From the NCBI GenBank assembly GCA_965242965.1, contig OZ251518.1, forward strand, positions 1,728,001 through 1,792,000: DNA of 64,000 nt, given 5' to 3'. The DNA is from Candidatus Poribacteria bacterium (GTDB lineage: Bacteria > Poribacteria > WGA-4E > WGA-3G). The position numbers were made by a program, and so were the translations under genes. The notes under the pieces are model-generated. The model was not told where the DNA came from. It worked only from the letters and a program-made list of their open reading frames with translations, and made no database searches. Shown here one piece after another: positions 1 through 64,000 of the stretch. The first letter of the stretch is position 1; every line of letters starts with the position of its first letter.

Positions 1-888
1 CAGCTGTTCGGGATGTCGCAGATTGAACCCGTGGAAGATTATCCGAGTCGGCTGCTGAACATGCTCCAATACCTTGCGAACGACAAGGTGAATGCCCCGA
101 AAGTTGCAGTGTTGACACCCGGTGTCTACAATTCCGCCTATTTTGAGCATTCATTTCTCGCGCAGCAGATGGGGGTGGAGCTCGTTGAAGGCCGAGATCT
201 GGTGGTGCAGGAGGGGTTCGTGCACATGCGGACAACGAAGGGGTTTGAACGCATTGATGTGCTCTATCGCCGAATTAACGACGATTTCTTGGATCCGAAG
301 ATGTTCCGCCCGGACTCGATGCTCGGTGTACCGGGGTTGATGGAGGCTTATCAAGCGGGCCGCCTCGCTTTAGTGAACGCGCCCGGCACCTGCGTCGCCG
401 ATGATAAAGTAATCTGCGCGTTCGTGCCGCAGATTATCAAATACTACCTTGACGAAGAGATTATTGTCCCGAACGTGCCGACTTATATGTGCTGGGAAGA
501 CTCGGACCGGAAGTATGTATTGGAGCATCTAGACGAACTCGTTGTGAAAGCGGCGAACGAGTCGGGCGGCCACGGTATGCTAATTGGACCGCATTCAACA
601 AAGGCTGAGCAGGAAGAATTCGCGCGGCGCATTCAGGCGAATCCGCGCAACTATATCGCGCAGCCGACGCTTGCCCTTTCACGAGTGCCGGTGCTAATTG
701 ATGACAACGCGCATTGGCGTTTTGAGGGACGGCACGTCGATTTGCGTCCCTTTATCCTGTATGGAGAGGAGATTTATGTCCTGCCAGGTGGATTGACGCG
801 CGTCGCGCTGAAGAAAGATTCGTTGGTGGTGAATTCATCGCAGGGTGGCGGGAGTAAGGATACGTGGGTGTTGTCGAATATGTCGTAG
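1..888 (+). CDS. Circularly permuted type 2 ATP-grasp protein (DUF404/407), 5'-truncated by window edge
   Basis: Motifs [17 protein letters not shown], [38 protein letters not shown]; frame open from base 1. Confidence 0.92.
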
Positions 889-902
889 TTAAGCAGGAGC
901 AC

Positions 903-1116
903 GGCGAGGGGATGGCGTTTTTTTATCGTAGCGCGGGGGCCTGTCCCCCGAGATCGTTGGATTGCGCGAACCATGGCGAGGGGATGGCGTTTTTTATCGT
1001 AGCGCGGGGGCCTGTCCCCCGCGAGTGTCGTGGGCCGCGAACGATGGCGAGGGACAGGGTAGGAGAGACCTCCCGGTCTCGATGAGCATGGCGAGGGACA
1101 GGCCCTCGCCCTACGG
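903..1116. repeat. Cluster of GTAG-footed palindromic REP elements
   Basis: GTAGCGCGGGGGCCTGTCCCCCG x2, GTAGGAGAGACCTCCCGGTCTC, GGCGAGGGACAGGCCCTCGCCCTAC. Confidence 0.9.
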
Positions 1117-1148
1117 TGAACGTGAAGGGAAACACAGGGAATAGCACT

Positions 1149-2153
1149 ATGTTGAGTCGCGTGGCAGAATCAATTTATTGGATGAGCCGTTATATTGAAC
1201 GTGCAGAAAACGTCGCAAGATTTGTTGATGTCAATCTGCATCTGATGCTGGATTTGCCGGTGGGGATGCAGACGCAGTGGAGACCGCTCGTCGCAACGAC
1301 AGGCGACGACGACGTGTTCGCTGAGCGATACGGCGACGCATCCCAAGAGACAGTGATTCGGTTCCTGACGTTTGACAGGAAGAACCCGAATTCGATCATC
1401 TCGTGTTTGCGGGCGGCGCGAGAGAACGCCCGCTCTATCCGAGAAAATATCTCATCGGAAATGTGGGAGCAGCTCAACGTCGCCTATTTGACAGTAACCG
1501 AGACGACGGAAGAGTGGGCAAGGACTGAACCGCACGAATTTTTCGGCGAAATCAAACGTGCCTCGCAACTGTTTATGGGGCTAACCGATAACAGCATGTC
1601 TCACAGCGAGGGATGGCATTTCTGTCGGTTGGGACGGTTGATTGAACGTGCCGACAAGACTTCACGCATCGTCGATGTGAAATACTTTATTCTCCTGCCA
1701 TCTGTCTGGCATGTGGATACCCCGTTTGACGATATTCAGTGGGGCGCGCTGTTGCATTCGGCAAGTGCTTTTGAGATGTATCGACGGACGCATGGGCTAA
1801 TCGCGCCAAAACAAGTCGTGGCGTTTTTGTTGCTGGACCGGGAGTTTCCGCGTTCGGTGCTTTATTGCCTGTCAAAGGCAGAGGAATCCCTCCATGCCAT
1901 CTCGGGCACGCCGTTGGAGACATTCTCGAATTCGGCGGAGCAGCGATTGGGACAGCTGCGTTCGGAGTTCGCTTATGCGCAGGTGAAGCAGGTGCTTTCA
2001 ACTGGTTTGCATGAGTTTTTGGATGCATTTCAGACGAAGTTGAATCTGGTAGGAGAGGATGTGCATAAGACGTTTTTCGCGTTGCGGCCGGTGGATGAGA
2101 ATGGAATGGAAAACAGGAGGATGGGCCAGAGCCAGGTCTTCGGCCTACGATGA
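1149..2153 (+). CDS. Alpha-E domain protein (DUF403)
   Basis: MLSRVAESIYWMSRYIERAEN and GRLIERAD 'ER' motifs; ATG at 1149 matches the family N-terminus. Confidence 0.92.
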   Translation: MLSRVAESIYWMSRYIERAENVARFVDVNLHLMLDLPVGMQTQWRPLVATTGDDDVFAERYGDASQETVIRFLTFDRKNPNSIISCLRAARENARSIRENISSEMWEQLNVAYLTVTETTEEWARTEPHEFFGEIKRASQLFMGLTDNSMSHSEGWHFCRLGRLIERADKTSRIVDVKYFILLPSVWHVDTPFDDIQWGALLHSASAFEMYRRTHGLIAPKQVVAFLLLDREFPRSVLYCLSKAEESLHAISGTPLETFSNSAEQRLGQLRSEFAYAQVKQVLSTGLHEFLDAFQTKLNLVGEDVHKTFFALRPVDENGMENRRMGQSQVFGLR

Positions 2154-2157
2154 GATT

Positions 2158-2348
2158 GGCGAGGGACAGGCCCTCTGTCTCTGTAGGGCAGGATCGCCTG
2201 ATCCTGCGAGGGATCTCCTACGGTGGCGAGGGACAGGCCCTCGCCCTACGTGAAGGGGCAGCGTTTTTTTCATCGTAGCGCGGGGCCCCTCGGATGCCAC
2301 ACGCGCATCCGAGCGGGTTTCCCCCGCGATGTTGGGCGATTTATGAAA
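2158..2348. repeat. REP cluster
   Basis: Multiple GTAG hairpins plus CTCGGATGCCACACGCGCATCCGAG unit. Confidence 0.88.
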
Positions 2349-2388
2349 TTTGATAAATTAACGAAAAGTGGAAGAACGGTAACAGAAT

Positions 2389-5079
2389 ATGCAACGTTCA
2401 AACAACACACACTACACCGTCATTGACGAAAATTATCGGTTAACCAAATCGCGCAGCGGGGATGCCTCAGATGACGAGCTGGTCGCGAGCAATGGGCAAG
2501 TCCATGCGCATTGGCAGGCATTTATTGCGGCCCTAGAAACCCTCGGGCTTGAGGAAATGGAGGCGCGGCATCAACAACTGCGACGGCTGTTGCGCGAGAA
2601 CGGTGTCACCTATGTCGTGCATGGAGAGGAACAGGGACATCGGCCGTGGGAACTGGATCCGATTCCGTTGATATTCTCATCGGCGGAATGGGAGAAGATT
2701 GCGGCAGGGTTGACGCAGCGCGCCGAGTTGCTGAACCTCGTGCTGACAGATGTTTACGGCGAACGTCGGCTGATTAAAGAGGGAGTGCTGCCACCGGAGG
2801 TTGTGTATGCGCACGCGGGATTTTTGCGGGAATGTGATGGCATCGCGAGCGGTTTGGCGGCCGGCACCACATCAGGGAAGGCACTCCTACTGTATGCAGC
2901 GGATTTGGCACGAGGGTCAGATGGCCAGATGTGGGTACTGAGCGACCGGGCGCAAGCCCCCTCCGGCGCGGGATATGCGTTGGAGAACCGCACCGCACTG
3001 GCGCGGGTGATGCCGAATCTGTTCGGGGATATCGGCGTGCATCGGCTTTCGTTCTTCTTCCGTGCGATGCAGAACGAACTGGCGGAGATTGCGCCGCACG
3101 GGAAGGCGAATCCGCATGTCGTGATGCTAACCCCCGGTCCGCTGAACGAAACCTATTTTGAGCATGCGTATCTGGCAAGTTATCTCGGCTATACGCTGGT
3201 GCAGGGCAACGATTTGACGGTGTGGGACGGGCGCGTCTGGTTGAAATCGCTGGATGGGTTGCAGCCCGTGGATATTATTTTCAGGCGAGTAGACGATGTA
3301 TTCTGCGATGCGCTGGAGTTGCGGCAGGACTCTCGGCTCGGCGTTGCGGGGTTGATGGAGGCGATTCGGCTCGGGAATGTTGTTGTCGTCAACGCGCCGG
3401 GGACTAGCGTTTTGGAGAACCCGGGGCTCATGCCGTTTTTGCCAAACATCGCGAAGTGGTTTGGCATTACCGCCGATTGCTCACTGCTGTTGCCATCGGT
3501 GGCGACGTGGTGGTGCGGGCAGCGAGCGGAGCGCGCTTATGTGCTGGATAACCTTGAACACCTCGTTATCAAGACAATTCACCGGAAGCCGATGAATGCT
3601 TATCCCTTGTTTGGCGCGGCATTGAGTTCGGCGGAGTTGGCGACGCTGCGCTCGCAAATCCACGCCGAACCGCATCTTTACGTCGGACAGGAGCAGGTGC
3701 ATTTCTCGACAACGCCTTCGTTGATTGACGGCAAGTTGGAGCCGCGGCATGCAACACTGCGCAGTTTCTTGTTCGCACAGCGAGAAGGATATGTCGTGAT
3801 GCCGGGGGGATTAACGCGGAGTGCGGCGAAGAAGGGCGCGCTGATCGTTTCAAGTCGCGCCGGGGGAGTGAGTAAGGATACATGGATTCTCGCCGATGAG
3901 CCTACACAGCATGTCAGTTTATGGCGGCAGCCGAAGAACGGGTTGCGTCCGTTGGCTTATGATAACGTCGGGAATTCGCGCGGGTTGTCAAGTCGCGCGG
4001 CGGAGAATCTGTTTTGGGTGGGCCGTTATGCCGAGCGCGCCGAGGGACAGGCACGGTTGCTACGGATTATTTTGGAGACATTGCAGTCAAGTCCGTTAGC
4101 TGAGGATGCGCGAGAGCTCGCTGAATTGACGTATCTCCGCAGCCTGTTTCGTTCGATTACGGGGTTTTATGGGACAGCCGCTGCCATGGAGAAACGCAAC
4201 GTTGCGTTATCCGATGAACTGTTTTCTCTCACGCTGGATACCCAAAATGACAGTAGCCTCGTGTCAACGCTCAAGTCAATGGTAACAGCGGCTTACGCAG
4301 TGCGCGACCGCTGGTCTACCGATACCTGGCGTGTCATGAATAACATTGAAAATTTATGCACAACGCTTGAGAAAAATCTTACGGAAGGACGGATGGGGGA
4401 GTCGGAATCGGGTGAGGAGACATTGAGAACGGGAGAAGAGGCATCGAAAACGGCGTTGGATGCGCAGACGCTGCAGGAGATCCAGACAGAATTGGATAGG
4501 TTGATGATTTTTCTGGCTGCGCTGACAGGCTTGAACGCGGAGAGCATGACGCAGACGATAGGATGGCTGAGTCTAGATATGGGGCGGCGGATTGAACGCG
4601 CGCTGCTTCTGATTCGGCTATGCCGTTCTAGCCTTGTCGGTGCGTATTATGACGACTGGCTCGAAAATCGACTGCTGGAGTCAATGTTGGCGGCGGCGGA
4701 GAGTCTGATTACGTATCGCGGGCGGTATCGCGCCGAGTTACACTTCCCGACGGTGCTGGAGTTGCTGCTGCTTGACGAGAGCAACCCGCGCGCCCTAGTC
4801 TATCAGTTAAAACGGCTTCAGGAGCAGATTCGTTCGTTGCCGCGCGAGAAATTGGGGTATCGGCTCAGCAAGGAGGAGCAGTTGATTTTGGAGGCGTTGA
4901 CGCAGCTGCAACTCTCGAATACGATGCAGCTTGCAGAACGTTCGGGGCAGATGCGGCAGGGATTGGAAAAGTTGCTGGCGCGGTTGGCGCAGCTGTTGCA
5001 CGAACTTTCGGAGGCGTTGACGCTGAACTATTTCAGTCATGTGCAAGGGCCGCAGCAGTTCGTAGCGGTGAATTCATGA
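2389..5079 (+). CDS. Circularly permuted ATP-grasp fused to C-terminal alpha-E domain
   Basis: WELDPIP, APSGAGYALENR, TPGPLNETYFEHAYLA, VMPGGLTR, SKDTW, then ENLFWVGRYAERAE. Confidence 0.92.
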   Translation: MQRSNNTHYTVIDENYRLTKSRSGDASDDELVASNGQVHAHWQAFIAALETLGLEEMEARHQQLRRLLRENGVTYVVHGEEQGHRPWELDPIPLIFSSAEWEKIAAGLTQRAELLNLVLTDVYGERRLIKEGVLPPEVVYAHAGFLRECDGIASGLAAGTTSGKALLLYAADLARGSDGQMWVLSDRAQAPSGAGYALENRTALARVMPNLFGDIGVHRLSFFFRAMQNELAEIAPHGKANPHVVMLTPGPLNETYFEHAYLASYLGYTLVQGNDLTVWDGRVWLKSLDGLQPVDIIFRRVDDVFCDALELRQDSRLGVAGLMEAIRLGNVVVVNAPGTSVLENPGLMPFLPNIAKWFGITADCSLLLPSVATWWCGQRAERAYVLDNLEHLVIKTIHRKPMNAYPLFGAALSSAELATLRSQIHAEPHLYVGQEQVHFSTTPSLIDGKLEPRHATLRSFLFAQREGYVVMPGGLTRSAAKKGALIVSSRAGGVSKDTWILADEPTQHVSLWRQPKNGLRPLAYDNVGNSRGLSSRAAENLFWVGRYAERAEGQARLLRIILETLQSSPLAEDARELAELTYLRSLFRSITGFYGTAAAMEKRNVALSDELFSLTLDTQNDSSLVSTLKSMVTAAYAVRDRWSTDTWRVMNNIENLCTTLEKNLTEGRMGESESGEETLRTGEEASKTALDAQTLQEIQTELDRLMIFLAALTGLNAESMTQTIGWLSLDMGRRIERALLLIRLCRSSLVGAYYDDWLENRLLESMLAAAESLITYRGRYRAELHFPTVLELLLLDESNPRALVYQLKRLQEQIRSLPREKLGYRLSKEEQLILEALTQLQLSNTMQLAERSGQMRQGLEKLLARLAQLLHELSEALTLNYFSHVQGPQQFVAVNS

Positions 5080-6128
5080 ACTATCAGATTACACATAAGA
5101 CGCACTATATCTACAGCGATACGGCGAATTTGTCCTATAACGAGGCGCGGTTGACACCGCGGAGTTTTGCGAGGTATCCGTATAAACATTACTCGCCGAG
5201 TGGGGTTTTGGCGGCGTGGGGGCATTTGCAGCAGGTTCACCGCAGTCGGTTTGTCGTTGAGCCGCAGCCGACGAATTATCGCGAGCGCGAGGATTTCTTC
5301 GGGAATACCGTCAGTTATTTTGCGATTCAACGGCCGCATCAGACACTTACCGTCACGGTGACAAGTCAGGTGGAGGTGAAGCGTCAAAGCACGACAGCGC
5401 GCGAGGGCTCTGAAAGCGTGGCATGGGAGACGGCGCGGGAGCAGCTTCAAACATCGATGCATCCGGAGATTTTAGAGGCGCGGCAGTATGTGTTGGATTC
5501 GCCGATGATTCCGACGCGATTGACAGAACTTCGCGAGTATGCAACGCCATCGTTTGCACCGGGCAGACCATTGCGAGAGGCGGTGCGCGAACTGACAGAG
5601 CGACTCTATACCGATTTTACCTACGAGCCGGGGGAGACGACGGTTGCGACTCCGTTGGAGGAGGCGTTAGCGCATCGCCGCGGTGTCTGCCAAGATTTTG
5701 CGCATTTAGGGATTGGATGTCTCCGCGCGATGGGGTTGGCGGCGCGTTATGTGAGTGGATACATTGAGACGATGCCGCCGCCGGGACAGGAGCGGCTGGT
5801 GGGTGCTGATGCATCGCATGCGTGGTTTTCGGTGTATGTGCCGGATGTGGCGCGCTTGGAACGCGCGCCTACAAAAGACAATTTACAAAGTATCCCTTCC
5901 GGCAACGCTTTGGGAAGTTGCGGCGAGTGGTTAGATTTCGATCCGACGAATAATCAGGTGCTAGGTGAGCAGCATATCACGGTGGCGTGGGGACGCGATT
6001 ATTCGGATGTGACGCTGCTGAAGGGTGTCGTTTTTGGGAGTGGGACGCATGAATTATCAGTCTCCGTAGATTGTCAGCGGGAAGCTGGTAATGATGTCCC
6101 AGAAACAACTTACGGTTTCCAAAAATAG
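5076..6128 (+). CDS. Transglutaminase family protein with bacterial N-terminal domain
   Basis: GVCQDFAH, ARYVSGY, ASHAW, DFDPTN, GRDYSDV; ATGA overlap with upstream gene. Confidence 0.93.
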   Translation: MNYQITHKTHYIYSDTANLSYNEARLTPRSFARYPYKHYSPSGVLAAWGHLQQVHRSRFVVEPQPTNYREREDFFGNTVSYFAIQRPHQTLTVTVTSQVEVKRQSTTAREGSESVAWETAREQLQTSMHPEILEARQYVLDSPMIPTRLTELREYATPSFAPGRPLREAVRELTERLYTDFTYEPGETTVATPLEEALAHRRGVCQDFAHLGIGCLRAMGLAARYVSGYIETMPPPGQERLVGADASHAWFSVYVPDVARLERAPTKDNLQSIPSGNALGSCGEWLDFDPTNNQVLGEQHITVAWGRDYSDVTLLKGVVFGSGTHELSVSVDCQREAGNDVPETTYGFQK

Positions 6129-7003
6129 AGCGTCCCATCGTGGTTTGCGCTCATGAACTCCCCGGCTTCGGTGAAGGCTAAGGCGCGGATAGCACTTTCC
6201 TGTGCCGGGAGTTTGGACACCGCGATGTTAGCACGTTCGTGCACGGCATCAGTGCCTCGCGTTTCGGATAAGCTGGGCAGGCCCCATAGCCGGAGCTGCC
6301 TGTCTTTCCCGCCGGAGGCGAGGTGTGTGCAGTCTTGTGAGAATGCCACCGCATGCACCGAATCAGCGTGCGAGAGGAGTGTGGCAAAGAGCTCATAACT
6401 TTCCATGTCCCACAGCCGAACGGTGGTATCGGAGCTGCTGCTGGCGAGGCGTTTGCCATCAGCGGAAAATGCCAAGGCTAAGACGAGCCCATCATGTGCG
6501 GCGAGAGTGTGAAGACGATACCCGGTATCCAGATTCCATAACCGAATTCTGCCATCGGTGCTGCCGCTGGCAAGTATGCTTTCTGCGGCGAACGCCAAGG
6601 AGCGGACGCGCCCGGGGGATTCCGTAAACGTCGGCAAAACTTCGTCCCAGGCGGGGATAGGCATTCCATCGGGGGCGGCTGCGCTGGCCGCAAGCATCGC
6701 GGAATGTCCTGCGAGAAGCGCGATTTCGCGGGCTGTCTCGGTGTCCCAAAGCCATAGTGTGTTATCGTCACAGCCGCTAACCAGCCTTCGGTTATCAGGG
6801 GCGAAGGCAAGGGCACGGATGCGCGCGGTATGCCCAGGGAGCATGGCGAATTGCGCGCCGGTGTCCAAACGGTAAATCCAGATGCGTCCCTCGCCACCGG
6901 CGGCGATTTTGGTGCCATCAAGTGAAAAGGCGAGCGCGGTGACTTGGTTCTGGCTGAGGCGGGATTGCAGTCCCGCTGGAAGTTGTGAGTGGATGCAGTT
7001 CAT
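6110..7003 (-). CDS. WD40 repeat protein
   Basis: Repeated GH...LAFxxDG..LASGS.D.T.RLWD. Confidence 0.88.
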   Translation of the reverse strand: MNCIHSQLPAGLQSRLSQNQVTALAFSLDGTKIAAGGEGRIWIYRLDTGAQFAMLPGHTARIRALAFAPDNRRLVSGCDDNTLWLWDTETAREIALLAGHSAMLAASAAAPDGMPIPAWDEVLPTFTESPGRVRSLAFAAESILASGSTDGRIRLWNLDTGYRLHTLAAHDGLVLALAFSADGKRLASSSSDTTVRLWDMESYELFATLLSHADSVHAVAFSQDCTHLASGGKDRQLRLWGLPSLSETRGTDAVHERANIAVSKLPAQESAIRALAFTEAGEFMSANHDGTLYFWKP

Positions 7004-7045
7004 GAAAATATCGCTCCTAGAACAATTTGAACAACTTGCGAACGA

Positions 7046-8068
7046 CTAAAGATTCCAATCCAAAACGACCCCGGTGTAAACGTTCGGTTCGTTGAGGAGG
7101 CCGTCATAGGCGTGCTTGATTTGTTCGGGTTTGAGGCGGTGCGAGATGAGCGGTTCGACGTGCAACTGCCCGCGCGCCATCCAGTCGAAAATAGTCTGCT
7201 GCTTGCTCCATTGTGAAGTGCGGTTACCGATATCGGGATACATCGGCACGCACCACTCCAACGCACCGCGGATGGTAATCCATCGCAAGTGAGTGTCGGA
7301 GAGCAGCTCGGTGAGGTTACCGTGGACAGCGACGCGCGGTGAACCGAGGATAATAAGTTGCCCGTGACTGGCGGTGGCGCGGAGTGCTTGCATCACAACG
7401 CCGCTATGCCCGACAGCATCGATGGTAATGTTGCCGAGTTCGCCGTTGGTGAGTTCCTGCAGTTGTGCCTGCGCTTCGTCTGCGGTGCCTCCGACGGTGT
7501 GTTCAATGCCGCACCGTTCCGCGAGCTCGCGCCGCTCCGCGACCGGATCTACGCCGATAACGCGGCATCCGTGTATCTGGAACATCTGCGCGGCGAGGTT
7601 ACCGACAAGCCCCATTCCAAACACAATGACGGTGGCGTTCGTCGGGATTTCGGCGACGATGATGGCAGTCATCGCAACGCCTGCCATGCGCGATGCGGCG
7701 ACAACGTCAGGTTCTACCGCCTGCGTGATGGGCGCGATGAGCCTGTCTTGAGAGTAACGGATAGTCGATGCGTGTCGTCCGTATGTGAAGACGCGCGCGC
7801 CGGGTTGGGTTCGCGTTACGTTCGCGCCGACTTCGCGCACGATGCCGACGTTGGCGTAGCCGGAACGCCACGGATAGGCGCACCACGCACCTTTCTCGAA
7901 AACTTTCGGCTCTCGCCCGGTGTAGTTGGCGAGTTCGGTGCCGCTGCTGATGAAGGTGTATTCAGTGTCAATGAGCACTTCGTTGGCAGAAAGTGCGGGG
8001 ACATCAAGTTCGGCGGTTTGGAGTTCCACCTGATTTTGCCCAGTGACGACGACTTCTCGGATTGTCAT
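7046..8068 (-). CDS. Zinc-binding alcohol dehydrogenase (MDR) family oxidoreductase
   Basis: ISSGTE, GYANVG, GMGLVG Rossmann motif. Confidence 0.88.
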   Translation of the reverse strand: MTIREVVVTGQNQVELQTAELDVPALSANEVLIDTEYTFISSGTELANYTGREPKVFEKGAWCAYPWRSGYANVGIVREVGANVTRTQPGARVFTYGRHASTIRYSQDRLIAPITQAVEPDVVAASRMAGVAMTAIIVAEIPTNATVIVFGMGLVGNLAAQMFQIHGCRVIGVDPVAERRELAERCGIEHTVGGTADEAQAQLQELTNGELGNITIDAVGHSGVVMQALRATASHGQLIILGSPRVAVHGNLTELLSDTHLRWITIRGALEWCVPMYPDIGNRTSQWSKQQTIFDWMARGQLHVEPLISHRLKPEQIKHAYDGLLNEPNVYTGVVLDWNL

Positions 8069-8388
8069 GAGGTATTTCCTTCTCCTAGTTCTTTCTTTTT
8101 AATCTCGCGGATGAGTGCCTGCATCCGTTTATATCTGACAAGGCCGACGAAAAATGTGGCGATGCCGAGTAAAATGAAAATCACGCCGATAGTTTCAACG
8201 ACAGGCGAACTGAAAATTTTGAGATGCACGAAGGATAATCCCGCGACGAACAGCGTCAGCGCGGTTCGGATGTAAGCCAGAAACGTCCGTTCGTTTGCGA
8301 GGATTGTCCGGTCTGCGGCGAGATGATCTCGCAGGATAAGCCGGTCTTCCAGTCCATGGTATGGGGCTGGTTTTTCTTGCATAGGCAT
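8065..8388 (-). CDS. DUF202 (YidH-like) membrane protein
   Basis: RDHLAADRTILANERTFLAYIRT followed by two TM helices. Confidence 0.9.
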   Translation of the reverse strand: MPMQEKPAPYHGLEDRLILRDHLAADRTILANERTFLAYIRTALTLFVAGLSFVHLKIFSSPVVETIGVIFILLGIATFFVGLVRYKRMQALIREIKKKELGEGNTS

Positions 8389-8424
8389 GCTTTTTCCTTT
8401 CTGAAAGTGATCGATAATGAATTA

Positions 8425-9228
8425 TTATGACGGTGTTTCATAACTCGCTCAACGTCGCGGGGACAGGCCCCGCGCTCCGGTGAAAAAACGCGGCCCTTTC
8501 ACGTAGGGCGAGGGCCCTCGGATGCCACACGCGCATCCGAGCGGGTTTCCCACGCCATGCGTTTGGCTGGCAGACTTCCTCACCCCTGTAGGTCAGGATC
8601 GCCTGATCCTGACTCGTTCGGGATCAGGCGATCCCGAACTACAGAATAGGTGGCGCGCGAAGAAAAACGCCTCCCTTTACCGTAGGGCGAGGGCCTGTCC
8701 CTCGCCAGCGTCCGCGCACTCCAACGATCGCGGGGGACAGGCCCCCGCGCTACGGTGAAAAAAACGTCTCTTCAGGTCCGTAGGACCTGAATGTCTATAG
8801 CACGTAGGGCCTGCGAAGAGATTTAAGGTCCTTTAGGTCCTTAATATCCTTTGACGCGCCGCATGTTTTCCTATTAAGGTCCTACGGACCTTGACATGGG
8901 CGGATACCTTTTTCTATAGACATGTAGGTCCTAAAGGACCTAAGACGATGCATCCGAAAAAAACGCCTTCCTTTCATCGTAGGGCGAGGGCCTGTCCCTC
9001 GTCATCGCTCGCGCGCCAGGCTCTGTAGGGCAGGATCGTCTGAAGCTCTGGCATCTTGGTTTCCAAGCGATCCTGACCTGTTTGTGATCAGGCGATCACA
9101 AACTACAGAAGCGGAAACACACATCGTGACGATAGAGCTCGCGGGGGACAGGCCCCCGCGCTACGGGAACATCGAGACCAGAGGTCTCTCCTACCGGGAA
9201 GAAATCGAAATATGAAACCCCTTCAATT
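8425..9228. mobile_element. MITE-like REP cassette with terminal inverted repeats
   Basis: Left end ttatgacggtgtttcata, right end tatgaaaccccttcaatt; interior consists of REP hairpins. Confidence 0.65.
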
Positions 9229-9237
9229 ATTATAGCA
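9229..9237 (-). promoter_or_regulatory. Putative extended -10 promoter facing DUF202/MDR genes
   Basis: TGCTATAAT on the minus strand. Confidence 0.45.
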
Positions 9238-9305
9238 TATTTTGGGGTTTAATTGCCGAAAAAAAACGCGGGAGCAGAGATATTCCGGCCGGTTTTCACG
9301 TTTTC

Positions 9306-9335
9306 TTGACATCAATTGGTTTTTTGTGTTAAACT
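9306..9335 (+). promoter_or_regulatory. sigma70 promoter for CADD-like operon
   Basis: TTGACA-18 bp-TAAACT with extended TG. Confidence 0.6.
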
Positions 9336-9413
9336 ATCCTGCATAGTTTCATATCGGCAGGAAGTTTGTTCCTACCGATGATACCAGAGAAAAACAATGG
9401 AGTAAACACTTTG

Positions 9414-10010
9414 ATGAATATCAAGCAACAACTTGATGCCAAAATCGCAGATTACAATTTACTGAACCACCCGTTCTATGAAGCGTGGAGTGCCGGCGAA
9501 TTGCCAGTCGCATCGCTGCAGCACTACGCGCGTGAATACGGTGCTTTCATCGCCACCCTGCCGAAGGGATGGGAAACACTCAACGATGCCGAAACCGCCG
9601 AGGAGGAGACAGAACACATCGATATGTGGGCTGACTTCGCCGATGGCCTGGACACCGCTGTCTCCGAGGCACAGATTCCGCAGGTGAAAGCGTTGCTGCA
9701 GACAGCGGACGCACTCTTCGCTGAGCCGGCTACGGCATTGGGTGCGCTCTACGCGTTTGAAGCGCAGCAACCTGCCACTGCGCAGTCCAAACTTGCCGGG
9801 TTGAAGGAGTTCTATCGGCTTCCCGAAAAGGTGGAGCCGTATTTTGAGACGCATTCGCATAACGAGCACGAAGCGGAGAAACTGCTGGACCAGATCGGCG
9901 CGTTACCGGCGGACGCTCAGGCATCCGTGGTGCAGGCGTGCGAGCAGATGAGCGGTGCTTTGTGGAACGCGCTCACCGGAATTCACGATGCAGCAGACCA
10001 CGGCGCATGA
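9414..10010 (+). CDS. CADD/PqqC/TenA-like heme-oxygenase-fold diiron protein
   Basis: LLNHPFYEAWSAGEL, YAREY, EE..H..MW, YAFE.Q, SKLAGL, YFETH. Confidence 0.78.
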   Translation: MNIKQQLDAKIADYNLLNHPFYEAWSAGELPVASLQHYAREYGAFIATLPKGWETLNDAETAEEETEHIDMWADFADGLDTAVSEAQIPQVKALLQTADALFAEPATALGALYAFEAQQPATAQSKLAGLKEFYRLPEKVEPYFETHSHNEHEAEKLLDQIGALPADAQASVVQACEQMSGALWNALTGIHDAADHGA

Positions 10011-10383
10011 TGCGGTGACAGCCTATTTTGGCGCGCTCGTCGCGAGAGATGCTGAAACCCTCATCGCGCTGATGCATCCCGTTTCGCACTACGTGAAAAT
10101 CGGCACGGATGCCGATGAGATTCTCACGGGCGGCGCGGAGATCGCGGCGTATTACGAAAACCACGTCGCCAGCACCGAGGATTTCAGCATCACCTTTCTC
10201 AGCCTAGATGTGCAGGCACGGGCCGAGGTGGCGTGGTTTTATGCGCGACAAATCTGGCGGCTTCGGTGGCAAGGAAACCCGATGGAAGAGTTTGTCATGC
10301 GGATGACAGGTGTTTTGGAAAGGGTTGATACGGCGTGGAAGTTTGTCCAAATCCATGCTTCAATCGGCGTGCCGACGACGTAA
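9988..10383 (+). CDS. SnoaL-like / NTF2 family protein
   Basis: IGTDADE, RMTGVLER..WKFVQIHAS. Confidence 0.85.
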   Translation: MQQTTAHDAVTAYFGALVARDAETLIALMHPVSHYVKIGTDADEILTGGAEIAAYYENHVASTEDFSITFLSLDVQARAEVAWFYARQIWRLRWQGNPMEEFVMRMTGVLERVDTAWKFVQIHASIGVPTT

Positions 10384-10396
10384 GTGGAGAAGCACC

Positions 10397-11089
10397 GTGA
10401 AAATTTCAGCTGTCTCTTTTGACGCTGACATGACGTTGTGGGACTTCCAGAAAGTCATGCGGCATTCCCTAAAACAGACATTGATAGAACTCCGCCGACA
10501 TGTCCAGACACAACATGCCCGCGCTTTAACCGTTGAAGCGATGATAGGCATTCGTGAACGCGTCGCCGACGAAGTGAAGGGTGAAATCTGGAACCTGGAG
10601 CACATCAGACGACTCGCATTTGAGCGGACGCTTGAACATGTCGGGCACCCGGACAAAGCACTCGCCGCGCATCTCAACGCGATATATCTGAAGCACCGTT
10701 TTGAGGATATTATCTTGTATCCGGATGTTTTGCCAACACTTGATGCTTTGGCACCGCATGTCGCGCTAGGCATACTGTCGAACGGAAACACTTATCCGGA
10801 ACGCTGCGGACTTGAACGACGTTTTGAATTCGTCGTCTTTGCCCAAGATGTAGGCGTTGAGAAGCCCGACCGGCGTATCTTTGAAATTACTGCCCGGAAG
10901 GCAGGATATCCATTAACGGCGTTATTACACGTCGGAGATTCACTAGAAAGTGATGTGGCAGGTGCACGGGCAGCGGGCGCGTATGCTATCTGGCTGAATC
11001 GCGAAGGAATGCCGAACAACACCGATATCCGTGCGGATTATGAAATCGCTTCGTTGGACGAAATTCCAGCAATTTTGGGCGTATTGTAG
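10397..11089 (+). CDS. HAD-superfamily hydrolase
   Basis: FDADMTL, LSNGN, EKPD, HVGDSLESDVAGA; GTG start at 10397. Confidence 0.9.
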   Translation: MKISAVSFDADMTLWDFQKVMRHSLKQTLIELRRHVQTQHARALTVEAMIGIRERVADEVKGEIWNLEHIRRLAFERTLEHVGHPDKALAAHLNAIYLKHRFEDIILYPDVLPTLDALAPHVALGILSNGNTYPERCGLERRFEFVVFAQDVGVEKPDRRIFEITARKAGYPLTALLHVGDSLESDVAGARAAGAYAIWLNREGMPNNTDIRADYEIASLDEIPAILGVL

Positions 11090-11162
11090 GGGTGGAGGTG
11101 GCAATTCGCCCTTACAGTTCATCCAAGAATTGGAGTCTTCTTGGAAAACAGAAGCAAAAAAG

Positions 11163-11192
11163 TTGATATTTGAAGGTTCACTATGCTATAAT
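11163..11192 (+). promoter_or_regulatory. sigma70 promoter upstream of TA locus
   Basis: TTGATA-18 bp-TATAAT with extended TG. Confidence 0.6.
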
Positions 11193-11207
11193 AGTGTCTG
11201 TGGAGAA

Positions 11208-11733
11208 TTAATCGAGGGTGTTTCATAACTCCGTGTCGGAGAGCTCTCCCGGTCTCGATGCAAGCGGTATCCCTTTCATCGTAGGGCGAGGGCCTGTCCC
11301 TCGCCATCGTTCATGCACGTGCACCCCAACGCTCGCGGTGGCCTGTCCCCCGCGATGGCTCAAGAACCGTTTTTTTTATCGTAGCGCGGGGGCCCTCGGA
11401 TGCCATACGCGCATCCGAGCGGGTTTCCCCCGCGTTGTCCATCGTCACGATGTGTGCTTCCCCTCTGTAGTTTGTGATCGCCTGATCACAAACAGGTCAG
11501 ATCAGGCGATCCTGACCTACAGGGGAGGATGCGATCTGACAGTAAGACGCATGGCGAGGGACAGGCCCTCGCCCTACGGTGCAAGCGGCAATCAAGCATG
11601 ACGAGGGAAACCCTCTCGGATGCGCGTGTGGCATGCGAGGGCCCAAGCCCTACGTGAAGGGAAGGCGTTTTTTCACCGTAGCGCGGGGCCTGTCCCCGCG
11701 ACGTTGAACGAATTATGAAACACTCTCAATTAA
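11208..11733. mobile_element. MITE-like REP cassette with 20-bp TIRs
   Basis: ttaatcgagggtgtttcata ... tatgaaacactctcaattaa (18/20 inverted match). Confidence 0.75.
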
Positions 11734-11771
11734 GCCCAAACACGCCCAGGAGAAATGAGGTATCTCAATTA

Positions 11772-12206
11772 ATGACTACTAAAAAGAAAAATTCTGTTGA
11801 AACTGCGGTTCTCGCAGATAGCGCGACGCAGCCGGTGCGCGAGTATCCGGAAGAGGCATATTGCTTTAGTGCAGAGGAATTGGAGCAGTCCCCGGATTCG
11901 GAGCAGGTTAAAGCACCCTCTCCTGCCAAACGGACTCGGACGGAGGAACCGCGCATCCGTGTCAGGAAGCCGGATTACACGCTGGCAGACCTTTTGGCGC
12001 AGTTACCTAAGTCGGAAACACCCGAGTCAAACGCGGGTGCTAAGGGTTGCGCGACGCAGCCGGTGCGCGAGTATCCGGAAGAGGCGTATGACTTTGAGTT
12101 TGAGGACCCGGGCTATACGCTGGAAGACCTCTTGGCGCAAGTCACAGAAGATAATCGGCACGAAGTGGTTGACTTCGGGCCGCCGGTGGGCAAAGAGGTA
12201 TGGTAA
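11772..12206 (+). CDS. Atypical MazE/ChpS-like antitoxin with internal duplication and no obvious AbrB domain
   Basis: C-terminal YTLEDLLAQVTEDNRHEVVDFGPPVGKEVW matches the MazE tail; overlaps toxin start. Confidence 0.7.
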   Translation: MTTKKKNSVETAVLADSATQPVREYPEEAYCFSAEELEQSPDSEQVKAPSPAKRTRTEEPRIRVRKPDYTLADLLAQLPKSETPESNAGAKGCATQPVREYPEEAYDFEFEDPGYTLEDLLAQVTEDNRHEVVDFGPPVGKEVW

Positions 12207-12559
12207 GAACAACCGATTACTTCCCGTGGCGCGGCGATGTAGTGTGGGTCGACTTGGAACCACACAGAGGCTCGGAACAAGCCGGCCATCGTCCCGCTGT
12301 TGTAGTCTCGCGAAGCGAATATAACCGAGATATGGATTTAGCGGTCATCTGTCCAATTACGTCGCGAGGGAAAGGCTATCCGTTTGAGGTGCCTATTCCT
12401 CGCGGTTTAGCAGTGAGGGGCGTTGTCCTCGCCGATCAGGTGCGATGCGTCGCTTGGAAAGAGCGAGATGCAGCGTTTGTCTGTCAGATGCCGCCTGATA
12501 CGTTGAAAGAGGTTTTGCAAAAAATTAGGCAGCTCTTGAGAATTCCGCTGGCACCTTAG
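12200..12559 (+). CDS. mazF: MazF/PemK endoribonuclease toxin
   Basis: RGDVVWVDL.P..GSEQAGHRPAVVVS, CPITS, YPFEV, VLADQVR. Confidence 0.92.
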   Translation: MVRTTDYFPWRGDVVWVDLEPHRGSEQAGHRPAVVVSRSEYNRDMDLAVICPITSRGKGYPFEVPIPRGLAVRGVVLADQVRCVAWKERDAAFVCQMPPDTLKEVLQKIRQLLRIPLAP

Positions 12560-12572
12560 CACGTGGCGTAGC

Positions 12573-13478
12573 ATGAACAGCACTCCAAACCAGCATATCC
12601 ACAATATCACGCGGCTGAAGGAAACACGCATCGCGCTGATTGACAGCGATGAGCCAGGGGCATTCCAGAAACTCCTCCGAAACTATTGGCACTGGCACTT
12701 CAACGATGCACTCCGCGATGCGGCACGGTTGCTGTTAACTACCGAACTTGGCTGGGAGCAGATACCGCAAACCTTGATACCACCGGTTGGCGAACTCGTC
12801 TCGCCGTTGGGATACGCGCTGGCGCATTCGGATAAACAGGTTCGCGATGCCGCACTGCAGGTGCTGGATGCAACCGTTTGTATACCCGCAGGCACTGCGC
12901 TTATCGGCGAGGACTGCGCGCCGTTGGAAGTTGACGCTTATGAGATGAGCGTCTATCCTGTCACGAACGCGCAATATCAACGGTTTGTGGTGGACACCGG
13001 ACGCGAACCACCACAGGATTGGATAGATGGAAACTACCCTCAAAATCGGGGAGACCACCCTGTCGTCTGGGTTACCTGCGAAGATGCCGAAGCGTATGCG
13101 GACTACATCGGCGGCAGATTACCAACGTTTCCCGAATGGCAATACGCCGCACGCGGTGCCGACGATAGGCTTTTCCCGTGGGGATATAACATTGACACAC
13201 CGCGATGCAATACCGCTGAACTCGGTGCAGATGGCACTACCCCAGTCGGCACTTTTCGCGGCGGCGCGAGCCCTTTCGGTTGTTACGATATGGTGGGCAA
13301 TGTTTGGGAGTGGACCGGCACGTCTTATGACGATGCGGGCAATTTCCAGGTCGCGTGCGGCGGCGCGTGGTATTACAATCATGACTACAGTACCTGCACG
13401 AGTTACGATTTTTTTAGCAACGGGTATGCCGAATTCATCATCGGATGCCGAGTCGCGTGTGATATAGAGGGGCAGTGA
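12573..13478 (+). CDS. FGE-sulfatase (SUMF1-like) domain protein
   Basis: PVTNAQY, HPVVWV, RLPT.EW.YAARG, DMVGNVWEW. Confidence 0.88.
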   Translation: MNSTPNQHIHNITRLKETRIALIDSDEPGAFQKLLRNYWHWHFNDALRDAARLLLTTELGWEQIPQTLIPPVGELVSPLGYALAHSDKQVRDAALQVLDATVCIPAGTALIGEDCAPLEVDAYEMSVYPVTNAQYQRFVVDTGREPPQDWIDGNYPQNRGDHPVVWVTCEDAEAYADYIGGRLPTFPEWQYAARGADDRLFPWGYNIDTPRCNTAELGADGTTPVGTFRGGASPFGCYDMVGNVWEWTGTSYDDAGNFQVACGGAWYYNHDYSTCTSYDFFSNGYAEFIIGCRVACDIEGQ

Positions 13479-13483
13479 TATAG

Positions 13484-14023
13484 ATGGGCAGTGATATGGA
13501 TAAGCCAGATGAGAACCGCGCCTTAACGCCAAGCGATACGTCAGCGGCTTCCGAGAGCCAGGGACAGGCAACCCACGTTCAGCGCGGGCGCGTTGACATT
13601 CACACTTACCAAACTGTCGCGAAGCACTTAGAGCAAGGTGCAACGGCGTTAAAAGCGCGGCAATATCCGCAGGCGATTGCGGCATTTGAGACAGTGTTGC
13701 AACACAACGGCGAATCCGCAGAGGCGCATTTCCATATCGGCTTGGCGCGTTTTATGCTCGGTGATTATGAGCAGGCACTTGAGGCGTATAAAAAGGCGAT
13801 TGCGTGTGAACCGAAGGAAGCGGCGGCGCATCTCAATCTCGCTGCTACCTATCGCTTGCTGAAACGCTACGATGAAGCGGTTGAGGTGTATCAGCGCGCT
13901 ATCCATTTTATTCCGAATCATGCCGAGTTGCATTCGGAGCTCGGTGCCGTTTACACGTTCCAAGGCAAGCGTCGCGAGGCGGTGGCCGCGTATAAAACTG
14001 CCTTGCGGCTCAAACTCAAATAG
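13484..14023 (+). CDS. Tetratricopeptide repeat protein
   Basis: About four 34-aa TPR units (AHFHIG, AHLNLA, LHSELG). Confidence 0.87.
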   Translation: MGSDMDKPDENRALTPSDTSAASESQGQATHVQRGRVDIHTYQTVAKHLEQGATALKARQYPQAIAAFETVLQHNGESAEAHFHIGLARFMLGDYEQALEAYKKAIACEPKEAAAHLNLAATYRLLKRYDEAVEVYQRAIHFIPNHAELHSELGAVYTFQGKRREAVAAYKTALRLKLK

Positions 14024-14084
14024 GATAGATGCAAAATCGACTGCGGGAAGAGTTTGCATTGCGTCCATCCGGCGAGATACAAAA

Positions 14085-14681
14085 ATGTTTGTTTCAGACG
14101 AAGATTTGATCATGCAAAGCGGGAAGGGGGATATGAGCGCGTTTGAATTGCTGGTGCGGCGGCATCAAGCACAACTGATTAACTATATTCATCGGCTCAT
14201 TAACGACTACCACCGTGCGGAAGACCTGGCGCAGGAGACGTTCCTCCGCATCTTCCAAAACGCGAGCCGCTATCAGCCGACGGCTTCCTTCAAAAGTTGG
14301 ATGTATACCATCGCTACCAACTTGTCCCGGAACGAGATACGGAATCGGGCGCGGCGGAATACCTACTTCTTTGAAGATTTGGTGGAAGAGGGCGCGGATA
14401 TCCACGAGACAAGCATGATGCAGGATACGCGCTATCAGCCAGACGTGCTGGCGGAGAAAGAGGAACGGCGACACCTGGTCAGAAAAGCACTCGCCGAATT
14501 GCCGGAGAATCAACGTTTGGCGTTAACGCTCGTCACTTACCAAGAATTGCGCTATGAAGAGGTGGCAGAAATACTGGGTATCTCCGATGGCGCAGTGAAA
14601 GCGTTAATTCACCGCGCGCGACAGCGCATGAAAAAGCTGCTCATCAAGGCAGGATTGGGAGAAGACGTTGATGAAAAATAA
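14085..14681 (+). CDS. ECF RNA polymerase sigma-70 factor
   Basis: AEDLAQETF, FKSWMYTIATN, region 4 LPENQR...YEEVAEILG...VKALIHRAR. Confidence 0.93.
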   Translation: MFVSDEDLIMQSGKGDMSAFELLVRRHQAQLINYIHRLINDYHRAEDLAQETFLRIFQNASRYQPTASFKSWMYTIATNLSRNEIRNRARRNTYFFEDLVEEGADIHETSMMQDTRYQPDVLAEKEERRHLVRKALAELPENQRLALTLVTYQELRYEEVAEILGISDGAVKALIHRARQRMKKLLIKAGLGEDVDEK

Positions 14682-15297
14682 GAGAAAGCCGCCATATTAT
14701 GAACTGCTTCCCGGCGAGAGCGGGGTTCCGCTGGACGAGCGGGGATGGGAACTCCCGCCGACGAAGCACTGCGCCGAACTTCACACGCACTTTTCAGCCT
14801 ACATTGACAAGGAGCTGCCGGCGTGGAAACGGCTACTCGTCCGGCAGCACCTGAAACGGTGTCCGAATTGTGCGTTTCACGTGCGGCGGTTGGAGCAAAC
14901 CGATAAGTTCCTCCGTGCAGAGGAGGCTCTCCCATCATCCGATGATTTCGTGGTGAGGGTAATGGCGCGTGCATCGGAAATGCAGCAACATCAACAGGAG
15001 CAGCGTTCGCCATTGTTTGCCATCGGGAAGCGTCTCACGCGGCGCGTTGAGGCTTTACTCGGAGGGGTGAGAAAGAACATCCCGGCGCACAGTCCGCCTG
15101 GGCTGGCGGGTGCATTCGCGCTCTGCTTTACCATTTTCACGATGGTAGGTGTCACGCTTTACGCGCCGTCCGGCGATAGGTTTGCCGGGCCCGAACAAGC
15201 GGAATTGGATACCACAGAAAAACTCATCTCTTTTGAGGTAATTCGGGATGAACAACCGAAACGTTCGTTGGCTGAAGAACGGCCCTTGTCTCCGTAA
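14668..15297 (+). CDS. Zinc-finger (zf-HC2) transmembrane anti-sigma factor
   Basis: HLKRCPNC motif, single TM helix, overlaps sigma gene. Confidence 0.85.
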   Translation: MMKNKRKPPYYELLPGESGVPLDERGWELPPTKHCAELHTHFSAYIDKELPAWKRLLVRQHLKRCPNCAFHVRRLEQTDKFLRAEEALPSSDDFVVRVMARASEMQQHQQEQRSPLFAIGKRLTRRVEALLGGVRKNIPAHSPPGLAGAFALCFTIFTMVGVTLYAPSGDRFAGPEQAELDTTEKLISFEVIRDEQPKRSLAEERPLSP

Positions 15298-15622
15298 GGC
15301 GGTGAAAAAACGTCACCCTTCACCGTAGGACTTGGGCCCTCGCATGCCACACGCGCATGCGAGCGGGTTCCCCTCGCCATGCAGCGATCGCGGGGGACAG
15401 GCCCCCGCGCTACGATAAAAACGCCACCCCTCACCGTAGGGCGAGGGCCTGTCCCTCGCCATGCTGCGGTCTACCGAACCATGTTTCGGATTATCCAACG
15501 ATCGCGGGGGACAGGCCCCCGCGCTACGGTAAACAACGGCCTTCTTCCTCGCGGGGGACAGGCCCCCGCGCTACGGTAAACAACGGCCTTCTTCTTCGGA
15601 TCGCGAGGGCCTGTCCCTCGCG
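15298..15622. repeat. REP cluster
   Basis: Multiple GCGGGGGACAGGCCCCCGCGCTAC copies, including a tandem duplication. Confidence 0.9.
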
Positions 15623-15641
15623 AATGTGTTGAAAAAAAACA

Positions 15642-17411
15642 ATGAAATCTGCAACGCGTCGCGCCTTGTTCAGCTCACTACTCCTTCATTTATTCCTTTT
15701 GGTAACAGCGTTCTACATCGCGGTGCAAAATGAGCCGCTGTCGCCGGTAGAAGGAAGCATTGCAGCCGAGTTGATACCAATGAACAAACCACTTCAACCG
15801 AAAGCACCGCTGAAAAAACACGTGCCCACTTTTCGCGAGCCGCTACGAGACACAGTGCCAGTCTCTGCCGCGAAAGTAGAATCCATTGCGCCGGCTGTCG
15901 GATTTCAACCGAATCTTGTTCCAACACGTCCTGTCGATACGACGCAGCCGCTTCTGAATCAAGTGCTTGTCTCACCGGAGGTAACACCGGATGTCAGCAC
16001 TGCTTCTCGTGCCTTACGAAGCGTTGCGCGCGAACTGCCGACGACTGAACCAACTGGCGTAACAGGGAGCAGCAGTTACGGGACAAAACGGAGCGGCGTG
16101 TTGCGCGTGCCGAAAGGTGGCTCCACGATGCTGAACGTCACAGCGACGACAGGCGATGGAGAATTCTTCGACTCCCCAGATAAACCGAAGGATCCGCCGG
16201 TTGTCAATCAGACGCAATTTCGGGAGGTGATGAAAGGGCTCGCGCAAGAAATCGTGGAGGCGAGCGGCGGCAGACCGGTTGATGTCGTTTTTGTCATCGA
16301 TGCAAGCGGTAGCATGGGCGATAATATCAAGGCTGTTGCGGAACATCTCATCACGATGATAGATGTTTACAACGCCGCCAACGTTGATTACGCGCTCGGT
16401 TTGACGCAATTCTGGATGAACCAAGACAGGGAGCGAAACATCATCAAAGTGTCTCAGTTGACGAGGAGTCTGGCAGACTACAAACGCACCATCCGCGGGA
16501 TAATCCCGCAACAAGATGAAAACGCGCTGGATGCCGTTGTGCAAACGGCGAAGGAACTCCGATTTCGGGCCACCTCCAAAAGGCATTTTATTCTCGTCAC
16601 CGACGAAACGTTCACGAGTTTAGAAAAATGGACGGTAGACGATGCCATCGCATACTGCCGTGAGTTCGGCATCGCTGTGAATGTGCTTGGCCTCCGCGAC
16701 GACGAACATCAGCAGTTGGCGGCGGAGACAGGTGGCAAGTGGCACCTCATTCCGCAAGACGCGCCGAAGCCGAAGCCGAAGGGCGTGCCCAAGCCGGCCG
16801 CGCCCGGATTCATTCGTTCCAAAACGCAGACGCTGCGCAACGCGCAATGGGCAAACGTTGGGAAAATCAGCGGTGCGTTGACAAAGCACGCCGCCGAACT
16901 TGGTGGGCAAACACCACTTGACGTTATCCTTTTTATTGACGGTAGCAAGAGCATGGAGGACAAGCTGCCACACTTTTTGGGGCAGCTTGAGCACCTCGTT
17001 CGAGAGTGGGATAACGCGCTGATTGACTACCAACTCGGCGTGGTGCGATTCCGGACGCGCGCCTCGGTGAATATGGTGAACGTTTTCAATCCACCGCAAA
17101 CGCTGGAGCAGGTGCGGAAGATCGCCGAATTGCCGTGCCAAGAGAATGAGATGTTACTCGATGCAGTAGCAGAAGGATTGCGCAGGCTGAAGCACCGGCC
17201 GGACGCGCAGTTGCATCTCATCTTGGTTACCGATGAACCTGCCAAGGGCAAATACTCGGCGGCAGCGACGATGCAACTCTTGCAGCAAAGACATGCGCGC
17301 GTCAGCGTTATCGGCACTTTTGACGATTTCCAACAGCAGGTAGCCGCGAAAACGGGCGGCGTGTGGGTGCCGATGCCGGAAGCGCATACGAAGAATAATG
17401 CGTATTGGTAG
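15642..17411 (+). CDS. Membrane-anchored protein with two vWA domains
   Basis: N-terminal TM helix (SLLLH), Pro-rich linker, MIDAS motifs DASGSM and DGSKSM, VTDE. Confidence 0.85.
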   Translation: MKSATRRALFSSLLLHLFLLVTAFYIAVQNEPLSPVEGSIAAELIPMNKPLQPKAPLKKHVPTFREPLRDTVPVSAAKVESIAPAVGFQPNLVPTRPVDTTQPLLNQVLVSPEVTPDVSTASRALRSVARELPTTEPTGVTGSSSYGTKRSGVLRVPKGGSTMLNVTATTGDGEFFDSPDKPKDPPVVNQTQFREVMKGLAQEIVEASGGRPVDVVFVIDASGSMGDNIKAVAEHLITMIDVYNAANVDYALGLTQFWMNQDRERNIIKVSQLTRSLADYKRTIRGIIPQQDENALDAVVQTAKELRFRATSKRHFILVTDETFTSLEKWTVDDAIAYCREFGIAVNVLGLRDDEHQQLAAETGGKWHLIPQDAPKPKPKGVPKPAAPGFIRSKTQTLRNAQWANVGKISGALTKHAAELGGQTPLDVILFIDGSKSMEDKLPHFLGQLEHLVREWDNALIDYQLGVVRFRTRASVNMVNVFNPPQTLEQVRKIAELPCQENEMLLDAVAEGLRRLKHRPDAQLHLILVTDEPAKGKYSAAATMQLLQQRHARVSVIGTFDDFQQQVAAKTGGVWVPMPEAHTKNNAYW

Positions 17412-18226
17412 AGGATTTTCATATATCCGATAGGCGCGGTTTCAAACAGAAAAGACCGTAGTTCGGGATCGCCTGATCCCGAACGGGTCAAGATCAGGCG
17501 ATCTTGACCTACAGGGGGATGCGGTCTGCCAGCCAAACGCATGGCGAGGGCCTGTCCCCCGCGCTACGGTATAGGGAAGGCGATTGGGCCCTCGGACGAT
17601 CGCGGGGGACAGGCCCCCGCGCTACGGTGAAAAAAACGCCGCCCCTTCACGTAGGGCGGGGGCCCTCGGATGCCACACGCGCATCCGAGCGGGTTCCCCC
17701 CGCCATGCTGCGGTCTCCCGAAACCTCGCGAGGGACAGGCCCTCGCGCTACGGTATCGGGAAGGCGATTGGGCCCTCGGCCGATCGCGAGGGACAGGCCC
17801 TCGCGCTACGGTGAAAAAACGTCGCCCCTTCATCGTAGGGCGAGGGACAGGCCCCCGCCATGCTGCGGTCTACCGAAACCTCGCGAGGGACAGGCCCTCG
17901 CACTACGAAATCGGGAAGGTGCTTGGGCCCTCGGACGCTCGCGAGGGACAGGCCCTCGCGCGACGGTATCGGGAAGGTGCTTGGGCCCTCGGACGCTCGC
18001 GAGGGACAGGCCCTCGCGCGACGGTAAAAAACGGCGTGCGTTACCGTAGGGCGGGGGCCTGTCCCCCGCCATGCTGTGGTCTCCCGAGAACTCGCGAGGG
18101 ACAGGCCCTCGCGCTACGGTATCGGGAAGGCGATTGGGCCATCGCGCTACGGAGTAAGGGGACGCATCGAGACCGGGAGGTCTCTCCTATCGGGAAGGTA
18201 TTGATATATGAAACACCCTCAATCTA
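17409..18226. mobile_element. MITE-like REP cassette
   Basis: gaggattttcata ... tatgaaacaccctcaatc flanking many REP hairpins. Confidence 0.65.
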
Positions 18227-18240
18227 TAAAGGAACAGAAA

Positions 18241-18849
18241 TTGAAGATAGCCGTCCTCGTCTCAGGGAGCGGGACTAACCTGCAAACCCTGATAGAGCAA
18301 CTCCATCAAGAACCGGACAGCGGCATCGACATCGCTGTCGTCATCAGCGAACGGCAGAGTGCCTACGCGCTCACCCGCGCCAAAAATGCAGGCATCCCGA
18401 CGCGCGTTGTCAAAACCCAAGATTTTAAGAACCGCGTCGATTTTGACGCGGCAATTTCACGTGAAATCGAGCAGGCAGGCGCAGAATTAATAGTCCTCGC
18501 GGGTTTCATGAAAATCTTTCAACCGCCTTTTGTCCGCAAATATCGGAATCGTATCCTCAACGTGCATCCGACGCTGCTGCCTGCTTTTCCGGGCGCGCAC
18601 CCTGTCGCCGATACGTTGGCATACGGCGTGAAGGTCGCGGGAGTTACTGTGCATTTCGTTGATGAGGGTGTTGACTCCGGTCCGATTATCGCACAGAGGG
18701 CGGTGCCCGTGTTGGATACAGACGATGAGGAGAGCCTGCACGCGCGCATCCAAGTTGAAGAGCATCAACTCTATCCGCAGGTAATTAAGTGGTACGCGCA
18801 GGGACAATTGAAAATTGAGGGGCGAAAAGTCATCGTCACAGCCCAATAA
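18241..18849 (+). CDS. purN: Phosphoribosylglycinamide formyltransferase
   Basis: SGSGTNLQ, LAGFM, NVHPTLLPAFPG, TVHFVDEGVDSGPII; TTG start assumed (ATG 18208 lies in the repeat TIR). Confidence 0.95.
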   Translation: MKIAVLVSGSGTNLQTLIEQLHQEPDSGIDIAVVISERQSAYALTRAKNAGIPTRVVKTQDFKNRVDFDAAISREIEQAGAELIVLAGFMKIFQPPFVRKYRNRILNVHPTLLPAFPGAHPVADTLAYGVKVAGVTVHFVDEGVDSGPIIAQRAVPVLDTDDEESLHARIQVEEHQLYPQVIKWYAQGQLKIEGRKVIVTAQ

Positions 18850-18853
18850 AAAC

Positions 18854-19915
18854 ATGCTAGCTATTTCAACACGCTGGAACGCTTCAACACAACCCGATGG
18901 TGCGGCCCTGTTTGACGAACTGAAGGCACTCGGTTTTGAGACGATTGCACTCAGCCAGCACCTGACGCATGAACAGGTTGAGCAGCTCAAGCCGCTGCTC
19001 CGCGAAAATCCGCCTTGTTCGATTCGCGATACGGTAATTGGGAGATCGCGAGGGACAGGCCCTCGCGCTACGGGAAGCGGGGGATCGCGAGGGATAGGGC
19101 ATCGCGCTACGGTGACCGAGAGATCGCGAGGGACAGGCCCTCGCGCTACGGTGGGGGAGTCGGTGTCGGTGCGGAACAGATCGCGAGGGACAGGCCCTCG
19201 CGCTACGGTTAAGGAGGCAGATCCGGGGCATCGCGATACGGGACGCGGGGTTCACCTTGCCAGCCTTAACGCCGATAAACGAAACGAAGCTATCCGGCGG
19301 ACTGTGCGAACGATGGAACTCGCTGTCGAATTGGAAGTGCCGATAGTCGTGCTAGACCTCGGCGAAGTGGATACTTACGATAGAACTTATCTGCTGCAAA
19401 ACCTCTACGATTACGGCGAACGCGAGTTTGAGGCGTTCAGCGAGAAGGTAACCGAGGCGACAGAATGGCGCAAGCGCAAGCAGTCTAAACATCGGGACGC
19501 TGTCCTCCGAAGCCTCGACGAATTGAATGAACGCGCCTTGCGGATGCACCTCCACATTGCCGTTGAAAATCGTCCGCGCTATTATCAGATTCCGAATTTT
19601 GACGAAGTCGGACTGTTTTTTGAGGAATTCTACGGCAGTCCGATGCGCTATTGGCACGATGTGGCGCACGCCGCGCTGCAGGAATGCCTCGGTTTGTGCC
19701 GCGCGCATACGTGGTTGGAGGCATACGCCGAACACCTCATCGGTGTGAATCTGCACGACTTGCAGGGGCTTGAGGCGTATCACCCGCCGGGCACGGGGGA
19801 TTTGGATTGGGATGAAGTATTCGCACAAATGCCGGAGAATATCGTGAAGGTATTGGAGATTCAACACGGCGAAGCGGCGGCGGCACAGGAAGCGCGCGAA
19901 TTCTGCCAAACCTAG
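18854..19915 (+). CDS. Sugar phosphate isomerase/epimerase (AP endonuclease 2 TIM barrel) with in-frame REP array
   Basis: VENR, WHDVAH, LHD....HPPGTGDLDW, LEI motifs. Confidence 0.8.
   Translation: MLAISTRWNASTQPDGAALFDELKALGFETIALSQHLTHEQVEQLKPLLRENPPCSIRDTVIGRSRGTGPRATGSGGSRGIGHRATVTERSRGTGPRATVGESVSVRNRSRGTGPRATVKEADPGHRDTGRGVHLASLNADKRNEAIRRTVRTMELAVELEVPIVVLDLGEVDTYDRTYLLQNLYDYGEREFEAFSEKVTEATEWRKRKQSKHRDAVLRSLDELNERALRMHLHIAVENRPRYYQIPNFDEVGLFFEEFYGSPMRYWHDVAHAALQECLGLCRAHTWLEAYAEHLIGVNLHDLQGLEAYHPPGTGDLDWDEVFAQMPENIVKVLEIQHGEAAAAQEAREFCQT
19045..19208. repeat. Four in-frame REP copies inside CDS
   Basis: ATCGCGAGGGACAGGCCCTCGCGCTACGG-type units at 19045, 19084 (degenerate), 19123 and 19180. 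Confidence 0.92.
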
Positions 19916-19922
19916 TCTCTCC

Positions 19923-20262
19923 CGTAGGCGGGACATCCCTGTCCCGATAGGTAACACTCTGTCACCGTAGCGCAGGGGCCTGTCCCCTGCGATCGTTGAT
20001 TTGCCCAGGAACGCCCCTTCACCGTAGCACAGGGGCCTGATGGGGGGAATCGAGACCAGGAGGTCTCTCCTACGGGAGTTAATCGAGACCGGGAGGTCTC
20101 TCCTACTGGGTTTCTTCGGTCGGAGGGACATCCCTGTCCCGATTCAGTCGGAGGGACATCCCTGTCCCGACAGGTAACACTCCCTCACCGTAGCGCAGGG
20201 GCCTGTCCCCTGCGATCGTTGATTTGTCCAGTGCATCGAGACCAGGAGGTCTCTCCTACCGG
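19923..20262. repeat. REP cluster (CGGGACATCCCTGTCCCG and GAGACC..GGTCTC families)
   Basis: Repeated hairpins seen directly. Confidence 0.88.
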
Positions 20263-20273
20263 TGTCGTAACGC

Positions 20274-20654
20274 ATGAAAACCTACTTTTTTAGCCGAACT
20301 GAACGCCGCATCCTGAAATCCGTGTGCGCCGAGATGGTAGGCGTTGCACGCGATACGCCGTTAGATGAACCGCTGGAAGCGATGGACGCGTTCGTCATGC
20401 AACTGCCGAAGACGCTGCAAGTGCAGTTCCGATGTGGGCTGTTTGTGTTTGAGTGGGGACCGCTTCTGTTTATCACGAAACCGCGCCGTTTCACGCGCCT
20501 GTCTTCTCCTGATGCTGCGCGCTATATTGAGACTTGGGCTGCCAGCCGTTTCGGGGTGCGCCGGCTGCTTTTCCGCGGATTGCGAGACATTGCGTTCCTT
20601 GGCTACTATTGTTTTCCTGTGAAGACAGCACGCCATAGTAGGCGCGCTTTGTAA
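20274..20654 (+). CDS. Hypothetical protein resembling gluconate-2-dehydrogenase subunit 3 / GMC partner domain
   Basis: RFTRLS...YIETW..SR...RR..FRGLR....LGYY pattern. Confidence 0.55.
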   Translation: MKTYFFSRTERRILKSVCAEMVGVARDTPLDEPLEAMDAFVMQLPKTLQVQFRCGLFVFEWGPLLFITKPRRFTRLSSPDAARYIETWAASRFGVRRLLFRGLRDIAFLGYYCFPVKTARHSRRAL

Positions 20655-20677
20655 ATTAATTGCGGATGTTTGATATT

Positions 20678-21272
20678 CTGTAGTTTGTGATCGCCTGATC
20701 ACAAACGGGTCAGGATCAGGCGATCCTGACCTACAGAGCTCGCGAGGCATCGGTCAAGACGAAAACTGCCCGTTACCGTAGCGCGAGGGCCCTCGGATGC
20801 CATACGTGCATCCGAGCGGGTTTCCCTCGCGAGCGTTCAAGTGTCTGAAGCAGGATTTTCAAGATTTTTCAAGATTTTCAGGATAAGAGTCGGCGGCATT
20901 GTAGATCGCAGCATGGCGGGGGACAGGCGCAGGGGCTCCTCCTCTGTAGGTCAGGATCGCCTGATCCTGACCTGTTTGCGATCAGGCGATCGCAAACTAC
21001 AGATGGGAACAACGAAAACCGCCGCTCCCACCGTAGCGCGAGGGCCTGTCCCTCGCGAGCGCCGGTCGAGACGAAAACCGCCACTTCACCGTAGCGCGAG
21101 GGCCTGTCCCTCGCGATCGTTGGGGTGCCGAGCACGTTTTCCTTAGATCGCAGCATGGCGGGGGACAGGCCCCCGCCCTACGATAACAGGAACGTTTTTT
21201 CCACCGTAGCGCGAGGGCCTGTCCCTCGCGAGCGCCGGTCAAGACGAAAATCGCCCATTCCCTCGCGCTACG
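20678..21272. repeat. REP cluster
   Basis: GTAG hairpins of several families. Confidence 0.88.
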
Positions 21273-21302
21273 ATACCGAAAATTAAAAAAAAGCGAAAAA
21301 AT

Positions 21303-21331
21303 TTGACATTTTTACGTGTTTATGATATTAT
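21303..21331 (+). promoter_or_regulatory. sigma70 promoter of large surface protein
   Basis: TTGACA-17 bp-TATTAT with extended TG; SD AAGGAG at 21390-21395. Confidence 0.7.
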
Positions 21332-21430
21332 ATCTATCAACGCCGCTACGGTAGGAAAGACTACCTACCCAATAGCCAAAATATAGATAAAGGAGAAATA
21401 ATGAATGTTACCGCAAAATATCACAAAAGA

Positions 21431-21439
21431 CCCCCCCCC
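21431..21439 (+). repeat. C9 homopolymer frameshifting the 5' end of the adhesin
   Basis: Nine Cs between the SD-linked ATGs (21401, 21405) and the main ORF frame. Confidence 0.75.
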
Positions 21440-21483
21440 TTCATGACATACGTGAAGTATACCCTTTAGCAACTCCGAAGCAG

Positions 21484-24400
21484 TTGTTAGGCTGTCTGCT
21501 CCTGCTGTGCATCGGCATGCTTCCCTGGCTAGCACCGTCAACCGCACACGCCGTCAACGACATCACCTTTACGTTATCGGCATCCGGAGCCAATGTTGGC
21601 GATGCGTTTGGATACCGTTCCAGCACCACTCTCGTCCTCCCCGCGCGTCAGGTCACCGGTCCCTTTACGCTTGAAATAGCCTTTTCAGAGAGAGTCACTG
21701 GGCTTGTGAGCGGCCACTTTACTGTTACTGGAGGCACAGGAACCTTCACCACGCTGCAGGAAGATGCCACCGATACAAAAGTCTGGAAAACGACGGTTAC
21801 TCCAACAGGCGGAGGTATCTCTCAGATTCTCGGGAACCTCACTTCCCCTCCAACAATTGCAGCAGCCGATGGCAGTGGTGATACTGTCACCTTTACAGGC
21901 AGCACAGGTCGCTTAACTTTCTATTACGACCTGCCACCGACGTTTTCTGCTGCCACCCAAGCGGTTTCCATAGCGGAAGGAACAACTACGACTACGGACA
22001 TCGCTACCTTGGCAGCCACCGATGGCAATACGGATCATACGGTGACTTATGCCATTACGGCGACCGGCGGTGGCGCAGATGGCGCGCGGTTTACGATTGC
22101 GGGGACCGGTAACGACAGATTGCGATTTGTCGCCGTGCCGGACTTTGAAAATCCGACAGACGCGGTGAGTGCCACGCCTGTCAATGCGGCGGGGAACAAC
22201 GTATATATCGTTGTCGTCACTGCCTCCAGCACTAACCCCAGCTCTACCACCTACCAGACCAGTGACACTGACAATACGCCTTATACGCTGCCGGCGCAAA
22301 CTGCCACGCAGACGTTCACTATCACCGTCACGGATGTGACAACTGAGGCACCGTCTGCGCCGACTGCACCGATGGTGACAGCGGCGAATGCAACGCCGAC
22401 GCAATTAAGCGTGACTTGGAGTGCACCTGCGAACACGGGTCCGGCGATTACGGATTACGATGTGCAGTATCGCACAACGGGTCCGCCTGCCGGCATGTGG
22501 CAAGATGCAGGTTTCAATGGCACTGGCACTTCCACGACGTTGACAGGGTTAACGGCAGGGACAGCGTATCAGGTGCAGGTGCGTGCGAAGAATGACGAGG
22601 GCACCGGACTCTGGTCTAATTCTCGCGATGCGACCACGGCGGCGAATGCTCCACCGGCTTTTGACGTTGCCACAACGGCATTCAATGTTGCGGAAAATAG
22701 CACCACGGTGACAACCGCCTCGGCGACGGATGCGGATACGGTGGTTACCGATGTGGTGAGTTATGCGATTAGTGGTGGCGCGGATAGCGCGAAGTTCTCC
22801 ATCAATGCGTCTAGCGGCGCGGTGACATTCACTTCGGCACCGGATTTTGAAGATGCGCAAGATGTCGTGAGTGCCAATCCGTCAAATGCGGCGGGGAATA
22901 ACGTGTATGTGGTGACAGTCACGGCATCGAGTGGGGCAAATGCCCGTGCGCTGTCGGTGAACAAGACGCTCACTGTCACCGTTACGGATGTGAACGAGCC
23001 GCCCTCAAAACCTGATGCACCGATGGTGACAGCGGCACCAGCTACGCCGACAGAGTTGAGCGTGACGTGGAGTGCGCCGACGAACACCGGCAAGCCGGCA
23101 ATATCGGATTACGATGTGCAGTATCGCGCGGGGACTTCTGGGGGGTTCACGAGTCATGCACACACCGGTACCACCAGAACAGCAACGATAACCGGGTTAA
23201 CGCCGAATACAGCGTATCAGGTGCAGGTGCGCGCGACGAATGCAGAGGGGACAGGGGCCTGGTCTAATTCTGGCGATGCGACCACGGCGGCGAATGCTCC
23301 ACCGGCTTTTGACGTTGCCACAACGGCATTCAATGTTGCGGAGAATAGCACCACGGTGACAACCGCCTCGGCGACGGATGCGGATACGGTGGTTACCGAT
23401 GTGGTGAGTTATGCGATTAGTGGTGGCGCGGATAGCGCGAAGTTCTCCATCAATGCGTCTAGCGGCGCGGTGACATTCACATCGGCACCGGATTTTGAAG
23501 ATGCGCAAGATGTCGTGAGTGCCAATCCGTCAAATGCGGCGGGAAATAATGAGTATATCGTGATAGTCACGGCATCGAGTGGGACAGGTGCTCGTGCGCT
23601 GTCGGAGAGTAAGACGCTCACCGTCACCGTTACGGATGTGAACGAGCCGCCCTTGAAACCTGCTGCACCGACGGTGACAGCGGCGGATGCCACGCCGACG
23701 CAGTTGAGCGTGACGTGGAGTGCGCCGACGAACACCGGCAAGCCGGCGATTACGGATTACGATGTGCAGTATCGGACGACGGGTCCGCCTGCCGGCATGT
23801 GGCAAGATGCAGGTTTCACTGGCACTGGCACTTCCACGACGTTGTCAAGTTTAACGCCGGGGACAGCGTATCAGGTGCAGGTGCGCGCGACGAATGCAGA
23901 GGGCACCGGACTCTGGTCTAATTCTGGCAGTAGGACCACGGCGGCGAACGTTGCACCGGTTTTCGACGATACCACGACGGAATTCGATGTTGCGGAAAAT
24001 AGCACCGCGGTGACAACCGCCTCGGCGACGGATGCGGATACGGTGGTTACCGATACGGTGAGTTATGCGATTAGCGGTGCGGATAGCGCGCAGTTTTCGA
24101 TTAATGAGACGACAGGTGAGTTGACGTTCACAACGGCACCGGATTTTGAAAATGCGCAAGACGTTTTGAGCACCGCACCCGCGAATGCGGCGGGAAATAA
24201 TGAGTATGTCGTGGTGGTTCAAGCGCAGAGTGGTGCTCCCGGCCGTCGACTCACGACGCAGAAAACGCTCGTTGTGACTGTGACGAATGTGGAGATCCCT
24301 CCGAAGCTGGCTGCCCCGGGCCTGACGGAGATGACGCTGACTTCGGTGAGCATTCAGTGGACAGCACCGGCGGACACGGGGTTGGCGATTACGGGTTACG

Positions 24401-27400
24401 ATGTGCGGTATCGGCAAGGGCGCAGTGGCGCGTTCACGGATGCGGGTTTTGATGGCACCGGCACTGCCACGGTGCTCACCGGGTTGACACAGCATGCGGT
24501 TTATGAGATTCAGGTGCGCGCGACGAATTCGGAGGGATCGGGGCCCTGGTCGGATGCCGTCACGGCGGTGCCACAGGATAACAATCCGCCGGCGTTCAGC
24601 GGTGATACTGCTGTCACTGTGGCAGAAAATACCCCGGCGCGCACGCCTGTTGTCACTGTCGTTGCTACTGACGAAGACCCGGCCGATGAGATTACGGGGT
24701 ATACGCTGAGCGGGACAGATAGCGGTGCCTTCACGTTGGATGCGCGCAGCGGTGTCTTGCGGTTTCGTGTATCGCCAGATTTTGAAAATCCGATAGATGT
24801 TGCGCATACGTCACCTGCGCCGGCAGATGCGGCGGGTAATAACACCTATATTGTCTTCGTCACGGCGACGAGTGGGACAGGCGGGCGCGCGCTGACAGCG
24901 ACGCAGCGTCTCACGATTACCGTTACCGCTGTTGACGATATGTCCGTCGGGTTGGTGCTTGAGAGTTCGGTTGCGTTGACAGGTGACAGGCGTTTGACAA
25001 GTGAACCGAGTTGGACAGTGACGTTCGATTTCTCGAAGCCGCTTGCCGCCGCGGGAGACGCGGCGTTTAGCGTCTCAGACATCAATGTTAGCGTCAATGG
25101 TGGCGCGGGGACAGCGACGTTCGGTGAATTGACGCGTGCTGAATCGGCGGATGCGCGTTATACGGTGCCTGTCACTGTTAGCGCGGAAGGCACTTATACG
25201 TTCCAAGTAAAAAACGGAAGTGTTGCCACGCCCACCGGCGATACTTATGGCGGTGCCGCCTCGCCGTTGGTGGTGATTTACAATACACCGCCGGTGATAA
25301 CCGATGTCGCAGTGGTGGCACCGCCGGCGACGGGGTATATCGTCGGTAGCGAACTCTCCCTTGAACTGACGTTTGACGATGACAATGTGAATATCCCTGC
25401 GAATGTGGATGTCGCGAATCGGCCGTATATCGTGCTCTATTTAGGTGAGCGCACGGCGGCGAATCAGCGGCGCGCCTATTGGCAGTCGGCGCGCGATGCG
25501 AATTCCACCGTCGTCACGTTTGCCTATGAAGTGCAGGCGGATGACGTTGCGAACGTGGTCCATTGGGAGCCGCGTCTCGTCGTGCCGGAAACAGCACCCA
25601 TCACGAATGGCGTGAGGGCGATAGTGACAGGCGAACCTGCTGGTACCGATGCCCTGCCTGACAGAGGTCCTAGCGGCATCGTGGCGTTTCCGGGGGAAAC
25701 GACGCAGCCCGCGCAGGGCCAACCGCAGGAGCCGGTTGCGCCGTTGACGCAGGAGGTGCCTGTGCTTGGTGCGCCTGTGGTATTTCTGCCGCCAGAGACA
25801 GTGGAGCCCGTGAAACCGACGCAGATTCCCCGCACGCCGTTGATTTTCAACGAACTCGGCAACGGTGCTTCGGGTGCTAACGATTGGCTGGAACTCCGGA
25901 ATGTCACGGCGGAGGCGGTGCCGCTGAAAAACTGGGGCATCAGCATCGTCGCCGATGGAAAGAAAGTGGACAAACCCTTAGTGAGATTTCCATCGGATGC
26001 GGCGTTCAGCATTCCGCCGAACGGACTCTTGCTCATCACGCGGCGGCCCCCGGAGAAAACGCGGCTCGCAGGGGCGATTGACATCACGAACCCCGGCAAG
26101 ACAGGTGCAGTGCATCACTATTTCGTCGCGCCTGAGTTCACACTGCCCGATGATGGACAGTTCCTCTTGATTCTCCGCAATGCGAAGGGGAAACTCGGCA
26201 AAGGCGAGAATGTGATTGATGTCGCTGGCGGTGGCGGACCCGATACGGATGCCTTTATTGCCGACAAAGGCGACGCGTTCCAGACAGACATCTGGCCGCT
26301 GCAAGCGACAGCGCATCCCCGTGAGGACACCGCATCGGCTCTCGCAGCAGGCAAGGTATGGCAGCGCGCGAAGGCGGATAGCGTCGGCTACCACAAAGAT
26401 GCGTGGATGCAGGCCGCCTACACCGGGGTCGGCTATGATAGGGTGACAGAAACCTCACCGGCGACAGCCGGCACACCCGGCTATCCCAACGATGCCATGA
26501 AACCGGTGGCTGCCACGCCGAAAGGCAGTGTCACCTTCAGTGAACTCATGGTGGATTCAGCCGGTGGTAAACTGCCGCAGTGGATTGAGCTGTATAATGC
26601 CTCGAAAACGGAAGCACTGAACCTCAACCGCTGGAAACTAGAAATCCAGAATGTCGATTCCGAAGATTTAATCGGCAGACCGGTTGTGACGTTGACGCTG
26701 AAGGAAAAAATAATTCAGCCGAATCAGACGTTGCTCATCGTGGCAGGTCCGGCGCGTGCCTCGTCGGATTCGTATCTACCGGCGGATAGAGTTTACGACC
26801 TGCTTGCATTACACGAGAAGAATCTGCGTATCAAGCGTGCGCAGGATACCTTCTTGAGTATCGAGGGGTTCTACCTGAAACTCACCGATAGAAATGGGCA
26901 TCTCGTTGACGAAGTCGGGAATAGGGACAGCGACAGGCATTCGGATGATGCACCGGCGTGGGCATTACCGTTGAGTAGCGAGGAAGGTTCGCGGAGTTCT
27001 CTCATTCGGCGTTACACCGAGGGCACCTCGGCGGCGGGACCGGGGAGAAAGAGGTCGAGTTGGGTCTTGGCGGCGCGTGTCAAGAAAGTCGCTTCTAGCA
27101 GCGATGCGCTCTACTGGGGGGATGCGGATGACATCGGCACGCCGGGTTATCGTGAGGGTGGCGCGTTACCGGTGGAGTTATCGAGTTTCTCGATGGCGCG
27201 CAATGAAGCCGGTGCTGTCATCTTGACATGGACAACCGAGTCCGAGGTCGACAACGCGGGCTTCAACCTGCGCCGGAGTTTGAAACGCGATAGCGGTTTC
27301 ACGCTTTTGAATCCTGCCTTAATCGCCGGTGCCGGCACGACTGGGGAACGTCAGACGTATACGTTTACGGATACGTCTGCGAAGCCGGGGATTGAGTATT

Positions 27401-27528
27401 ACTATCAGATTGAGGAAGTTGCGTCTGATGGTAAGCCGGCGACGTTAGCGATGCGTCTGTTGCGCGGTTCCGTGTCTGCGTCAAATCGGATGCTGACTAC
27501 GTTCGGTGAGGTGAAACGGCAAAAATAG
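21484..27528 (+). CDS. Large secreted adhesin-like protein: signal peptide, alternating cadherin and FN3 domains, Ig-like domains, two lamin-tail-like domains, C-terminal LPVEL domain
   Basis: STAHA signal cleavage site; PDFE/AENS/ATD.D cadherin motifs; W..P...YDVQY...YQVQVRA.N.EG.G.WS FN3 motifs; IFNE/DWLEL and FSELM/QWIELYN; LPVELSSF. Confidence 0.88.
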   Translation: MLGCLLLLCIGMLPWLAPSTAHAVNDITFTLSASGANVGDAFGYRSSTTLVLPARQVTGPFTLEIAFSERVTGLVSGHFTVTGGTGTFTTLQEDATDTKVWKTTVTPTGGGISQILGNLTSPPTIAAADGSGDTVTFTGSTGRLTFYYDLPPTFSAATQAVSIAEGTTTTTDIATLAATDGNTDHTVTYAITATGGGADGARFTIAGTGNDRLRFVAVPDFENPTDAVSATPVNAAGNNVYIVVVTASSTNPSSTTYQTSDTDNTPYTLPAQTATQTFTITVTDVTTEAPSAPTAPMVTAANATPTQLSVTWSAPANTGPAITDYDVQYRTTGPPAGMWQDAGFNGTGTSTTLTGLTAGTAYQVQVRAKNDEGTGLWSNSRDATTAANAPPAFDVATTAFNVAENSTTVTTASATDADTVVTDVVSYAISGGADSAKFSINASSGAVTFTSAPDFEDAQDVVSANPSNAAGNNVYVVTVTASSGANARALSVNKTLTVTVTDVNEPPSKPDAPMVTAAPATPTELSVTWSAPTNTGKPAISDYDVQYRAGTSGGFTSHAHTGTTRTATITGLTPNTAYQVQVRATNAEGTGAWSNSGDATTAANAPPAFDVATTAFNVAENSTTVTTASATDADTVVTDVVSYAISGGADSAKFSINASSGAVTFTSAPDFEDAQDVVSANPSNAAGNNEYIVIVTASSGTGARALSESKTLTVTVTDVNEPPLKPAAPTVTAADATPTQLSVTWSAPTNTGKPAITDYDVQYRTTGPPAGMWQDAGFTGTGTSTTLSSLTPGTAYQVQVRATNAEGTGLWSNSGSRTTAANVAPVFDDTTTEFDVAENSTAVTTASATDADTVVTDTVSYAISGADSAQFSINETTGELTFTTAPDFENAQDVLSTAPANAAGNNEYVVVVQAQSGAPGRRLTTQKTLVVTVTNVEIPPKLAAPGLTEMTLTSVSIQWTAPADTGLAITGYDVRYRQGRSGAFTDAGFDGTGTATVLTGLTQHAVYEIQVRATNSEGSGPWSDAVTAVPQDNNPPAFSGDTAVTVAENTPARTPVVTVVATDEDPADEITGYTLSGTDSGAFTLDARSGVLRFRVSPDFENPIDVAHTSPAPADAAGNNTYIVFVTATSGTGGRALTATQRLTITVTAVDDMSVGLVLESSVALTGDRRLTSEPSWTVTFDFSKPLAAAGDAAFSVSDINVSVNGGAGTATFGELTRAESADARYTVPVTVSAEGTYTFQVKNGSVATPTGDTYGGAASPLVVIYNTPPVITDVAVVAPPATGYIVGSELSLELTFDDDNVNIPANVDVANRPYIVLYLGERTAANQRRAYWQSARDANSTVVTFAYEVQADDVANVVHWEPRLVVPETAPITNGVRAIVTGEPAGTDALPDRGPSGIVAFPGETTQPAQGQPQEPVAPLTQEVPVLGAPVVFLPPETVEPVKPTQIPRTPLIFNELGNGASGANDWLELRNVTAEAVPLKNWGISIVADGKKVDKPLVRFPSDAAFSIPPNGLLLITRRPPEKTRLAGAIDITNPGKTGAVHHYFVAPEFTLPDDGQFLLILRNAKGKLGKGENVIDVAGGGGPDTDAFIADKGDAFQTDIWPLQATAHPREDTASALAAGKVWQRAKADSVGYHKDAWMQAAYTGVGYDRVTETSPATAGTPGYPNDAMKPVAATPKGSVTFSELMVDSAGGKLPQWIELYNASKTEALNLNRWKLEIQNVDSEDLIGRPVVTLTLKEKIIQPNQTLLIVAGPARASSDSYLPADRVYDLLALHEKNLRIKRAQDTFLSIEGFYLKLTDRNGHLVDEVGNRDSDRHSDDAPAWALPLSSEEGSRSSLIRRYTEGTSAAGPGRKRSSWVLAARVKKVASSSDALYWGDADDIGTPGYREGGALPVELSSFSMARNEAGAVILTWTTESEVDNAGFNLRRSLKRDSGFTLLNPALIAGAGTTGERQTYTFTDTSAKPGIEYYYQIEEVASDGKPATLAMRLLRGSVSASNRMLTTFGEVKRQK
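22612..23910 (+). repeat. 648-bp tandem duplication (cadherin+FN3 module)
   Basis: Near-identical blocks starting about 22612 and 23260 (offset 648). Confidence 0.85.
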
Positions 27529-27540
27529 CCGTGCTCAGTA

Positions 27541-27830
27541 CCGTAGCGCGGGGGCCTGTCCCCCGCGAGCGTCCGATTAACGCAGCATGGCGAGGGACAG
27601 GCCCTCGCCCTACGGTGAAGGGGGGTTGTTATCGTAGCGCGAGGGCCTGTCCCTCGCGATCCTCCGGTCGAGACGAAAACCGCCGCCTCCACCGTAGCGC
27701 GAGGGCCTGTCCCTCGCGATCGTTCAGGTCTGAAGCAGGATTTCCAAGAGTATCAAGATTTTCAGGATAAGAGATCTGCTGCATCGTCGTGCGCGGCATG
27801 GCGGGGGACAGGCCCCCGCCCTACGGTAAC
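27541..27830. repeat. REP cluster
   Basis: GTAGCGCGAGGGCCTGTCCCTCGCG copies. Confidence 0.88.
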
Positions 27831-27894
27831 AAAACCGCCTGTTCACCTACGCTCAGGCGAGCGGAAACTACAGAACGGAACAACAAAAATCAAT

Positions 27895-27923
27895 TTGACA
27901 AACGCGTTTAAATGTGGTATCAT
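27895..27923 (+). promoter_or_regulatory. sigma70 promoter of trpD
   Basis: TTGACA-17 bp-TATCAT with extended TG. Confidence 0.7.
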
Positions 27924-27962
27924 ATACTCCTTGACATCTTTACGCGCTTGGAGGAAAATCAC

Positions 27963-28976
27963 ATGATACAGGAAGCAATCCAAAAAGTCATCGCAGGAAA
28001 TTCACTCACCGAAGAGGAGATGGTCAGCACCATGAACACCATCATGGAAGGTAAGGCGACAGACGCACAAATCGCCTGCCTGCTAACCGCGCTTCGGTTA
28101 AAAGGCGAAACTATCGCCGAAATTACCGGGGCAGCACGCGTCATGCGCGCCAAAGCCACACCTGTCCCGACAAAACATTCACTCGTCGTAGATACCTGCA
28201 GCACCGGGGGCTCCGGACTGAACTCGTTCAACATCTCAACCACGGCCGCCTTTGTTGTCGCGGGGACAGGCGTGCCGGTAGCTAAGCACGGCAACCGAGG
28301 CGTGACGCGCCAGAGCGGCAGCGCGAACGTCCTCGCAGCACTCGGCGTGAACATTGAAATCGGGCCAGAACATGTCGGACGATGCATCGATGAAGTTGGC
28401 ATCGGCTTCCTCTTCGCACCGATGCTGCAAGGCGCGATGAAATATGCCATCGGACCGCGGCGAGAAATCGGTATCCGCACGATTTTCAATGCACTCGGAC
28501 CACTCACCAATCCGGCGGGCGCGCAGGCACAAGTCCTCGGCGTTTACGCGCCAGAACTCACCGAAACACACGCGAACGTGCTTAACAATCTTGGCTGCCG
28601 CAACGCCTTCGTCGTGCATGGTAACGATGGACTTGACGAAATCACGACGACGACAACGACGCAGGTATCGGAACTTGCAAACGGCACTGTGAAAACCTAT
28701 ACCCTTGAGCCCACCGAGTTAGGCATTCCGCGGGCAGACGCGGCATCGCTTGTCGGCGGCGCGCCGGAGGTGAATGCCGAGATAACCCAAAATATCCTGA
28801 ACGGCGAAACGGGCGCGCGACGCGATATTGTGGTGCTGAATGCAGCGGCGGCGATTGTCGCAGGCGGGAAAGCAGAGGATCTTGAAGCGGGGTTGGAACT
28901 TGCACGAAACTCTATTGACACTGGAAAGGCATTGGAGAAATTGGAAGGATTGAAGGCAAGATCTAATCAAACGTAG
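27963..28976 (+). CDS. trpD: Anthranilate phosphoribosyltransferase
   Basis: KGET..EI.G, DTCSTGGSG..FNIST, KHGNR, GPLTNPA, GLDEI. Confidence 0.96.
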   Translation: MIQEAIQKVIAGNSLTEEEMVSTMNTIMEGKATDAQIACLLTALRLKGETIAEITGAARVMRAKATPVPTKHSLVVDTCSTGGSGLNSFNISTTAAFVVAGTGVPVAKHGNRGVTRQSGSANVLAALGVNIEIGPEHVGRCIDEVGIGFLFAPMLQGAMKYAIGPRREIGIRTIFNALGPLTNPAGAQAQVLGVYAPELTETHANVLNNLGCRNAFVVHGNDGLDEITTTTTTQVSELANGTVKTYTLEPTELGIPRADAASLVGGAPEVNAEITQNILNGETGARRDIVVLNAAAAIVAGGKAEDLEAGLELARNSIDTGKALEKLEGLKARSNQT

Positions 28977-29156
28977 GGCGGGGGCCTGTCCCTCGCCATG
29001 CAATCCGTCACGACATCGTAGGGCGAGGGCCTGTCCCTCGCCATGCAACGATCGCGGGGGACAGGCCCCCGCGCTACGGTATCCAGAACGACCCCTCTTA
29101 CCGTAGGGCTTGGGCCCTCGCATGCCACACGCGCATGCGAGAGGGTTTCCCTCGCC
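28973..29156. repeat. REP cluster between trpD and trpC
   Basis: The first REP's GTAG provides the trpD stop codon. Confidence 0.88.
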
Positions 29157-29178
29157 ACGCATCTATTAGGAATAAACC

Positions 29179-29949
29179 TTGATACTAAACACAATTATCC
29201 AACATAAATTGACGGAACTGAAAACTGAACAGGCACAGGTGCCGCTAGCCGCATTAAAAGACGCTATCACAGCCCTGCTGCCACCGCGGAATTTCCGTGC
29301 AGCCATTTCAGCCCCCGGCGCGGTGAACCTCATCGCGGAAGTGAAGAAAAAATCGCCGAGCAAAGGGACCATCCGCGAAGATTTCAACCCAGTCGAAATT
29401 GCCGAAACCTACGCCGCAAACGGCGCAGCCGCCATCTCCGTGCTAACCGACAGCCATTTTTTCGCGGGAGAACTCGGATATCTGTCCGCGATTCGTCAAG
29501 CCGTTGACATCCCTCTCCTCCGGAAAGATTTCACACTGGATGCGTATCACATCTATCAGGCGCGCGCAGCGGGGGCGGATGCCATCCTCCTCATCGTGGC
29601 GGCGTTGACACCGAGTCAGCTGCGTGAGTTTATGGATATCGCGGAAACGTTGTCCCTAGCATGCCTCGTGGAGGTGCATACGCAGGAAGAATTAACGGTG
29701 GCTTTAGACATAAACGCGCAGATCATCGGTATCAACAACCGAGATCTGCGCACCTTCCACACCGATATTGAGACGACGTTCCGTTTACGCGAATCGATTC
29801 CGGAAGACAAGGTGGTTGTCAGTGAAAGTGGGATTCATACGCGTGAAGACGTTGTGAGTCTGCGCGCAGCGGATGTCCAGGCGATGTTGGTAGGTGAGTC
29901 GTTGATGCGTAGTGCGGATATTGGCGCGCAGGTGCGGCGGTTGCTCTAA
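29179..29949 (+). CDS. trpC: Indole-3-glycerol phosphate synthase
   Basis: IAEVKKKSPSKG, ISVLTD, LRKDF, GINNRDL, SESGI. Confidence 0.96.
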   Translation: MILNTIIQHKLTELKTEQAQVPLAALKDAITALLPPRNFRAAISAPGAVNLIAEVKKKSPSKGTIREDFNPVEIAETYAANGAAAISVLTDSHFFAGELGYLSAIRQAVDIPLLRKDFTLDAYHIYQARAAGADAILLIVAALTPSQLREFMDIAETLSLACLVEVHTQEELTVALDINAQIIGINNRDLRTFHTDIETTFRLRESIPEDKVVVSESGIHTREDVVSLRAADVQAMLVGESLMRSADIGAQVRRLL

Positions 29950-30656
29950 TCTAACGTCTCCCCAACTTCCAACGCGACGATTTCCACACCCTGGTCCGCC
30001 GTTAACTCGCGCAGTTCTTCCGGGGTGCCTGTCAACAACGGGAACGTCCCGTAGTGAATCGGCACGACTGCGGGGACGTTGAGCAATCGCGTCGCGTAAG
30101 CCGCTTCCCGCGGCCCCATCGTGAAGTGGTCTCCGATGGGCAACAACGCAAGATTTGGTTGGTATAGTTCACCGATGATGCGCATGTCACCAAAGACGTT
30201 CGTATCCCCGGCGTGGTAAATTTTATACCCATTCGCGAATTCCAGCACGTAGCCAGCCGGCTCACCGAGATAAACTGTCGTGCCATCTTCCTCCGTGAAA
30301 CTACTGCTGTGATTCGCCGTGACCATGGTGGCTTTCACGCCGCCGACGGTAACGGTGCCGCCCTTATTTATACCGATAGTGTTTTCAACGCCTTTCCCGC
30401 TGAGCCATCCCGCAATTTCAACAATGGAGACAACCGTTGGCGAATGCGTTTTCGCCAATGCGACTGCGTCGCTAACGTGGTCCGCGTGGCCGTGCGTTAT
30501 CAGCATCAAATCGAGTTTGTCAAAGGTTTTGAGGGCATCGGGACATACCGGGTTGCTCATTACCCACGGATCGATGAGGAGGGTTTGTCCATGCGCTTCG
30601 ATTTTGAACGTAGAATGCCCGAGCCATGTGAGTTGAATGCCGTTGTTTAGTCTCAT
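29946..30656 (-). CDS. Metal-dependent hydrolase, MBL fold (UPF0173)
   Basis: WLGHS, THGHADH, YHAGDT, PIHYGTF. Confidence 0.9.
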   Translation of the reverse strand: MRLNNGIQLTWLGHSTFKIEAHGQTLLIDPWVMSNPVCPDALKTFDKLDLMLITHGHADHVSDAVALAKTHSPTVVSIVEIAGWLSGKGVENTIGINKGGTVTVGGVKATMVTANHSSSFTEEDGTTVYLGEPAGYVLEFANGYKIYHAGDTNVFGDMRIIGELYQPNLALLPIGDHFTMGPREAAYATRLLNVPAVVPIHYGTFPLLTGTPEELRELTADQGVEIVALEVGETLD

Positions 30657-31780
30657 ATTTTTAAGATTTCCTTTAATCTGCGAGCGATGATTTGCACTTC
30701 GCCCGGCATCAGCGTCTGTCCATTAATCAGCACGCCGTTGCTGCCTGCGCCGGCGATGTCAATCGCAGGTTCTCCCGCCGCAAGTTTGTGAAGAACTGCA
30801 TCCCGTGTGATGCCCAACCGATTTTCGTCAAAACGGATTTCCGTGCGCGGCATCGGCTGTCCCGCTTCGGAGGGAAAACTGCGCTGCACCTCAACTCCCG
30901 GAACATCCGCAAATTCTTGCGCGAAGTAGACAACCTGCTTCTCGTAAACTTGCTGGAACGCGTCGGCGTGTTTCAGATACCATTTTACGGCGGCGAGCAA
31001 GCCTACCATCTCCTCCTTACCTACCTTCATCCCTCTGCCGATGAACGGATGCGGGGGGCCGTTGAAGGCGATGGCATCGATAAGCTGTTGCGTCCCGACA
31101 ATTAACCCGCTACTCTGGGGTCCGCACAATCCTTTTCCGCCGCTGAACATCACCAGGTCTGCGCCCATCTCTGTGAACCGCCACAGATTTTCTTTCGGGG
31201 GCAGTTGCGCGGCGGCATCCACAATGACAGGGACACCGTGCCGTTTGGCAATTGCAATGCCTTCAGCGTAAGGCACCCAGAGATGCTCTCGACTCGGATT
31301 CGCGAAGTAGAAGAGCGCGGCGGTTTTGTCGGTAATCGCTGCTTCCAACTCATCGGGAGAGGTGCCGTTTTCGTCGCCGAGCTCCACGAACGTCACACCT
31401 ACCTGCCGCACGGCGAAATCGTATCCGACGCGCCCGTATCTATGAACGATGACTTCGCTTTTCATCGTTGCTAGGTTAGACTCGCCTGAACCCAACGGCA
31501 GTTGTTCGCGTTTGGCGGCATCAAGTCCAGTGATGCACGCCGCCGTGCTGAGCGTCAATGCCGCCGCGGCACCACATGAGACATACGCCGCTTCGTTATG
31601 CGTCAACCTCGCGAGTTCTTCGCCTACCCGTTTTTGGAGCGCGATGATGTCGACAAAGTGCTTCGATGCCTCTATCATCGCCGTGACAACCTCCACGGGC
31701 ATGATGGAACCGCCGAGGCGCGTCAGCGTCGCGTTGCCGTTGATGATGGTGCGAATGCCGAGTTCGTCGTAAACGTTCAT
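30653..31780 (-). CDS. SelA-like PLP-dependent enzyme (DgaE family)
   Basis: INGNATLTRLGGS, VDAAAQ, FSGGK, GRGMKVGKEE. Confidence 0.85.
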   Translation of the reverse strand: MNVYDELGIRTIINGNATLTRLGGSIMPVEVVTAMIEASKHFVDIIALQKRVGEELARLTHNEAAYVSCGAAAALTLSTAACITGLDAAKREQLPLGSGESNLATMKSEVIVHRYGRVGYDFAVRQVGVTFVELGDENGTSPDELEAAITDKTAALFYFANPSREHLWVPYAEGIAIAKRHGVPVIVDAAAQLPPKENLWRFTEMGADLVMFSGGKGLCGPQSSGLIVGTQQLIDAIAFNGPPHPFIGRGMKVGKEEMVGLLAAVKWYLKHADAFQQVYEKQVVYFAQEFADVPGVEVQRSFPSEAGQPMPRTEIRFDENRLGITRDAVLHKLAAGEPAIDIAGAGSNGVLINGQTLMPGEVQIIARRLKEILKI

Positions 31781-31789
31781 AAGTCTCTT

Positions 31790-32232
31790 GTGTGTTTCAT
31801 AAATCGCTCAACGTCGCGGTGCCAGGCTCCCCCGCGCTACGATGAAAAAACGCCGCCCCCTCACCGTAGGGCGAGGGCCCTCGCATGCCACACGCGCGTC
31901 CGAGCGGGTTCCCCTCGCGAGCGTCCGCGCGCGCCAGGCTCTGTAGGTCAGGATCGCCTGATCCTGACCTGTTTGTGATCGGGCGATCACAAACTACAGA
32001 GGAGGGAAACACACATCGTGACGATGGAGATCGCGGGGGACAGGCCCCCGCGCTACGATAAAAAACGCCGCCCCCTCACCGTAGGGCGAGGGCCCTCGCA
32101 TGCCACACGCGCATGCGAGAGGGTTTCCCTCGCCAGTGCTCGCGCACTCCAACGCTCGCGGGGGACAGGCCCCCGCGCTACGATAAAAAACGCTGCCCTC
32201 TCACCGTAGGGCGAGGGCCTGTCCTTCGCCAT
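31790..32232. repeat. REP cluster with left TIR-like end
   Basis: gtgtttcataaatc followed by REP hairpins. Confidence 0.85.
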
Positions 32233-32240
32233 CAACGGGT

Positions 32241-33050
32241 CTAACCGACCTCTTCGCCGTCCAATTTGCCAACGTGCAGGTCGATCTCGTCACGAGACTC
32301 TATTTTATCCACCTTGCCATCTGCCATGTGAAAAATCCGGTCGGAGACATCCAACATCTTGTGATCATGCGTTGCAGTGATGATCGTCACGCCGTTCTCA
32401 GCGTTGAGACGACGCAAGAGCGCGATAATCTCCAGCCCGGTTTTGGTATCCAAATTCCCCGTCGGTTCATCAGCGAGGACAATGGCCGGGTCATTTGCCA
32501 GCGAGCGCGCAATAGCGACGCGCTGCTGTTGTCCACCGGAGAGTTCTAACGGCTTGTGTTGAACCCGGTCTCCGAGGCCAACAAGGGAGAGGAGTTCCAC
32601 CCCGTGCTCTCGGCTATCGTCGGCACTCGTCCCGGCGAAAATCATCGGGAGAGAGACGTTCTCCAACGCCGTCATGACAGGAATCAGGTTGAAGGATTGA
32701 AAGATATAGCCGATTTTGCGGCAGCGAAGCCACGCGAGTTCATACGCATCCAACTGCGCGATGTCCACTTCGTCGATATAGACTCTGCCTTCGGTGGGTT
32801 TGTCTAAACCGCCAATCATGTTGAAAAGCGTTGACTTCCCGGAGCCGGAGGGGCCCATAATCGAGATGTATTCGCCGCGCTGGATCTGGAAATTTACCCC
32901 GCGCAGGGCATCGACGGTAGTCGTGCCCATCTCATAACGCTTGATCAGGTTCCGGACGCGCACGGTATTCTCCTTCGGCAGGATGCGCTGGAGGCGTTCC
33001 GGTGTTTCAGCGAGGTTCGGTTGCATATCGCCATTGCCTTGCATGTTCAT
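32241..33050 (-). CDS. ABC transporter ATP-binding protein (LolD/MacB-type)
   Basis: [31 protein letters not shown]. Confidence 0.95.
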
Positions 33051-33096
33051 TTTTTTGTATTCCTAGCGGTTGTTCCGCTTCATCTAAGCAGAGAGA

Positions 33097-33564
33097 TTAC
33101 CGACGTTTGGGTAAAAATCCGAAACGTTTCTGGGGTTCCAATTCTTGCGTTACGGGCGCGTTCGCGTTGGTGTCCGTCGGGATTGCGAACCCGATGAAAT
33201 TCCGCTTGCCGAGTTGCTGCATGAACGTAAAAAGCGAGGTCTCGGCTTCCTTCCGGGTCAGCTGGTGTTGCTTTTGGATACCCTTGATGATCTGCGCGAT
33301 CGTATGCTTGCCATCGCACATCTGCCAGACAAAGGTGCCCATCGCATCCAGCACGATGACGCGTTTATTCGGGAGCATGAAAAGTTTGCTTGCGAGCCGC
33401 ACCCACAACTTGTCCTTTTGTGGCACGACAAGGGATGCTTCACCTTTGTCGTCCACCTCCCACGTGATGAGTTGATTCCGAACGGGGAACGCCTTCATGA
33501 TGCGCCCCCGCGCCATGTCAGGCCGTTTCTTCAGTTTGAGAGCATATAGCAGTCTATTTAGCAT
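33097..33564 (-). CDS. PqqD-family / RiPP-recognition-element protein
   Basis: LDAMGTFVWQMCDGKHTIAQII...F...L.KR winged-helix pattern. Confidence 0.78.
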   Translation of the reverse strand: MLNRLLYALKLKKRPDMARGRIMKAFPVRNQLITWEVDDKGEASLVVPQKDKLWVRLASKLFMLPNKRVIVLDAMGTFVWQMCDGKHTIAQIIKGIQKQHQLTRKEAETSLFTFMQQLGKRNFIGFAIPTDTNANAPVTQELEPQKRFGFLPKRR

Positions 33565-33603
33565 TTTTTCGTTCCTTAGGTGCGCACTTTGTGGCAAACG
33601 ATG

Positions 33604-34599
33604 TTAATGGCATTGAATACTCGCTGCCACCTGCTTCACCGTGCCCTCGGCATCCACGCCGCCCACAGATTGGATGACGTAGATGCGGTTAGAATGATGG
33701 CACCGCCACAAGTGAAACACCAGCGTTGCGCGTTTTGACACCTTGTCAAGTGCCAGCACCGGCGAGAACGGCACGCTGTCGTAGAGCCGCGTCTGTTGCC
33801 CGATGAGCGTGAGTTGTTCATCATCGGCATCGGGGTGAGAGGTTACCTCAAATCCGTAGCCGCGAATCGCTTTGGCATATTTCGCGCGAAACCACGCCTC
33901 TAACGGGTTCGGTTCTGCCTTAAAATCGCCGAGCATTACCTCAGCCGGTCCGTAGCGTTCAACGCTGAGCCGCTGTTGCTCGGCAAGGATAGGCACACCT
34001 TTCGCCGCCGGGATGACATGCCGCAGCCTTGAACGTTTCACAACAAAGGCGAACAACAAATAGCCGCTCAGCAGTTTCTGCCGTTCCAATTTGTATTCGC
34101 TTGGGACAGCGAGCGCGAGGCCGTAAGCACTCCACAACGTATTCGGCGCATTGTGCTGCGTGGAAATAGAACGGAAGATGCGCAGCACAGTCGGCCGCCA
34201 ATTCTCTTTCAACCGTCCCATGACTTGGACGATGGTAATCCGTTTGCCGGCGTGTAAAATGAGTCCATTGGCGCGGATGCTCCCCTTCCAACTGAACCCG
34301 ATGACGGTGCGCCCTTTAAAGAATTCGGGTTCCTTGATAAGGGTGACATTCCGGCGGAAGGAGAGTTCCTTACCCTTTTTGTAACTCTTGCGGATGAGCT
34401 TGAAGTATTCGTCAAGCGTTGCGTGCAAGTCAGGTTTTTTCTTCCGCGTGTGCGCCCATTTGAGCTCAAGGCGTGGCATTTCCGCATCGTCAAGGCGGAG
34501 ATATCCGGTCTTCTCATCGCCACTGAGCCCGCTCAGTTCCCACTCTTTTGGAATTTCTAGTTGCGTGCCTGCCCATCCGAAAACAGTCCAGTCGTCCAT
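33604..34599 (-). CDS. Hypothetical protein with two related halves (possible PsbP/Mog1-like fold)
   Basis: WTVFGWAGTQLEIPKEWEL..GYLRL resembles WSAYGLALAVPSEYKL..GYLLF. Confidence 0.6.
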   Translation of the reverse strand: MDDWTVFGWAGTQLEIPKEWELSGLSGDEKTGYLRLDDAEMPRLELKWAHTRKKKPDLHATLDEYFKLIRKSYKKGKELSFRRNVTLIKEPEFFKGRTVIGFSWKGSIRANGLILHAGKRITIVQVMGRLKENWRPTVLRIFRSISTQHNAPNTLWSAYGLALAVPSEYKLERQKLLSGYLLFAFVVKRSRLRHVIPAAKGVPILAEQQRLSVERYGPAEVMLGDFKAEPNPLEAWFRAKYAKAIRGYGFEVTSHPDADDEQLTLIGQQTRLYDSVPFSPVLALDKVSKRATLVFHLWRCHHSNRIYVIQSVGGVDAEGTVKQVAASIQCH

Positions 34600-34663
34600 T
34601 TTTCTGTTGTTCCTAGCGGTTGTTTTCGCTTGCCTCGTCTCTTCTTGCAGGCATTAGCTAGAT

Positions 34664-34983
34664 TTATCTGAGGATGTTTCATAAATCCGTTTCAATAGTT
34701 ATCCCCCCTTGGGGCAGGGCGACTACCGAAAGGCATCGGGCCCACCTCTGTAGTTCGGGATCGCCTGATCCCGAACGGGTCAGGATCAGGCGATCCTGAA
34801 CTACAGGGGGGATGCAGTCCGACAGCCAAACGCATGGCGAGGGCCTGTCCCTCGCCCTACGTGAAGGGGCGGCGTTTTTTTCACCGCAGCGCGGGGGCCT
34901 GTCACCGCGACGTTGAGCGATTTATGAAACACCCTCATTTATCCAGATTTATTCCGTAGGCGCGGTTTCAAACCGCGCCTACG
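34664..34983. mobile_element. MITE-like REP cassette plus GTAGGCGCGGTTTCAAACCGCGCCTAC palindrome
   Basis: ttatctgaggatgtttcata ... tatgaaacaccctcatttat. Confidence 0.68.
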
Positions 34984-35002
34984 GAATTTCTATATCCGCC
35001 TG

Positions 35003-36991
35003 CTAAAACGGTTTGACAATCACGGCTTTGGAGACGAGCGCGATTGCCACCGTGCCCATGCCGATTAAGCCGACACCGCAGGCGAATCCCGCCGCCAGCA
35101 CCGGGTTGAACATATACCACCGACGCATACCGAACCGTTTGATCATGTAGAACCGGCCGATAACCGCACCGAGCAGACGCGCTACCATGCTACCCGGGTC
35201 AGCCAGGGCACCACCTGCGATGCCGTAAAACCACATCGAGGGGAGTTTGAACACCCAGAGCAACCCATAAAGCGCGAGCATTGAGGTAAAGCCGGCGGAG
35301 ACATAATCGCCGCGAATTGCCTGAAGCATTTCGCTATTCCCATCCCTAAGCGACGTTTTCCACAGACATTCGTTCGTGGCGTTGATGGGCCACATCATCT
35401 GGGCAAACGGATATTGCGCGCTCGGAATTGGCGCGATCTTCCAGATAAAATGCATCACGACAATGCCGCTAACGAGCAAAATCGGCATAATCAGCAACGT
35501 GCCGGCGAGGTTTGACGTGAATGTCGTGCCGGTAAGTTCCAGCACACGCCAGCCTTGCGTGCCTCTACCGTAGTCTTCGTCGGGAAGCGGCGCGAACCAA
35601 ATGTCCACCTCTTCATATCGGCTCAAAATAAAGGTAATCTCATGCAGATACGGGATTTCAAAAAGGTCGCGGCCCAGCACACCGAACGTTCGTGCCGTGA
35701 TATACGAATTAATCGGTGTATACAGGAACGCATACCCGAGCAGGAAACTGAGTGGGAAGTTCGGCACCATCCAGTGGATAAGCCAGACGAAGCCTCCCAT
35801 GCCGATGAGCCACATCGCGCCCATGAGCCAGATCGGGAAATCACCGCGATTCGGCGGCGTTGCGAATGAACCGCGTTCGCCAGCCTTTTTGCGCGCTTTC
35901 TGCATCTTAAACAGCATCGGAATAGAGGCCGCCATCCCCACAACTGCGAAGCTGAACGATTTGCCCATCCCGAAACTCATCTCAAAGTCAAGGCTGTTGA
36001 ACAAATTAGTTGCCCGCACGTCAAGTCCCGGATTCCATTGATACAAGATTTCAGCCGGGTAAAGAATCTGCGGTTTTAAGATAAATTGCGATACCATCGC
36101 CGCGATGAACTCCGACATCATAATCGGGAACGGCATGACGAACCCGATCAGCATCTGTCCGAAGTCCGTGCGGAGCGCGAACACGCCGGTCGGCGCGAAC
36201 CCTTCGATACTCTGCGTGAAATCTATCCACGGAATCTTCAGAATCTCAATCGGCTGGCTCATCATCACGCCGGAAAGAGCCGGAACGCCGATATAGAGGA
36301 AACCCCATATCAGGCCCGCCATGGAGCCGATGGAAAAGACGCGCCACCGCCAGGTCTCCTCCTTACCGGTAGTTTCCGCGAGTGCCGTCGCGCCTTGCGC
36401 GCTAATCGGTGCCATCGGATACGGAAGCCGTTCCAGGTCTGCCGTGAGCCGGAACAAGATATACTGGCCACTCACAAACCGCAGCGTGCCGAGTAGTTTG
36501 CCAGCGAGGTAGATTGCAATCGGCAGGAACCAGTCAGGGTGCAAGAGGGTCCGCGTCAGCACCGCGGCAGAATCGCCGGCTGGCACAATCCATGCCGGAA
36601 TCTTATCGGCGATTTCATAAGAAGCCGCCTGCGGCGTATTCACGAAGTAGGCATACCAGATGAAGTTGCGGTATTGCATCCCGCTTCCGACAGCAGCACC
36701 CGTGAGGCCGAGGAGCATATAGAGCTCCTGCCGCCGGGCTGTCGTAAAGGAACGCCGCGCGAGTTCAGTAAACAGAATCACTGCTACCCACGGTGCCGCT
36801 TCCGCGCCGGATTGGCCGGATACATAACTGAGATAGATGGAGCCGGGCATCATCAGCAGCCCTACAAAGAGCGCGCCGATGAAGACTTTGACGGTGAGAC
36901 CGGACTCAAAGGTGCGGATGCCGCCTTCGATGTCGTATCGTTTCGCCCAAGCTTGCCATTCATCTGCTTGTGATACTCTTTCTCTCGCCAA
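35003..36991 (-). CDS. Polytopic membrane protein, OPT/YSL-like putative peptide transporter
   Basis: About 15-16 TM helices; QELY, D.ERLPYPMAP, PIPSAQYP motifs; TTG start. Confidence 0.7.
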   Translation of the reverse strand: MARERVSQADEWQAWAKRYDIEGGIRTFESGLTVKVFIGALFVGLLMMPGSIYLSYVSGQSGAEAAPWVAVILFTELARRSFTTARRQELYMLLGLTGAAVGSGMQYRNFIWYAYFVNTPQAASYEIADKIPAWIVPAGDSAAVLTRTLLHPDWFLPIAIYLAGKLLGTLRFVSGQYILFRLTADLERLPYPMAPISAQGATALAETTGKEETWRWRVFSIGSMAGLIWGFLYIGVPALSGVMMSQPIEILKIPWIDFTQSIEGFAPTGVFALRTDFGQMLIGFVMPFPIMMSEFIAAMVSQFILKPQILYPAEILYQWNPGLDVRATNLFNSLDFEMSFGMGKSFSFAVVGMAASIPMLFKMQKARKKAGERGSFATPPNRGDFPIWLMGAMWLIGMGGFVWLIHWMVPNFPLSFLLGYAFLYTPINSYITARTFGVLGRDLFEIPYLHEITFILSRYEEVDIWFAPLPDEDYGRGTQGWRVLELTGTTFTSNLAGTLLIMPILLVSGIVVMHFIWKIAPIPSAQYPFAQMMWPINATNECLWKTSLRDGNSEMLQAIRGDYVSAGFTSMLALYGLLWVFKLPSMWFYGIAGGALADPGSMVARLLGAVIGRFYMIKRFGMRRWYMFNPVLAAGFACGVGLIGMGTVAIALVSKAVIVKPF

Positions 36992-37069
36992 ATTATGTTT
37001 CTCCTATTTTTTATGTCGCAAGGCGTTGGAACAAATTATCAGACGCTTTGCGAACCGGGGGACCGCGCC

Positions 37070-37276
37070 TTACTCCCCCGACGTACCCCCGTCTCCGGAA
37101 TCGTGTTCTTCGTCTCCAGAATCTTGAAACTCTTCCCAAAAATGGGCACAGAAGATGCCGACTGTCAGCACGAGCGCGGACAACATCTGCCATTGCCAAC
37201 GGCCCTCAAGCGCGAAAATGCTGAACAGCCATAAAGCTGTGCCGAGAATAATGATAAGACTCGCTATTTTTTCCAT
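37070..37276 (-). CDS. Small two-TM membrane protein with acidic tail
   Basis: GAGGA SD upstream; two hydrophobic stretches; lies inside the operon. Confidence 0.6.
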   Translation of the reverse strand: MEKIASLIIILGTALWLFSIFALEGRWQWQMLSALVLTVGIFCAHFWEEFQDSGDEEHDSGDGGTSGE

Positions 37277-37324
37277 GCTAATTCCTCTTTTTCAGTGCGC
37301 GCCGCCCCATCGGCGAAAGCACCC

Positions 37325-37458
37325 CGTAGGCGAGACCTCCTGGTCTCGATGCATCGGTTTCGGGACTCGCCATGCGTTTGGCTGGCAGACCGCATCACCC
37401 CTGTAGATCAGGATCGCCTGATCCTGATCTGTTCGAGATCGGGCGATCTCGAACTACA
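37325..37458. repeat. REP cluster
   Basis: GTAGGCGAGACC..GGTCTCG and GATCAGGATCGCCTGATCCTGATC hairpins. Confidence 0.8.
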
Positions 37459-37583
37459 AAGGTGGGTCCGATACTCATCGCATTGCCGCGTGAGAATCCT
37501 ATCGCTGCACTCCCGAACTACAAAGGTGGGCCCAATGCCTCTTCCGCCGAGCCTGAGCGATAGGATAAACGACATGCGGCCGA

Positions 37584-40500
37584 CTAACCCGCTGACGTTA
37601 CCGCCGGTTCTAACCGCGGTGCCTCGCCTGCTTCCTCTTCGTCCGGGACAGCATTTTCGGTTCTGCCGCGTTCGTGGAACTCGGCACGGATATCAACGCT
37701 GAATGTCCGCCAGATAAGGAGCTGCTTCCGCAGCAGATTGAGGAACCGTCGGTTCACACGCTTCCACGACGCAATCTCGCCACTTTCGCGATGCACCTCT
37801 AACGTGATTTTGTAGAGGTCCTCCTCCTCGCCGCCGACTGGCGAAGTGACAAACTTGATGGACTGGCTCACGCCTAAGTCGTAAGGTGCCAGCCATACCA
37901 TCATGCCGATCTGGTAAGACTCCTCGTCTGCTTCGCTGAATGCCACCTGGTCTGTGTAGAAATCGCTCGCCGATTCGTCTGCGTGCGCCTCAAAATAGTC
38001 GCGCATGAAGACGTTCAAGCCGAGTGCTTCCTCCTCCAGCACGGTGAACGGCAGGTTGAAATGCCACACGTCGCCTTCCGGTTCTGGCAGTTTCCACTTC
38101 CGTTCGATATCCGGCACCGCCATCCGTGATGCCTTCAGCGCGGGATACAGCGTGCTGAGCAACACGACTACCATGACGACAATCGTGGCGACGACGGTGG
38201 ACATTGACGAGTAGTTCAACGTCAACCCCGCGAGCCAACCGAAGTTCACCAAGGTCGTCGCAATAGCCTGTCCCATCAGATACCCTAGCACTGCGCCGAC
38301 GATGGCGTAGACGCACGCCTCCGCAAGGAACAGGAACGCGATATGCACCGGCGCAAGCCCGACAGAACTGTAAATGCTTATCTCGCGCACGCGCTCGTAA
38401 ACGGCACCGAGCATCGTGTTTAACACAATCAGCGCGGCGATGAGAATCGGCACAAACAGATTGCCCATCCCACTGAAACTCGTCATCCCGATACTGCTGT
38501 AGAGATAGGTATCCTTGTCGCGCCCGACAAAGAAGTCCAACGCGATCCGGTTCATCAGCGGTGCCATAATCAGGTCCAACTTGTCAATCGCACCGAGTAA
38601 CTGCGGATCATCGGCTCGCGGCTCCATATTCACAGCCACGCTTCGGAGAGTGCCGCCTTGATTCATGACTACCTCGTAAGGCAGAATAGCGACGCTGTCC
38701 GGGGTGAGATGCAGATATTTCTGCAGTTCGCCTTCCAGTGTTTCGTCACCGGTTGCCCCGCGGCTCCGTTGCTGTTGCATGAGTTGGTAATCAACCGGGG
38801 TGAGTTCCTCACCATCGTTATCGGTGAGGTCCTTGAAGCCGATGCCTAGCACCCCGACGACGGTGAAGTCTGCACCGTAAACCGAGACGGTGGCTTTGCC
38901 CATATCACTTTCAGTGATTTTGAGCAGTTCCGCCATCCCTTTCGGCAGCACGATGGCATAGGGCCATTCTGTCGGCCAGGCATCCGAATCGCCCGGCTCA
39001 AACCACTTGCCGTATTGGAGGTATCTGTCAATGCCGCTGACACCGGGTTCCTGTTCATTCATACCGACGAGCATGTTCGCGGCGAAGGTTAACGCCTCAC
39101 CGGTGAGGGGATGCGTCGGCGGCACCGGGTCTGACGGATTTTGGGTGCGTGTCAATTGGACAAAGGACTGATCGCCTGTCCCAGACGACTGATACCACGC
39201 CCGCGGTGCGACAACGTTCTGCACGGTGAGAACGGGTTCTTCGTCAACCTTCTCAACAAAGCCGTCCTGCTCCAATGAAGCGAGGGCTGCCGCTGTATCA
39301 ATCGGCTGCTGCCCCTGTTTCGCCAACAGTTCGCTTTTGCGTTGAAGCAACCGTTCCAGCGCGTCCAACGTAATCTGCGTTTTCTGCATATCGTTTAGCA
39401 CAGAAGTAAGCACAGGTTCTTCCAAGGGCCGCCAGTACTGGTCCCGGATGAGGAGCCCCGTGTAGCGCGGCGTGACTTGCGGAAGGCTGGTGCGGTTCGG
39501 ATGCATGAACGTCCGCACCGATGTAAACGAGATGACGGTGAACGTCAGAATGACAAGCGTGCAACAGGTGAGGATAGTGCGTCCTTTCCGTTTCCGCATG
39601 TTGGAAATGCCGAGGCTAAACGCCGCCGCGCTAGCACTCAGCCTGCCGACATCTGCCTTGTAGACATTGCTGCCCTCTTGTCGGATTTTCTCCAATTGCT
39701 CCTCGAACTTCCGCACGATAATGCTGATGACGATTACCGTGAGCGCGAGCACAACGAACGCAATCAGGATAATCACGGGTGTCGTCGTGATTTGGAACGC
39801 GGGATGCACCTGACTTAAGAAGAAGAAGACAAGCAGGAAGATACCGAACGCACCGAGGATCTGCTTGTGGATGTTCGGAAAACCGAAGATGAGCCGTTCC
39901 ATGAAGTAGGCGAACGGCATCAGCAGCGCGAGGTAGAACATCACACCGTTGACGACATCATTTCCTGTCTGCTTGACATCCGGATAGGCGCGCGATTCAT
40001 ACCCCCACGCCGCACGCGCCAATTTCAAAGCCTGCTGATAATCGTTTTGCAGGAGTTCGGTTTCGGCTCTATCCAGATATTCGTTGGCAAATTGGTGCAG
40101 TTTATCCAGTCTGTCGCTGGAGATACCGAACCGTTTATAGAGACGGGAACGGTTTTCATCAAGCCACCACATATCACGGACAACGACGTAAGGCGTGAGG
40201 CGGATTTGCCCGTTCTCCCGAACGACGAACCCCTCACCCGTGTAAAGCGTCGGGTTTTTCATGCCGCTCTTTGTCGCTTTGATGAGGAGCAATCGCTTCC
40301 CGATTTGCCCGTATGCCATTCCCACTTTGATGCGGGTTTCCGGTTCGCTGTAAACGAGCGCGATAGGTTCAGCGGCGGAAACGCCTTCCTGTTGCCACGG
40401 TTTAGACATCCCGAACTTTTCAGGCGGACTATCCGTGAGCGCATCGTAAACCTCCAATTCGCGCAAAGTTCGCAGATACCGCTGATCTACCAGATCATAG

Positions 40501-43500
40501 ATAGTTGTTGATACACACGGGAAGGTGACAACGCGACAGCCGCGTCGGCGCGTATTGATAGGTATCTTATTCGGAAGCAACTTCGCGCCGTAATTCCCTA
40601 AATCGGGCGCGTAGACGATGTCGCCAGAATCCGCATCCAAAATGTATGCCTCCACCTCTTGCACACCGCCGAGTCTGCGCGTGGCTCTGCCTTCCATGGC
40701 GAGCCCCGCCATTTCAAAGTTGCCTTTGTTATCTCCCATGACAAACAGATCGCCGCGCACCCCCATCATCGTCTTATTCTTGCGGCGCAGCGTCAAAATA
40801 GGATAGGGGACAGGCTTATTCGGCAGTGCCGATTCGCGCGCGTCAAACTCAACGACATCGCCGAAGAGGTTGCAATAAAAATTGCCGACGCGGGCCGCCG
40901 TGGGCATCTCCTCATCTCGCAGCGCTTGGAGGAGAAGCGATGCCAGCGTCTGTGCCTGTTGGTGAAGGTTGCCGCCCTCACGCAAATCCACTCTATCAAT
41001 GGTATCCAACGGGGTATCAGTTAAGACGCGCGCGTCCTCAATCGTGGCGAACGCGATGCCGGTTTTTCCGACAAGCGTGGCGACTTCACTGTCAAACGCA
41101 ATCTTGCCCGGAATGTAGGTTTTCCACGTTTTCCCGCCGCTAGCAGAAATGGCGTTGACGAAGTTCGACGCGCCGCCGAGCCCCGCGATGCCGATAAGGG
41201 TTTTGATGTCATCAATCTCCTCCTCGGTGAAAGTATCCGGGTCTTCGTGACGGAGCCGCAACATCGCGTCCAGCTGCTCGCGGGTGCGGATATTATTCTT
41301 GCGGTTTTTCTTCGCCGTGCGGACATCGTTTCGGATGAACCGTTCAACTTCCTTCCGGACGTAGTCCATATCCTTCAGCATATCCTCAGAGGGTTCACCG
41401 CGGTTTCGCCACTGCTCAAACTGCATTTTCATCAGCCGACTTACGCCGCTGAGCCCTGTCAGTTTGCCGTAATGAGAGCTGAGCAGCGTCTCCAGCGTTT
41501 TGCCTTCCAGCGCGGCTTTATCGGAGATGCCGCTTGCGACACCCCACTGCCGCGCCATGACTGCCTGACGGATCTGGTCATCGCTCCACTGCCACAACTT
41601 CCGCACACGCACGCCGAAATCGGCATCCTCGGCGTAAGAAGCAAGTTTATTACCGATGCTGGCAAATTCGCGGCGTAACACAAACTCCGGCTGCTGATCA
41701 TAGAACCAGCCTTTATTAAATACGCCGAATTGATTGGACTGTGAAGACAAGTCGATGCTGACATAGAGGGAGGTATAGTAGCGGTTAAAAAGGTCCTGCA
41801 GCGCAATCGCCGAATCAATTTGCGCAAGTTTTCGGCTATACTCGTCCGCGTCAATCCGTATCATCTTTTCAACACGGCTTTGGATGTTGCGGAAACGTGC
41901 GTTCCGGAGAGTCAATAGGTTATCGCGCAGTAGCACCTTCGTCTCCTCATCAAGATCGGTGTTTAAGGTAGGGAGCCGCTCGATGAGGTTATCAAGCGCG
42001 ACGATATCCGACGCTGCACGCCGTTTGACGATTGCCAAGAGTTTTTCCTCTGTCATGTGCGCGGCAACGATGGAACGCATCCGAAGGCCCTCTGCCATCT
42101 CATCGGCGGAAAGGTAATTTTTGAGGATGAGTTGTTCCTCGTCCAGATACCCCCTGTCCAACGTGGCGTGCGTCGCCAGCAGGTGTTGGATGCGGGTTCG
42201 TTCCAAGCGCGCGTTCCGCAGCGCGATTTCGAAGATACTCTGCTTATCCTTGAGCAAATCAGCGATGAGGATGGCAGAATCGCTCGTGTCATCGGATTCG
42301 GTTAACCGCTGTTTGAGTTGCGCATCAATGGTGCTCAGCCGTTCAAGTCCTGCTGCCGATAGATACTGCCCATCGTAAACCACGCTGGTGGCGATTTGCG
42401 CCATGCCGATATCCTTAAGTTTTCGGATGCTCGTCTTGATTTCGTTTTCAACCTGCTCGCTGTCCCTGATTTGGGACAAGACCTTTTGCAGGAGTTCCTT
42501 TTCCCGCTGAATGGCTGTTCCGCGCGATGCGTTTGCGTCGCCGAGGACTTTCCGTGCATCTTTGACGCGGTTGAGTGCGTGAAGATCGAGATGCCGGTCC
42601 AGAATTTTTTCCGGTGTCCACATCAGTGCGAATTTCCGCTTGTCGCTCATCTCCCAGTCGGCAAGCGTCTGGTTCAGCATCTCAATTTCTGCCGTCAATT
42701 CTGGCGGCAAGTCAGCCGGCACAGGGATATCCCATCCATCTTCCCGTTCTTCAGGGAGAAGATAAGCGTCATTCGGGTGCGCGCTGTATCGGGATTGCGT
42801 GGCGTTTTCAACGCTGCTGATGAGTTTATCAACTGCCCAAGTATCCAAGCGTGCTATCGGCAGTGCCAACGTTTCAATGAGTTCTCGTTGCGCGACGCGG
42901 CTCGTATCTAACGCCACCGTGCGCACTTGTGCTAAGCGTTGGACGATGTCGCGGAGGAAGTGCGTCGTCTGTAAAGCCTCCTTCTTGGAACGCGCGAGGT
43001 TGGCCAACAGCAGACTTTTCTCCTCATCGGTGAACCCTTGCTTCTCGCGTTTTCTATTCCGGTCCGCCTGTTTTTTCTGGCGTTCAGAGAAATCGCGCTG
43101 TTTCGTATTCAAGTCTTCGATTTGCGAGCGCGTTTCTGCGAGGCCGTCTAGGGTTATCGCGAGGGAATCCAGGTCAGATTTGATAGCGTGGATACCGAAA
43201 AAGAAGTCGCCGGGCAAATCAACAAGCACGCTTCTGTCAATAGAAAGCAGCAATCGCCTGCCGAGTTCCTCGAATTCAATAATATCGGTAGAGAGCCCGC
43301 GGCGGAGTCCGTGCATCGTCGGCGTGCCGGGGGAATCGGTGTCTGAACCGACGATGTCCTGTCCGATACCTTCCATAAAGGCGCGCATGCCGGCGAGCCC
43401 CTGGAAATGTGCATCCACAGCAACAAAAAGGACAGAGCGGCCCGGACGGTATTCCGGTTGACTGAAGAGGCGTGCGAGTTCCATCAACACAGCGATACCG

Positions 43501-44915
43501 CACGTTGGATCTGCCCCGGGAGCCAGTGCCGGCACGACAGACATTGAATCGTAATAAGCAGTCAACACGACGAGTTCGTCGCGGAGCGTCGGATCACCGC
43601 CTTCCAAAAAGCCGCGGATATTCTGTCCGATGCCGCGCTCCCACGTCATCTTTCCTCTCATACGAACGTTCACATCGATACCGGTATCTGTCTCTAACAT
43701 TTCCCTTAACGCCGCGCCGTCCGCCTTGGATATCCAGAAGCGTGGGATGTTTGCGGGGACGGTGCCGAATTTATTCTCCGCCTCGCCACGAATCGTGGTT
43801 TCCGGTTCAACGAAGATAACGGCAGTGCCGCCGAGCATCGCGGCGTTGATGTAGCGGGTGCTAGAATTGAAATCGAGCAGGACTATCGCGCCTTTCGGAA
43901 TGAAGATGTGTGCTTCACTCGCGGCGACAAATTCGCCGGATTCGTCAATTTCGCCGTCCCTATTGTTATCAATGCCATCTGTTTCATCGCCGGGGATTTC
44001 ATCGGTTGCGCCATCGGCATCATTGTCAATACCGTCGGTTGCCCATCCGCGGATTTCGGATAAGAGCGGAATCTCGCCGTATTCGTCCACGGTGCCATCT
44101 TCGTCATTGTCAATCCCATCAGATGCCTTTTGGAGGTGTCCGTTGAGCACATCGTCGGTGATGCTTGCTTCGGTGATGCGGTTGCGCCGGGCAAGGGAGG
44201 TGAGGGTATCGCCATCCTGCAGTTCATACCAATAGCCGCCGATGTTCGTGCCGTTGAAGTCGGCGAGCTCCGCATCGTCGCCGTAAAGGAGCGGACCGGA
44301 CAACCCACCTGTCGGAATAAAGACGGTGCTGCCTTCAACAACAGGGGTTGCGATGAATTTGTTCTTTTCATGCGCGCGGATAATATCGGCGGAGACCTGG
44401 TAGCTATCAGCGATTTCCTGAAGCGTTTCGCCGGGGAGAACGGTGTGTTTAATGCCATCTGCCAGCAGCGAGGTGCGCACGAGGTTGGGCCAAAACGGTG
44501 TCAGTTTAAAGGTGTGCAGCACGGTCCCCTCAGCGGAAAGCACCTCAATGACACTACCCCCCCGGGCGTTCGGGAAAGTCCCGTGGTCGACTGGGACAGT
44601 GACGGTGAACTCACGACTCTCTACGTTTTGCAAACCGATTTCAACGAACCGGTCGAAGATGTATTTGCTGCCGCTCGCGGCTTGCGGGTAGCCGGTGACG
44701 CGACTCTCTAGGCTGGATAGCCGCGCGATGTCCTTCCGGAGGTTGCCGATGGACAAATCGTCTCGGATTTGAATAGCCGCGGTTTTCATCCCTACGGCTG
44801 TCTCTGCCTCTTCAACAATTTGCTGTGCATTGACACGTTCAAACGGCGTGGCAACGAAGCAAAGGCCGAGGCAGAATAGCAGAAGCAGTATCTGCACGTT
44901 ATAGCTGCGTTTCAT
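37584..44915 (-). CDS. Giant multidomain ABC permease: signal peptide, 2 LysM, PA-like region, DGIDND repeats, degenerate M28 peptidase-like domain, coiled-coil inserts, TM bundle, FtsX/MacB-type C-terminus
   Basis: SRVTGYP, HTVLPGETLQEIA, YELQDGDTLTSLA, AYYDS...APGA, SNMRKRKGRT, VYERVREISIYSSVGL, YPALKASR. Confidence 0.85.
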   Translation of the reverse strand: MKRSYNVQILLLLFCLGLCFVATPFERVNAQQIVEEAETAVGMKTAAIQIRDDLSIGNLRKDIARLSSLESRVTGYPQAASGSKYIFDRFVEIGLQNVESREFTVTVPVDHGTFPNARGGSVIEVLSAEGTVLHTFKLTPFWPNLVRTSLLADGIKHTVLPGETLQEIADSYQVSADIIRAHEKNKFIATPVVEGSTVFIPTGGLSGPLLYGDDAELADFNGTNIGGYWYELQDGDTLTSLARRNRITEASITDDVLNGHLQKASDGIDNDEDGTVDEYGEIPLLSEIRGWATDGIDNDADGATDEIPGDETDGIDNNRDGEIDESGEFVAASEAHIFIPKGAIVLLDFNSSTRYINAAMLGGTAVIFVEPETTIRGEAENKFGTVPANIPRFWISKADGAALREMLETDTGIDVNVRMRGKMTWERGIGQNIRGFLEGGDPTLRDELVVLTAYYDSMSVVPALAPGADPTCGIAVLMELARLFSQPEYRPGRSVLFVAVDAHFQGLAGMRAFMEGIGQDIVGSDTDSPGTPTMHGLRRGLSTDIIEFEELGRRLLLSIDRSVLVDLPGDFFFGIHAIKSDLDSLAITLDGLAETRSQIEDLNTKQRDFSERQKKQADRNRKREKQGFTDEEKSLLLANLARSKKEALQTTHFLRDIVQRLAQVRTVALDTSRVAQRELIETLALPIARLDTWAVDKLISSVENATQSRYSAHPNDAYLLPEEREDGWDIPVPADLPPELTAEIEMLNQTLADWEMSDKRKFALMWTPEKILDRHLDLHALNRVKDARKVLGDANASRGTAIQREKELLQKVLSQIRDSEQVENEIKTSIRKLKDIGMAQIATSVVYDGQYLSAAGLERLSTIDAQLKQRLTESDDTSDSAILIADLLKDKQSIFEIALRNARLERTRIQHLLATHATLDRGYLDEEQLILKNYLSADEMAEGLRMRSIVAAHMTEEKLLAIVKRRAASDIVALDNLIERLPTLNTDLDEETKVLLRDNLLTLRNARFRNIQSRVEKMIRIDADEYSRKLAQIDSAIALQDLFNRYYTSLYVSIDLSSQSNQFGVFNKGWFYDQQPEFVLRREFASIGNKLASYAEDADFGVRVRKLWQWSDDQIRQAVMARQWGVASGISDKAALEGKTLETLLSSHYGKLTGLSGVSRLMKMQFEQWRNRGEPSEDMLKDMDYVRKEVERFIRNDVRTAKKNRKNNIRTREQLDAMLRLRHEDPDTFTEEEIDDIKTLIGIAGLGGASNFVNAISASGGKTWKTYIPGKIAFDSEVATLVGKTGIAFATIEDARVLTDTPLDTIDRVDLREGGNLHQQAQTLASLLLQALRDEEMPTAARVGNFYCNLFGDVVEFDARESALPNKPVPYPILTLRRKNKTMMGVRGDLFVMGDNKGNFEMAGLAMEGRATRRLGGVQEVEAYILDADSGDIVYAPDLGNYGAKLLPNKIPINTRRRGCRVVTFPCVSTTIYDLVDQRYLRTLRELEVYDALTDSPPEKFGMSKPWQQEGVSAAEPIALVYSEPETRIKVGMAYGQIGKRLLLIKATKSGMKNPTLYTGEGFVVRENGQIRLTPYVVVRDMWWLDENRSRLYKRFGISSDRLDKLHQFANEYLDRAETELLQNDYQQALKLARAAWGYESRAYPDVKQTGNDVVNGVMFYLALLMPFAYFMERLIFGFPNIHKQILGAFGIFLLVFFFLSQVHPAFQITTTPVIILIAFVVLALTVIVISIIVRKFEEQLEKIRQEGSNVYKADVGRLSASAAAFSLGISNMRKRKGRTILTCCTLVILTFTVISFTSVRTFMHPNRTSLPQVTPRYTGLLIRDQYWRPLEEPVLTSVLNDMQKTQITLDALERLLQRKSELLAKQGQQPIDTAAALASLEQDGFVEKVDEEPVLTVQNVVAPRAWYQSSGTGDQSFVQLTRTQNPSDPVPPTHPLTGEALTFAANMLVGMNEQEPGVSGIDRYLQYGKWFEPGDSDAWPTEWPYAIVLPKGMAELLKITESDMGKATVSVYGADFTVVGVLGIGFKDLTDNDGEELTPVDYQLMQQQRSRGATGDETLEGELQKYLHLTPDSVAILPYEVVMNQGGTLRSVAVNMEPRADDPQLLGAIDKLDLIMAPLMNRIALDFFVGRDKDTYLYSSIGMTSFSGMGNLFVPILIAALIVLNTMLGAVYERVREISIYSSVGLAPVHIAFLFLAEACVYAIVGAVLGYLMGQAIATTLVNFGWLAGLTLNYSSMSTVVATIVVMVVVLLSTLYPALKASRMAVPDIERKWKLPEPEGDVWHFNLPFTVLEEEALGLNVFMRDYFEAHADESASDFYTDQVAFSEADEESYQIGMMVWLAPYDLGVSQSIKFVTSPVGGEEEDLYKITLEVHRESGEIASWKRVNRRFLNLLRKQLLIWRTFSVDIRAEFHERGRTENAVPDEEEAGEAPRLEPAVTSAG

Positions 44916-45047
44916 AAGGTTCTCCTTTCAGCACGACAGGTGCCATCTTTTTCAGGCGACGCAAAACCGCCGCGTTTCCCCTATTTCTGGTGGCACAATG
45001 TTTGTATTTCGGGTTTTTATTTCGGCGTTTTCGGTGCATTTAAACGT

Positions 45048-45076
45048 ATTATAGCAAAATTGCAACTTTTTGTCAA
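45048..45076 (-). promoter_or_regulatory. Perfect-consensus sigma70 promoter for the giant permease operon
   Basis: TTGACA-17 bp-TATAAT with extended TG on the minus strand. Confidence 0.8.
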
Positions 45077-45090
45077 CATTAAATTTGCAT

Positions 45091-45557
45091 TTAATCGAGA
45101 ATGTTTCATAAATTCCCGTAGGAGAGACTTCCTAGTCTTGATGCAATAGGACGGTGCGCCTACCGGGGCCGCGGCGGCAGAAGGTCTCCCCTTCATCGTA
45201 GGGCGAGGGCCTGTCCCTCGCCGTGCGTTTGGCTGTCAGACCTCCTCACCTCTGTAGGTCAGGATCGCCTGATCCTGACCTGTTTGTGATCAGGCGATCA
45301 CAAACTACAGAGGTGGAAACACACATCGTGACGATGGAGATCGCGGGGGACAGGCCCCCGCGCTACGGTGAAAAAAAACGCCACCCTGTCACCGCAGGGC
45401 GAGGGCCTGTCCCTCGCCATCGTCCGCGCAATCTAACGCTCGCGGGGGCCTGTCCCGCGCTACGGGAACATCGAGACCAGGAGGTCTCTCCTACCGGAAA
45501 TCGAGCCCCGAGGTCTCTCCTACTGAACACATCGAAATATGAAACACCCTCATTTAA
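45091..45557. mobile_element. MITE-like REP cassette
   Basis: ttaatcgagaatgtttcata ... tatgaaacaccctcatttaa. Confidence 0.72.
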
Positions 45558-45593
45558 TCAATCAGGAAGGCCGCAAATGCATCATTTTCCTTG

Positions 45594-46712
45594 CTACAAT
45601 TCCGGCACGAGGCACACTTTGCCGAAATTTTGGCGGTTTTCCAACAACGTATGCGCTTCGCTGGCACGCCGCAACGGCAGAACACTGTCAATAATCGGTT
45701 CCAACTTTCCCTTTCCGGCGAGATGGATGAGTTTGCGGAGTTCTGCGCGAGTGCCGAGCGCGGAACCCATCAACGTCAATTCTTTCTGATACATCTTTCG
45801 GATGTCAATCTCGCCGATGTTGCCTGTCGTCACACCGCAGGAGACAAGCCGTCCGTTTTTGGCGAGACTGGCGATGCTCTGTCCCCAGGTCGCCGCACCG
45901 ACATGTTCTAAAACCACGTCAACGCCGCGGCCATCTGTCTCTTCTAGCACCGCTTCCGAGAAATCTCTCTCTGTGTAATGGATCACGACATCTGCGCCGA
46001 GTTCGCGTGCGCGCGCGCATTTTTCCGTGGTGCTTGCCGTGGCGAAAATCCGCGCGCCGGCCAGTTTCGCAATCTGCAATCCCGCGCTACCGACGCTGCC
46101 ACCGGCACCGAGGATTAAGATGTCTTCGCCGGGACGAAGCTGCGCGCGCGTCATCAGCATGTGCCACGCCGTTAAGTAGGCGATGGGCATCGCAGCGGCG
46201 TTGACAAACGACAACGAATCGGGTATCGGAATCGCGTTTTGCGCCGGTGCTTTGACATATTCCGCGTATCCGCCGTTTGTCTGGAAACCGATGAGTTGTT
46301 GCGTCGCGCATAAATTTTCGGCACCGCGATGGCAATCGCTACAAACTTCGCACGGAATGCAAGGCGCGAGGACAACCCGTTCGCCTACAGTAGGCGAGAC
46401 CTCCTGGTCTCGATGCAATATCCCGGTAGGCGAGACCTCCCGGTCTCGATTTCTTCCGGTAGGCGAGCCCTCCCGGTCTTGATGCTCAACGACGACACCT
46501 GCGATATCCGAGCCGAGAATATGCGGCGTATCGCCACGGCGAAGTTTCTCAGCGATTTCGGGACGGTTACGGCGTGCATGGATATCCAGATAATTCACGG
46601 CGCATGCCTCTACCTTCACGAGGACATCGGTTGCGTCTAGCGGCGGTTTGGGGACATCTGTCCAGCGCAACACCTCGGGGCCGCCTTGTTCTGAGAAGAC
46701 AACTGCTTTCAT
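45594..46712 (-). CDS. Zinc-binding MDR / quinone oxidoreductase-like dehydrogenase with in-frame REP insertion
   Basis: VNYLD, ILGSDIAG, CxxCxxC..C zinc loop, GGYAEY, GAGGSVG, FGKVCL. Confidence 0.87.
   Translation of the reverse strand: MKAVVFSEQGGPEVLRWTDVPKPPLDATDVLVKVEACAVNYLDIHARRNRPEIAEKLRRGDTPHILGSDIAGVVVEHQDREGSPTGRNRDREVSPTGILHRDQEVSPTVGERVVLAPCIPCEVCSDCHRGAENLCATQQLIGFQTNGGYAEYVKAPAQNAIPIPDSLSFVNAAAMPIAYLTAWHMLMTRAQLRPGEDILILGAGGSVGSAGLQIAKLAGARIFATASTTEKCARARELGADVVIHYTERDFSEAVLEETDGRGVDVVLEHVGAATWGQSIASLAKNGRLVSCGVTTGNIGEIDIRKMYQKELTLMGSALGTRAELRKLIHLAGKGKLEPIIDSVLPLRRASEAHTLLENRQNFGKVCLVPEL
46390..46484. repeat. Three in-frame REP copies inside CDS
   Basis: GTAGGCGAGACCTCC(T/C)GGTCTCGAT-type units at 46390, 46426 and 46459. 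Confidence 0.92.
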
Positions 46713-46752
46713 ATTCTTTCGTCCTTTGCACCGGTAGGAGGGCCCTCTTGGC

Positions 46753-47061
46753 ATGGCGAGGGACAGGCCCTCGCCCTACGATGAAGGGGTCGTTTTTTAT
46801 CGTAGCGCGGGGGCCTGTCCCCCGCGATCGTTGCATGGCGAGGGACAGGCCCTCGCCCTACGATGAAGGGAATCGTTTTTTCCCGTAGCGCGGGGGCCCT
46901 CGGATGCCATCCGCGCATCCGAGCGGGTTTCCCCCGCGATCGTTGCATGGCGAGGGACAGGCCCTCGCCCTACGATGAAGGGAGGCGGCCTTGACATCCG
47001 TAGCGCGGGGGCCTGTCCCCCGCGAGCGTTGCATGGCGAGGGACAGGCCCTCGCCCTACGA
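46753..47061. repeat. Tandem REP doublet array
   Basis: Alternating GGCGAGGGACAGGCCCTCGCCCTAC and GTAGCGCGGGGGCCTGTCCCCCGCG units. Confidence 0.9.
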
Positions 47062-47073
47062 CTGCGGCCTCAT

Positions 47074-47883
47074 TTAACCGTAAGCACCGTGATTAAGAAA
47101 CCCTAGCAACCGACGCAACCGGGGATTCGCATCCTTGTAAACAGACATCGGCATCGAATAGTTCATAAACGGATAATACTTGTGCCCCACGAGACGGCGC
47201 GCATACGTAACCTGCGTGATATAGCGCGTCCGCTGACTCTGATTCGGACCGCCGCGATGCCAGACCTGGTTGTTGAACATCACCACGCTACCCGCTTTGC
47301 CGAGGTTATACCGGATCTTGTCGGCCCATTCCGATTCTTCCAACGCTTTCGGCGGCGACGCGCCGACGAGATGTGAGCCCGGAATCACCTCTGTCCCTCC
47401 GTGTTCAACTTCGGTGACATCGGTGAGGTAATAATTCGCCGTGAACAGCAGGACAGGCAGGCGCACGTTCGTCGGCGGTTTCCCATCAGTCACGATGTAA
47501 TGTGGGGCATCGTCTTGGTGCCACGTCGTAATCCCGCCGCCGGGGTAAGTCTGGAACGAATTGTTATGGATAACGTGGCAATTTTCGGCGACGAGTGCTT
47601 CCGCAAAGGTGACGATGGGCTCCATGTCAAACAGTCGGCGATTCGCCTCGCTGTGCTCAAACATCCGATGGCTCAGGTGCATGCGTCCACCGGGGTTGCC
47701 GCTGTTTAAGCCGTTAGGATTGTTTTCAAGGGCCCATTCCAGATCTTGGCGAAGTTGCGCGCACCAATCGGGTGGCAAAACGTCCTGCAGGAAGAGGAAG
47801 CCTTGCCGATGGAAAGTCTCCACCCATTCCTGAATTTGCGCGTCCTTGACAGTTTGATGTGCCAAGTAAGTTGTTTGTGCCAT
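47074..47883 (-). CDS. Phytanoyl-CoA dioxygenase (PhyH) family 2OG-Fe(II) oxygenase
   Basis: WHQD, GGTEVIPGSH, WHRGG.N.S..R. Confidence 0.9.
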   Translation of the reverse strand: MAQTTYLAHQTVKDAQIQEWVETFHRQGFLFLQDVLPPDWCAQLRQDLEWALENNPNGLNSGNPGGRMHLSHRMFEHSEANRRLFDMEPIVTFAEALVAENCHVIHNNSFQTYPGGGITTWHQDDAPHYIVTDGKPPTNVRLPVLLFTANYYLTDVTEVEHGGTEVIPGSHLVGASPPKALEESEWADKIRYNLGKAGSVVMFNNQVWHRGGPNQSQRTRYITQVTYARRLVGHKYYPFMNYSMPMSVYKDANPRLRRLLGFLNHGAYG

Positions 47884-47945
47884 GTTGTTTCGTCCTTGTC
47901 TGAATCAGGATTTGTAAGATGAGATGATTTAAAAAGCCTCAAATT

Positions 47946-48124
47946 CGCGGGGGACAGGCCCCCGCGCTACGGTAGGAGAGACCTCCCAGTCTCGATGCAT
48001 GCCTAGGACAGGCCCCCGCGCTGCGAGGACAGCAGCACTCGCGGGGGACAGGCCCCCGCGCTACGGTAGGCGAGACCTCCCGGTCTCGATGCACCACCGT
48101 AGGAGAGACCTCCCGGTCTCGATG
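47946..48124. repeat. REP cluster
   Basis: Hairpin repeats seen directly. Confidence 0.88.
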
Positions 48125-48141
48125 CCTCCCTAGGACTCCGA

Positions 48142-48480
48142 TTAGCCGCCCATTGCTGCAGCGACGATGATGCCGAGTGCAATTAAGACCCCGGCCACGG
48201 CGACACCCGCAGCGGTGTTGTTTTCCTCGGCGATTTGGCGGTTCAAATCGTAAGGTGTAGCCCAATCGAAAACTTTGTAGCCTATCATCAGCACGATCAA
48301 GCCGACGACGCTGAAGACGACTCCCTCAATGATGAGTCCCGCGAGGACTTTGAAGTTAATCATCGGTCCCTCTTCCGGCACGGCGGCATTTTGGGCATGC
48401 GCATGCGTCCCCAAAAGCGTCACCGCAACGAGCGAGACGATGACGAGACAGAACGTAGTTGATACAATTTTCTTAGCCAT
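48142..48480 (-). CDS. DUF350 membrane protein
   Basis: FDWATPYDLNRQIAEENNTAAG followed by a TM helix. Confidence 0.85.
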   Translation of the reverse strand: MAKKIVSTTFCLVIVSLVAVTLLGTHAHAQNAAVPEEGPMINFKVLAGLIIEGVVFSVVGLIVLMIGYKVFDWATPYDLNRQIAEENNTAAGVAVAGVLIALGIIVAAAMGG

Positions 48481-48510
48481 TTCGTTTTCTCCTATGTTGA
48501 TTACTGTCCC

Positions 48511-48775
48511 CGTAGGCGAGACCTCCCGGTCTCGATTTCTGACAGGCCCCCGCGCTACGGTATTTGATTACGATTGACAGTCGCGGGGGAAACCCGCTCG
48601 GATGCGCGTATGGCATCCGAGGGCCCCCGCGCTACGGTGTTTGAGACGATTGACATCGCGGGGACAGGCCCCCGCGCTACGGTGTTTGAGACGATTGACA
48701 TCGCGGGGGACAGGCCCCCGCGCTACGGTGTTTGAGACGATTGATACTCGCGGGGGACAGGCCCCCGCGCTACGA
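48511..48775. repeat. REP tandem array
   Basis: (TCGCGGGG)GACAGGCCCCCGCGCTACGGTGTTTGAGACGATTGA repeated. Confidence 0.9.
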
Positions 48776-48787
48776 TGTCGTGACGGT

Positions 48788-51700
48788 TCAGATGAAAAAC
48801 TCAAATTGCACATCCGCAGTGGGATGCAGATGTTTGATGAGGAGTGTATCCTTATCAGCGAGATAGAGCCACCCGGAGCCGGTGTCACCGGATTCTTTTT
48901 CCAGCGATTTCACGGCAGGGAGCTCGGTTTCAATGTCAAGGCTTCGGACGCGAATGCCTTGCGGCGGACGGCCGTAACCTGCGATAAGCGTCCAACTGGT
49001 TTCGTTTTCGGCGTAACTGAGATTCCACGTCAGTTTGCCACCCTTGGCGAGTTTAACCCCTTCCACTTTAGCACCGGAACTGATATGGATTTTGCCGGTG
49101 ATAACGGTTTTCACACCCGGGTCCAACCCGCGAAGCGCGTAGACGTTCGCCATAATATCCTCTGGGTTGAGATGCGGTCCGCGGCCTTCGGTGCAGAACT
49201 CATAAAGTCCATCGGGATACGTGCCTTTGCGCTCACTCTCCGTCCACTGTTGATACATCGCACTGACGGTGATGCCTTCCGCAATCTTTTCCCACTGAGC
49301 ACTGTCCTGAACACTGTCTGCAGTCGCGTTTTTCACCCGCGCCAAATGCTGCAGATAATAGGCGAACACCAAGCCGTTCCACTGCACCGGCACGCCGAAC
49401 CACGGGTGCGTATAGAACGTCGTCCCGAAGACAGGAATGGAAGCAAAATGCATACTCGGCCGGTCTGGGAGATGCCAATGATAGAGGAACGGCATCCCTG
49501 CCTTCGCCCAATATTCGGCGCGCTTGAGATACGCCTTTTCGCCCGTGATTTCATACGCCTCAACATACGCGCCGAGTGCATAGGCGGCAGCAAGCAGGTC
49601 TGGTTGATACATCGGGCATTCCCACAATTGCGCGCCGCGCGGCACAGTGAACCGGTTCATGAATCCGAGTGCCTCCAGTCCCGCCTCTCGCGAAGTCATA
49701 TCACCGGTGATTCTGGCGTGTTTGAGGAGCGTCAGCGCGGCATTGGCGCACGTGCCGAGCACTGCATCGCCGGCGTTACCGAGTTTCGCGGTTTTATCGC
49801 TTGTCGGCTGCCACCGCCAACTGCCATCAGGTTCTTGTTCGCTGATGAGCCGCAATGTCTCAGTCTTCATGAAGTCTAACGCCGCCGCAAGGTAACCGAC
49901 GTAGAACGGAAATTCCCATCGCAAGATATGGCAGGTGCCGCGTGCAGCGAGACTGCCTTCCCCGGACTCATCGCGTGTGCTTTTGAGAATGTGCTGAACG
50001 CGTTCCTTCACATCGGCATCTTCGGTTGCGAGGTAATCATACCAGAGCAGCGTGCCGATGCCGGGTTCGTTGTGTGCTTGCCAATCGATGCAGTGCCGCG
50101 ATTTTTGCGTCTCGGTATCCCACGTAGTGTGCATAAAGCCGTGCCGCGAAAGCAGCAACTCTTCTACGTCACCTCGCGGCGGTTCGAGCGGTTCAGGTGT
50201 CCCGTAGGCATCGCACCAATGCGTTACTGCATCCAAAACCGTGGCGTTCCCCGCTGCGATGAGTTCGGTTTTGATGGAGACGGCTTGTCCCGATTTGAGG
50301 CGATAGGCGTTCGTCGCAAGCGTCTGGTTTTCCGTTACCCATTCAGGCACCGTCGGCAAGAACACGCCCATCAACGTGTTTCGCTGATGATGGAGCCAAT
50401 TTGGAGACGCAAAGATGGCAGAGAGATTATGATTGTCGCCATCCCATGTCTCCAACGGGTGCCAAATTATGCCGACGACGCACTTCTGGACTTCCACCGC
50501 CATCACCGGCACGGTAATCTTATACGGGTGCGGCACGAGGCGGTTGTCGTGTGGCGGCGCGGCATCGCGCGGGTTTGAGGAACGCTCAGCTCCATCTAAA
50601 AATTCCAGTCCAGGGAACAGAGCACCCGTCTTCTTCTCGCGATTGCGTCCTTGGCGCGAGGCGTAAAGCATCGGCCCGTGGAAAGCGAGGAGCTCTCTGT
50701 CTTGCTCTGCCTCCAAGCGCGTCTCGTTCCGAATGCGGGTGGCGTTTTCGCCGAGCACCCACTCACTCCGATACTGCCACGTCACCCCATCGGCATCGGT
50801 GTGTTCGCCCATCACATAGACGATGGACTCGCCGCTGTTATTCCCGGCGAGCTGGTATTCGGATGGGGTGATGCGGAACGTGTGCTGCGTCTCGGTTTTG
50901 CTATCCCTGTAGGTAACCTCGGACAGCGCGGGACAAACGGCAACCTGATGGTATGTGCCGGTCTTCACCGCAAACAGCGCGTAGTATTCAAACCCGCTAG
51001 CACCCCGAACAAAAACGATGCGGAGGTGCTTATTTCCCATGACGAGGTGTCCATCTTGCGAGTAAGTGTGCAGCTCTTTTACCGCTTTCGCGGCAAGTTT
51101 CGGGAGCGGGGGCCGCATGTCCACACTGCCGGAAGCCGTGTAGCGCGTATCGCCTGTAGCCGTTTGGCATCGCAGCACGGCAGATGCCTTAGGCGAGTGC
51201 GAGGAACGGCGCACAAGCCACGAAACGGCGACTTTCTCCCCCGGTGCAACGTTTTTTATGTTTTGCGTAGGGCGGCCGCGCCACAATCTTACACCGCTAA
51301 GAGTGACACGCGCGTTATCCGCCTTGCCGAGTGGCGCGTCACCCACATTCTGGACGGTGCATTGTATCTCAAAATCCTCACCGGTGGTGACGACAGCGGC
51401 AGTGGGAGCGATGCTCACAATTTCAAGTTTCGGTTGCGCGGCGTATAGCGTCAATGTTTGCAATGATGACGTTTCAGTCTCGCACTGCGCGCGGAATGCC
51501 GCTATAACCTGAGAAACACGGGTTGAAACGTCGGTATCAAATTCAAACAGCCGCTGGCTTTCATCAGCGAATTGCGCGAGGGCAGTGCATCCGAAGACTT
51601 CAGGTTCCGCGTCCCCTTTCGCCTTCCGAAAGGAACATTGTGTGAGTTTAAGCAACCGCGGTTTTCCCCAGAGTGCCCAAGCGTAGTTGCTATTGCCTTC

Positions 51701-52396
51701 TACGTTACAACGCGTCAGGAAAGAGACGCGTATCTCTTGCCCGGCGTATCCGGTAAGTTCTACGGCGTGTTCATCCCAGCGGCATTCGGTTGCAACCGCC
51801 TCAAAGTCAGATACCTCCTGTCGATAAGCCTGTCGGGAGCGGGAGGGCGCGCCTATCGCATCAATTTCAATGCAGAATTGCACGCCGCCGGGTTGCCGCG
51901 CGGTGTCGTTAAACACGACACCGTCCCGCAAACCGATGCAGAAATGCAGAAAGAGTTTTTCGTCATCCGCAACGTCCGGAAGCGAGAGTGTGTAGGCAAT
52001 CCGCGCTGCGTCCATCGGCGTTGGGTGCGCGAAAAGCGCAGGCTTCGTTACACCGCCGACAGTATCCGAACTGCTAGCGGATGCATGTTCTGTCCCGAAT
52101 ACCTCGCCTTCTTCAAACATGGCGACGAAGTCATACAGCACTTCGCGCACACCGAGGGCTGGCGGTTCTTGGAGAGAGGATGCTTCTTCAATCTTATCCG
52201 AAGAGACATCTGTCTCCGCTTCTGGGGTGGCATCGGTTTCGCTTGCCGCATCGTCAGTTTCAGGTTGCGACTCCTCTTCGCGGACAGCAGCATCCGCGCC
52301 CTGGGTATTCTCAGCGTCGGGCGGCGCGGGTTCTGGCTGCGTCTCGGCAGTTTCGTCTGCATCCGTAGCCGGGAGCCGTTCAAAAACAGTCACCAT
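48788..52396 (-). CDS. Large hypothetical protein: acidic N-terminus, CARDB-like domain, beta-sandwich, C-terminal (alpha/alpha)-toroid-like region
   Basis: 1202-aa ORF; TVQNVGDAP, QEPDGSW, EAYEITGEKAYLKRA. Confidence 0.65.
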   Translation of the reverse strand: MVTVFERLPATDADETAETQPEPAPPDAENTQGADAAVREEESQPETDDAASETDATPEAETDVSSDKIEEASSLQEPPALGVREVLYDFVAMFEEGEVFGTEHASASSSDTVGGVTKPALFAHPTPMDAARIAYTLSLPDVADDEKLFLHFCIGLRDGVVFNDTARQPGGVQFCIEIDAIGAPSRSRQAYRQEVSDFEAVATECRWDEHAVELTGYAGQEIRVSFLTRCNVEGNSNYAWALWGKPRLLKLTQCSFRKAKGDAEPEVFGCTALAQFADESQRLFEFDTDVSTRVSQVIAAFRAQCETETSSLQTLTLYAAQPKLEIVSIAPTAAVVTTGEDFEIQCTVQNVGDAPLGKADNARVTLSGVRLWRGRPTQNIKNVAPGEKVAVSWLVRRSSHSPKASAVLRCQTATGDTRYTASGSVDMRPPLPKLAAKAVKELHTYSQDGHLVMGNKHLRIVFVRGASGFEYYALFAVKTGTYHQVAVCPALSEVTYRDSKTETQHTFRITPSEYQLAGNNSGESIVYVMGEHTDADGVTWQYRSEWVLGENATRIRNETRLEAEQDRELLAFHGPMLYASRQGRNREKKTGALFPGLEFLDGAERSSNPRDAAPPHDNRLVPHPYKITVPVMAVEVQKCVVGIIWHPLETWDGDNHNLSAIFASPNWLHHQRNTLMGVFLPTVPEWVTENQTLATNAYRLKSGQAVSIKTELIAAGNATVLDAVTHWCDAYGTPEPLEPPRGDVEELLLSRHGFMHTTWDTETQKSRHCIDWQAHNEPGIGTLLWYDYLATEDADVKERVQHILKSTRDESGEGSLAARGTCHILRWEFPFYVGYLAAALDFMKTETLRLISEQEPDGSWRWQPTSDKTAKLGNAGDAVLGTCANAALTLLKHARITGDMTSREAGLEALGFMNRFTVPRGAQLWECPMYQPDLLAAAYALGAYVEAYEITGEKAYLKRAEYWAKAGMPFLYHWHLPDRPSMHFASIPVFGTTFYTHPWFGVPVQWNGLVFAYYLQHLARVKNATADSVQDSAQWEKIAEGITVSAMYQQWTESERKGTYPDGLYEFCTEGRGPHLNPEDIMANVYALRGLDPGVKTVITGKIHISSGAKVEGVKLAKGGKLTWNLSYAENETSWTLIAGYGRPPQGIRVRSLDIETELPAVKSLEKESGDTGSGWLYLADKDTLLIKHLHPTADVQFEFFI

Positions 52397-52421
52397 TTAT
52401 TCCTTTTCACTCCATTCTATT

Positions 52422-53600
52422 TCATCGACTGCGATAAAAGCCTCTTCGGGGAGCCCATCGATAGAGGGCATTTTCACGCCATGCCTGTTTCATCGCCTGC
52501 ATCTCTGCGTTCAATTCGGGGACAGGTGCCGCGTCCTGCATCTGCCACGCGCCCGATGCATCCTTCCGAACCGGCTGCCGTTGCGCAGCAGGCACAATGC
52601 CAAACGGACGGTGCGGCTCAACCTGATACCAATAAGCGACAGATGACATCTCATTGCTGAGGTGGTTACCGTGGCCGTGCTCAATTGTCACCCGAATTTC
52701 CTCCGCAAAACGGACAGGATTTTCGAGATGATAAACGTAGGATGTCTGGTATCCATCGGTATCGTCTTCGTGGATAGACGAACCGTTGTGCGCGAACGCA
52801 TTCTTTTGCATGCCCCACGCCTGATTCAGGTAATCTTCAGCACCTGTGCCGTGCAAATCGGGAGGCCACTTGTAGCCATCAATCCAAATCATATCGTCGC
52901 CTTCGCCCCACCACGTGTCTTGGAAGTTGGTAACAGAGAGATTGCAGCCGATGTAATGCCCCCTGCCTTCGGCGGACAAGATGAGGTAGTTATTCTCCCA
53001 CGCGAGGCGTTCAGCGTTGACGATATTCGACTCTGACGAGTTGACGCGGATTTCGTGCCCCCATCCATCGCACGGATTTTCGCGCAGGAACTGCGCATGG
53101 AAATACGCGACATCGTCGCCGTGCGGCGCAGGATACTGCTCGTAGTCAACGTAGAAGTATTGGCGGTGCGGCGTATCGCCTTCGTTGACAAGTTCGATGC
53201 GGGCAGCGCGGTTAAACGGCATTTGCAGATAGCAATTAAGCGCGCAACCAACGTTAAACGCGTTGTTCTGTCCTGTCGACGCGGAGAACGGAATAGAGTC
53301 ATAAGAGTTGACGATTTCGTTGCCGAGCCCGAAGAAGTCACCCAACGGGCACAACACACTCGGATGCTCCTCATCGTCCCAGAACATCTGAATCAGCACG
53401 TCCCGATAGCCGTTCGGCTGCGTCATCCAAATGTGGTTGATACTGCCGGGGCCTTGGATATCGGCGAGCACGCGCGTTTCACCGGGCGCGATGTCCCATG
53501 CATCGTTATTGCGTCCCGTGGTATCCCACGAGGAAGCGCGTCCAGAGCGCGCATTTTTCACACGCGTCAGCGATGATAAAAGTCCTTCAAGGTATGCCAT
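52422..53600 (-). CDS. DUF2961 / GH172 glycoside hydrolase
   Basis: GPGSINHIWMT, PLGDFFG, WWGEGDD, HGTGAEDY, IEHGH, SSVAYWYQ. Confidence 0.9.
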   Translation of the reverse strand: MAYLEGLLSSLTRVKNARSGRASSWDTTGRNNDAWDIAPGETRVLADIQGPGSINHIWMTQPNGYRDVLIQMFWDDEEHPSVLCPLGDFFGLGNEIVNSYDSIPFSASTGQNNAFNVGCALNCYLQMPFNRAARIELVNEGDTPHRQYFYVDYEQYPAPHGDDVAYFHAQFLRENPCDGWGHEIRVNSSESNIVNAERLAWENNYLILSAEGRGHYIGCNLSVTNFQDTWWGEGDDMIWIDGYKWPPDLHGTGAEDYLNQAWGMQKNAFAHNGSSIHEDDTDGYQTSYVYHLENPVRFAEEIRVTIEHGHGNHLSNEMSSVAYWYQVEPHRPFGIVPAAQRQPVRKDASGAWQMQDAAPVPELNAEMQAMKQAWRENALYRWAPRRGFYRSR

Positions 53601-53663
53601 GTAGTTTTCATTCCTCTGTTTTCTGCTATTATAGCACACTTCGGTTAGAAAGCAAGCCTTTTT

Positions 53664-54476
53664 TTAGCCTGCTATTACCGCCTTCATTTTTTCCAAACCG
53701 ATGCGCGCCACTTCCCTCGGGTCTTCCGCCCAGTACGCCGGGTTGAACAACTCCAGTGAGATAACGCCGTGATACCCTGCGTCTTCTAAGATGGCAAGCA
53801 TTTGCCCGAGGTCCAAAATGCCATCGCCGGGATAGACTCTGTCAGCATCGGTTTGCTCTTCGCGCGCGGGGTGCGCGGGCGCGTCATTGAAATGGAACAC
53901 AGCGATTTTATCGGCGGGAATCCCACGCATATCGTCAATCTCCCCACCGCCGCGATAGAGATGAAACGGATCCAGCACAATGGTGCTATCGGGATGGTTT
54001 GCCACGCGCATCACCTCCCACGCGTGCTTGACTTTGTTGACACCGTCAACGAATCCGAGGAATTCCATTGCTGGTTTTACGCCAAATTCACGTCCAATTT
54101 CCAGCAGTTCGCGATAGTTTTCGCCGCCTAACTGCAGTTCTGCCACCTCGCGCGGGGGACTGGCGATGATGTAAGTCGCACCGATAGCGGCGGCTTGCGC
54201 CATGCGCCGTTTTGCTTCTTCGATGGCCTGCTGATGTTCGGCTCCGGTTGTATTGAGCCACCCGTGCAAAGCGATGACTGTAGGGACAGAAAGCCCCTGG
54301 TCCTCCAACGCGCTTTTGACATCGGCGAGGGAGCCGCCCTGTTCCTCGTGAGCGGTGAGATCATCGTTCCAGAGCTCAATCGCCGAGTAGCCAACTTCGC
54401 CTGCGATGCGGATTTTATCCATTAAACTCGCAGGACGAATGGTGCTGGTATTAAATCCTAACTGAAATTGTGCCAT
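53664..54476 (-). CDS. Sugar phosphate isomerase/epimerase (IolI-like TIM barrel)
   Basis: MEFLG, LDPFH, HFND, DRVYPGDG, SLELFN. Confidence 0.88.
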   Translation of the reverse strand: MAQFQLGFNTSTIRPASLMDKIRIAGEVGYSAIELWNDDLTAHEEQGGSLADVKSALEDQGLSVPTVIALHGWLNTTGAEHQQAIEEAKRRMAQAAAIGATYIIASPPREVAELQLGGENYRELLEIGREFGVKPAMEFLGFVDGVNKVKHAWEVMRVANHPDSTIVLDPFHLYRGGGEIDDMRGIPADKIAVFHFNDAPAHPAREEQTDADRVYPGDGILDLGQMLAILEDAGYHGVISLELFNPAYWAEDPREVARIGLEKMKAVIAG

Positions 54477-54544
54477 TTTATTCCTATTACCGGTAGGGAC
54501 GGTTTGAAACCGCGCCTACCGGGGGAGTTCTGCGTTGTGTTCAT

Positions 54545-55345
54545 CTATTTTTCCATCAATGCGCGAATGAAGCGGACATCGATGCGCGCCAGATCAATGA
54601 CACTCTCCACCGGTTCACCGCTGTATTCGCTATGGAAACTGATGGGGCCGGAAAAGTTCATCGCTGTCAGCGTATTCACGGCGGTTTCCCAATCAACGAA
54701 GCCTTTGCCCATGCGGACAACCGCGCCGCCCCGCATCCCCGGCGAACGCGCCAAGTCTTTGAATGCCATCACGGCGAGGTGCGATTTGACAATATCAAGT
54801 GCCATGTTAATCGGTTCTCCGACGATGGAGAGGTGCCCTGTGTCCGCAAAAACGCCGACGTGTTGCGCGTCAAACCCTTTGACGAGGTTCATCACGGCGC
54901 AAGAGTTGAGCCCCATGGAGGTTCCGGAGTGATTATGAATGCAGGTGCGCGGCCCGTATTTCTCCGAAAGTTTCGCGAAACCGTCCAATTGGCTGCGGAT
55001 AAAATCGACTTGGCTCCAATAGCCGTCATTCTCCGCGTGCCAGTGCCAATATCCAAGTTTGATATTTTCGACACCGGCTTCGCCTGCGGCGGCATAGACA
55101 CGAATCGTCTCCGCGTCGGTAGGTTCGAGAAAATCGCCGGGTGTCGTAATCAGCGGAATAGACAGTCCTTCAGCAGCGAACTGTTTTGCCGCTGCAGGCA
55201 GTGCTGTCGTCGCGTTTTCCGGGGTAACTGGATAGCCGGGGCGCACACAAAGATCTGCCCCTTGGACACCTACGGAGTGGAGTGCCTTGATGATATCCGG
55301 GACATCCAAACCTTGTAGGTGTTTGGTAAACATAATAAATTTCAT
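54545..55345 (-). CDS. Sugar phosphate isomerase/epimerase TIM barrel
   Basis: HNHSG, DTGH, KD, G.G.VDW, HSEY. Confidence 0.85.
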   Translation of the reverse strand: MKFIMFTKHLQGLDVPDIIKALHSVGVQGADLCVRPGYPVTPENATTALPAAAKQFAAEGLSIPLITTPGDFLEPTDAETIRVYAAAGEAGVENIKLGYWHWHAENDGYWSQVDFIRSQLDGFAKLSEKYGPRTCIHNHSGTSMGLNSCAVMNLVKGFDAQHVGVFADTGHLSIVGEPINMALDIVKSHLAVMAFKDLARSPGMRGGAVVRMGKGFVDWETAVNTLTAMNFSGPISFHSEYSGEPVESVIDLARIDVRFIRALMEK

Positions 55346-55357
55346 GCGAAAACTCTC

Positions 55358-56461
55358 CTACCAATCAACGACAGCCCCATCGTCGGGATGGAATGTCTCT
55401 GGATTCCGCCAATCGTGGTAGATTTTGTCCTCAAGCGCGTCTTCATCAAGCTCGATGCCCAAACCGGGTCCCGTCGGTAATTCCACAAACCCATCTTTGA
55501 AGACAAACGGATTCTTTAAATACCCCTCGCCTAACGTGGTGTGCTCCTGCATCAAGAAATTCGGGATAGAGGCATCAAGTTGGATGCACGCCGCCAGCGA
55601 GATGGGCCCGAGGGGGTTGTGCGGGGCAATGCCGCCGTAATATGCCTCCGCCATGCCAGCGATGATGCGGACTTCGTTGATACCACCGGCGTGACACAGA
55701 TCTGGCTGCAGGATGCTCGCTGCTTGCTTCTCAAGGATTTCACGGAATCCCCACTTTGTGAACACGCGTTCGCCGGTAGCGATAGGCAAATGCGTGCCGC
55801 GCGCAATCTCCGCCAGCACATCCACGTTTTGGCACTGAATCGGCTCCTCCACGAACATCGGTTGATACGGTTCCAACGCTTTAATGAGCAACTTCGCCGT
55901 TTGCGGGCTAATCGCGCCGTGAAAGTCAATAGCAAGATCGACCTCGGGGCCGGCGGCTTCGCGCAGTGCGGCGAAATGATTCACGGCTTTGTCAACGAAC
56001 GCTTTGTTCTCAATGATACGCGCAGGCCGCCCGCCTGCGACACCGGTTTTAAAGGCGGTAAACCCTTTGTCAATCCATTCCTGAATGCCGGCCGGATCTC
56101 CACCACCTTTGTAAAGTCGGATTTTGTCGCGAGTCGGGCCACCGAAAAGTTGGTAGACAGGCACGCCGAGCGACTTTCCAGCCAGATCCCAGAGTGCTTG
56201 CTCAACGCCGCTGAGCGCGCTTGTCAGAATGGGGCCGCCGCGGTAGAAGGCGTGTCGATACATCGCCTGCCAGTGGTGGACGACGCGCCTCGGGTCTTCG
56301 CCGATGAGGTAAGGCGCGAGTTCATCGACTGCCTGCGCGCACGTTTTGGCGCGCCCCTCCAAAATCGGTTCCCCGAGCCCGACTAACCCTTCGTCCGTGT
56401 GGATTTTGAGAAAGAGCCAGCGCGGCTGCACCAGGAACGTTTCCAATTTAGTAATCTTCAT
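55358..56461 (-). CDS. dgoD: Galactonate dehydratase
   Basis: PRWLFLKI.TDEG.VG.GEP, FYRGGPIL, DFHG, EEP, TGER, QPDL.HAGG, APHNPLGP, DGAVVDW. Confidence 0.9.
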   Translation of the reverse strand: MKITKLETFLVQPRWLFLKIHTDEGLVGLGEPILEGRAKTCAQAVDELAPYLIGEDPRRVVHHWQAMYRHAFYRGGPILTSALSGVEQALWDLAGKSLGVPVYQLFGGPTRDKIRLYKGGGDPAGIQEWIDKGFTAFKTGVAGGRPARIIENKAFVDKAVNHFAALREAAGPEVDLAIDFHGAISPQTAKLLIKALEPYQPMFVEEPIQCQNVDVLAEIARGTHLPIATGERVFTKWGFREILEKQAASILQPDLCHAGGINEVRIIAGMAEAYYGGIAPHNPLGPISLAACIQLDASIPNFLMQEHTTLGEGYLKNPFVFKDGFVELPTGPGLGIELDEDALEDKIYHDWRNPETFHPDDGAVVDW

Positions 56462-56490
56462 GGAGTTCCTCAGTTTTAGGTTTATGTTTT

Positions 56491-56520
56491 ATCTTACCAT
56501 TCCTGTCACAATTTTGTCAA
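56491..56520 (-). promoter_or_regulatory. sigma70 promoter of dgoD operon
   Basis: TTGACA-18 bp-TAAGAT with extended TG on the minus strand. Confidence 0.6.
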
Positions 56521-56562
56521 TAGATTTTTTTGAAAAAAGTTGCCATTCGCAAACAAACCGAA

Positions 56563-57298
56563 ATAACCGAGGGGGTTTCATATCTCGATTTCTTCCCGGT
56601 AGGAGAGACCTCGGGTCTCAATGCACACCCGTAGGAGAGACCTCCCGGTCTCGATGTTCCCGTACTCCCCTCTCTGTAGTTTGTGATCGCCTGATCACAA
56701 ACGGGTCAGGATCAGGCGATCCTGAACTACAGGGCCTGGCGCGCGGACGATGGCGAGGGACAGGCCCTCGCCCTACGGTGAGGGATGGCGTTTTTTTCGT
56801 AGCGCGGGGGCCCTCGGATGCCATACGCGCATCCGAGCGGGTTTCTCCCGCGATGGCTCAAGAACCGTTTTTTCATCGTAGCGCGGGGGACAGGCCCCCG
56901 CGATCGTTGGAGTGCGCGGACGATGGCGAGGGACAGGCCCTCGCCCTACGATGAAGGGGTGGCGTTTTTTTCCGTAGCGCGGGGGGCTCGGATGCCCCAC
57001 GCGCATCCGAGCGGGTTTCCCCCGCGATGGCTCAAGAACCGTTTTTTCATCGTAGCGTGGGGGCCTGTCCCCCGCGATCTCCATCGTCAAGAGGGAGCGT
57101 TTTAGGTCCTACGGACTCCCCTCTCTGTAGTTTGTGATCGCCTGATCACAAACGGGTCAGGATCAGGCGATCCTGACCTACAGGGCCTGGTGCGCGGACG
57201 ATGGCGAGGGCCTGTCCCTCGCCCTACGATGAAGGGGGCTTTCTCCCGCTGCCCCCGGAAGTCTCTCCTACACAGATTTATGAAACACCCCGAAATAA
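56563..57298. mobile_element. MITE-like REP cassette
   Basis: ccgagggggtttcata ... tatgaaacaccccg. Confidence 0.68.
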
Positions 57299-57314
57299 CC
57301 CAACTGCGCTATCC

Positions 57315-58643
57315 TCACACATACTTCCGCAAATGCACCAGCGTGCGCGCCACTGCCCCCAAATTCTCCGCTATCACCTGCTTCCCACGTTCTCCCGCCG
57401 CCGTTCGCGACTCTTCATCAGACAGCCATTCGGCAATGGCATCTGCCAACTGCGCCGCGTTCTGCACCATTTTCGCGGCACCCCTTTCTAGCAGCAGAAA
57501 CGCTTCCGCCGCGTTATGAATAGTCGGCCCGAACAAAACAGGCTTCGCCATCGCCGCGGGCTCCATCACGTTATGCACGCTGCCGTGAAAACTGCCGCCG
57601 ACGAACGCAATATCTGCTAACCGGTAAAGTTTGGCGAGATGCCCCACTGCATCGATTACAATTGTATTGACTTGTGACAAATTCGTCCCAGTTTCAAGTT
57701 CCGAAAAACAGACGTGCGTCAGTTCCCGCTCATCCAATTTGGCGCGAATTTCTGCTATCCGTTCCAGTGTCGGTTCATGCGGGACCAGAATCAGGTGTGG
57801 GACAGGCGCGCTTGCCGAGCGCGCTTGTTCCCGCAGCAGCGGATACGCCTCCAATAACACCGCTTCTTCCTCTGAATAAGTGCTACCGGCGATGAGAATC
57901 GGGCTCCTCAGCGAGGCTTGTCCGGGGAAAAATTCAGCATCGGGTTTTACCGCCATAGCACGCAGGCACACCTGTTCGTAACGGGTATCCCCAGTGACGA
58001 CAATCTGGTTTTTCGGAGGAGCGTGTTTTCCGATCGCGCACAACCGCTCAAACCGTGCCGCGTCTTCATCAGAAATAGCGCAATGTAGCGTAATATGCCG
58101 ATGCACACTTCTAAAAAACGGCTTCGCGAACGGAGTTAACCGCTTCGATTTGGCGTGCAATGTCCCTGCCACGACGACAATAGGAACGCTGCATTCGGAT
58201 GCCTTCCACACCAGATTGGGCCAAATATCGAATTTAGAAAACACGATGACAGAGGGTGTAATGAGCCGAATCAGGCGTTCCGCATTTGCAGCGGTGTCAA
58301 AAGGGAGATAAACGGCGGCATCGGCGTGCGGGTATCTGCTCACATTCGGCGCGACAGAGGGTGAGAAGAACGTTAAAACAATTCGCGTCTCGGCGTAAAT
58401 CGCCTCAATGAGCGGTTTCGCCTGTTCAAACTCACCGACAGAGGTGAAGTGAAACCATGCGGTGTGCGTGAGGTTCCGCGCGGAACGGAGTTGCGTCTCC
58501 AATTGCTCAAAGACACCTCTCCGTCCGCTGATACCTTCCCGAATTTTCGGGTTGCAATACCCCGCGGCATGAAAACCGACGAACATTGCCGGAATAGCGA
58601 GGGTGTTGTAGATAAATTGCCAGAACACGGTGTTTATGGACAT
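57315..58643 (-). CDS. waaA: 3-deoxy-D-manno-octulosonic acid (Kdo) transferase
   Basis: WFHFTSVGE, YLPFD, TGDTRY, AGST, VGGSF, HNVMEPA, GP. Confidence 0.9.
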   Translation of the reverse strand: MSINTVFWQFIYNTLAIPAMFVGFHAAGYCNPKIREGISGRRGVFEQLETQLRSARNLTHTAWFHFTSVGEFEQAKPLIEAIYAETRIVLTFFSPSVAPNVSRYPHADAAVYLPFDTAANAERLIRLITPSVIVFSKFDIWPNLVWKASECSVPIVVVAGTLHAKSKRLTPFAKPFFRSVHRHITLHCAISDEDAARFERLCAIGKHAPPKNQIVVTGDTRYEQVCLRAMAVKPDAEFFPGQASLRSPILIAGSTYSEEEAVLLEAYPLLREQARSASAPVPHLILVPHEPTLERIAEIRAKLDERELTHVCFSELETGTNLSQVNTIVIDAVGHLAKLYRLADIAFVGGSFHGSVHNVMEPAAMAKPVLFGPTIHNAAEAFLLLERGAAKMVQNAAQLADAIAEWLSDEESRTAAGERGKQVIAENLGAVARTLVHLRKYV

Positions 58644-58695
58644 GACGTAGGCGAGAACTCCCGGTCTCGATGGCTCCCCGTCTAAAATGGCCGCA

Positions 58696-58743
58696 AGGAC
58701 TTACGCGGAAACGGTTCGCGGAACCCGAATCCGCGTAAGTCCT
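58696..58743. repeat. Long hairpin between trxA and waaA (repeat or terminator)
   Basis: AGGACTTACGCGGA ... TCCGCGTAAGTCCT 14-bp stem. Confidence 0.6.
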
Positions 58744-58750
58744 GAAGGGA

Positions 58751-59077
58751 TTAGAGCGCGTCTAAGATTTTCTCTTTCAGCGGCTCTTTCTGCATCGCGC
58801 CGACAATCTGCCCCGCCACCTTCCCGTCTTTGAAGACGAGGAGCGTCGGGATGCTCCGCACGCCGTATTGCATCGCCGACTGGCGGTTTTCATCAACGTT
58901 GAGTTTGCCGACTTTGAAGGTGTCCGCGTTTTCGGCTGCGAGCTCCTCCAAAACCGGTGCAATCATTTTGCACGGGCCGCACCATTCCGCCCAAAAGTCA
59001 ACAACGATAGGCGTGTCTGACGTAAGCACCATGCCTTCAAAGGTGTCATCCGTGATTTCAAACGTATTGGCTGACAT
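58751..59077 (-). CDS. trxA: Thioredoxin
   Basis: DFWAEWCGPCK, SIPTL. Confidence 0.96.
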   Translation of the reverse strand: MSANTFEITDDTFEGMVLTSDTPIVVDFWAEWCGPCKMIAPVLEELAAENADTFKVGKLNVDENRQSAMQYGVRSIPTLLVFKDGKVAGQIVGAMQKEPLKEKILDAL

Positions 59078-59291
59078 GAAAATTCTCCTATTTCAGTAGA
59101 CAGAATCGATTTTTAGGTGTCATCACAGCAGCGCAAGTGCTACTGAATAATACCACATTGTGTCCATTTGTCCGGACAGGTTTCTAGTTTCTGTCCGAGA
59201 AACGCGGCATCGGTTTCCAAAAACGTGGATTTCCGTTTCCGCGCGTCCATTAATTAGGATACCCTATTCCAAAAATAATTTCCACAAAAAA

Positions 59292-59320
59292 TTGACATCT
59301 AAATTATTTTGTGGTATTCT
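59292..59320 (+). promoter_or_regulatory. sigma70 promoter facing the molybdoenzyme operon
   Basis: TTGACA-17 bp-TATTCT with extended TG. Confidence 0.6.
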
Positions 59321-59329
59321 TAAGTGAGC

Positions 59330-60392
59330 GATCGCGAGGGACAGGCCCTCGCGCTACGGTAATCGGGGGATGGTTTGCTGCCCGCGAGGGACAGGCCCTC
59401 GCGCCACGTAGAAAAAACGCCGTCCCTTTACGTAGGGCGAGGGCCTGTCCCTCGCCATGCTGCGGTCTATCAAACCGCTCTTCTAGGTCCGTAGGACCTT
59501 AATGTCTATAGTTCCTCGCCCCGCGAAGACTCTTAAGGTCTGTAGGACCTTAATGTGCAGCCGCACCTCGTGGCTCGCATCCTATTAAGGACCTAAAGGA
59601 CCTTGAAAACGGGCCGACACGTGTTGCTATAGACATGCAGGACCTAAAGGACCTGAAGAGCCATTTTTTTCAAAAGAGGTTTCACCGCCGCGCGGGAGAG
59701 AATCCTGCGGATCCTATAATCTTGTGAATCCTGATTCAGACAGCTAGAGGCATCGCGAGGGACAGGCCCCCGCGCTACGGGAACCGGACGGTTTCTTCAT
59801 GCTCGCGGGGGACAGGCCCCCGCGCTACGGTATCGGAACATTTTCTTCACAAAACGGCCCCCTTCATCGTAGGGCGAGGGCCTGTCCCTCGCCATGCTGC
59901 GGGCTACCGAATGCTCGCGGGGGCCTGTCCCCCGCGCTACGGGAACGGGACGGTGTTTCATAACTCTGTAGTTCGGGAGCGCCAGATCCCGAACGGGTCA
60001 GGATCTGGCGCTCCTGAACTACAGAGGTGAGGAGGTCTGACTCTCCTACGGTTCGCCATCGGACGTTCGCGGGGGAATCGAGACCAGGAGGTCTCTCCTA
60101 CAGGACGATCGCGGGGGACAGGCCCCCGCGCTACGGTAACCGGACATCTTCTTCACAAAACGGCCCCTTTCACCGTAGGGCGAGGGCCTGTCCCTCGCCA
60201 TGCTGCGGTCTAACAAACCGCTCTTTTAGGTCCGTAAGACCTTAATGTCTATAGCAAAACGTGCTGCACCCTAGCAAGGTCCGTAGGACCTGAATGTTGC
60301 ATCGAGACCAGGAGGTCTCTCCTACCGGAAGAAATCGAGACCGGGAGGTCTCTCCTACGGGGAAGACATTAAGATATAAAACCCTCTCAATT
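59330..60392. repeat. Large composite REP/MITE cluster
   Basis: Several REP families, an AGGTCC/GGACCT array and TIR-like ends. Confidence 0.88.
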
Positions 60393-60485
60393 GGTTACCC
60401 CGCGAACGAAACCCCGATGCTGGCAAATTTTTGCTGGACAAAAAAATTTAAACATGATAAACTATCCGAAAAAAGGAGGACAATC

Positions 60486-61136
60486 ATGGACGATAAAAAG
60501 CAGCACGCGTCCGAGAAACCAGAGAAAACCACTATCTCGCGGCGGAATTTCTTGAAAGGGGTAGGCACCGGCACCGTCGCCGCGGCTGTCGCCCCGACGG
60601 TTCTCATCGGCGCAGAGACAGCGGCGGAAGCGCAAGCCGGTGAAGCGATTACCAGCGCGACGATTCAACTTGACATCAACGCGAAGATGTATGAGGTAGA
60701 AGTTGAATCACGCACCACATTGTTGACAGTGTTGCGCGACAGTAGCGACACCCGTGGCAACCGCGTCGATCTGACCGGGGCGAAACTTATCTGTGACCGG
60801 GGCGAATGCGGCGGTTGCACGGTGATGGTGGACAACAAACCGGTTTACGCCTGCATGATGCTAGCGATTGACGCGCAAGGGAAGCAAATAACGACTGTCG
60901 AGGGGCTCGCCGATGGCGATACCCTGCATCCCGTGCAAGAGGCGTTCATCCAACACGACGCGATGATGTGCGGTTTCTGCACGCCCGGCTTTATCGTATC
61001 AGCGGCATCGCTGCTGAGCGAAAATAAGAAACCGACGCTGGAAGAGATTAAGGTAGGGTTGTCAGGCAACACCTGTCGCTGCGGGACTTATCCGTTCATC
61101 TTCGACGCGGTGGAAACGGCTGCCCGAAAGATGTAA
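60486..61136 (+). CDS. Xanthine dehydrogenase family [2Fe-2S] subunit with Tat signal (YagT/PaoA-like)
   Basis: SRRNFLK, CDRGECGGC, CGFCTPG, CRCG; AGGAGG SD. Confidence 0.92.
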   Translation: MDDKKQHASEKPEKTTISRRNFLKGVGTGTVAAAVAPTVLIGAETAAEAQAGEAITSATIQLDINAKMYEVEVESRTTLLTVLRDSSDTRGNRVDLTGAKLICDRGECGGCTVMVDNKPVYACMMLAIDAQGKQITTVEGLADGDTLHPVQEAFIQHDAMMCGFCTPGFIVSAASLLSENKKPTLEEIKVGLSGNTCRCGTYPFIFDAVETAARKM

Positions 61137-61169
61137 CGCATCTTACCCGCTTAGGGAAGGAGGTTAACG

Positions 61170-63290
61170 ATGGCATCATGGGGAGAAGCAAGTGAATCTC
61201 GCCTCATCGGCAAGCGGATACCTCGTTTGTCCGGTAAGGATAAAGTTACAGGCAAAGCGAAGTATACCTTTGACATCAATCGGCCGGGGATGCTTTATGG
61301 ACGCATCTTGCGTTCCGAGGTCCCGCATGCTACCGTCAACGGCATCGATGTGAGTGCCGCCGCGGCACTGCCCGGTGTCCAAGCGGTAATTCCGTTGATT
61401 GAAGTCGGGAAGAAACTTCGCTATCAGGGACAGGAAATCGCCGCTGTTGCAGCGGAAACCGACGACATCGCGAAGGACGCGCTCCGTCTCATCGAAGTAG
61501 ACGTGGAGGAATTGCCCTTCGTCGTCACGGAAGCGGACGCGATGGAGGCAGGCGCGCCGCAAATCCGCGACGATTGGAACGGTAATCAGAGCAACCCGAA
61601 TATCCGCGAGGAAGGTGAACTTGAGGCAGGTTTCAAGGAAGCCGCCGTTGTGGTGGAAGCTACCTACCACGCGCCTGTCCAAACGCATGTCTGCTTAGAG
61701 ACGCATGGACATGTCACCGAATGGGAAGACGAACAGCACCTGACGGTGTGGGCATCAACGCAAGCGGTTTTCGGCACGCGTAACGATTTCGCACAGCACT
61801 TTGAGCTGCCCGCCAACCAAGTCCACGTCATCACCGAGCACATGGGCGGCGGCTTCGGCAGCAAATTCGGACCGGGGTTGGAAGGACACGCCGCGGCGGA
61901 ACTCTCACGTATCACCGGGAAAGCGGTAAAACTGATGCTGACGCGGAAAGATGAGCATCTCGTTGCGGGCAATCGGCCCTCAATGACACAGCACGTGCGC
62001 GCCGGTGCGACAAGCGATGGACGACTCATCGCCTACGATATGCGCGGTTACGGAACCGGCGGCATCTCTAGCGGCGCGGGGTTTCAAGCACCCTACGTGT
62101 ATCACGTCCCGAATTTCCGCACGGAAAAGGTGAACGTCGCTGTCAACGCCGGCAATCAACGCGCGATGCGCGCGCCAGGGCATCCGCAAGGCGCGTTCGC
62201 TATGGACTGCTTGATGGATGAACTCGCCGAGAAATTGGGGATGAATCCGTTGGAGTTCCGACGTATCAACGACACGAGTGAAATCCGCCAAGCGCAATAC
62301 ACGCTCGGTGCACAAGAGATTGGCTGGCATCGCCGGAATAGCGTGCCGGGCTCTGGTACCGACAGCAAGAAACGCGGCATGGGACTCGGCAGTGGACGCT
62401 GGGGCGGCGGCGGTGGACGCGGCACGGAAGCGCGCGTTACCATCAATGCCGATGGCACCGTGGAGGCAGTCACCGGCACACAGGATATCGGCACCGGCAT
62501 CCGAACGGCTATCGCGATTATTGTCGCAGAAGAGTTCGGACTGGCACCGACTGATATTATTGTCAAGGTTGGCGACAGCAGACCGGGGTTACCCTCCGGC
62601 GGTAGCGGCGGAAGTCAGACGACTGCATCGGTAGCACCGGTTATCAAGACTGCCGCAGCAGCGGCGAAGCAGAAACTGTTTGAACGCATCGCACCGCTGC
62701 TAGAAGCACCCGCAGAAGAACTGCGCGTCGGCACTGGCACCATCTACGTCGTCTCCGACCGGACGAAGACGCTCACCTGGGCACAAGCGACTGGACAACT
62801 TGGCATGGAGAGTATTAGCGAAGGCGGCCAGTGGGACGAAGAACTCCGCCAAGGTGGTGTCGCAGGCACGCAATTCGCGGAAGTGGAAGTGGATACGGAA
62901 ACGGGAGCCGTCAAGGTTATTAAAATTGTCGCCGTGCAAGATTGCGGTTTGGCCATCAACAGGCTGACGACAGAGAGTCAGATTAACGGCGGCGTGATTA
63001 TGGGGCTCGGGCAGACGCTGCTCGAAGAACGCTTCATGGACGCGCAAACCGGTAGGATGATGAACGCGAACCTTGAGGACTACAAAGTTCCCGGCACTTT
63101 TGAGATACCGGAGATTAAATCGATTGTTTTCGATACGCACCGGAAGGTGACAGGTATCGGCGAACCGCCGTGTATTCCTACGCTCGGTGCCATCGCCAAC
63201 GCGGTTTACAACGCCATCGGCGTGCGCATCCGCTCACTGCCGTTGACACCGGACAAGGTGCTCGCCGCGCTTGCTGAGCAGAAGGCATAA
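61170..63290 (+). CDS. Xanthine dehydrogenase family molybdopterin-binding subunit (YagR/PaoC-like)
   Basis: KVTGKAKY, GGGFGSK, MRAPG, QDIGTG, SQINGG, GIGEP. Confidence 0.93.
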   Translation: MASWGEASESRLIGKRIPRLSGKDKVTGKAKYTFDINRPGMLYGRILRSEVPHATVNGIDVSAAAALPGVQAVIPLIEVGKKLRYQGQEIAAVAAETDDIAKDALRLIEVDVEELPFVVTEADAMEAGAPQIRDDWNGNQSNPNIREEGELEAGFKEAAVVVEATYHAPVQTHVCLETHGHVTEWEDEQHLTVWASTQAVFGTRNDFAQHFELPANQVHVITEHMGGGFGSKFGPGLEGHAAAELSRITGKAVKLMLTRKDEHLVAGNRPSMTQHVRAGATSDGRLIAYDMRGYGTGGISSGAGFQAPYVYHVPNFRTEKVNVAVNAGNQRAMRAPGHPQGAFAMDCLMDELAEKLGMNPLEFRRINDTSEIRQAQYTLGAQEIGWHRRNSVPGSGTDSKKRGMGLGSGRWGGGGGRGTEARVTINADGTVEAVTGTQDIGTGIRTAIAIIVAEEFGLAPTDIIVKVGDSRPGLPSGGSGGSQTTASVAPVIKTAAAAAKQKLFERIAPLLEAPAEELRVGTGTIYVVSDRTKTLTWAQATGQLGMESISEGGQWDEELRQGGVAGTQFAEVEVDTETGAVKVIKIVAVQDCGLAINRLTTESQINGGVIMGLGQTLLEERFMDAQTGRMMNANLEDYKVPGTFEIPEIKSIVFDTHRKVTGIGEPPCIPTLGAIANAVYNAIGVRIRSLPLTPDKVLAALAEQKA

Positions 63291-63302
63291 AGGAGAGACG
63301 CA

Positions 63303-64000
63303 ATGGAAAAATTTAGTTACGTCAACGCGACGAGCCTTGAGCAGGTCACCTCTCTGCTGAACGCCAGCGGTTGGGGGGAGGTGATGCTAATCGCTGGCGG
63401 CACAGACCTGCTCGGCGAGCTCAAGGAGTATGTTGAAACCCCTAAGACGCTGGTGAACCTGAAGACGTTGCCGGGGATGGACACTATTTCAGCCGATGCT
63501 ACCGGCCTGAAAATCGGTGCGTTGGCCACCGTCGCCGATATCGCGGCGCACCCGACGATTCAGCATCACTACACCGTGCTGGCGCAGGCGGCGGCATCCG
63601 TCGCCACACCGCAGATTCGGAACGTCGGCACCCTCGGCGGCAACCTCTGTCAACGCCCGCGCTGCTGGTATTACCGCGACGAAACCGTTAACTGCCTCAA
63701 GAAGGGCGGCGAACTCTGCTATGCCGTTGAAGGGTTGAACAAATACCACGCCATTCTCGGCGGAGACCCGGTTTATATCGTGCATCCCTCTGACATCGCA
63801 CCGGCGTTAATCGCCTTGGGCGCGACGATGAACATTGTCGGCCCCGAAGGCGAGAAGACGATGGCGGTTGAGGAATTTTTCACGTTACCTGCAACGAATC
63901 CGTTCCGCGAGAACGTGCTTGAGCCTAACGAGCTCGTCGTTGAGGTGCAGGTGCCGCAGCCGAAATCGCACACGAAGAGCCTATATCTGAAAGCGCGCGA
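63303..64000 (+). CDS. Xanthine dehydrogenase family FAD-binding subunit (YagS/PaoB-like), 3'-truncated by window edge
   Basis: AGGTDL, ATPQIRNVGTLGGNLCQRPRCWYYR, HPSD; AAGGAG SD. Confidence 0.9.
   Translation, partial: MEKFSYVNATSLEQVTSLLNASGWGEVMLIAGGTDLLGELKEYVETPKTLVNLKTLPGMDTISADATGLKIGALATVADIAAHPTIQHHYTVLAQAAASVATPQIRNVGTLGGNLCQRPRCWYYRDETVNCLKKGGELCYAVEGLNKYHAILGGDPVYIVHPSDIAPALIALGATMNIVGPEGEKTMAVEEFFTLPATNPFRENVLEPNELVVEVQVPQPKSHTKSLYLKAR

Follow-up and report, generated by a model that had tools for sequence, protein, structure and literature searches.

A putative ABC-driven membrane machine of several bacterial phyla, carried by sponge-symbiont Poribacteria

Six neighbouring genes of sponge-symbiont Poribacteria appear, judging by sequence, to belong to a membrane machine that is found in several bacterial phyla. 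We tentatively suggest that the operon supplies the greater part of a conserved inner-membrane machine with several subunits, of the MacB/LolCDE/FtsEX type. In our preferred reading, to which we would assign a probability of roughly 0.4, a type VII ABC mechanotransducer would assist OPT-fold permeases in taking up oligomeric nutrients. The first-pass annotation knew of no characterised pathway with this combination, and our literature searches likewise found no description of such an ABC and OPT machine.

The genes lie in a stretch of 64,000 nt, called the window below. They had been described as six co-oriented genes behind a perfect promoter, and the coordinates, the shared orientation of all six ORFs (g1 to g6, minus strand) and a 12/12 promoter site were borne out:

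45048..45076, minus strand: promoter TTGACA-17-TATAAT with extended -10 TG, sigma-70-type, ~130 nt upstream of g1
37584..44915, minus strand: g1, LysM/PA/M28-like/FtsX giant permease, 2443 aa; AGGAG ribosome-binding site read from the sequence
37277..37583: gap between g1 and g2, 307 bp, with a copy of a REP-like palindromic repeat of a genome-wide type (repeat B at 37411)
37070..37276, minus strand: g2, 68-aa membrane protein with an acidic tail
35003..36991, minus strand: g3, 662-aa polytopic membrane protein, TTG start
34600..35002: gap between g3 and g4, 403 bp, with REP-like repeats and a palindrome with a 17-bp stem
33604..34599, minus strand: g4, 331 aa, two PsbP/Mog1-fold domains, predicted cytoplasmic
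33097..33597, minus strand: g5, PqqD/RRE-family protein, 166 aa, TTG start, predicted cytoplasmic
32241..33050, minus strand: g6, LolD/MacB-type ABC ATPase, 269 aa
32068..32089, minus strand: terminator-like hairpin and T-run downstream of g6, inside a repeat element
31853-31874: second copy of the terminator-like hairpin, also inside a repeat element

The promoter is the sole 12/12 site in 31700-45700 and in the whole window. Perfect TTGACA-17-TATAAT sites number 194 on the chromosome, where a uniform base composition would lead one to expect about 2. Given this excess and the variety of their spacers, consensus promoters are a genuine trait of the organism. In 47 of 53 related loci the giant gene is preceded, within 350 nt, by a match of at least 10/12; this is a raw count without a shuffle control. 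No T-tract terminator was found on the coding (minus) strand of the gap between g3 and g4, which shrinks to as little as ~23 bp in related loci. The flanks encode a PLP enzyme, a metallo-beta-lactamase-fold protein, a Zn-ADH and a PhyH protein, and these are conserved within the family only.

Within the operon the situation is different. The giant, g3, g4, PqqD and ATPase genes stand together on one strand in all 64 Poribacteria loci with enough flank, a clustering far beyond chance. The pair of giant and OPT-like genes recurs in metagenome contigs of other phyla, with the giant directly upstream of g3 in 47 of the 52 loci that have room for it (43 by script plus 4 overlap artefacts restored), and genes for DUF6785/6784 proteins occur in 25 of 80 such loci. 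In a sample of 251 genomes the giant, g3 and DUF6785 are present in the identical 8 and absent from the other 243; since two of these 8 belong to a single family and another is a Poribacterium, they represent fewer than eight independent lineages. The proposal that the genes co-occur across phyla is thus upheld. g1, g3 and g6 are very highly conserved and single-copy. The small membrane protein g2 is Poribacteria-specific (tblastn matches in 74 of 75 Poribacteria loci and in none of 80 from other phyla).

The domains proposed earlier (LysM, PA/M28-like, FtsX, OPT-like, PqqD, LolD-type ATPase) hold by Pfam, NCBIfam and homologues. g1 starts with a signal or anchor helix (aa 7-25), followed by a periplasmic PA/M28-like head with lineage-specific inserts, a beta-sandwich and helical stalk, and three extra TM helices; next come a four-TM module of the MacB/FtsX type, which includes a periplasmic domain, and lastly a cytoplasmic C-terminal domain. 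Its regions are these:

43926..44447, minus strand: LysM (core 157-180) and a second LysM-like stretch, aa 157-330
43356..43898, minus strand: PA domain and first half of the M28-like domain, aa 340-520
41796..43355, minus strand: coiled-coil-like charged insertion, aa 521-1040, 60% E/K/R/Q/L/D/A
39966..41795, minus strand: conserved blocks, second insert, beta-sandwiches and stalk helices, aa 1041-1650
39696..39965, minus strand: three extra TM helices before the MacB module, aa 1651-1740
38106..39695, minus strand: MacB/FtsX-type module, aa 1741-2270
37587..38105, minus strand: conserved cytoplasmic C-terminal domain, aa 2271-2443, occupancy 0.93-0.98

Pfam detects FtsX (PF02687, aa 2155-2265, E 1.9e-12), LysM, PA below the cut-off (E 0.00038) and Peptidase_M28 (E 6.8e-09), the last confined to positions 1-78 of the 193 in the profile. 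From their position, the conserved blocks 1041-1100 and 1241-1320 probably supply the remainder of the M28-like domain. This domain lacks the canonical metal and catalytic residues and looks like an inactive peptidase head: aminopeptidase H97 is replaced by Y454, E151 by H and E152 by F. The D in GADPTCG is conserved, the H aligned with E151 is kept in 48 of 48 aligned homologues, the E152 position varies, and non-catalytic nicalin is among the nearest solved sequences. Hence the "processing" by M28 that had been suggested is unsupported.

The LysM, three DGIDNDxDG repeats in the head (aa 266, 294 and 313) and the coiled coil of ~650 aa are insertions restricted to Poribacteria. LysM itself is a clear match (36.6 bits in a scan of residues 140-340 by themselves, with a cut-off of 20.9). 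Nevertheless, aa 161-200 and 241-320 have an occupancy of 0.00-0.01 in 43 non-Poribacteria homologues; aa 521-1040 have no Pfam match and are missing from homologues of other phyla; a second Poribacteria-only insert spans aa 1121-1240; and in one homologue from a different phylum an F5/8 type C domain takes the place of LysM. The earlier idea of peptidoglycan-fragment capture is therefore not supported. Transthyretin/CnaB-like beta-sandwiches and long stalk helices are also present in aa 1041-1650. An AF2 model of aa 1241-1800 (pLDDT 76.3) yields weak fold matches (Foldseek pilins, E ~1e-04, TM <0.26; VIA Z <=9.8). The extra TM helices (1654-1672, 1686-1704 and 1715-1733) are among the most conserved parts of g1 (0.53-0.72). 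The module after them comprises a cytoplasmic linker and TM1, then a periplasmic domain of ~330 aa and then TM2-4, and MacB_PCD (PF12704) is found at the aligned position in three homologues.

Another profile, PADLOC PDLC01991 "CARF_m8--CARF_LolE_TM", matches g1 aa 1985-2413 with E 3.9e-50 and homologues with up to 2e-65. Taken at face value it would make g1 a membrane effector in anti-phage defence or signalling, under the control of a CARF domain that senses cyclic nucleotides. We find this scarcely credible, as the matched stretch extends across the permease module. Taken by itself, the C-terminal domain is matched by this profile in just 4 of 34 homologues (best E 0.0012) and by no other CARF model; this domain has no Pfam or PDB match and no relation to g4. 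Furthermore, no CRISPR or CBASS genes are kept near the locus, and, unlike defence islands, the system belongs to the core genome, where it is present in single copy and is highly conserved. The label "CARF_m8" presumably derives from Makarova et al. 2020.

The ATPase g6 (Pfam ABC_tran, E 5.3e-35) has its motifs intact (Walker A GPSGSGKST, signature LSGGQQQR, Walker B LADEPT and the H-loop) and a conserved C-terminal tail, and is 63-70% identical to orthologues in other phyla. Other parts of the putative motor lie elsewhere. In 11 of 42 loci of other phyla with at least 3.5 kb downstream, a 209-aa FtsX protein is encoded between PqqD and the ATPase. Its orthologue here (225 aa, 43-48% identity) is encoded at C1:3046609-3047283, 1.28 Mb from the operon, followed by an ATPase paralogue 62% identical to g6; it is single-copy in 40 of 41 related genomes, with 65-100% identity. 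Similarly, the DUF6785/DUF6784 permease that is found beside the giant in other phyla is encoded elsewhere in this genome. The notion of a six-gene machine therefore stands as regards the six genes, but not as regards completeness.

Our assignment of g3 to the OPT superfamily is that of a distant member with a remote likeness. g3 itself has no Pfam match even at E<=1; PF03169 is found in 3 of 11 members of its family (best E 7.2e-08) and weakly in DUF6785 proteins, and hhalign joins g3 to the DUF6785 family with E 1.5e-04 over the last 150 residues. With identities of 72-100% within the order and 40-45% between phyla, g3 is the most conserved membrane part; together with the conservation of g6 between phyla, this points to strong constraint on the system. 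The genome also encodes 22 scattered stand-alone DUF6785/DUF6784 permease paralogues, several of them near GFO/IDH/MocA, PhyH, SDR and sulfatase genes. This tie to catabolic genes is loose: none of the 19 examined has a constant neighbour, and the neighbour families are abundant in the genome anyway. PF20581 matched none of 14 well-known control genomes.

The cytoplasmic proteins g4 and g5 seem to be accessory and confined to part of the family's range. g4 is found in 4 of the 8 core-carrying genomes, meaning that the core mechanism does not require the cytoplasmic pair, and beside the pair of giant and OPT-like genes g4 and PqqD occur in 13 and 14 of 42 metagenome loci, respectively. g4 has no predicted TM helix or signal peptide. 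Its description as "tandem PsbP-like" agrees with the AF2 model (mean pLDDT 87.8), with Foldseek (best match PsbP 4rth, E 5.5e-06) and with VIA-align, which pairs residues 2-148 with CyanoP 2xb3 (Z 15.3) and 151-331 with Mog1 1jhs (Z 11.5). The fold is common to SciW (Z 9.7), DcrB (Z 11.1) and LpqN (Z 10.3), proteins that bind hydrophobic clients or act in envelope biogenesis. g5 has a conserved N-terminal extension; an internal ATG would give an alternative product of 147 aa.

Could g5 recognise a leader in the cytoplasm and pass the peptide, unmodified or remotely modified, on to the ABC and OPT proteins for secretion? The export alternative of the first-pass annotation was of this kind. g5 is a true PqqD-family protein (E 9.1e-11, 42.4 bits against a cut-off of 23.4) whose nearest NCBIfam models, all below their cut-offs, are the RiPP chaperones ScmD, PqqD and the lasso-peptide B1 protein; the DarD model is among the best g6 matches; and MacB-type pumps do export peptides, e.g. 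enterotoxin STII and darobactin. We nevertheless give peptide export little credence. No RiPP maturase is found among the flanking genes, as had been noted earlier, and across 75 loci from Poribacteria and 80 from elsewhere the cluster and its surroundings have no conserved gene for a precursor or a maturase. The sole small ORF, g2, is limited to Poribacteria, g4 and g5 have the patchy distribution described above, and inspection of cluster and flanks found no membrane-fusion or TolC-type outer-membrane channel gene.

Lol likewise has no membrane-fusion protein, and one may imagine a LolCDE-like extractor, whose MacB-type module would draw its cargo out of the inner membrane and pass it along the periplasmic arm; the cargo would be lipid-anchored or hydrophobic, namely a lipoprotein, a lipid-linked glycan or a small membrane protein. 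The OPT-fold proteins would be flippases or insertion partners, and g4 a cytoplasmic chaperone for hydrophobic segments, like DUF1795/Eag proteins, in keeping with the fold it shares with SciW, DcrB and LpqN. The three extra conserved TM helices adjoining the MacB module would also suit this scheme, as would the closest NCBIfam models, LolC for g1 and LolD for g6. Yet both scores are far under the equivalog cut-offs (34.6 against 473 and 235.5 against 307.75 bits), two adjacent FtsX-domain ORFs elsewhere in the genome (438/443 aa) look like an ordinary LolC/E or MacB pair, and the paralogue expansion argues for many substrates. In addition, we know of no OPT-family member that flips lipids. 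We consider such an extractor rather improbable.

In the preferred reading, an uptake machine, g1 would supply one FtsX-type half-permease and the 225-aa small FtsX the other. ATP hydrolysis by g6, and here also by its paralogue beside the small FtsX gene, would move the permease helices, and this movement would be passed to the periplasmic arm of g1: the PA/M28-like head without a canonical peptidase site, then beta-sandwiches and a helical stalk, with LysM, Ca-type repeats and long coiled coils added in Poribacteria. The arm may hold or hand over peptides, glycopeptides or glycan fragments, for which the invariant g3 and the DUF6785/DUF6784 family would be the path through the membrane; g4 and g5 would be adaptors or regulators. 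A motor is suggested by the FtsX domain of g1, MacB_PCD in its homologues, the intact g6 motifs and the pair of small FtsX and ATPase; its coupling to the permeases, by their recurrent linkage and their presence in the same 8 genomes. To our knowledge, characterised OPT transporters are all importers, which, together with the expansion of the permease family, the catabolic neighbours of its members, the carbohydrate-binding head inserts (LysM here, F5/8 type C elsewhere) and a cluster free of membrane-fusion or TolC-type genes, favours uptake. What weakens it is that we know of no type VII ABC system that drives import and of no OPT protein that needs an ABC partner. The conservation and single copy of g1, g3 and g6 would also fit a housekeeping envelope function, and it is hard to see what a PqqD/RRE protein would do in uptake.

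Such an envelope function could be remodelling of the FtsEX type, an unlikely explanation though one deserving serious weight, in which the ATP-driven arm of g1 would position or activate a wall-modifying activity and the OPT-fold proteins would import the fragments set free. LysM and coiled coils, being absent from other phyla, cannot define the family's function; there is no conserved hydrolase gene in the cluster; and a 22-fold expansion of partner permeases is hard to fit with wall remodelling. Moreover, a separate normal FtsEX may exist, as FtsX-domain matches number 13 across the genome and one of them is a 300-aa ORF of FtsX size. On the other hand, the system is conserved in the core genome and combines an FtsX-type module with an FtsE/LolD-type ATPase. 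FtsEX partners are coiled-coil proteins, which the Poribacteria arm with its LysM and ~650 aa of coiled coil resembles, and the inactive enzyme-like head of g1 recalls the LytM domain of EnvC, which is catalytically dead. If this explanation is correct, the arm of g1 would be a built-in equivalent of EnvC, PcsB or RipC.

The six genes are ORFs arranged head to tail at 32241-44915, all of them on the (-) strand. AGGAG lies 8 nt 5' of the start of the first gene, and two terminator-like hairpins with T-runs are found 3' of the last. The first-pass annotation had named their parts as LysM, M28-like, FtsX, OPT-like, PqqD/RRE, tandem PsbP-like and ABC ATPase, and these assignments are correct. The features of the operon are:

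45076-45048, (-) strand, promoter: TTGACA, 17-nt spacer with TG at its end, TATAAT
37584-44915, (-) strand, g1, giant LysM/PA/M28-like/FtsX permease, 2443 aa
37070-37276, (-) strand, g2, small membrane protein, 68 aa
35003-36991, (-) strand, g3, OPT-like permease, 662 aa
33604-34599, (-) strand, g4, tandem PsbP-fold protein, 331 aa
33097-33597, (-) strand, g5, PqqD/RRE protein, 166 aa
32241-33050, (-) strand, g6, LolD/MacB-type ABC ATPase, 269 aa

The perfect TTGACA-17-TATAAT promoter noted earlier upstream of these genes is present at 45076-45048, and it is the sole 12/12 match in the window. The chromosome of the source genome carries 194 perfect TTGACA-N16-18-TATAAT sites, where about 2 would be expected under uniform composition; the spacer is 17 nt long in 148 of them. 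These sites have A/T-rich tracts upstream and often a G before the -10 box, and their spacers are diverse, meaning that they are not copies of one repeat. Hence the consensus promoters are a real feature of this organism, and their use is unusually strict for a genome of 55-57% GC. Of 53 related loci, 47 have a site that matches at least 10 of the 12 positions and lies no farther than 350 nt 5' of the giant gene, a count made without a shuffle control.

Two long gaps interrupt the operon, one of 307 bp between g1 and g2 and one of 403 bp between g3 and g4. Since palindromic repeats fill both of them here, and the g3-g4 gap can shrink to ~23 bp in related genomes, the gaps look like repeat insertions into the operon. 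REP-like palindromic intergenic repeats are extremely abundant in this genome and fall into two families. A 15-mer of the first occurs ~2,447 times on the chromosome and 45 times in the window (at most one mismatch), and a 13-mer of the second ~1,000 and 22 times, respectively; examples in the window are at 31951, 32213, 34758-34839, 37411 and 45205-45401. The terminator-like hairpins of the operon are also carried by such repeats. An Rfam scan of 31700-45700 (E<=1) returned no riboswitch in the leader, its matches being chance microRNA-like ones on the palindromic repeats alone. Two further very long ORFs lie in the window, at 21484-27528 (+ strand, 2014 aa) and 48788-52396 (- strand, 1202 aa).

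The operon finding is real and conserved. Of 41 related genomes 40 contain g3, with identities of 72-100%, and the order giant (g1 or its homologue), g2, g3, g4, PqqD, ATPase is kept in the 75 Poribacteria loci fetched around g3, where the genes flanking the operon are common to loci within a family only. Profile HMMs place giant, g3, g4, PqqD and ATPase on one strand in every one of the 64 Poribacteria loci that have at least 7.6 kb of upstream and 5 kb of downstream sequence. The small g2 gene was found in 74 of the 75 Poribacteria loci and in 0 of 80 loci of other phyla. The latter are metagenome loci fetched around distant relatives of g3 with 37-45% identity, and they answer the proposal that gene neighbourhoods be compared across phyla: a giant of ~1,500 aa is encoded directly upstream of g3 in 47 of the 52 that have at least 3.5 kb upstream (43 by script, plus 4 that the script had excluded solely because of overlapping stop-to-stop coordinates). 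No giant lies within 9-10 kb of g3 in L086, L087, L109, L112 and L130. Among the 42 metagenome loci with at least 3.5 kb downstream, g3 is followed by g4 in 13, PqqD in 14, a small FtsX permease in 11 and the ATPase in 11. By their source names, relatives of the giant include members of Poribacteria, Armatimonadota, Abditibacteriales, Omnitrophica, Latescibacteria, Gemmatimonadota and Planctomycetes.

The same association is seen in 251 genomes that span Bacteria with, for the most part, one from each family. Identical sets of 8 genomes are matched by the profile of g3 (E<=1e-20), by PF20581 (E<=1e-10) and by the middle/transmembrane profile of the giant (E<=1e-20), and none of the three matches any of the 243 others; g4 matches 4 of these 8 and nothing else. 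As the 8 include one Poribacterium and two genomes of one family, they amount to six or seven independent lineages. From this pattern, the giant, g3 and DUF6785 (PF20581) are the core trio, and g4 with PqqD is an accessory module. In three loci of other phyla (L096, L097 and L102) a gene for a PorV/UPF0164-like outer-membrane protein precedes the giant, and in L125/L126 a DUF2092 (LolA-like) protein fused to an AhpC/TSA redoxin is encoded between giant and g3. Both may be lineage-specific accessories.

The permease character of g1 resides in its C-terminal part. FtsX (PF02687) matches aa 2155-2265 at 47.7 bits against a Pfam cut-off of 25.5 (E 1.9e-12), and hydropathy indicates a signal or anchor helix at the N-terminus, three further helices within 1654-1733 and another four arranged as in MacB/FtsX. 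MacB_PCD (PF12704) is found in three homologues (E 3.5e-10, 9.5e-07 and 3.6e-04), aligned with g1 aa ~1800-2130; Pfam reported no match to it in g1 itself. When g1 is aligned with 49 homologues (43 from other phyla), aa 40-160, 340-520, 1041-1100 and 1241-2410 are present in all phyla. Four segments are specific to Poribacteria: aa 161-200 and 241-320 hold the LysM together with the three DGIDNDxDG repeats; aa 521-1040 and 1121-1240 are charged, coiled-coil-like and without a Pfam match. In one giant homologue from another phylum an F5/8 type C domain replaces the Poribacteria inserts in the head, as we call the periplasmic PA/M28-like part. For the region 1241-1800 an AF2 model (pLDDT 76.3) has beta-sandwiches, long helices and transmembrane helices, and fold searches return generic transthyretin/CnaB/pilin-like, beta-sandwich and helical matches alone. 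Matches of this stalk to NOMO of the BOS complex (Z 7.6) and to GPI-transamidase subunit S (Z 9.0) reflect no more than commonly seen arrangements, so we leave them uninterpreted.

The cluster was suggested at first to capture, process and transport peptides or peptidoglycan fragments, or else to be an export/assembly apparatus. In the head, Pfam detects Peptidase_M28 (E 6.8e-09, profile positions 1-78 of 193) and, under its cut-off, a PA domain (E 0.00038). A phmmer search of the M28-like domain against solved structures finds the Vibrio leucyl aminopeptidase and nicalin; the top match is 2anp (E 8e-05), which has His at 151 where Glu151 is expected and which we take to be the E151H mutant of the aminopeptidase. 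The active-site positions, in Vibrio numbering checked against chain positions in the alignment, compare as follows:

Metal-site residues of the Vibrio aminopeptidase and the corresponding g1 residues, by alignment count
His97: Tyr454
Asp117: Asp of GADPTCG
Glu151: His
Glu152: Phe

The comparison stops at Pfam profile position 78 of 193, with Asp179 and His256 beyond it. In all 48 giant homologues aligned, the His stands at the Glu151 position; the residue at that of Glu152 is variable (F, H, G, Y, C, T). With His97 replaced by Tyr454, Glu151 by His and Glu152 by Phe or a variable residue, the canonical di-zinc peptidase site of M28 is absent from g1. The peptidase role was over-read. The head may have another, single-metal chemistry, as the His at the Glu151 position is invariant.

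The peptidoglycan aspect was also over-read. LysM PF01476 scores 36.6 bits against a cut-off of 20.9 when aa 140-340 are scanned alone, the match spanning profile positions 1-24 of 43 in a segment that the giants of other phyla lack. The system could still be a wall-remodelling machine akin to FtsEX, with which it shares the permease type and FtsE among the best models of its ATPase; given that LysM is confined to Poribacteria, we regard this as unlikely.

What follows the permease in g1 is a conserved cytoplasmic tail (aa 2271-2443). Its profile has ZntB at E 1.9 and nothing else among solved structures, hhalign finds it unrelated to g4 (probability 0.7%), and the ESM Atlas holds no match above 0.89 with a consistent family. 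A different identity is offered by PADLOC, in which g1 matches PDLC01991, 'CARF_m8--CARF_LolE_TM', at E 3.9e-50. If the label were taken literally, g1 would be a CARF-type defence effector. Nevertheless, the two CARF_m8 models (PDLC01991 and PDLC01990) cover the extra helices, the MacB module and part of the tail, and the match sits in the permease module; for the tail alone, CARF_m8 matches are limited to 4 of 34 homologues (best E 0.0012), with no match to any other CARF model. Because there is no CARF match outside the permease module we reject this reading, to which we give hardly any credence. The strength of the profile match does mean that relatives of the g1 permease are already catalogued in a census of CARF-like proteins, presumably that of Makarova et al. 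2020, from which the PADLOC CARF_m8 labels seem to come.

The second member of the core, g3, has no match in Pfam, including PF03169 (at E<=1), PF20581 and PF20580, and its family profile finds no solved structure at E<=1. Its OPT-like nature is visible through relatives: PF03169 matches 3 of 11 of them (best E 7.2e-08), an orthologue from an unrelated phylum (G219) reaches 19.7 bits against a cut-off of 25.8, and precomputed PF03169 annotation is found on 5 of 120 homologues among the matches listed. Profile-profile comparison with DUF6785 gives a weak match in the C-terminal 150 aa (hhalign probability 52%, E 1.5e-04). A search for fused forms among proteins of 1160-3310 aa found none at E<=1e-10, which is weak evidence. 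Two adjacent g3 copies are seen in G032, G038 and L066, two giants in G025 and three to four giant matches in G306, so several versions of the system are possible in one genome.

The third member is a membrane protein with DUF6785 and DUF6784 domains (PF20581 and PF20580). It is ~650 aa long in the loci of other phyla, where PF20581 reaches E 3.4e-155 and the OPT match is weak, and its gene is present in 25 of the 80 metagenome loci. The source genome is that of a Poribacterium (G000), the window being 1728001-1792000 of its chromosome C1, and it has 22 scattered paralogues of 630-700 aa, all stand-alone genes; examples are:

G000:C1 2371807-2373282, DUF6785 paralogue
G000:C1 1901774-1903261, DUF6785 paralogue

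Pfam annotation of 113 neighbours in 19 of the 22 neighbourhoods shows no gene that always accompanies these paralogues. Repeatedly seen near them are genes for GFO/IDH/MocA, PhyH, SDR, sulfatase and GHMP-kinase proteins, and restriction and toxin-antitoxin genes as well. In 4 of the 22 neighbourhoods a ~1,050-aa protein family adjoins the paralogue or sits a few genes from it:

G000:C1 near 1903294-1906428, member of the ~1,050-aa family
G000:C1 near 773531-776743, member of the ~1,050-aa family
G000:C1 near 2699772-2702915, member of the ~1,050-aa family
G000:C1 near ~2489000-2492000, member of the ~1,050-aa family

The three members scanned are Type ISP restriction-modification enzymes, and their proximity may reflect duplicated two-gene blocks or a common insertion context.

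The remaining proteins, g4, g5 and g6, have no hydrophobic segment and hence are predicted to be cytoplasmic. No sequence family contains g4, for which the ESM Atlas has unnamed clusters from Armatimonadota and Poribacteria alone. The call of a tandem PsbP-like protein is borne out by its AF2 model (pLDDT 87.8), which has a tandem PsbP/Mog1 fold: aa 2-148 match CyanoP 2xb3 (Z 15.3, rmsd 2.6, 138 residues aligned) and aa 151-331 match Mog1 1jhs (Z 11.5, rmsd 4.6, 147 residues aligned). Foldseek adds 4rth (E 5.5e-06), and Tli4/TplEi, T6SS immunity proteins with two domains, match over both halves together. A CxxC...C...CH pattern, suggestive of a zinc site, is present in most g4 homologues; in the lineage of the window the CxxC pair is lost (HAG--KR), and the last Cys and the terminal CH are kept. 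The ATPase g6 matches ABC_tran at E 5.3e-35 (Pfam), with LolD, DevA, DarD, YbbA, MacB and FtsE as its best NCBIfam models. Its motifs, read from the sequence, are intact and its C-terminal tail is conserved. A complex prediction for the ATPase, the g1 C-terminal domain and g4, with PqqD as partner, gave a score of 0.00 in a run without controls.

The PqqD domain of g5 is clear (PF05402, 42.4 bits against 23.4, aa 74-135), and it might be taken to guide a peptide for export. This we consider very unlikely: there is no precursor gene, and the earlier statement that no RiPP maturase is adjacent holds for the operon flanks and for the related loci. Scores of g5 for the RiPP equivalogs stay under the NCBIfam cut-offs (ScmD 37.3 of 100 bits, PqqD 31.7 of 46, lasso B1 27.1 of 80).

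Six genes do occur together, as first proposed, yet the system is wider, with the small FtsX and DUF6785/DUF6784 proteins encoded elsewhere. In other phyla the small FtsX has ~209 aa, matches PF02687 with E values as low as 1.2e-21 and is encoded between the PqqD and ATPase genes. It is inside the cluster in 0 of 75 Poribacteria loci; its orthologue in the source genome, 43-48% identical, is 1.28 Mb from the cluster:

L193 (G000:C1:3040000-3054000), ORFs 6610-7287 and 7188-8048, small FtsX and second ATPase

This second ATPase, which follows the small FtsX, is 62% identical to g6 and has the same kind of tail. The pair is preceded by alaS and an AIR-carboxylase-like gene and followed by a gene for an FRG/TPR protein. 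Of 41 related genomes, 40 have the small FtsX as a single copy, with identities of 65-100%. By analogy with LolC/LolE, g1 and the small FtsX would form a heterodimeric permease. One could think of a Lol-like extractor or assembly machine. The Lol equivalog scores are all far under their NCBIfam cut-offs (LolC 34.6 of 473 bits, lolCE 19.6 of 362, LolD 235.5 of 307.75), and such a machine seems to us quite unlikely.

What might the system do? In MacB, LolCDE and FtsEX, ATPase-driven motion of permease helices is transmitted to periplasmic domains. Here, the ATPase would likewise drive movement of the FtsX-type helices and pass it to a very large periplasmic arm, and this arm could be a capture or gating device in the uptake of oligomeric nutrients. 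We put the probability of such an uptake role at roughly 0.4. It is suggested by the obligate association with two OPT-fold permease families, by the expansion of one of them to 22 stand-alone copies, by lineage-specific carbohydrate-binding inserts in the head, and by the absence of membrane-fusion and outer-membrane channel genes; no MacA/HlyD-type membrane-fusion protein is encoded among the six genes, the four flanking genes or the recurrent families of the 80 loci. We know of no precedent in either family for uptake by ABC/OPT coupling.

The uptake reading can be carried further, to a version that we find doubtful. Giant, small FtsX, the ATPases and g3 might be an energising and capture module for interchangeable DUF6785/DUF6784 permeases. 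One shared module would serve all 22 of them, as an ECF module serves its S components, and the mechanical work of an ABC motor would be linked to the fold of a secondary transporter. On the cytoplasmic side, PqqD and the PsbP-fold protein would together gate this motor. That the motor is shared among these permeases is a hypothesis drawn from the ECF analogy.

A literature search found no published description of the system, nor a characterised pathway with the same gene combination, which agrees with the original impression. For DUF6785, DUF6784, PF20581, PF20580 and CARF_m8 it found no publication, and searches combining FtsX, M28, PqqD and OPT, or on Poribacteria FtsX, on PqqD/MacB/PsbP and on OPT in Poribacteria or Armatimonadota, gave nothing relevant in titles or the beginnings of abstracts. 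The CARF_m8 census of Makarova et al. 2020 may bear on novelty.

An obligate partnership of type VII ABC and OPT proteins would be a new way to energise or gate membrane transport, and two Pfam families without a function, DUF6785 and DUF6784, would gain one. Besides Poribacteria, source names point to retention of the system in Armatimonadota, Latescibacterota, Gemmatimonadota, Planctomycetota and Omnitrophota. A permease family of 22 copies that is linked to a core-genome motor may play a central part in the feeding of sponge symbionts on host-derived polymers. The head of g1 would be a natural example of a peptidase fold put to mechanical, non-catalytic use, and g5 one of an RRE employed outside peptide biosynthesis.

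We know other machines with which this one can be compared. Type VII ABC systems serve efflux, lipoprotein release and control of wall hydrolases. Like MacAB-TolC, LolCDE and FtsEX with EnvC/PcsB/RipC, the present system has an FtsX-type permease of four helices in which a periplasmic domain probably separates TM1 from TM2, an ATPase of the LolD/MacB/FtsE type, probably two different permease halves as in LolC/LolE, and work that is presumably done outside the cytoplasm. Unlike them, its g1 half-permease has ~1650 periplasmic residues (~900 in other phyla) and three additional TM helices before it and a conserved cytoplasmic domain after it, and the system is obligately found together with two families of OPT-fold permeases, often also with PqqD and the PsbP-fold protein. 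The known OPT proteins are self-sufficient importers; those of the OPT/Yellow-Stripe-like family (PF03169, TC 2.A.67) act as lone proton-coupled importers. Relatives of g3 and DUF6785 resemble this family in length (~650 aa), in being polytopic and in weak-to-moderate PF03169 matches, but g3 itself is under every Pfam threshold and its gene lies beside an ABC motor.

The head of g1 has a PA domain before its M28-like domain, as do the pseudo-peptidases nicalin (among the best solved-sequence matches, E 5.8e-04) and transferrin receptor and the GCPII-type enzymes. In GCPII the bridging Asp lies in a GxDPxxG motif, and g1 keeps its bridging Asp in the same context; it differs in that the domain is split by large lineage-specific inserts and fused to a permease. 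Like other PqqD/RRE proteins with a partner, g5 directly follows its partner gene and is translationally coupled to it in several loci. It departs from the RiPP systems in that it has neither a precursor nor a maturase, be it radical SAM, YcaO, lasso or of another kind, and the literature yielded no other PqqD paired with a tandem PsbP/Mog1-fold protein. ECF transporters are similar by analogy only: one motor gene set is found with 22 scattered stand-alone permease paralogues, a single permease gene lying beside the motor in other genomes, whereas homology is lacking, the ATPase subclass and the permease fold are different, and there is no EcfT. Taken as a whole, the system is a variant of the type VII ABC theme, and its apparent coupling to OPT-fold permeases is possibly new.
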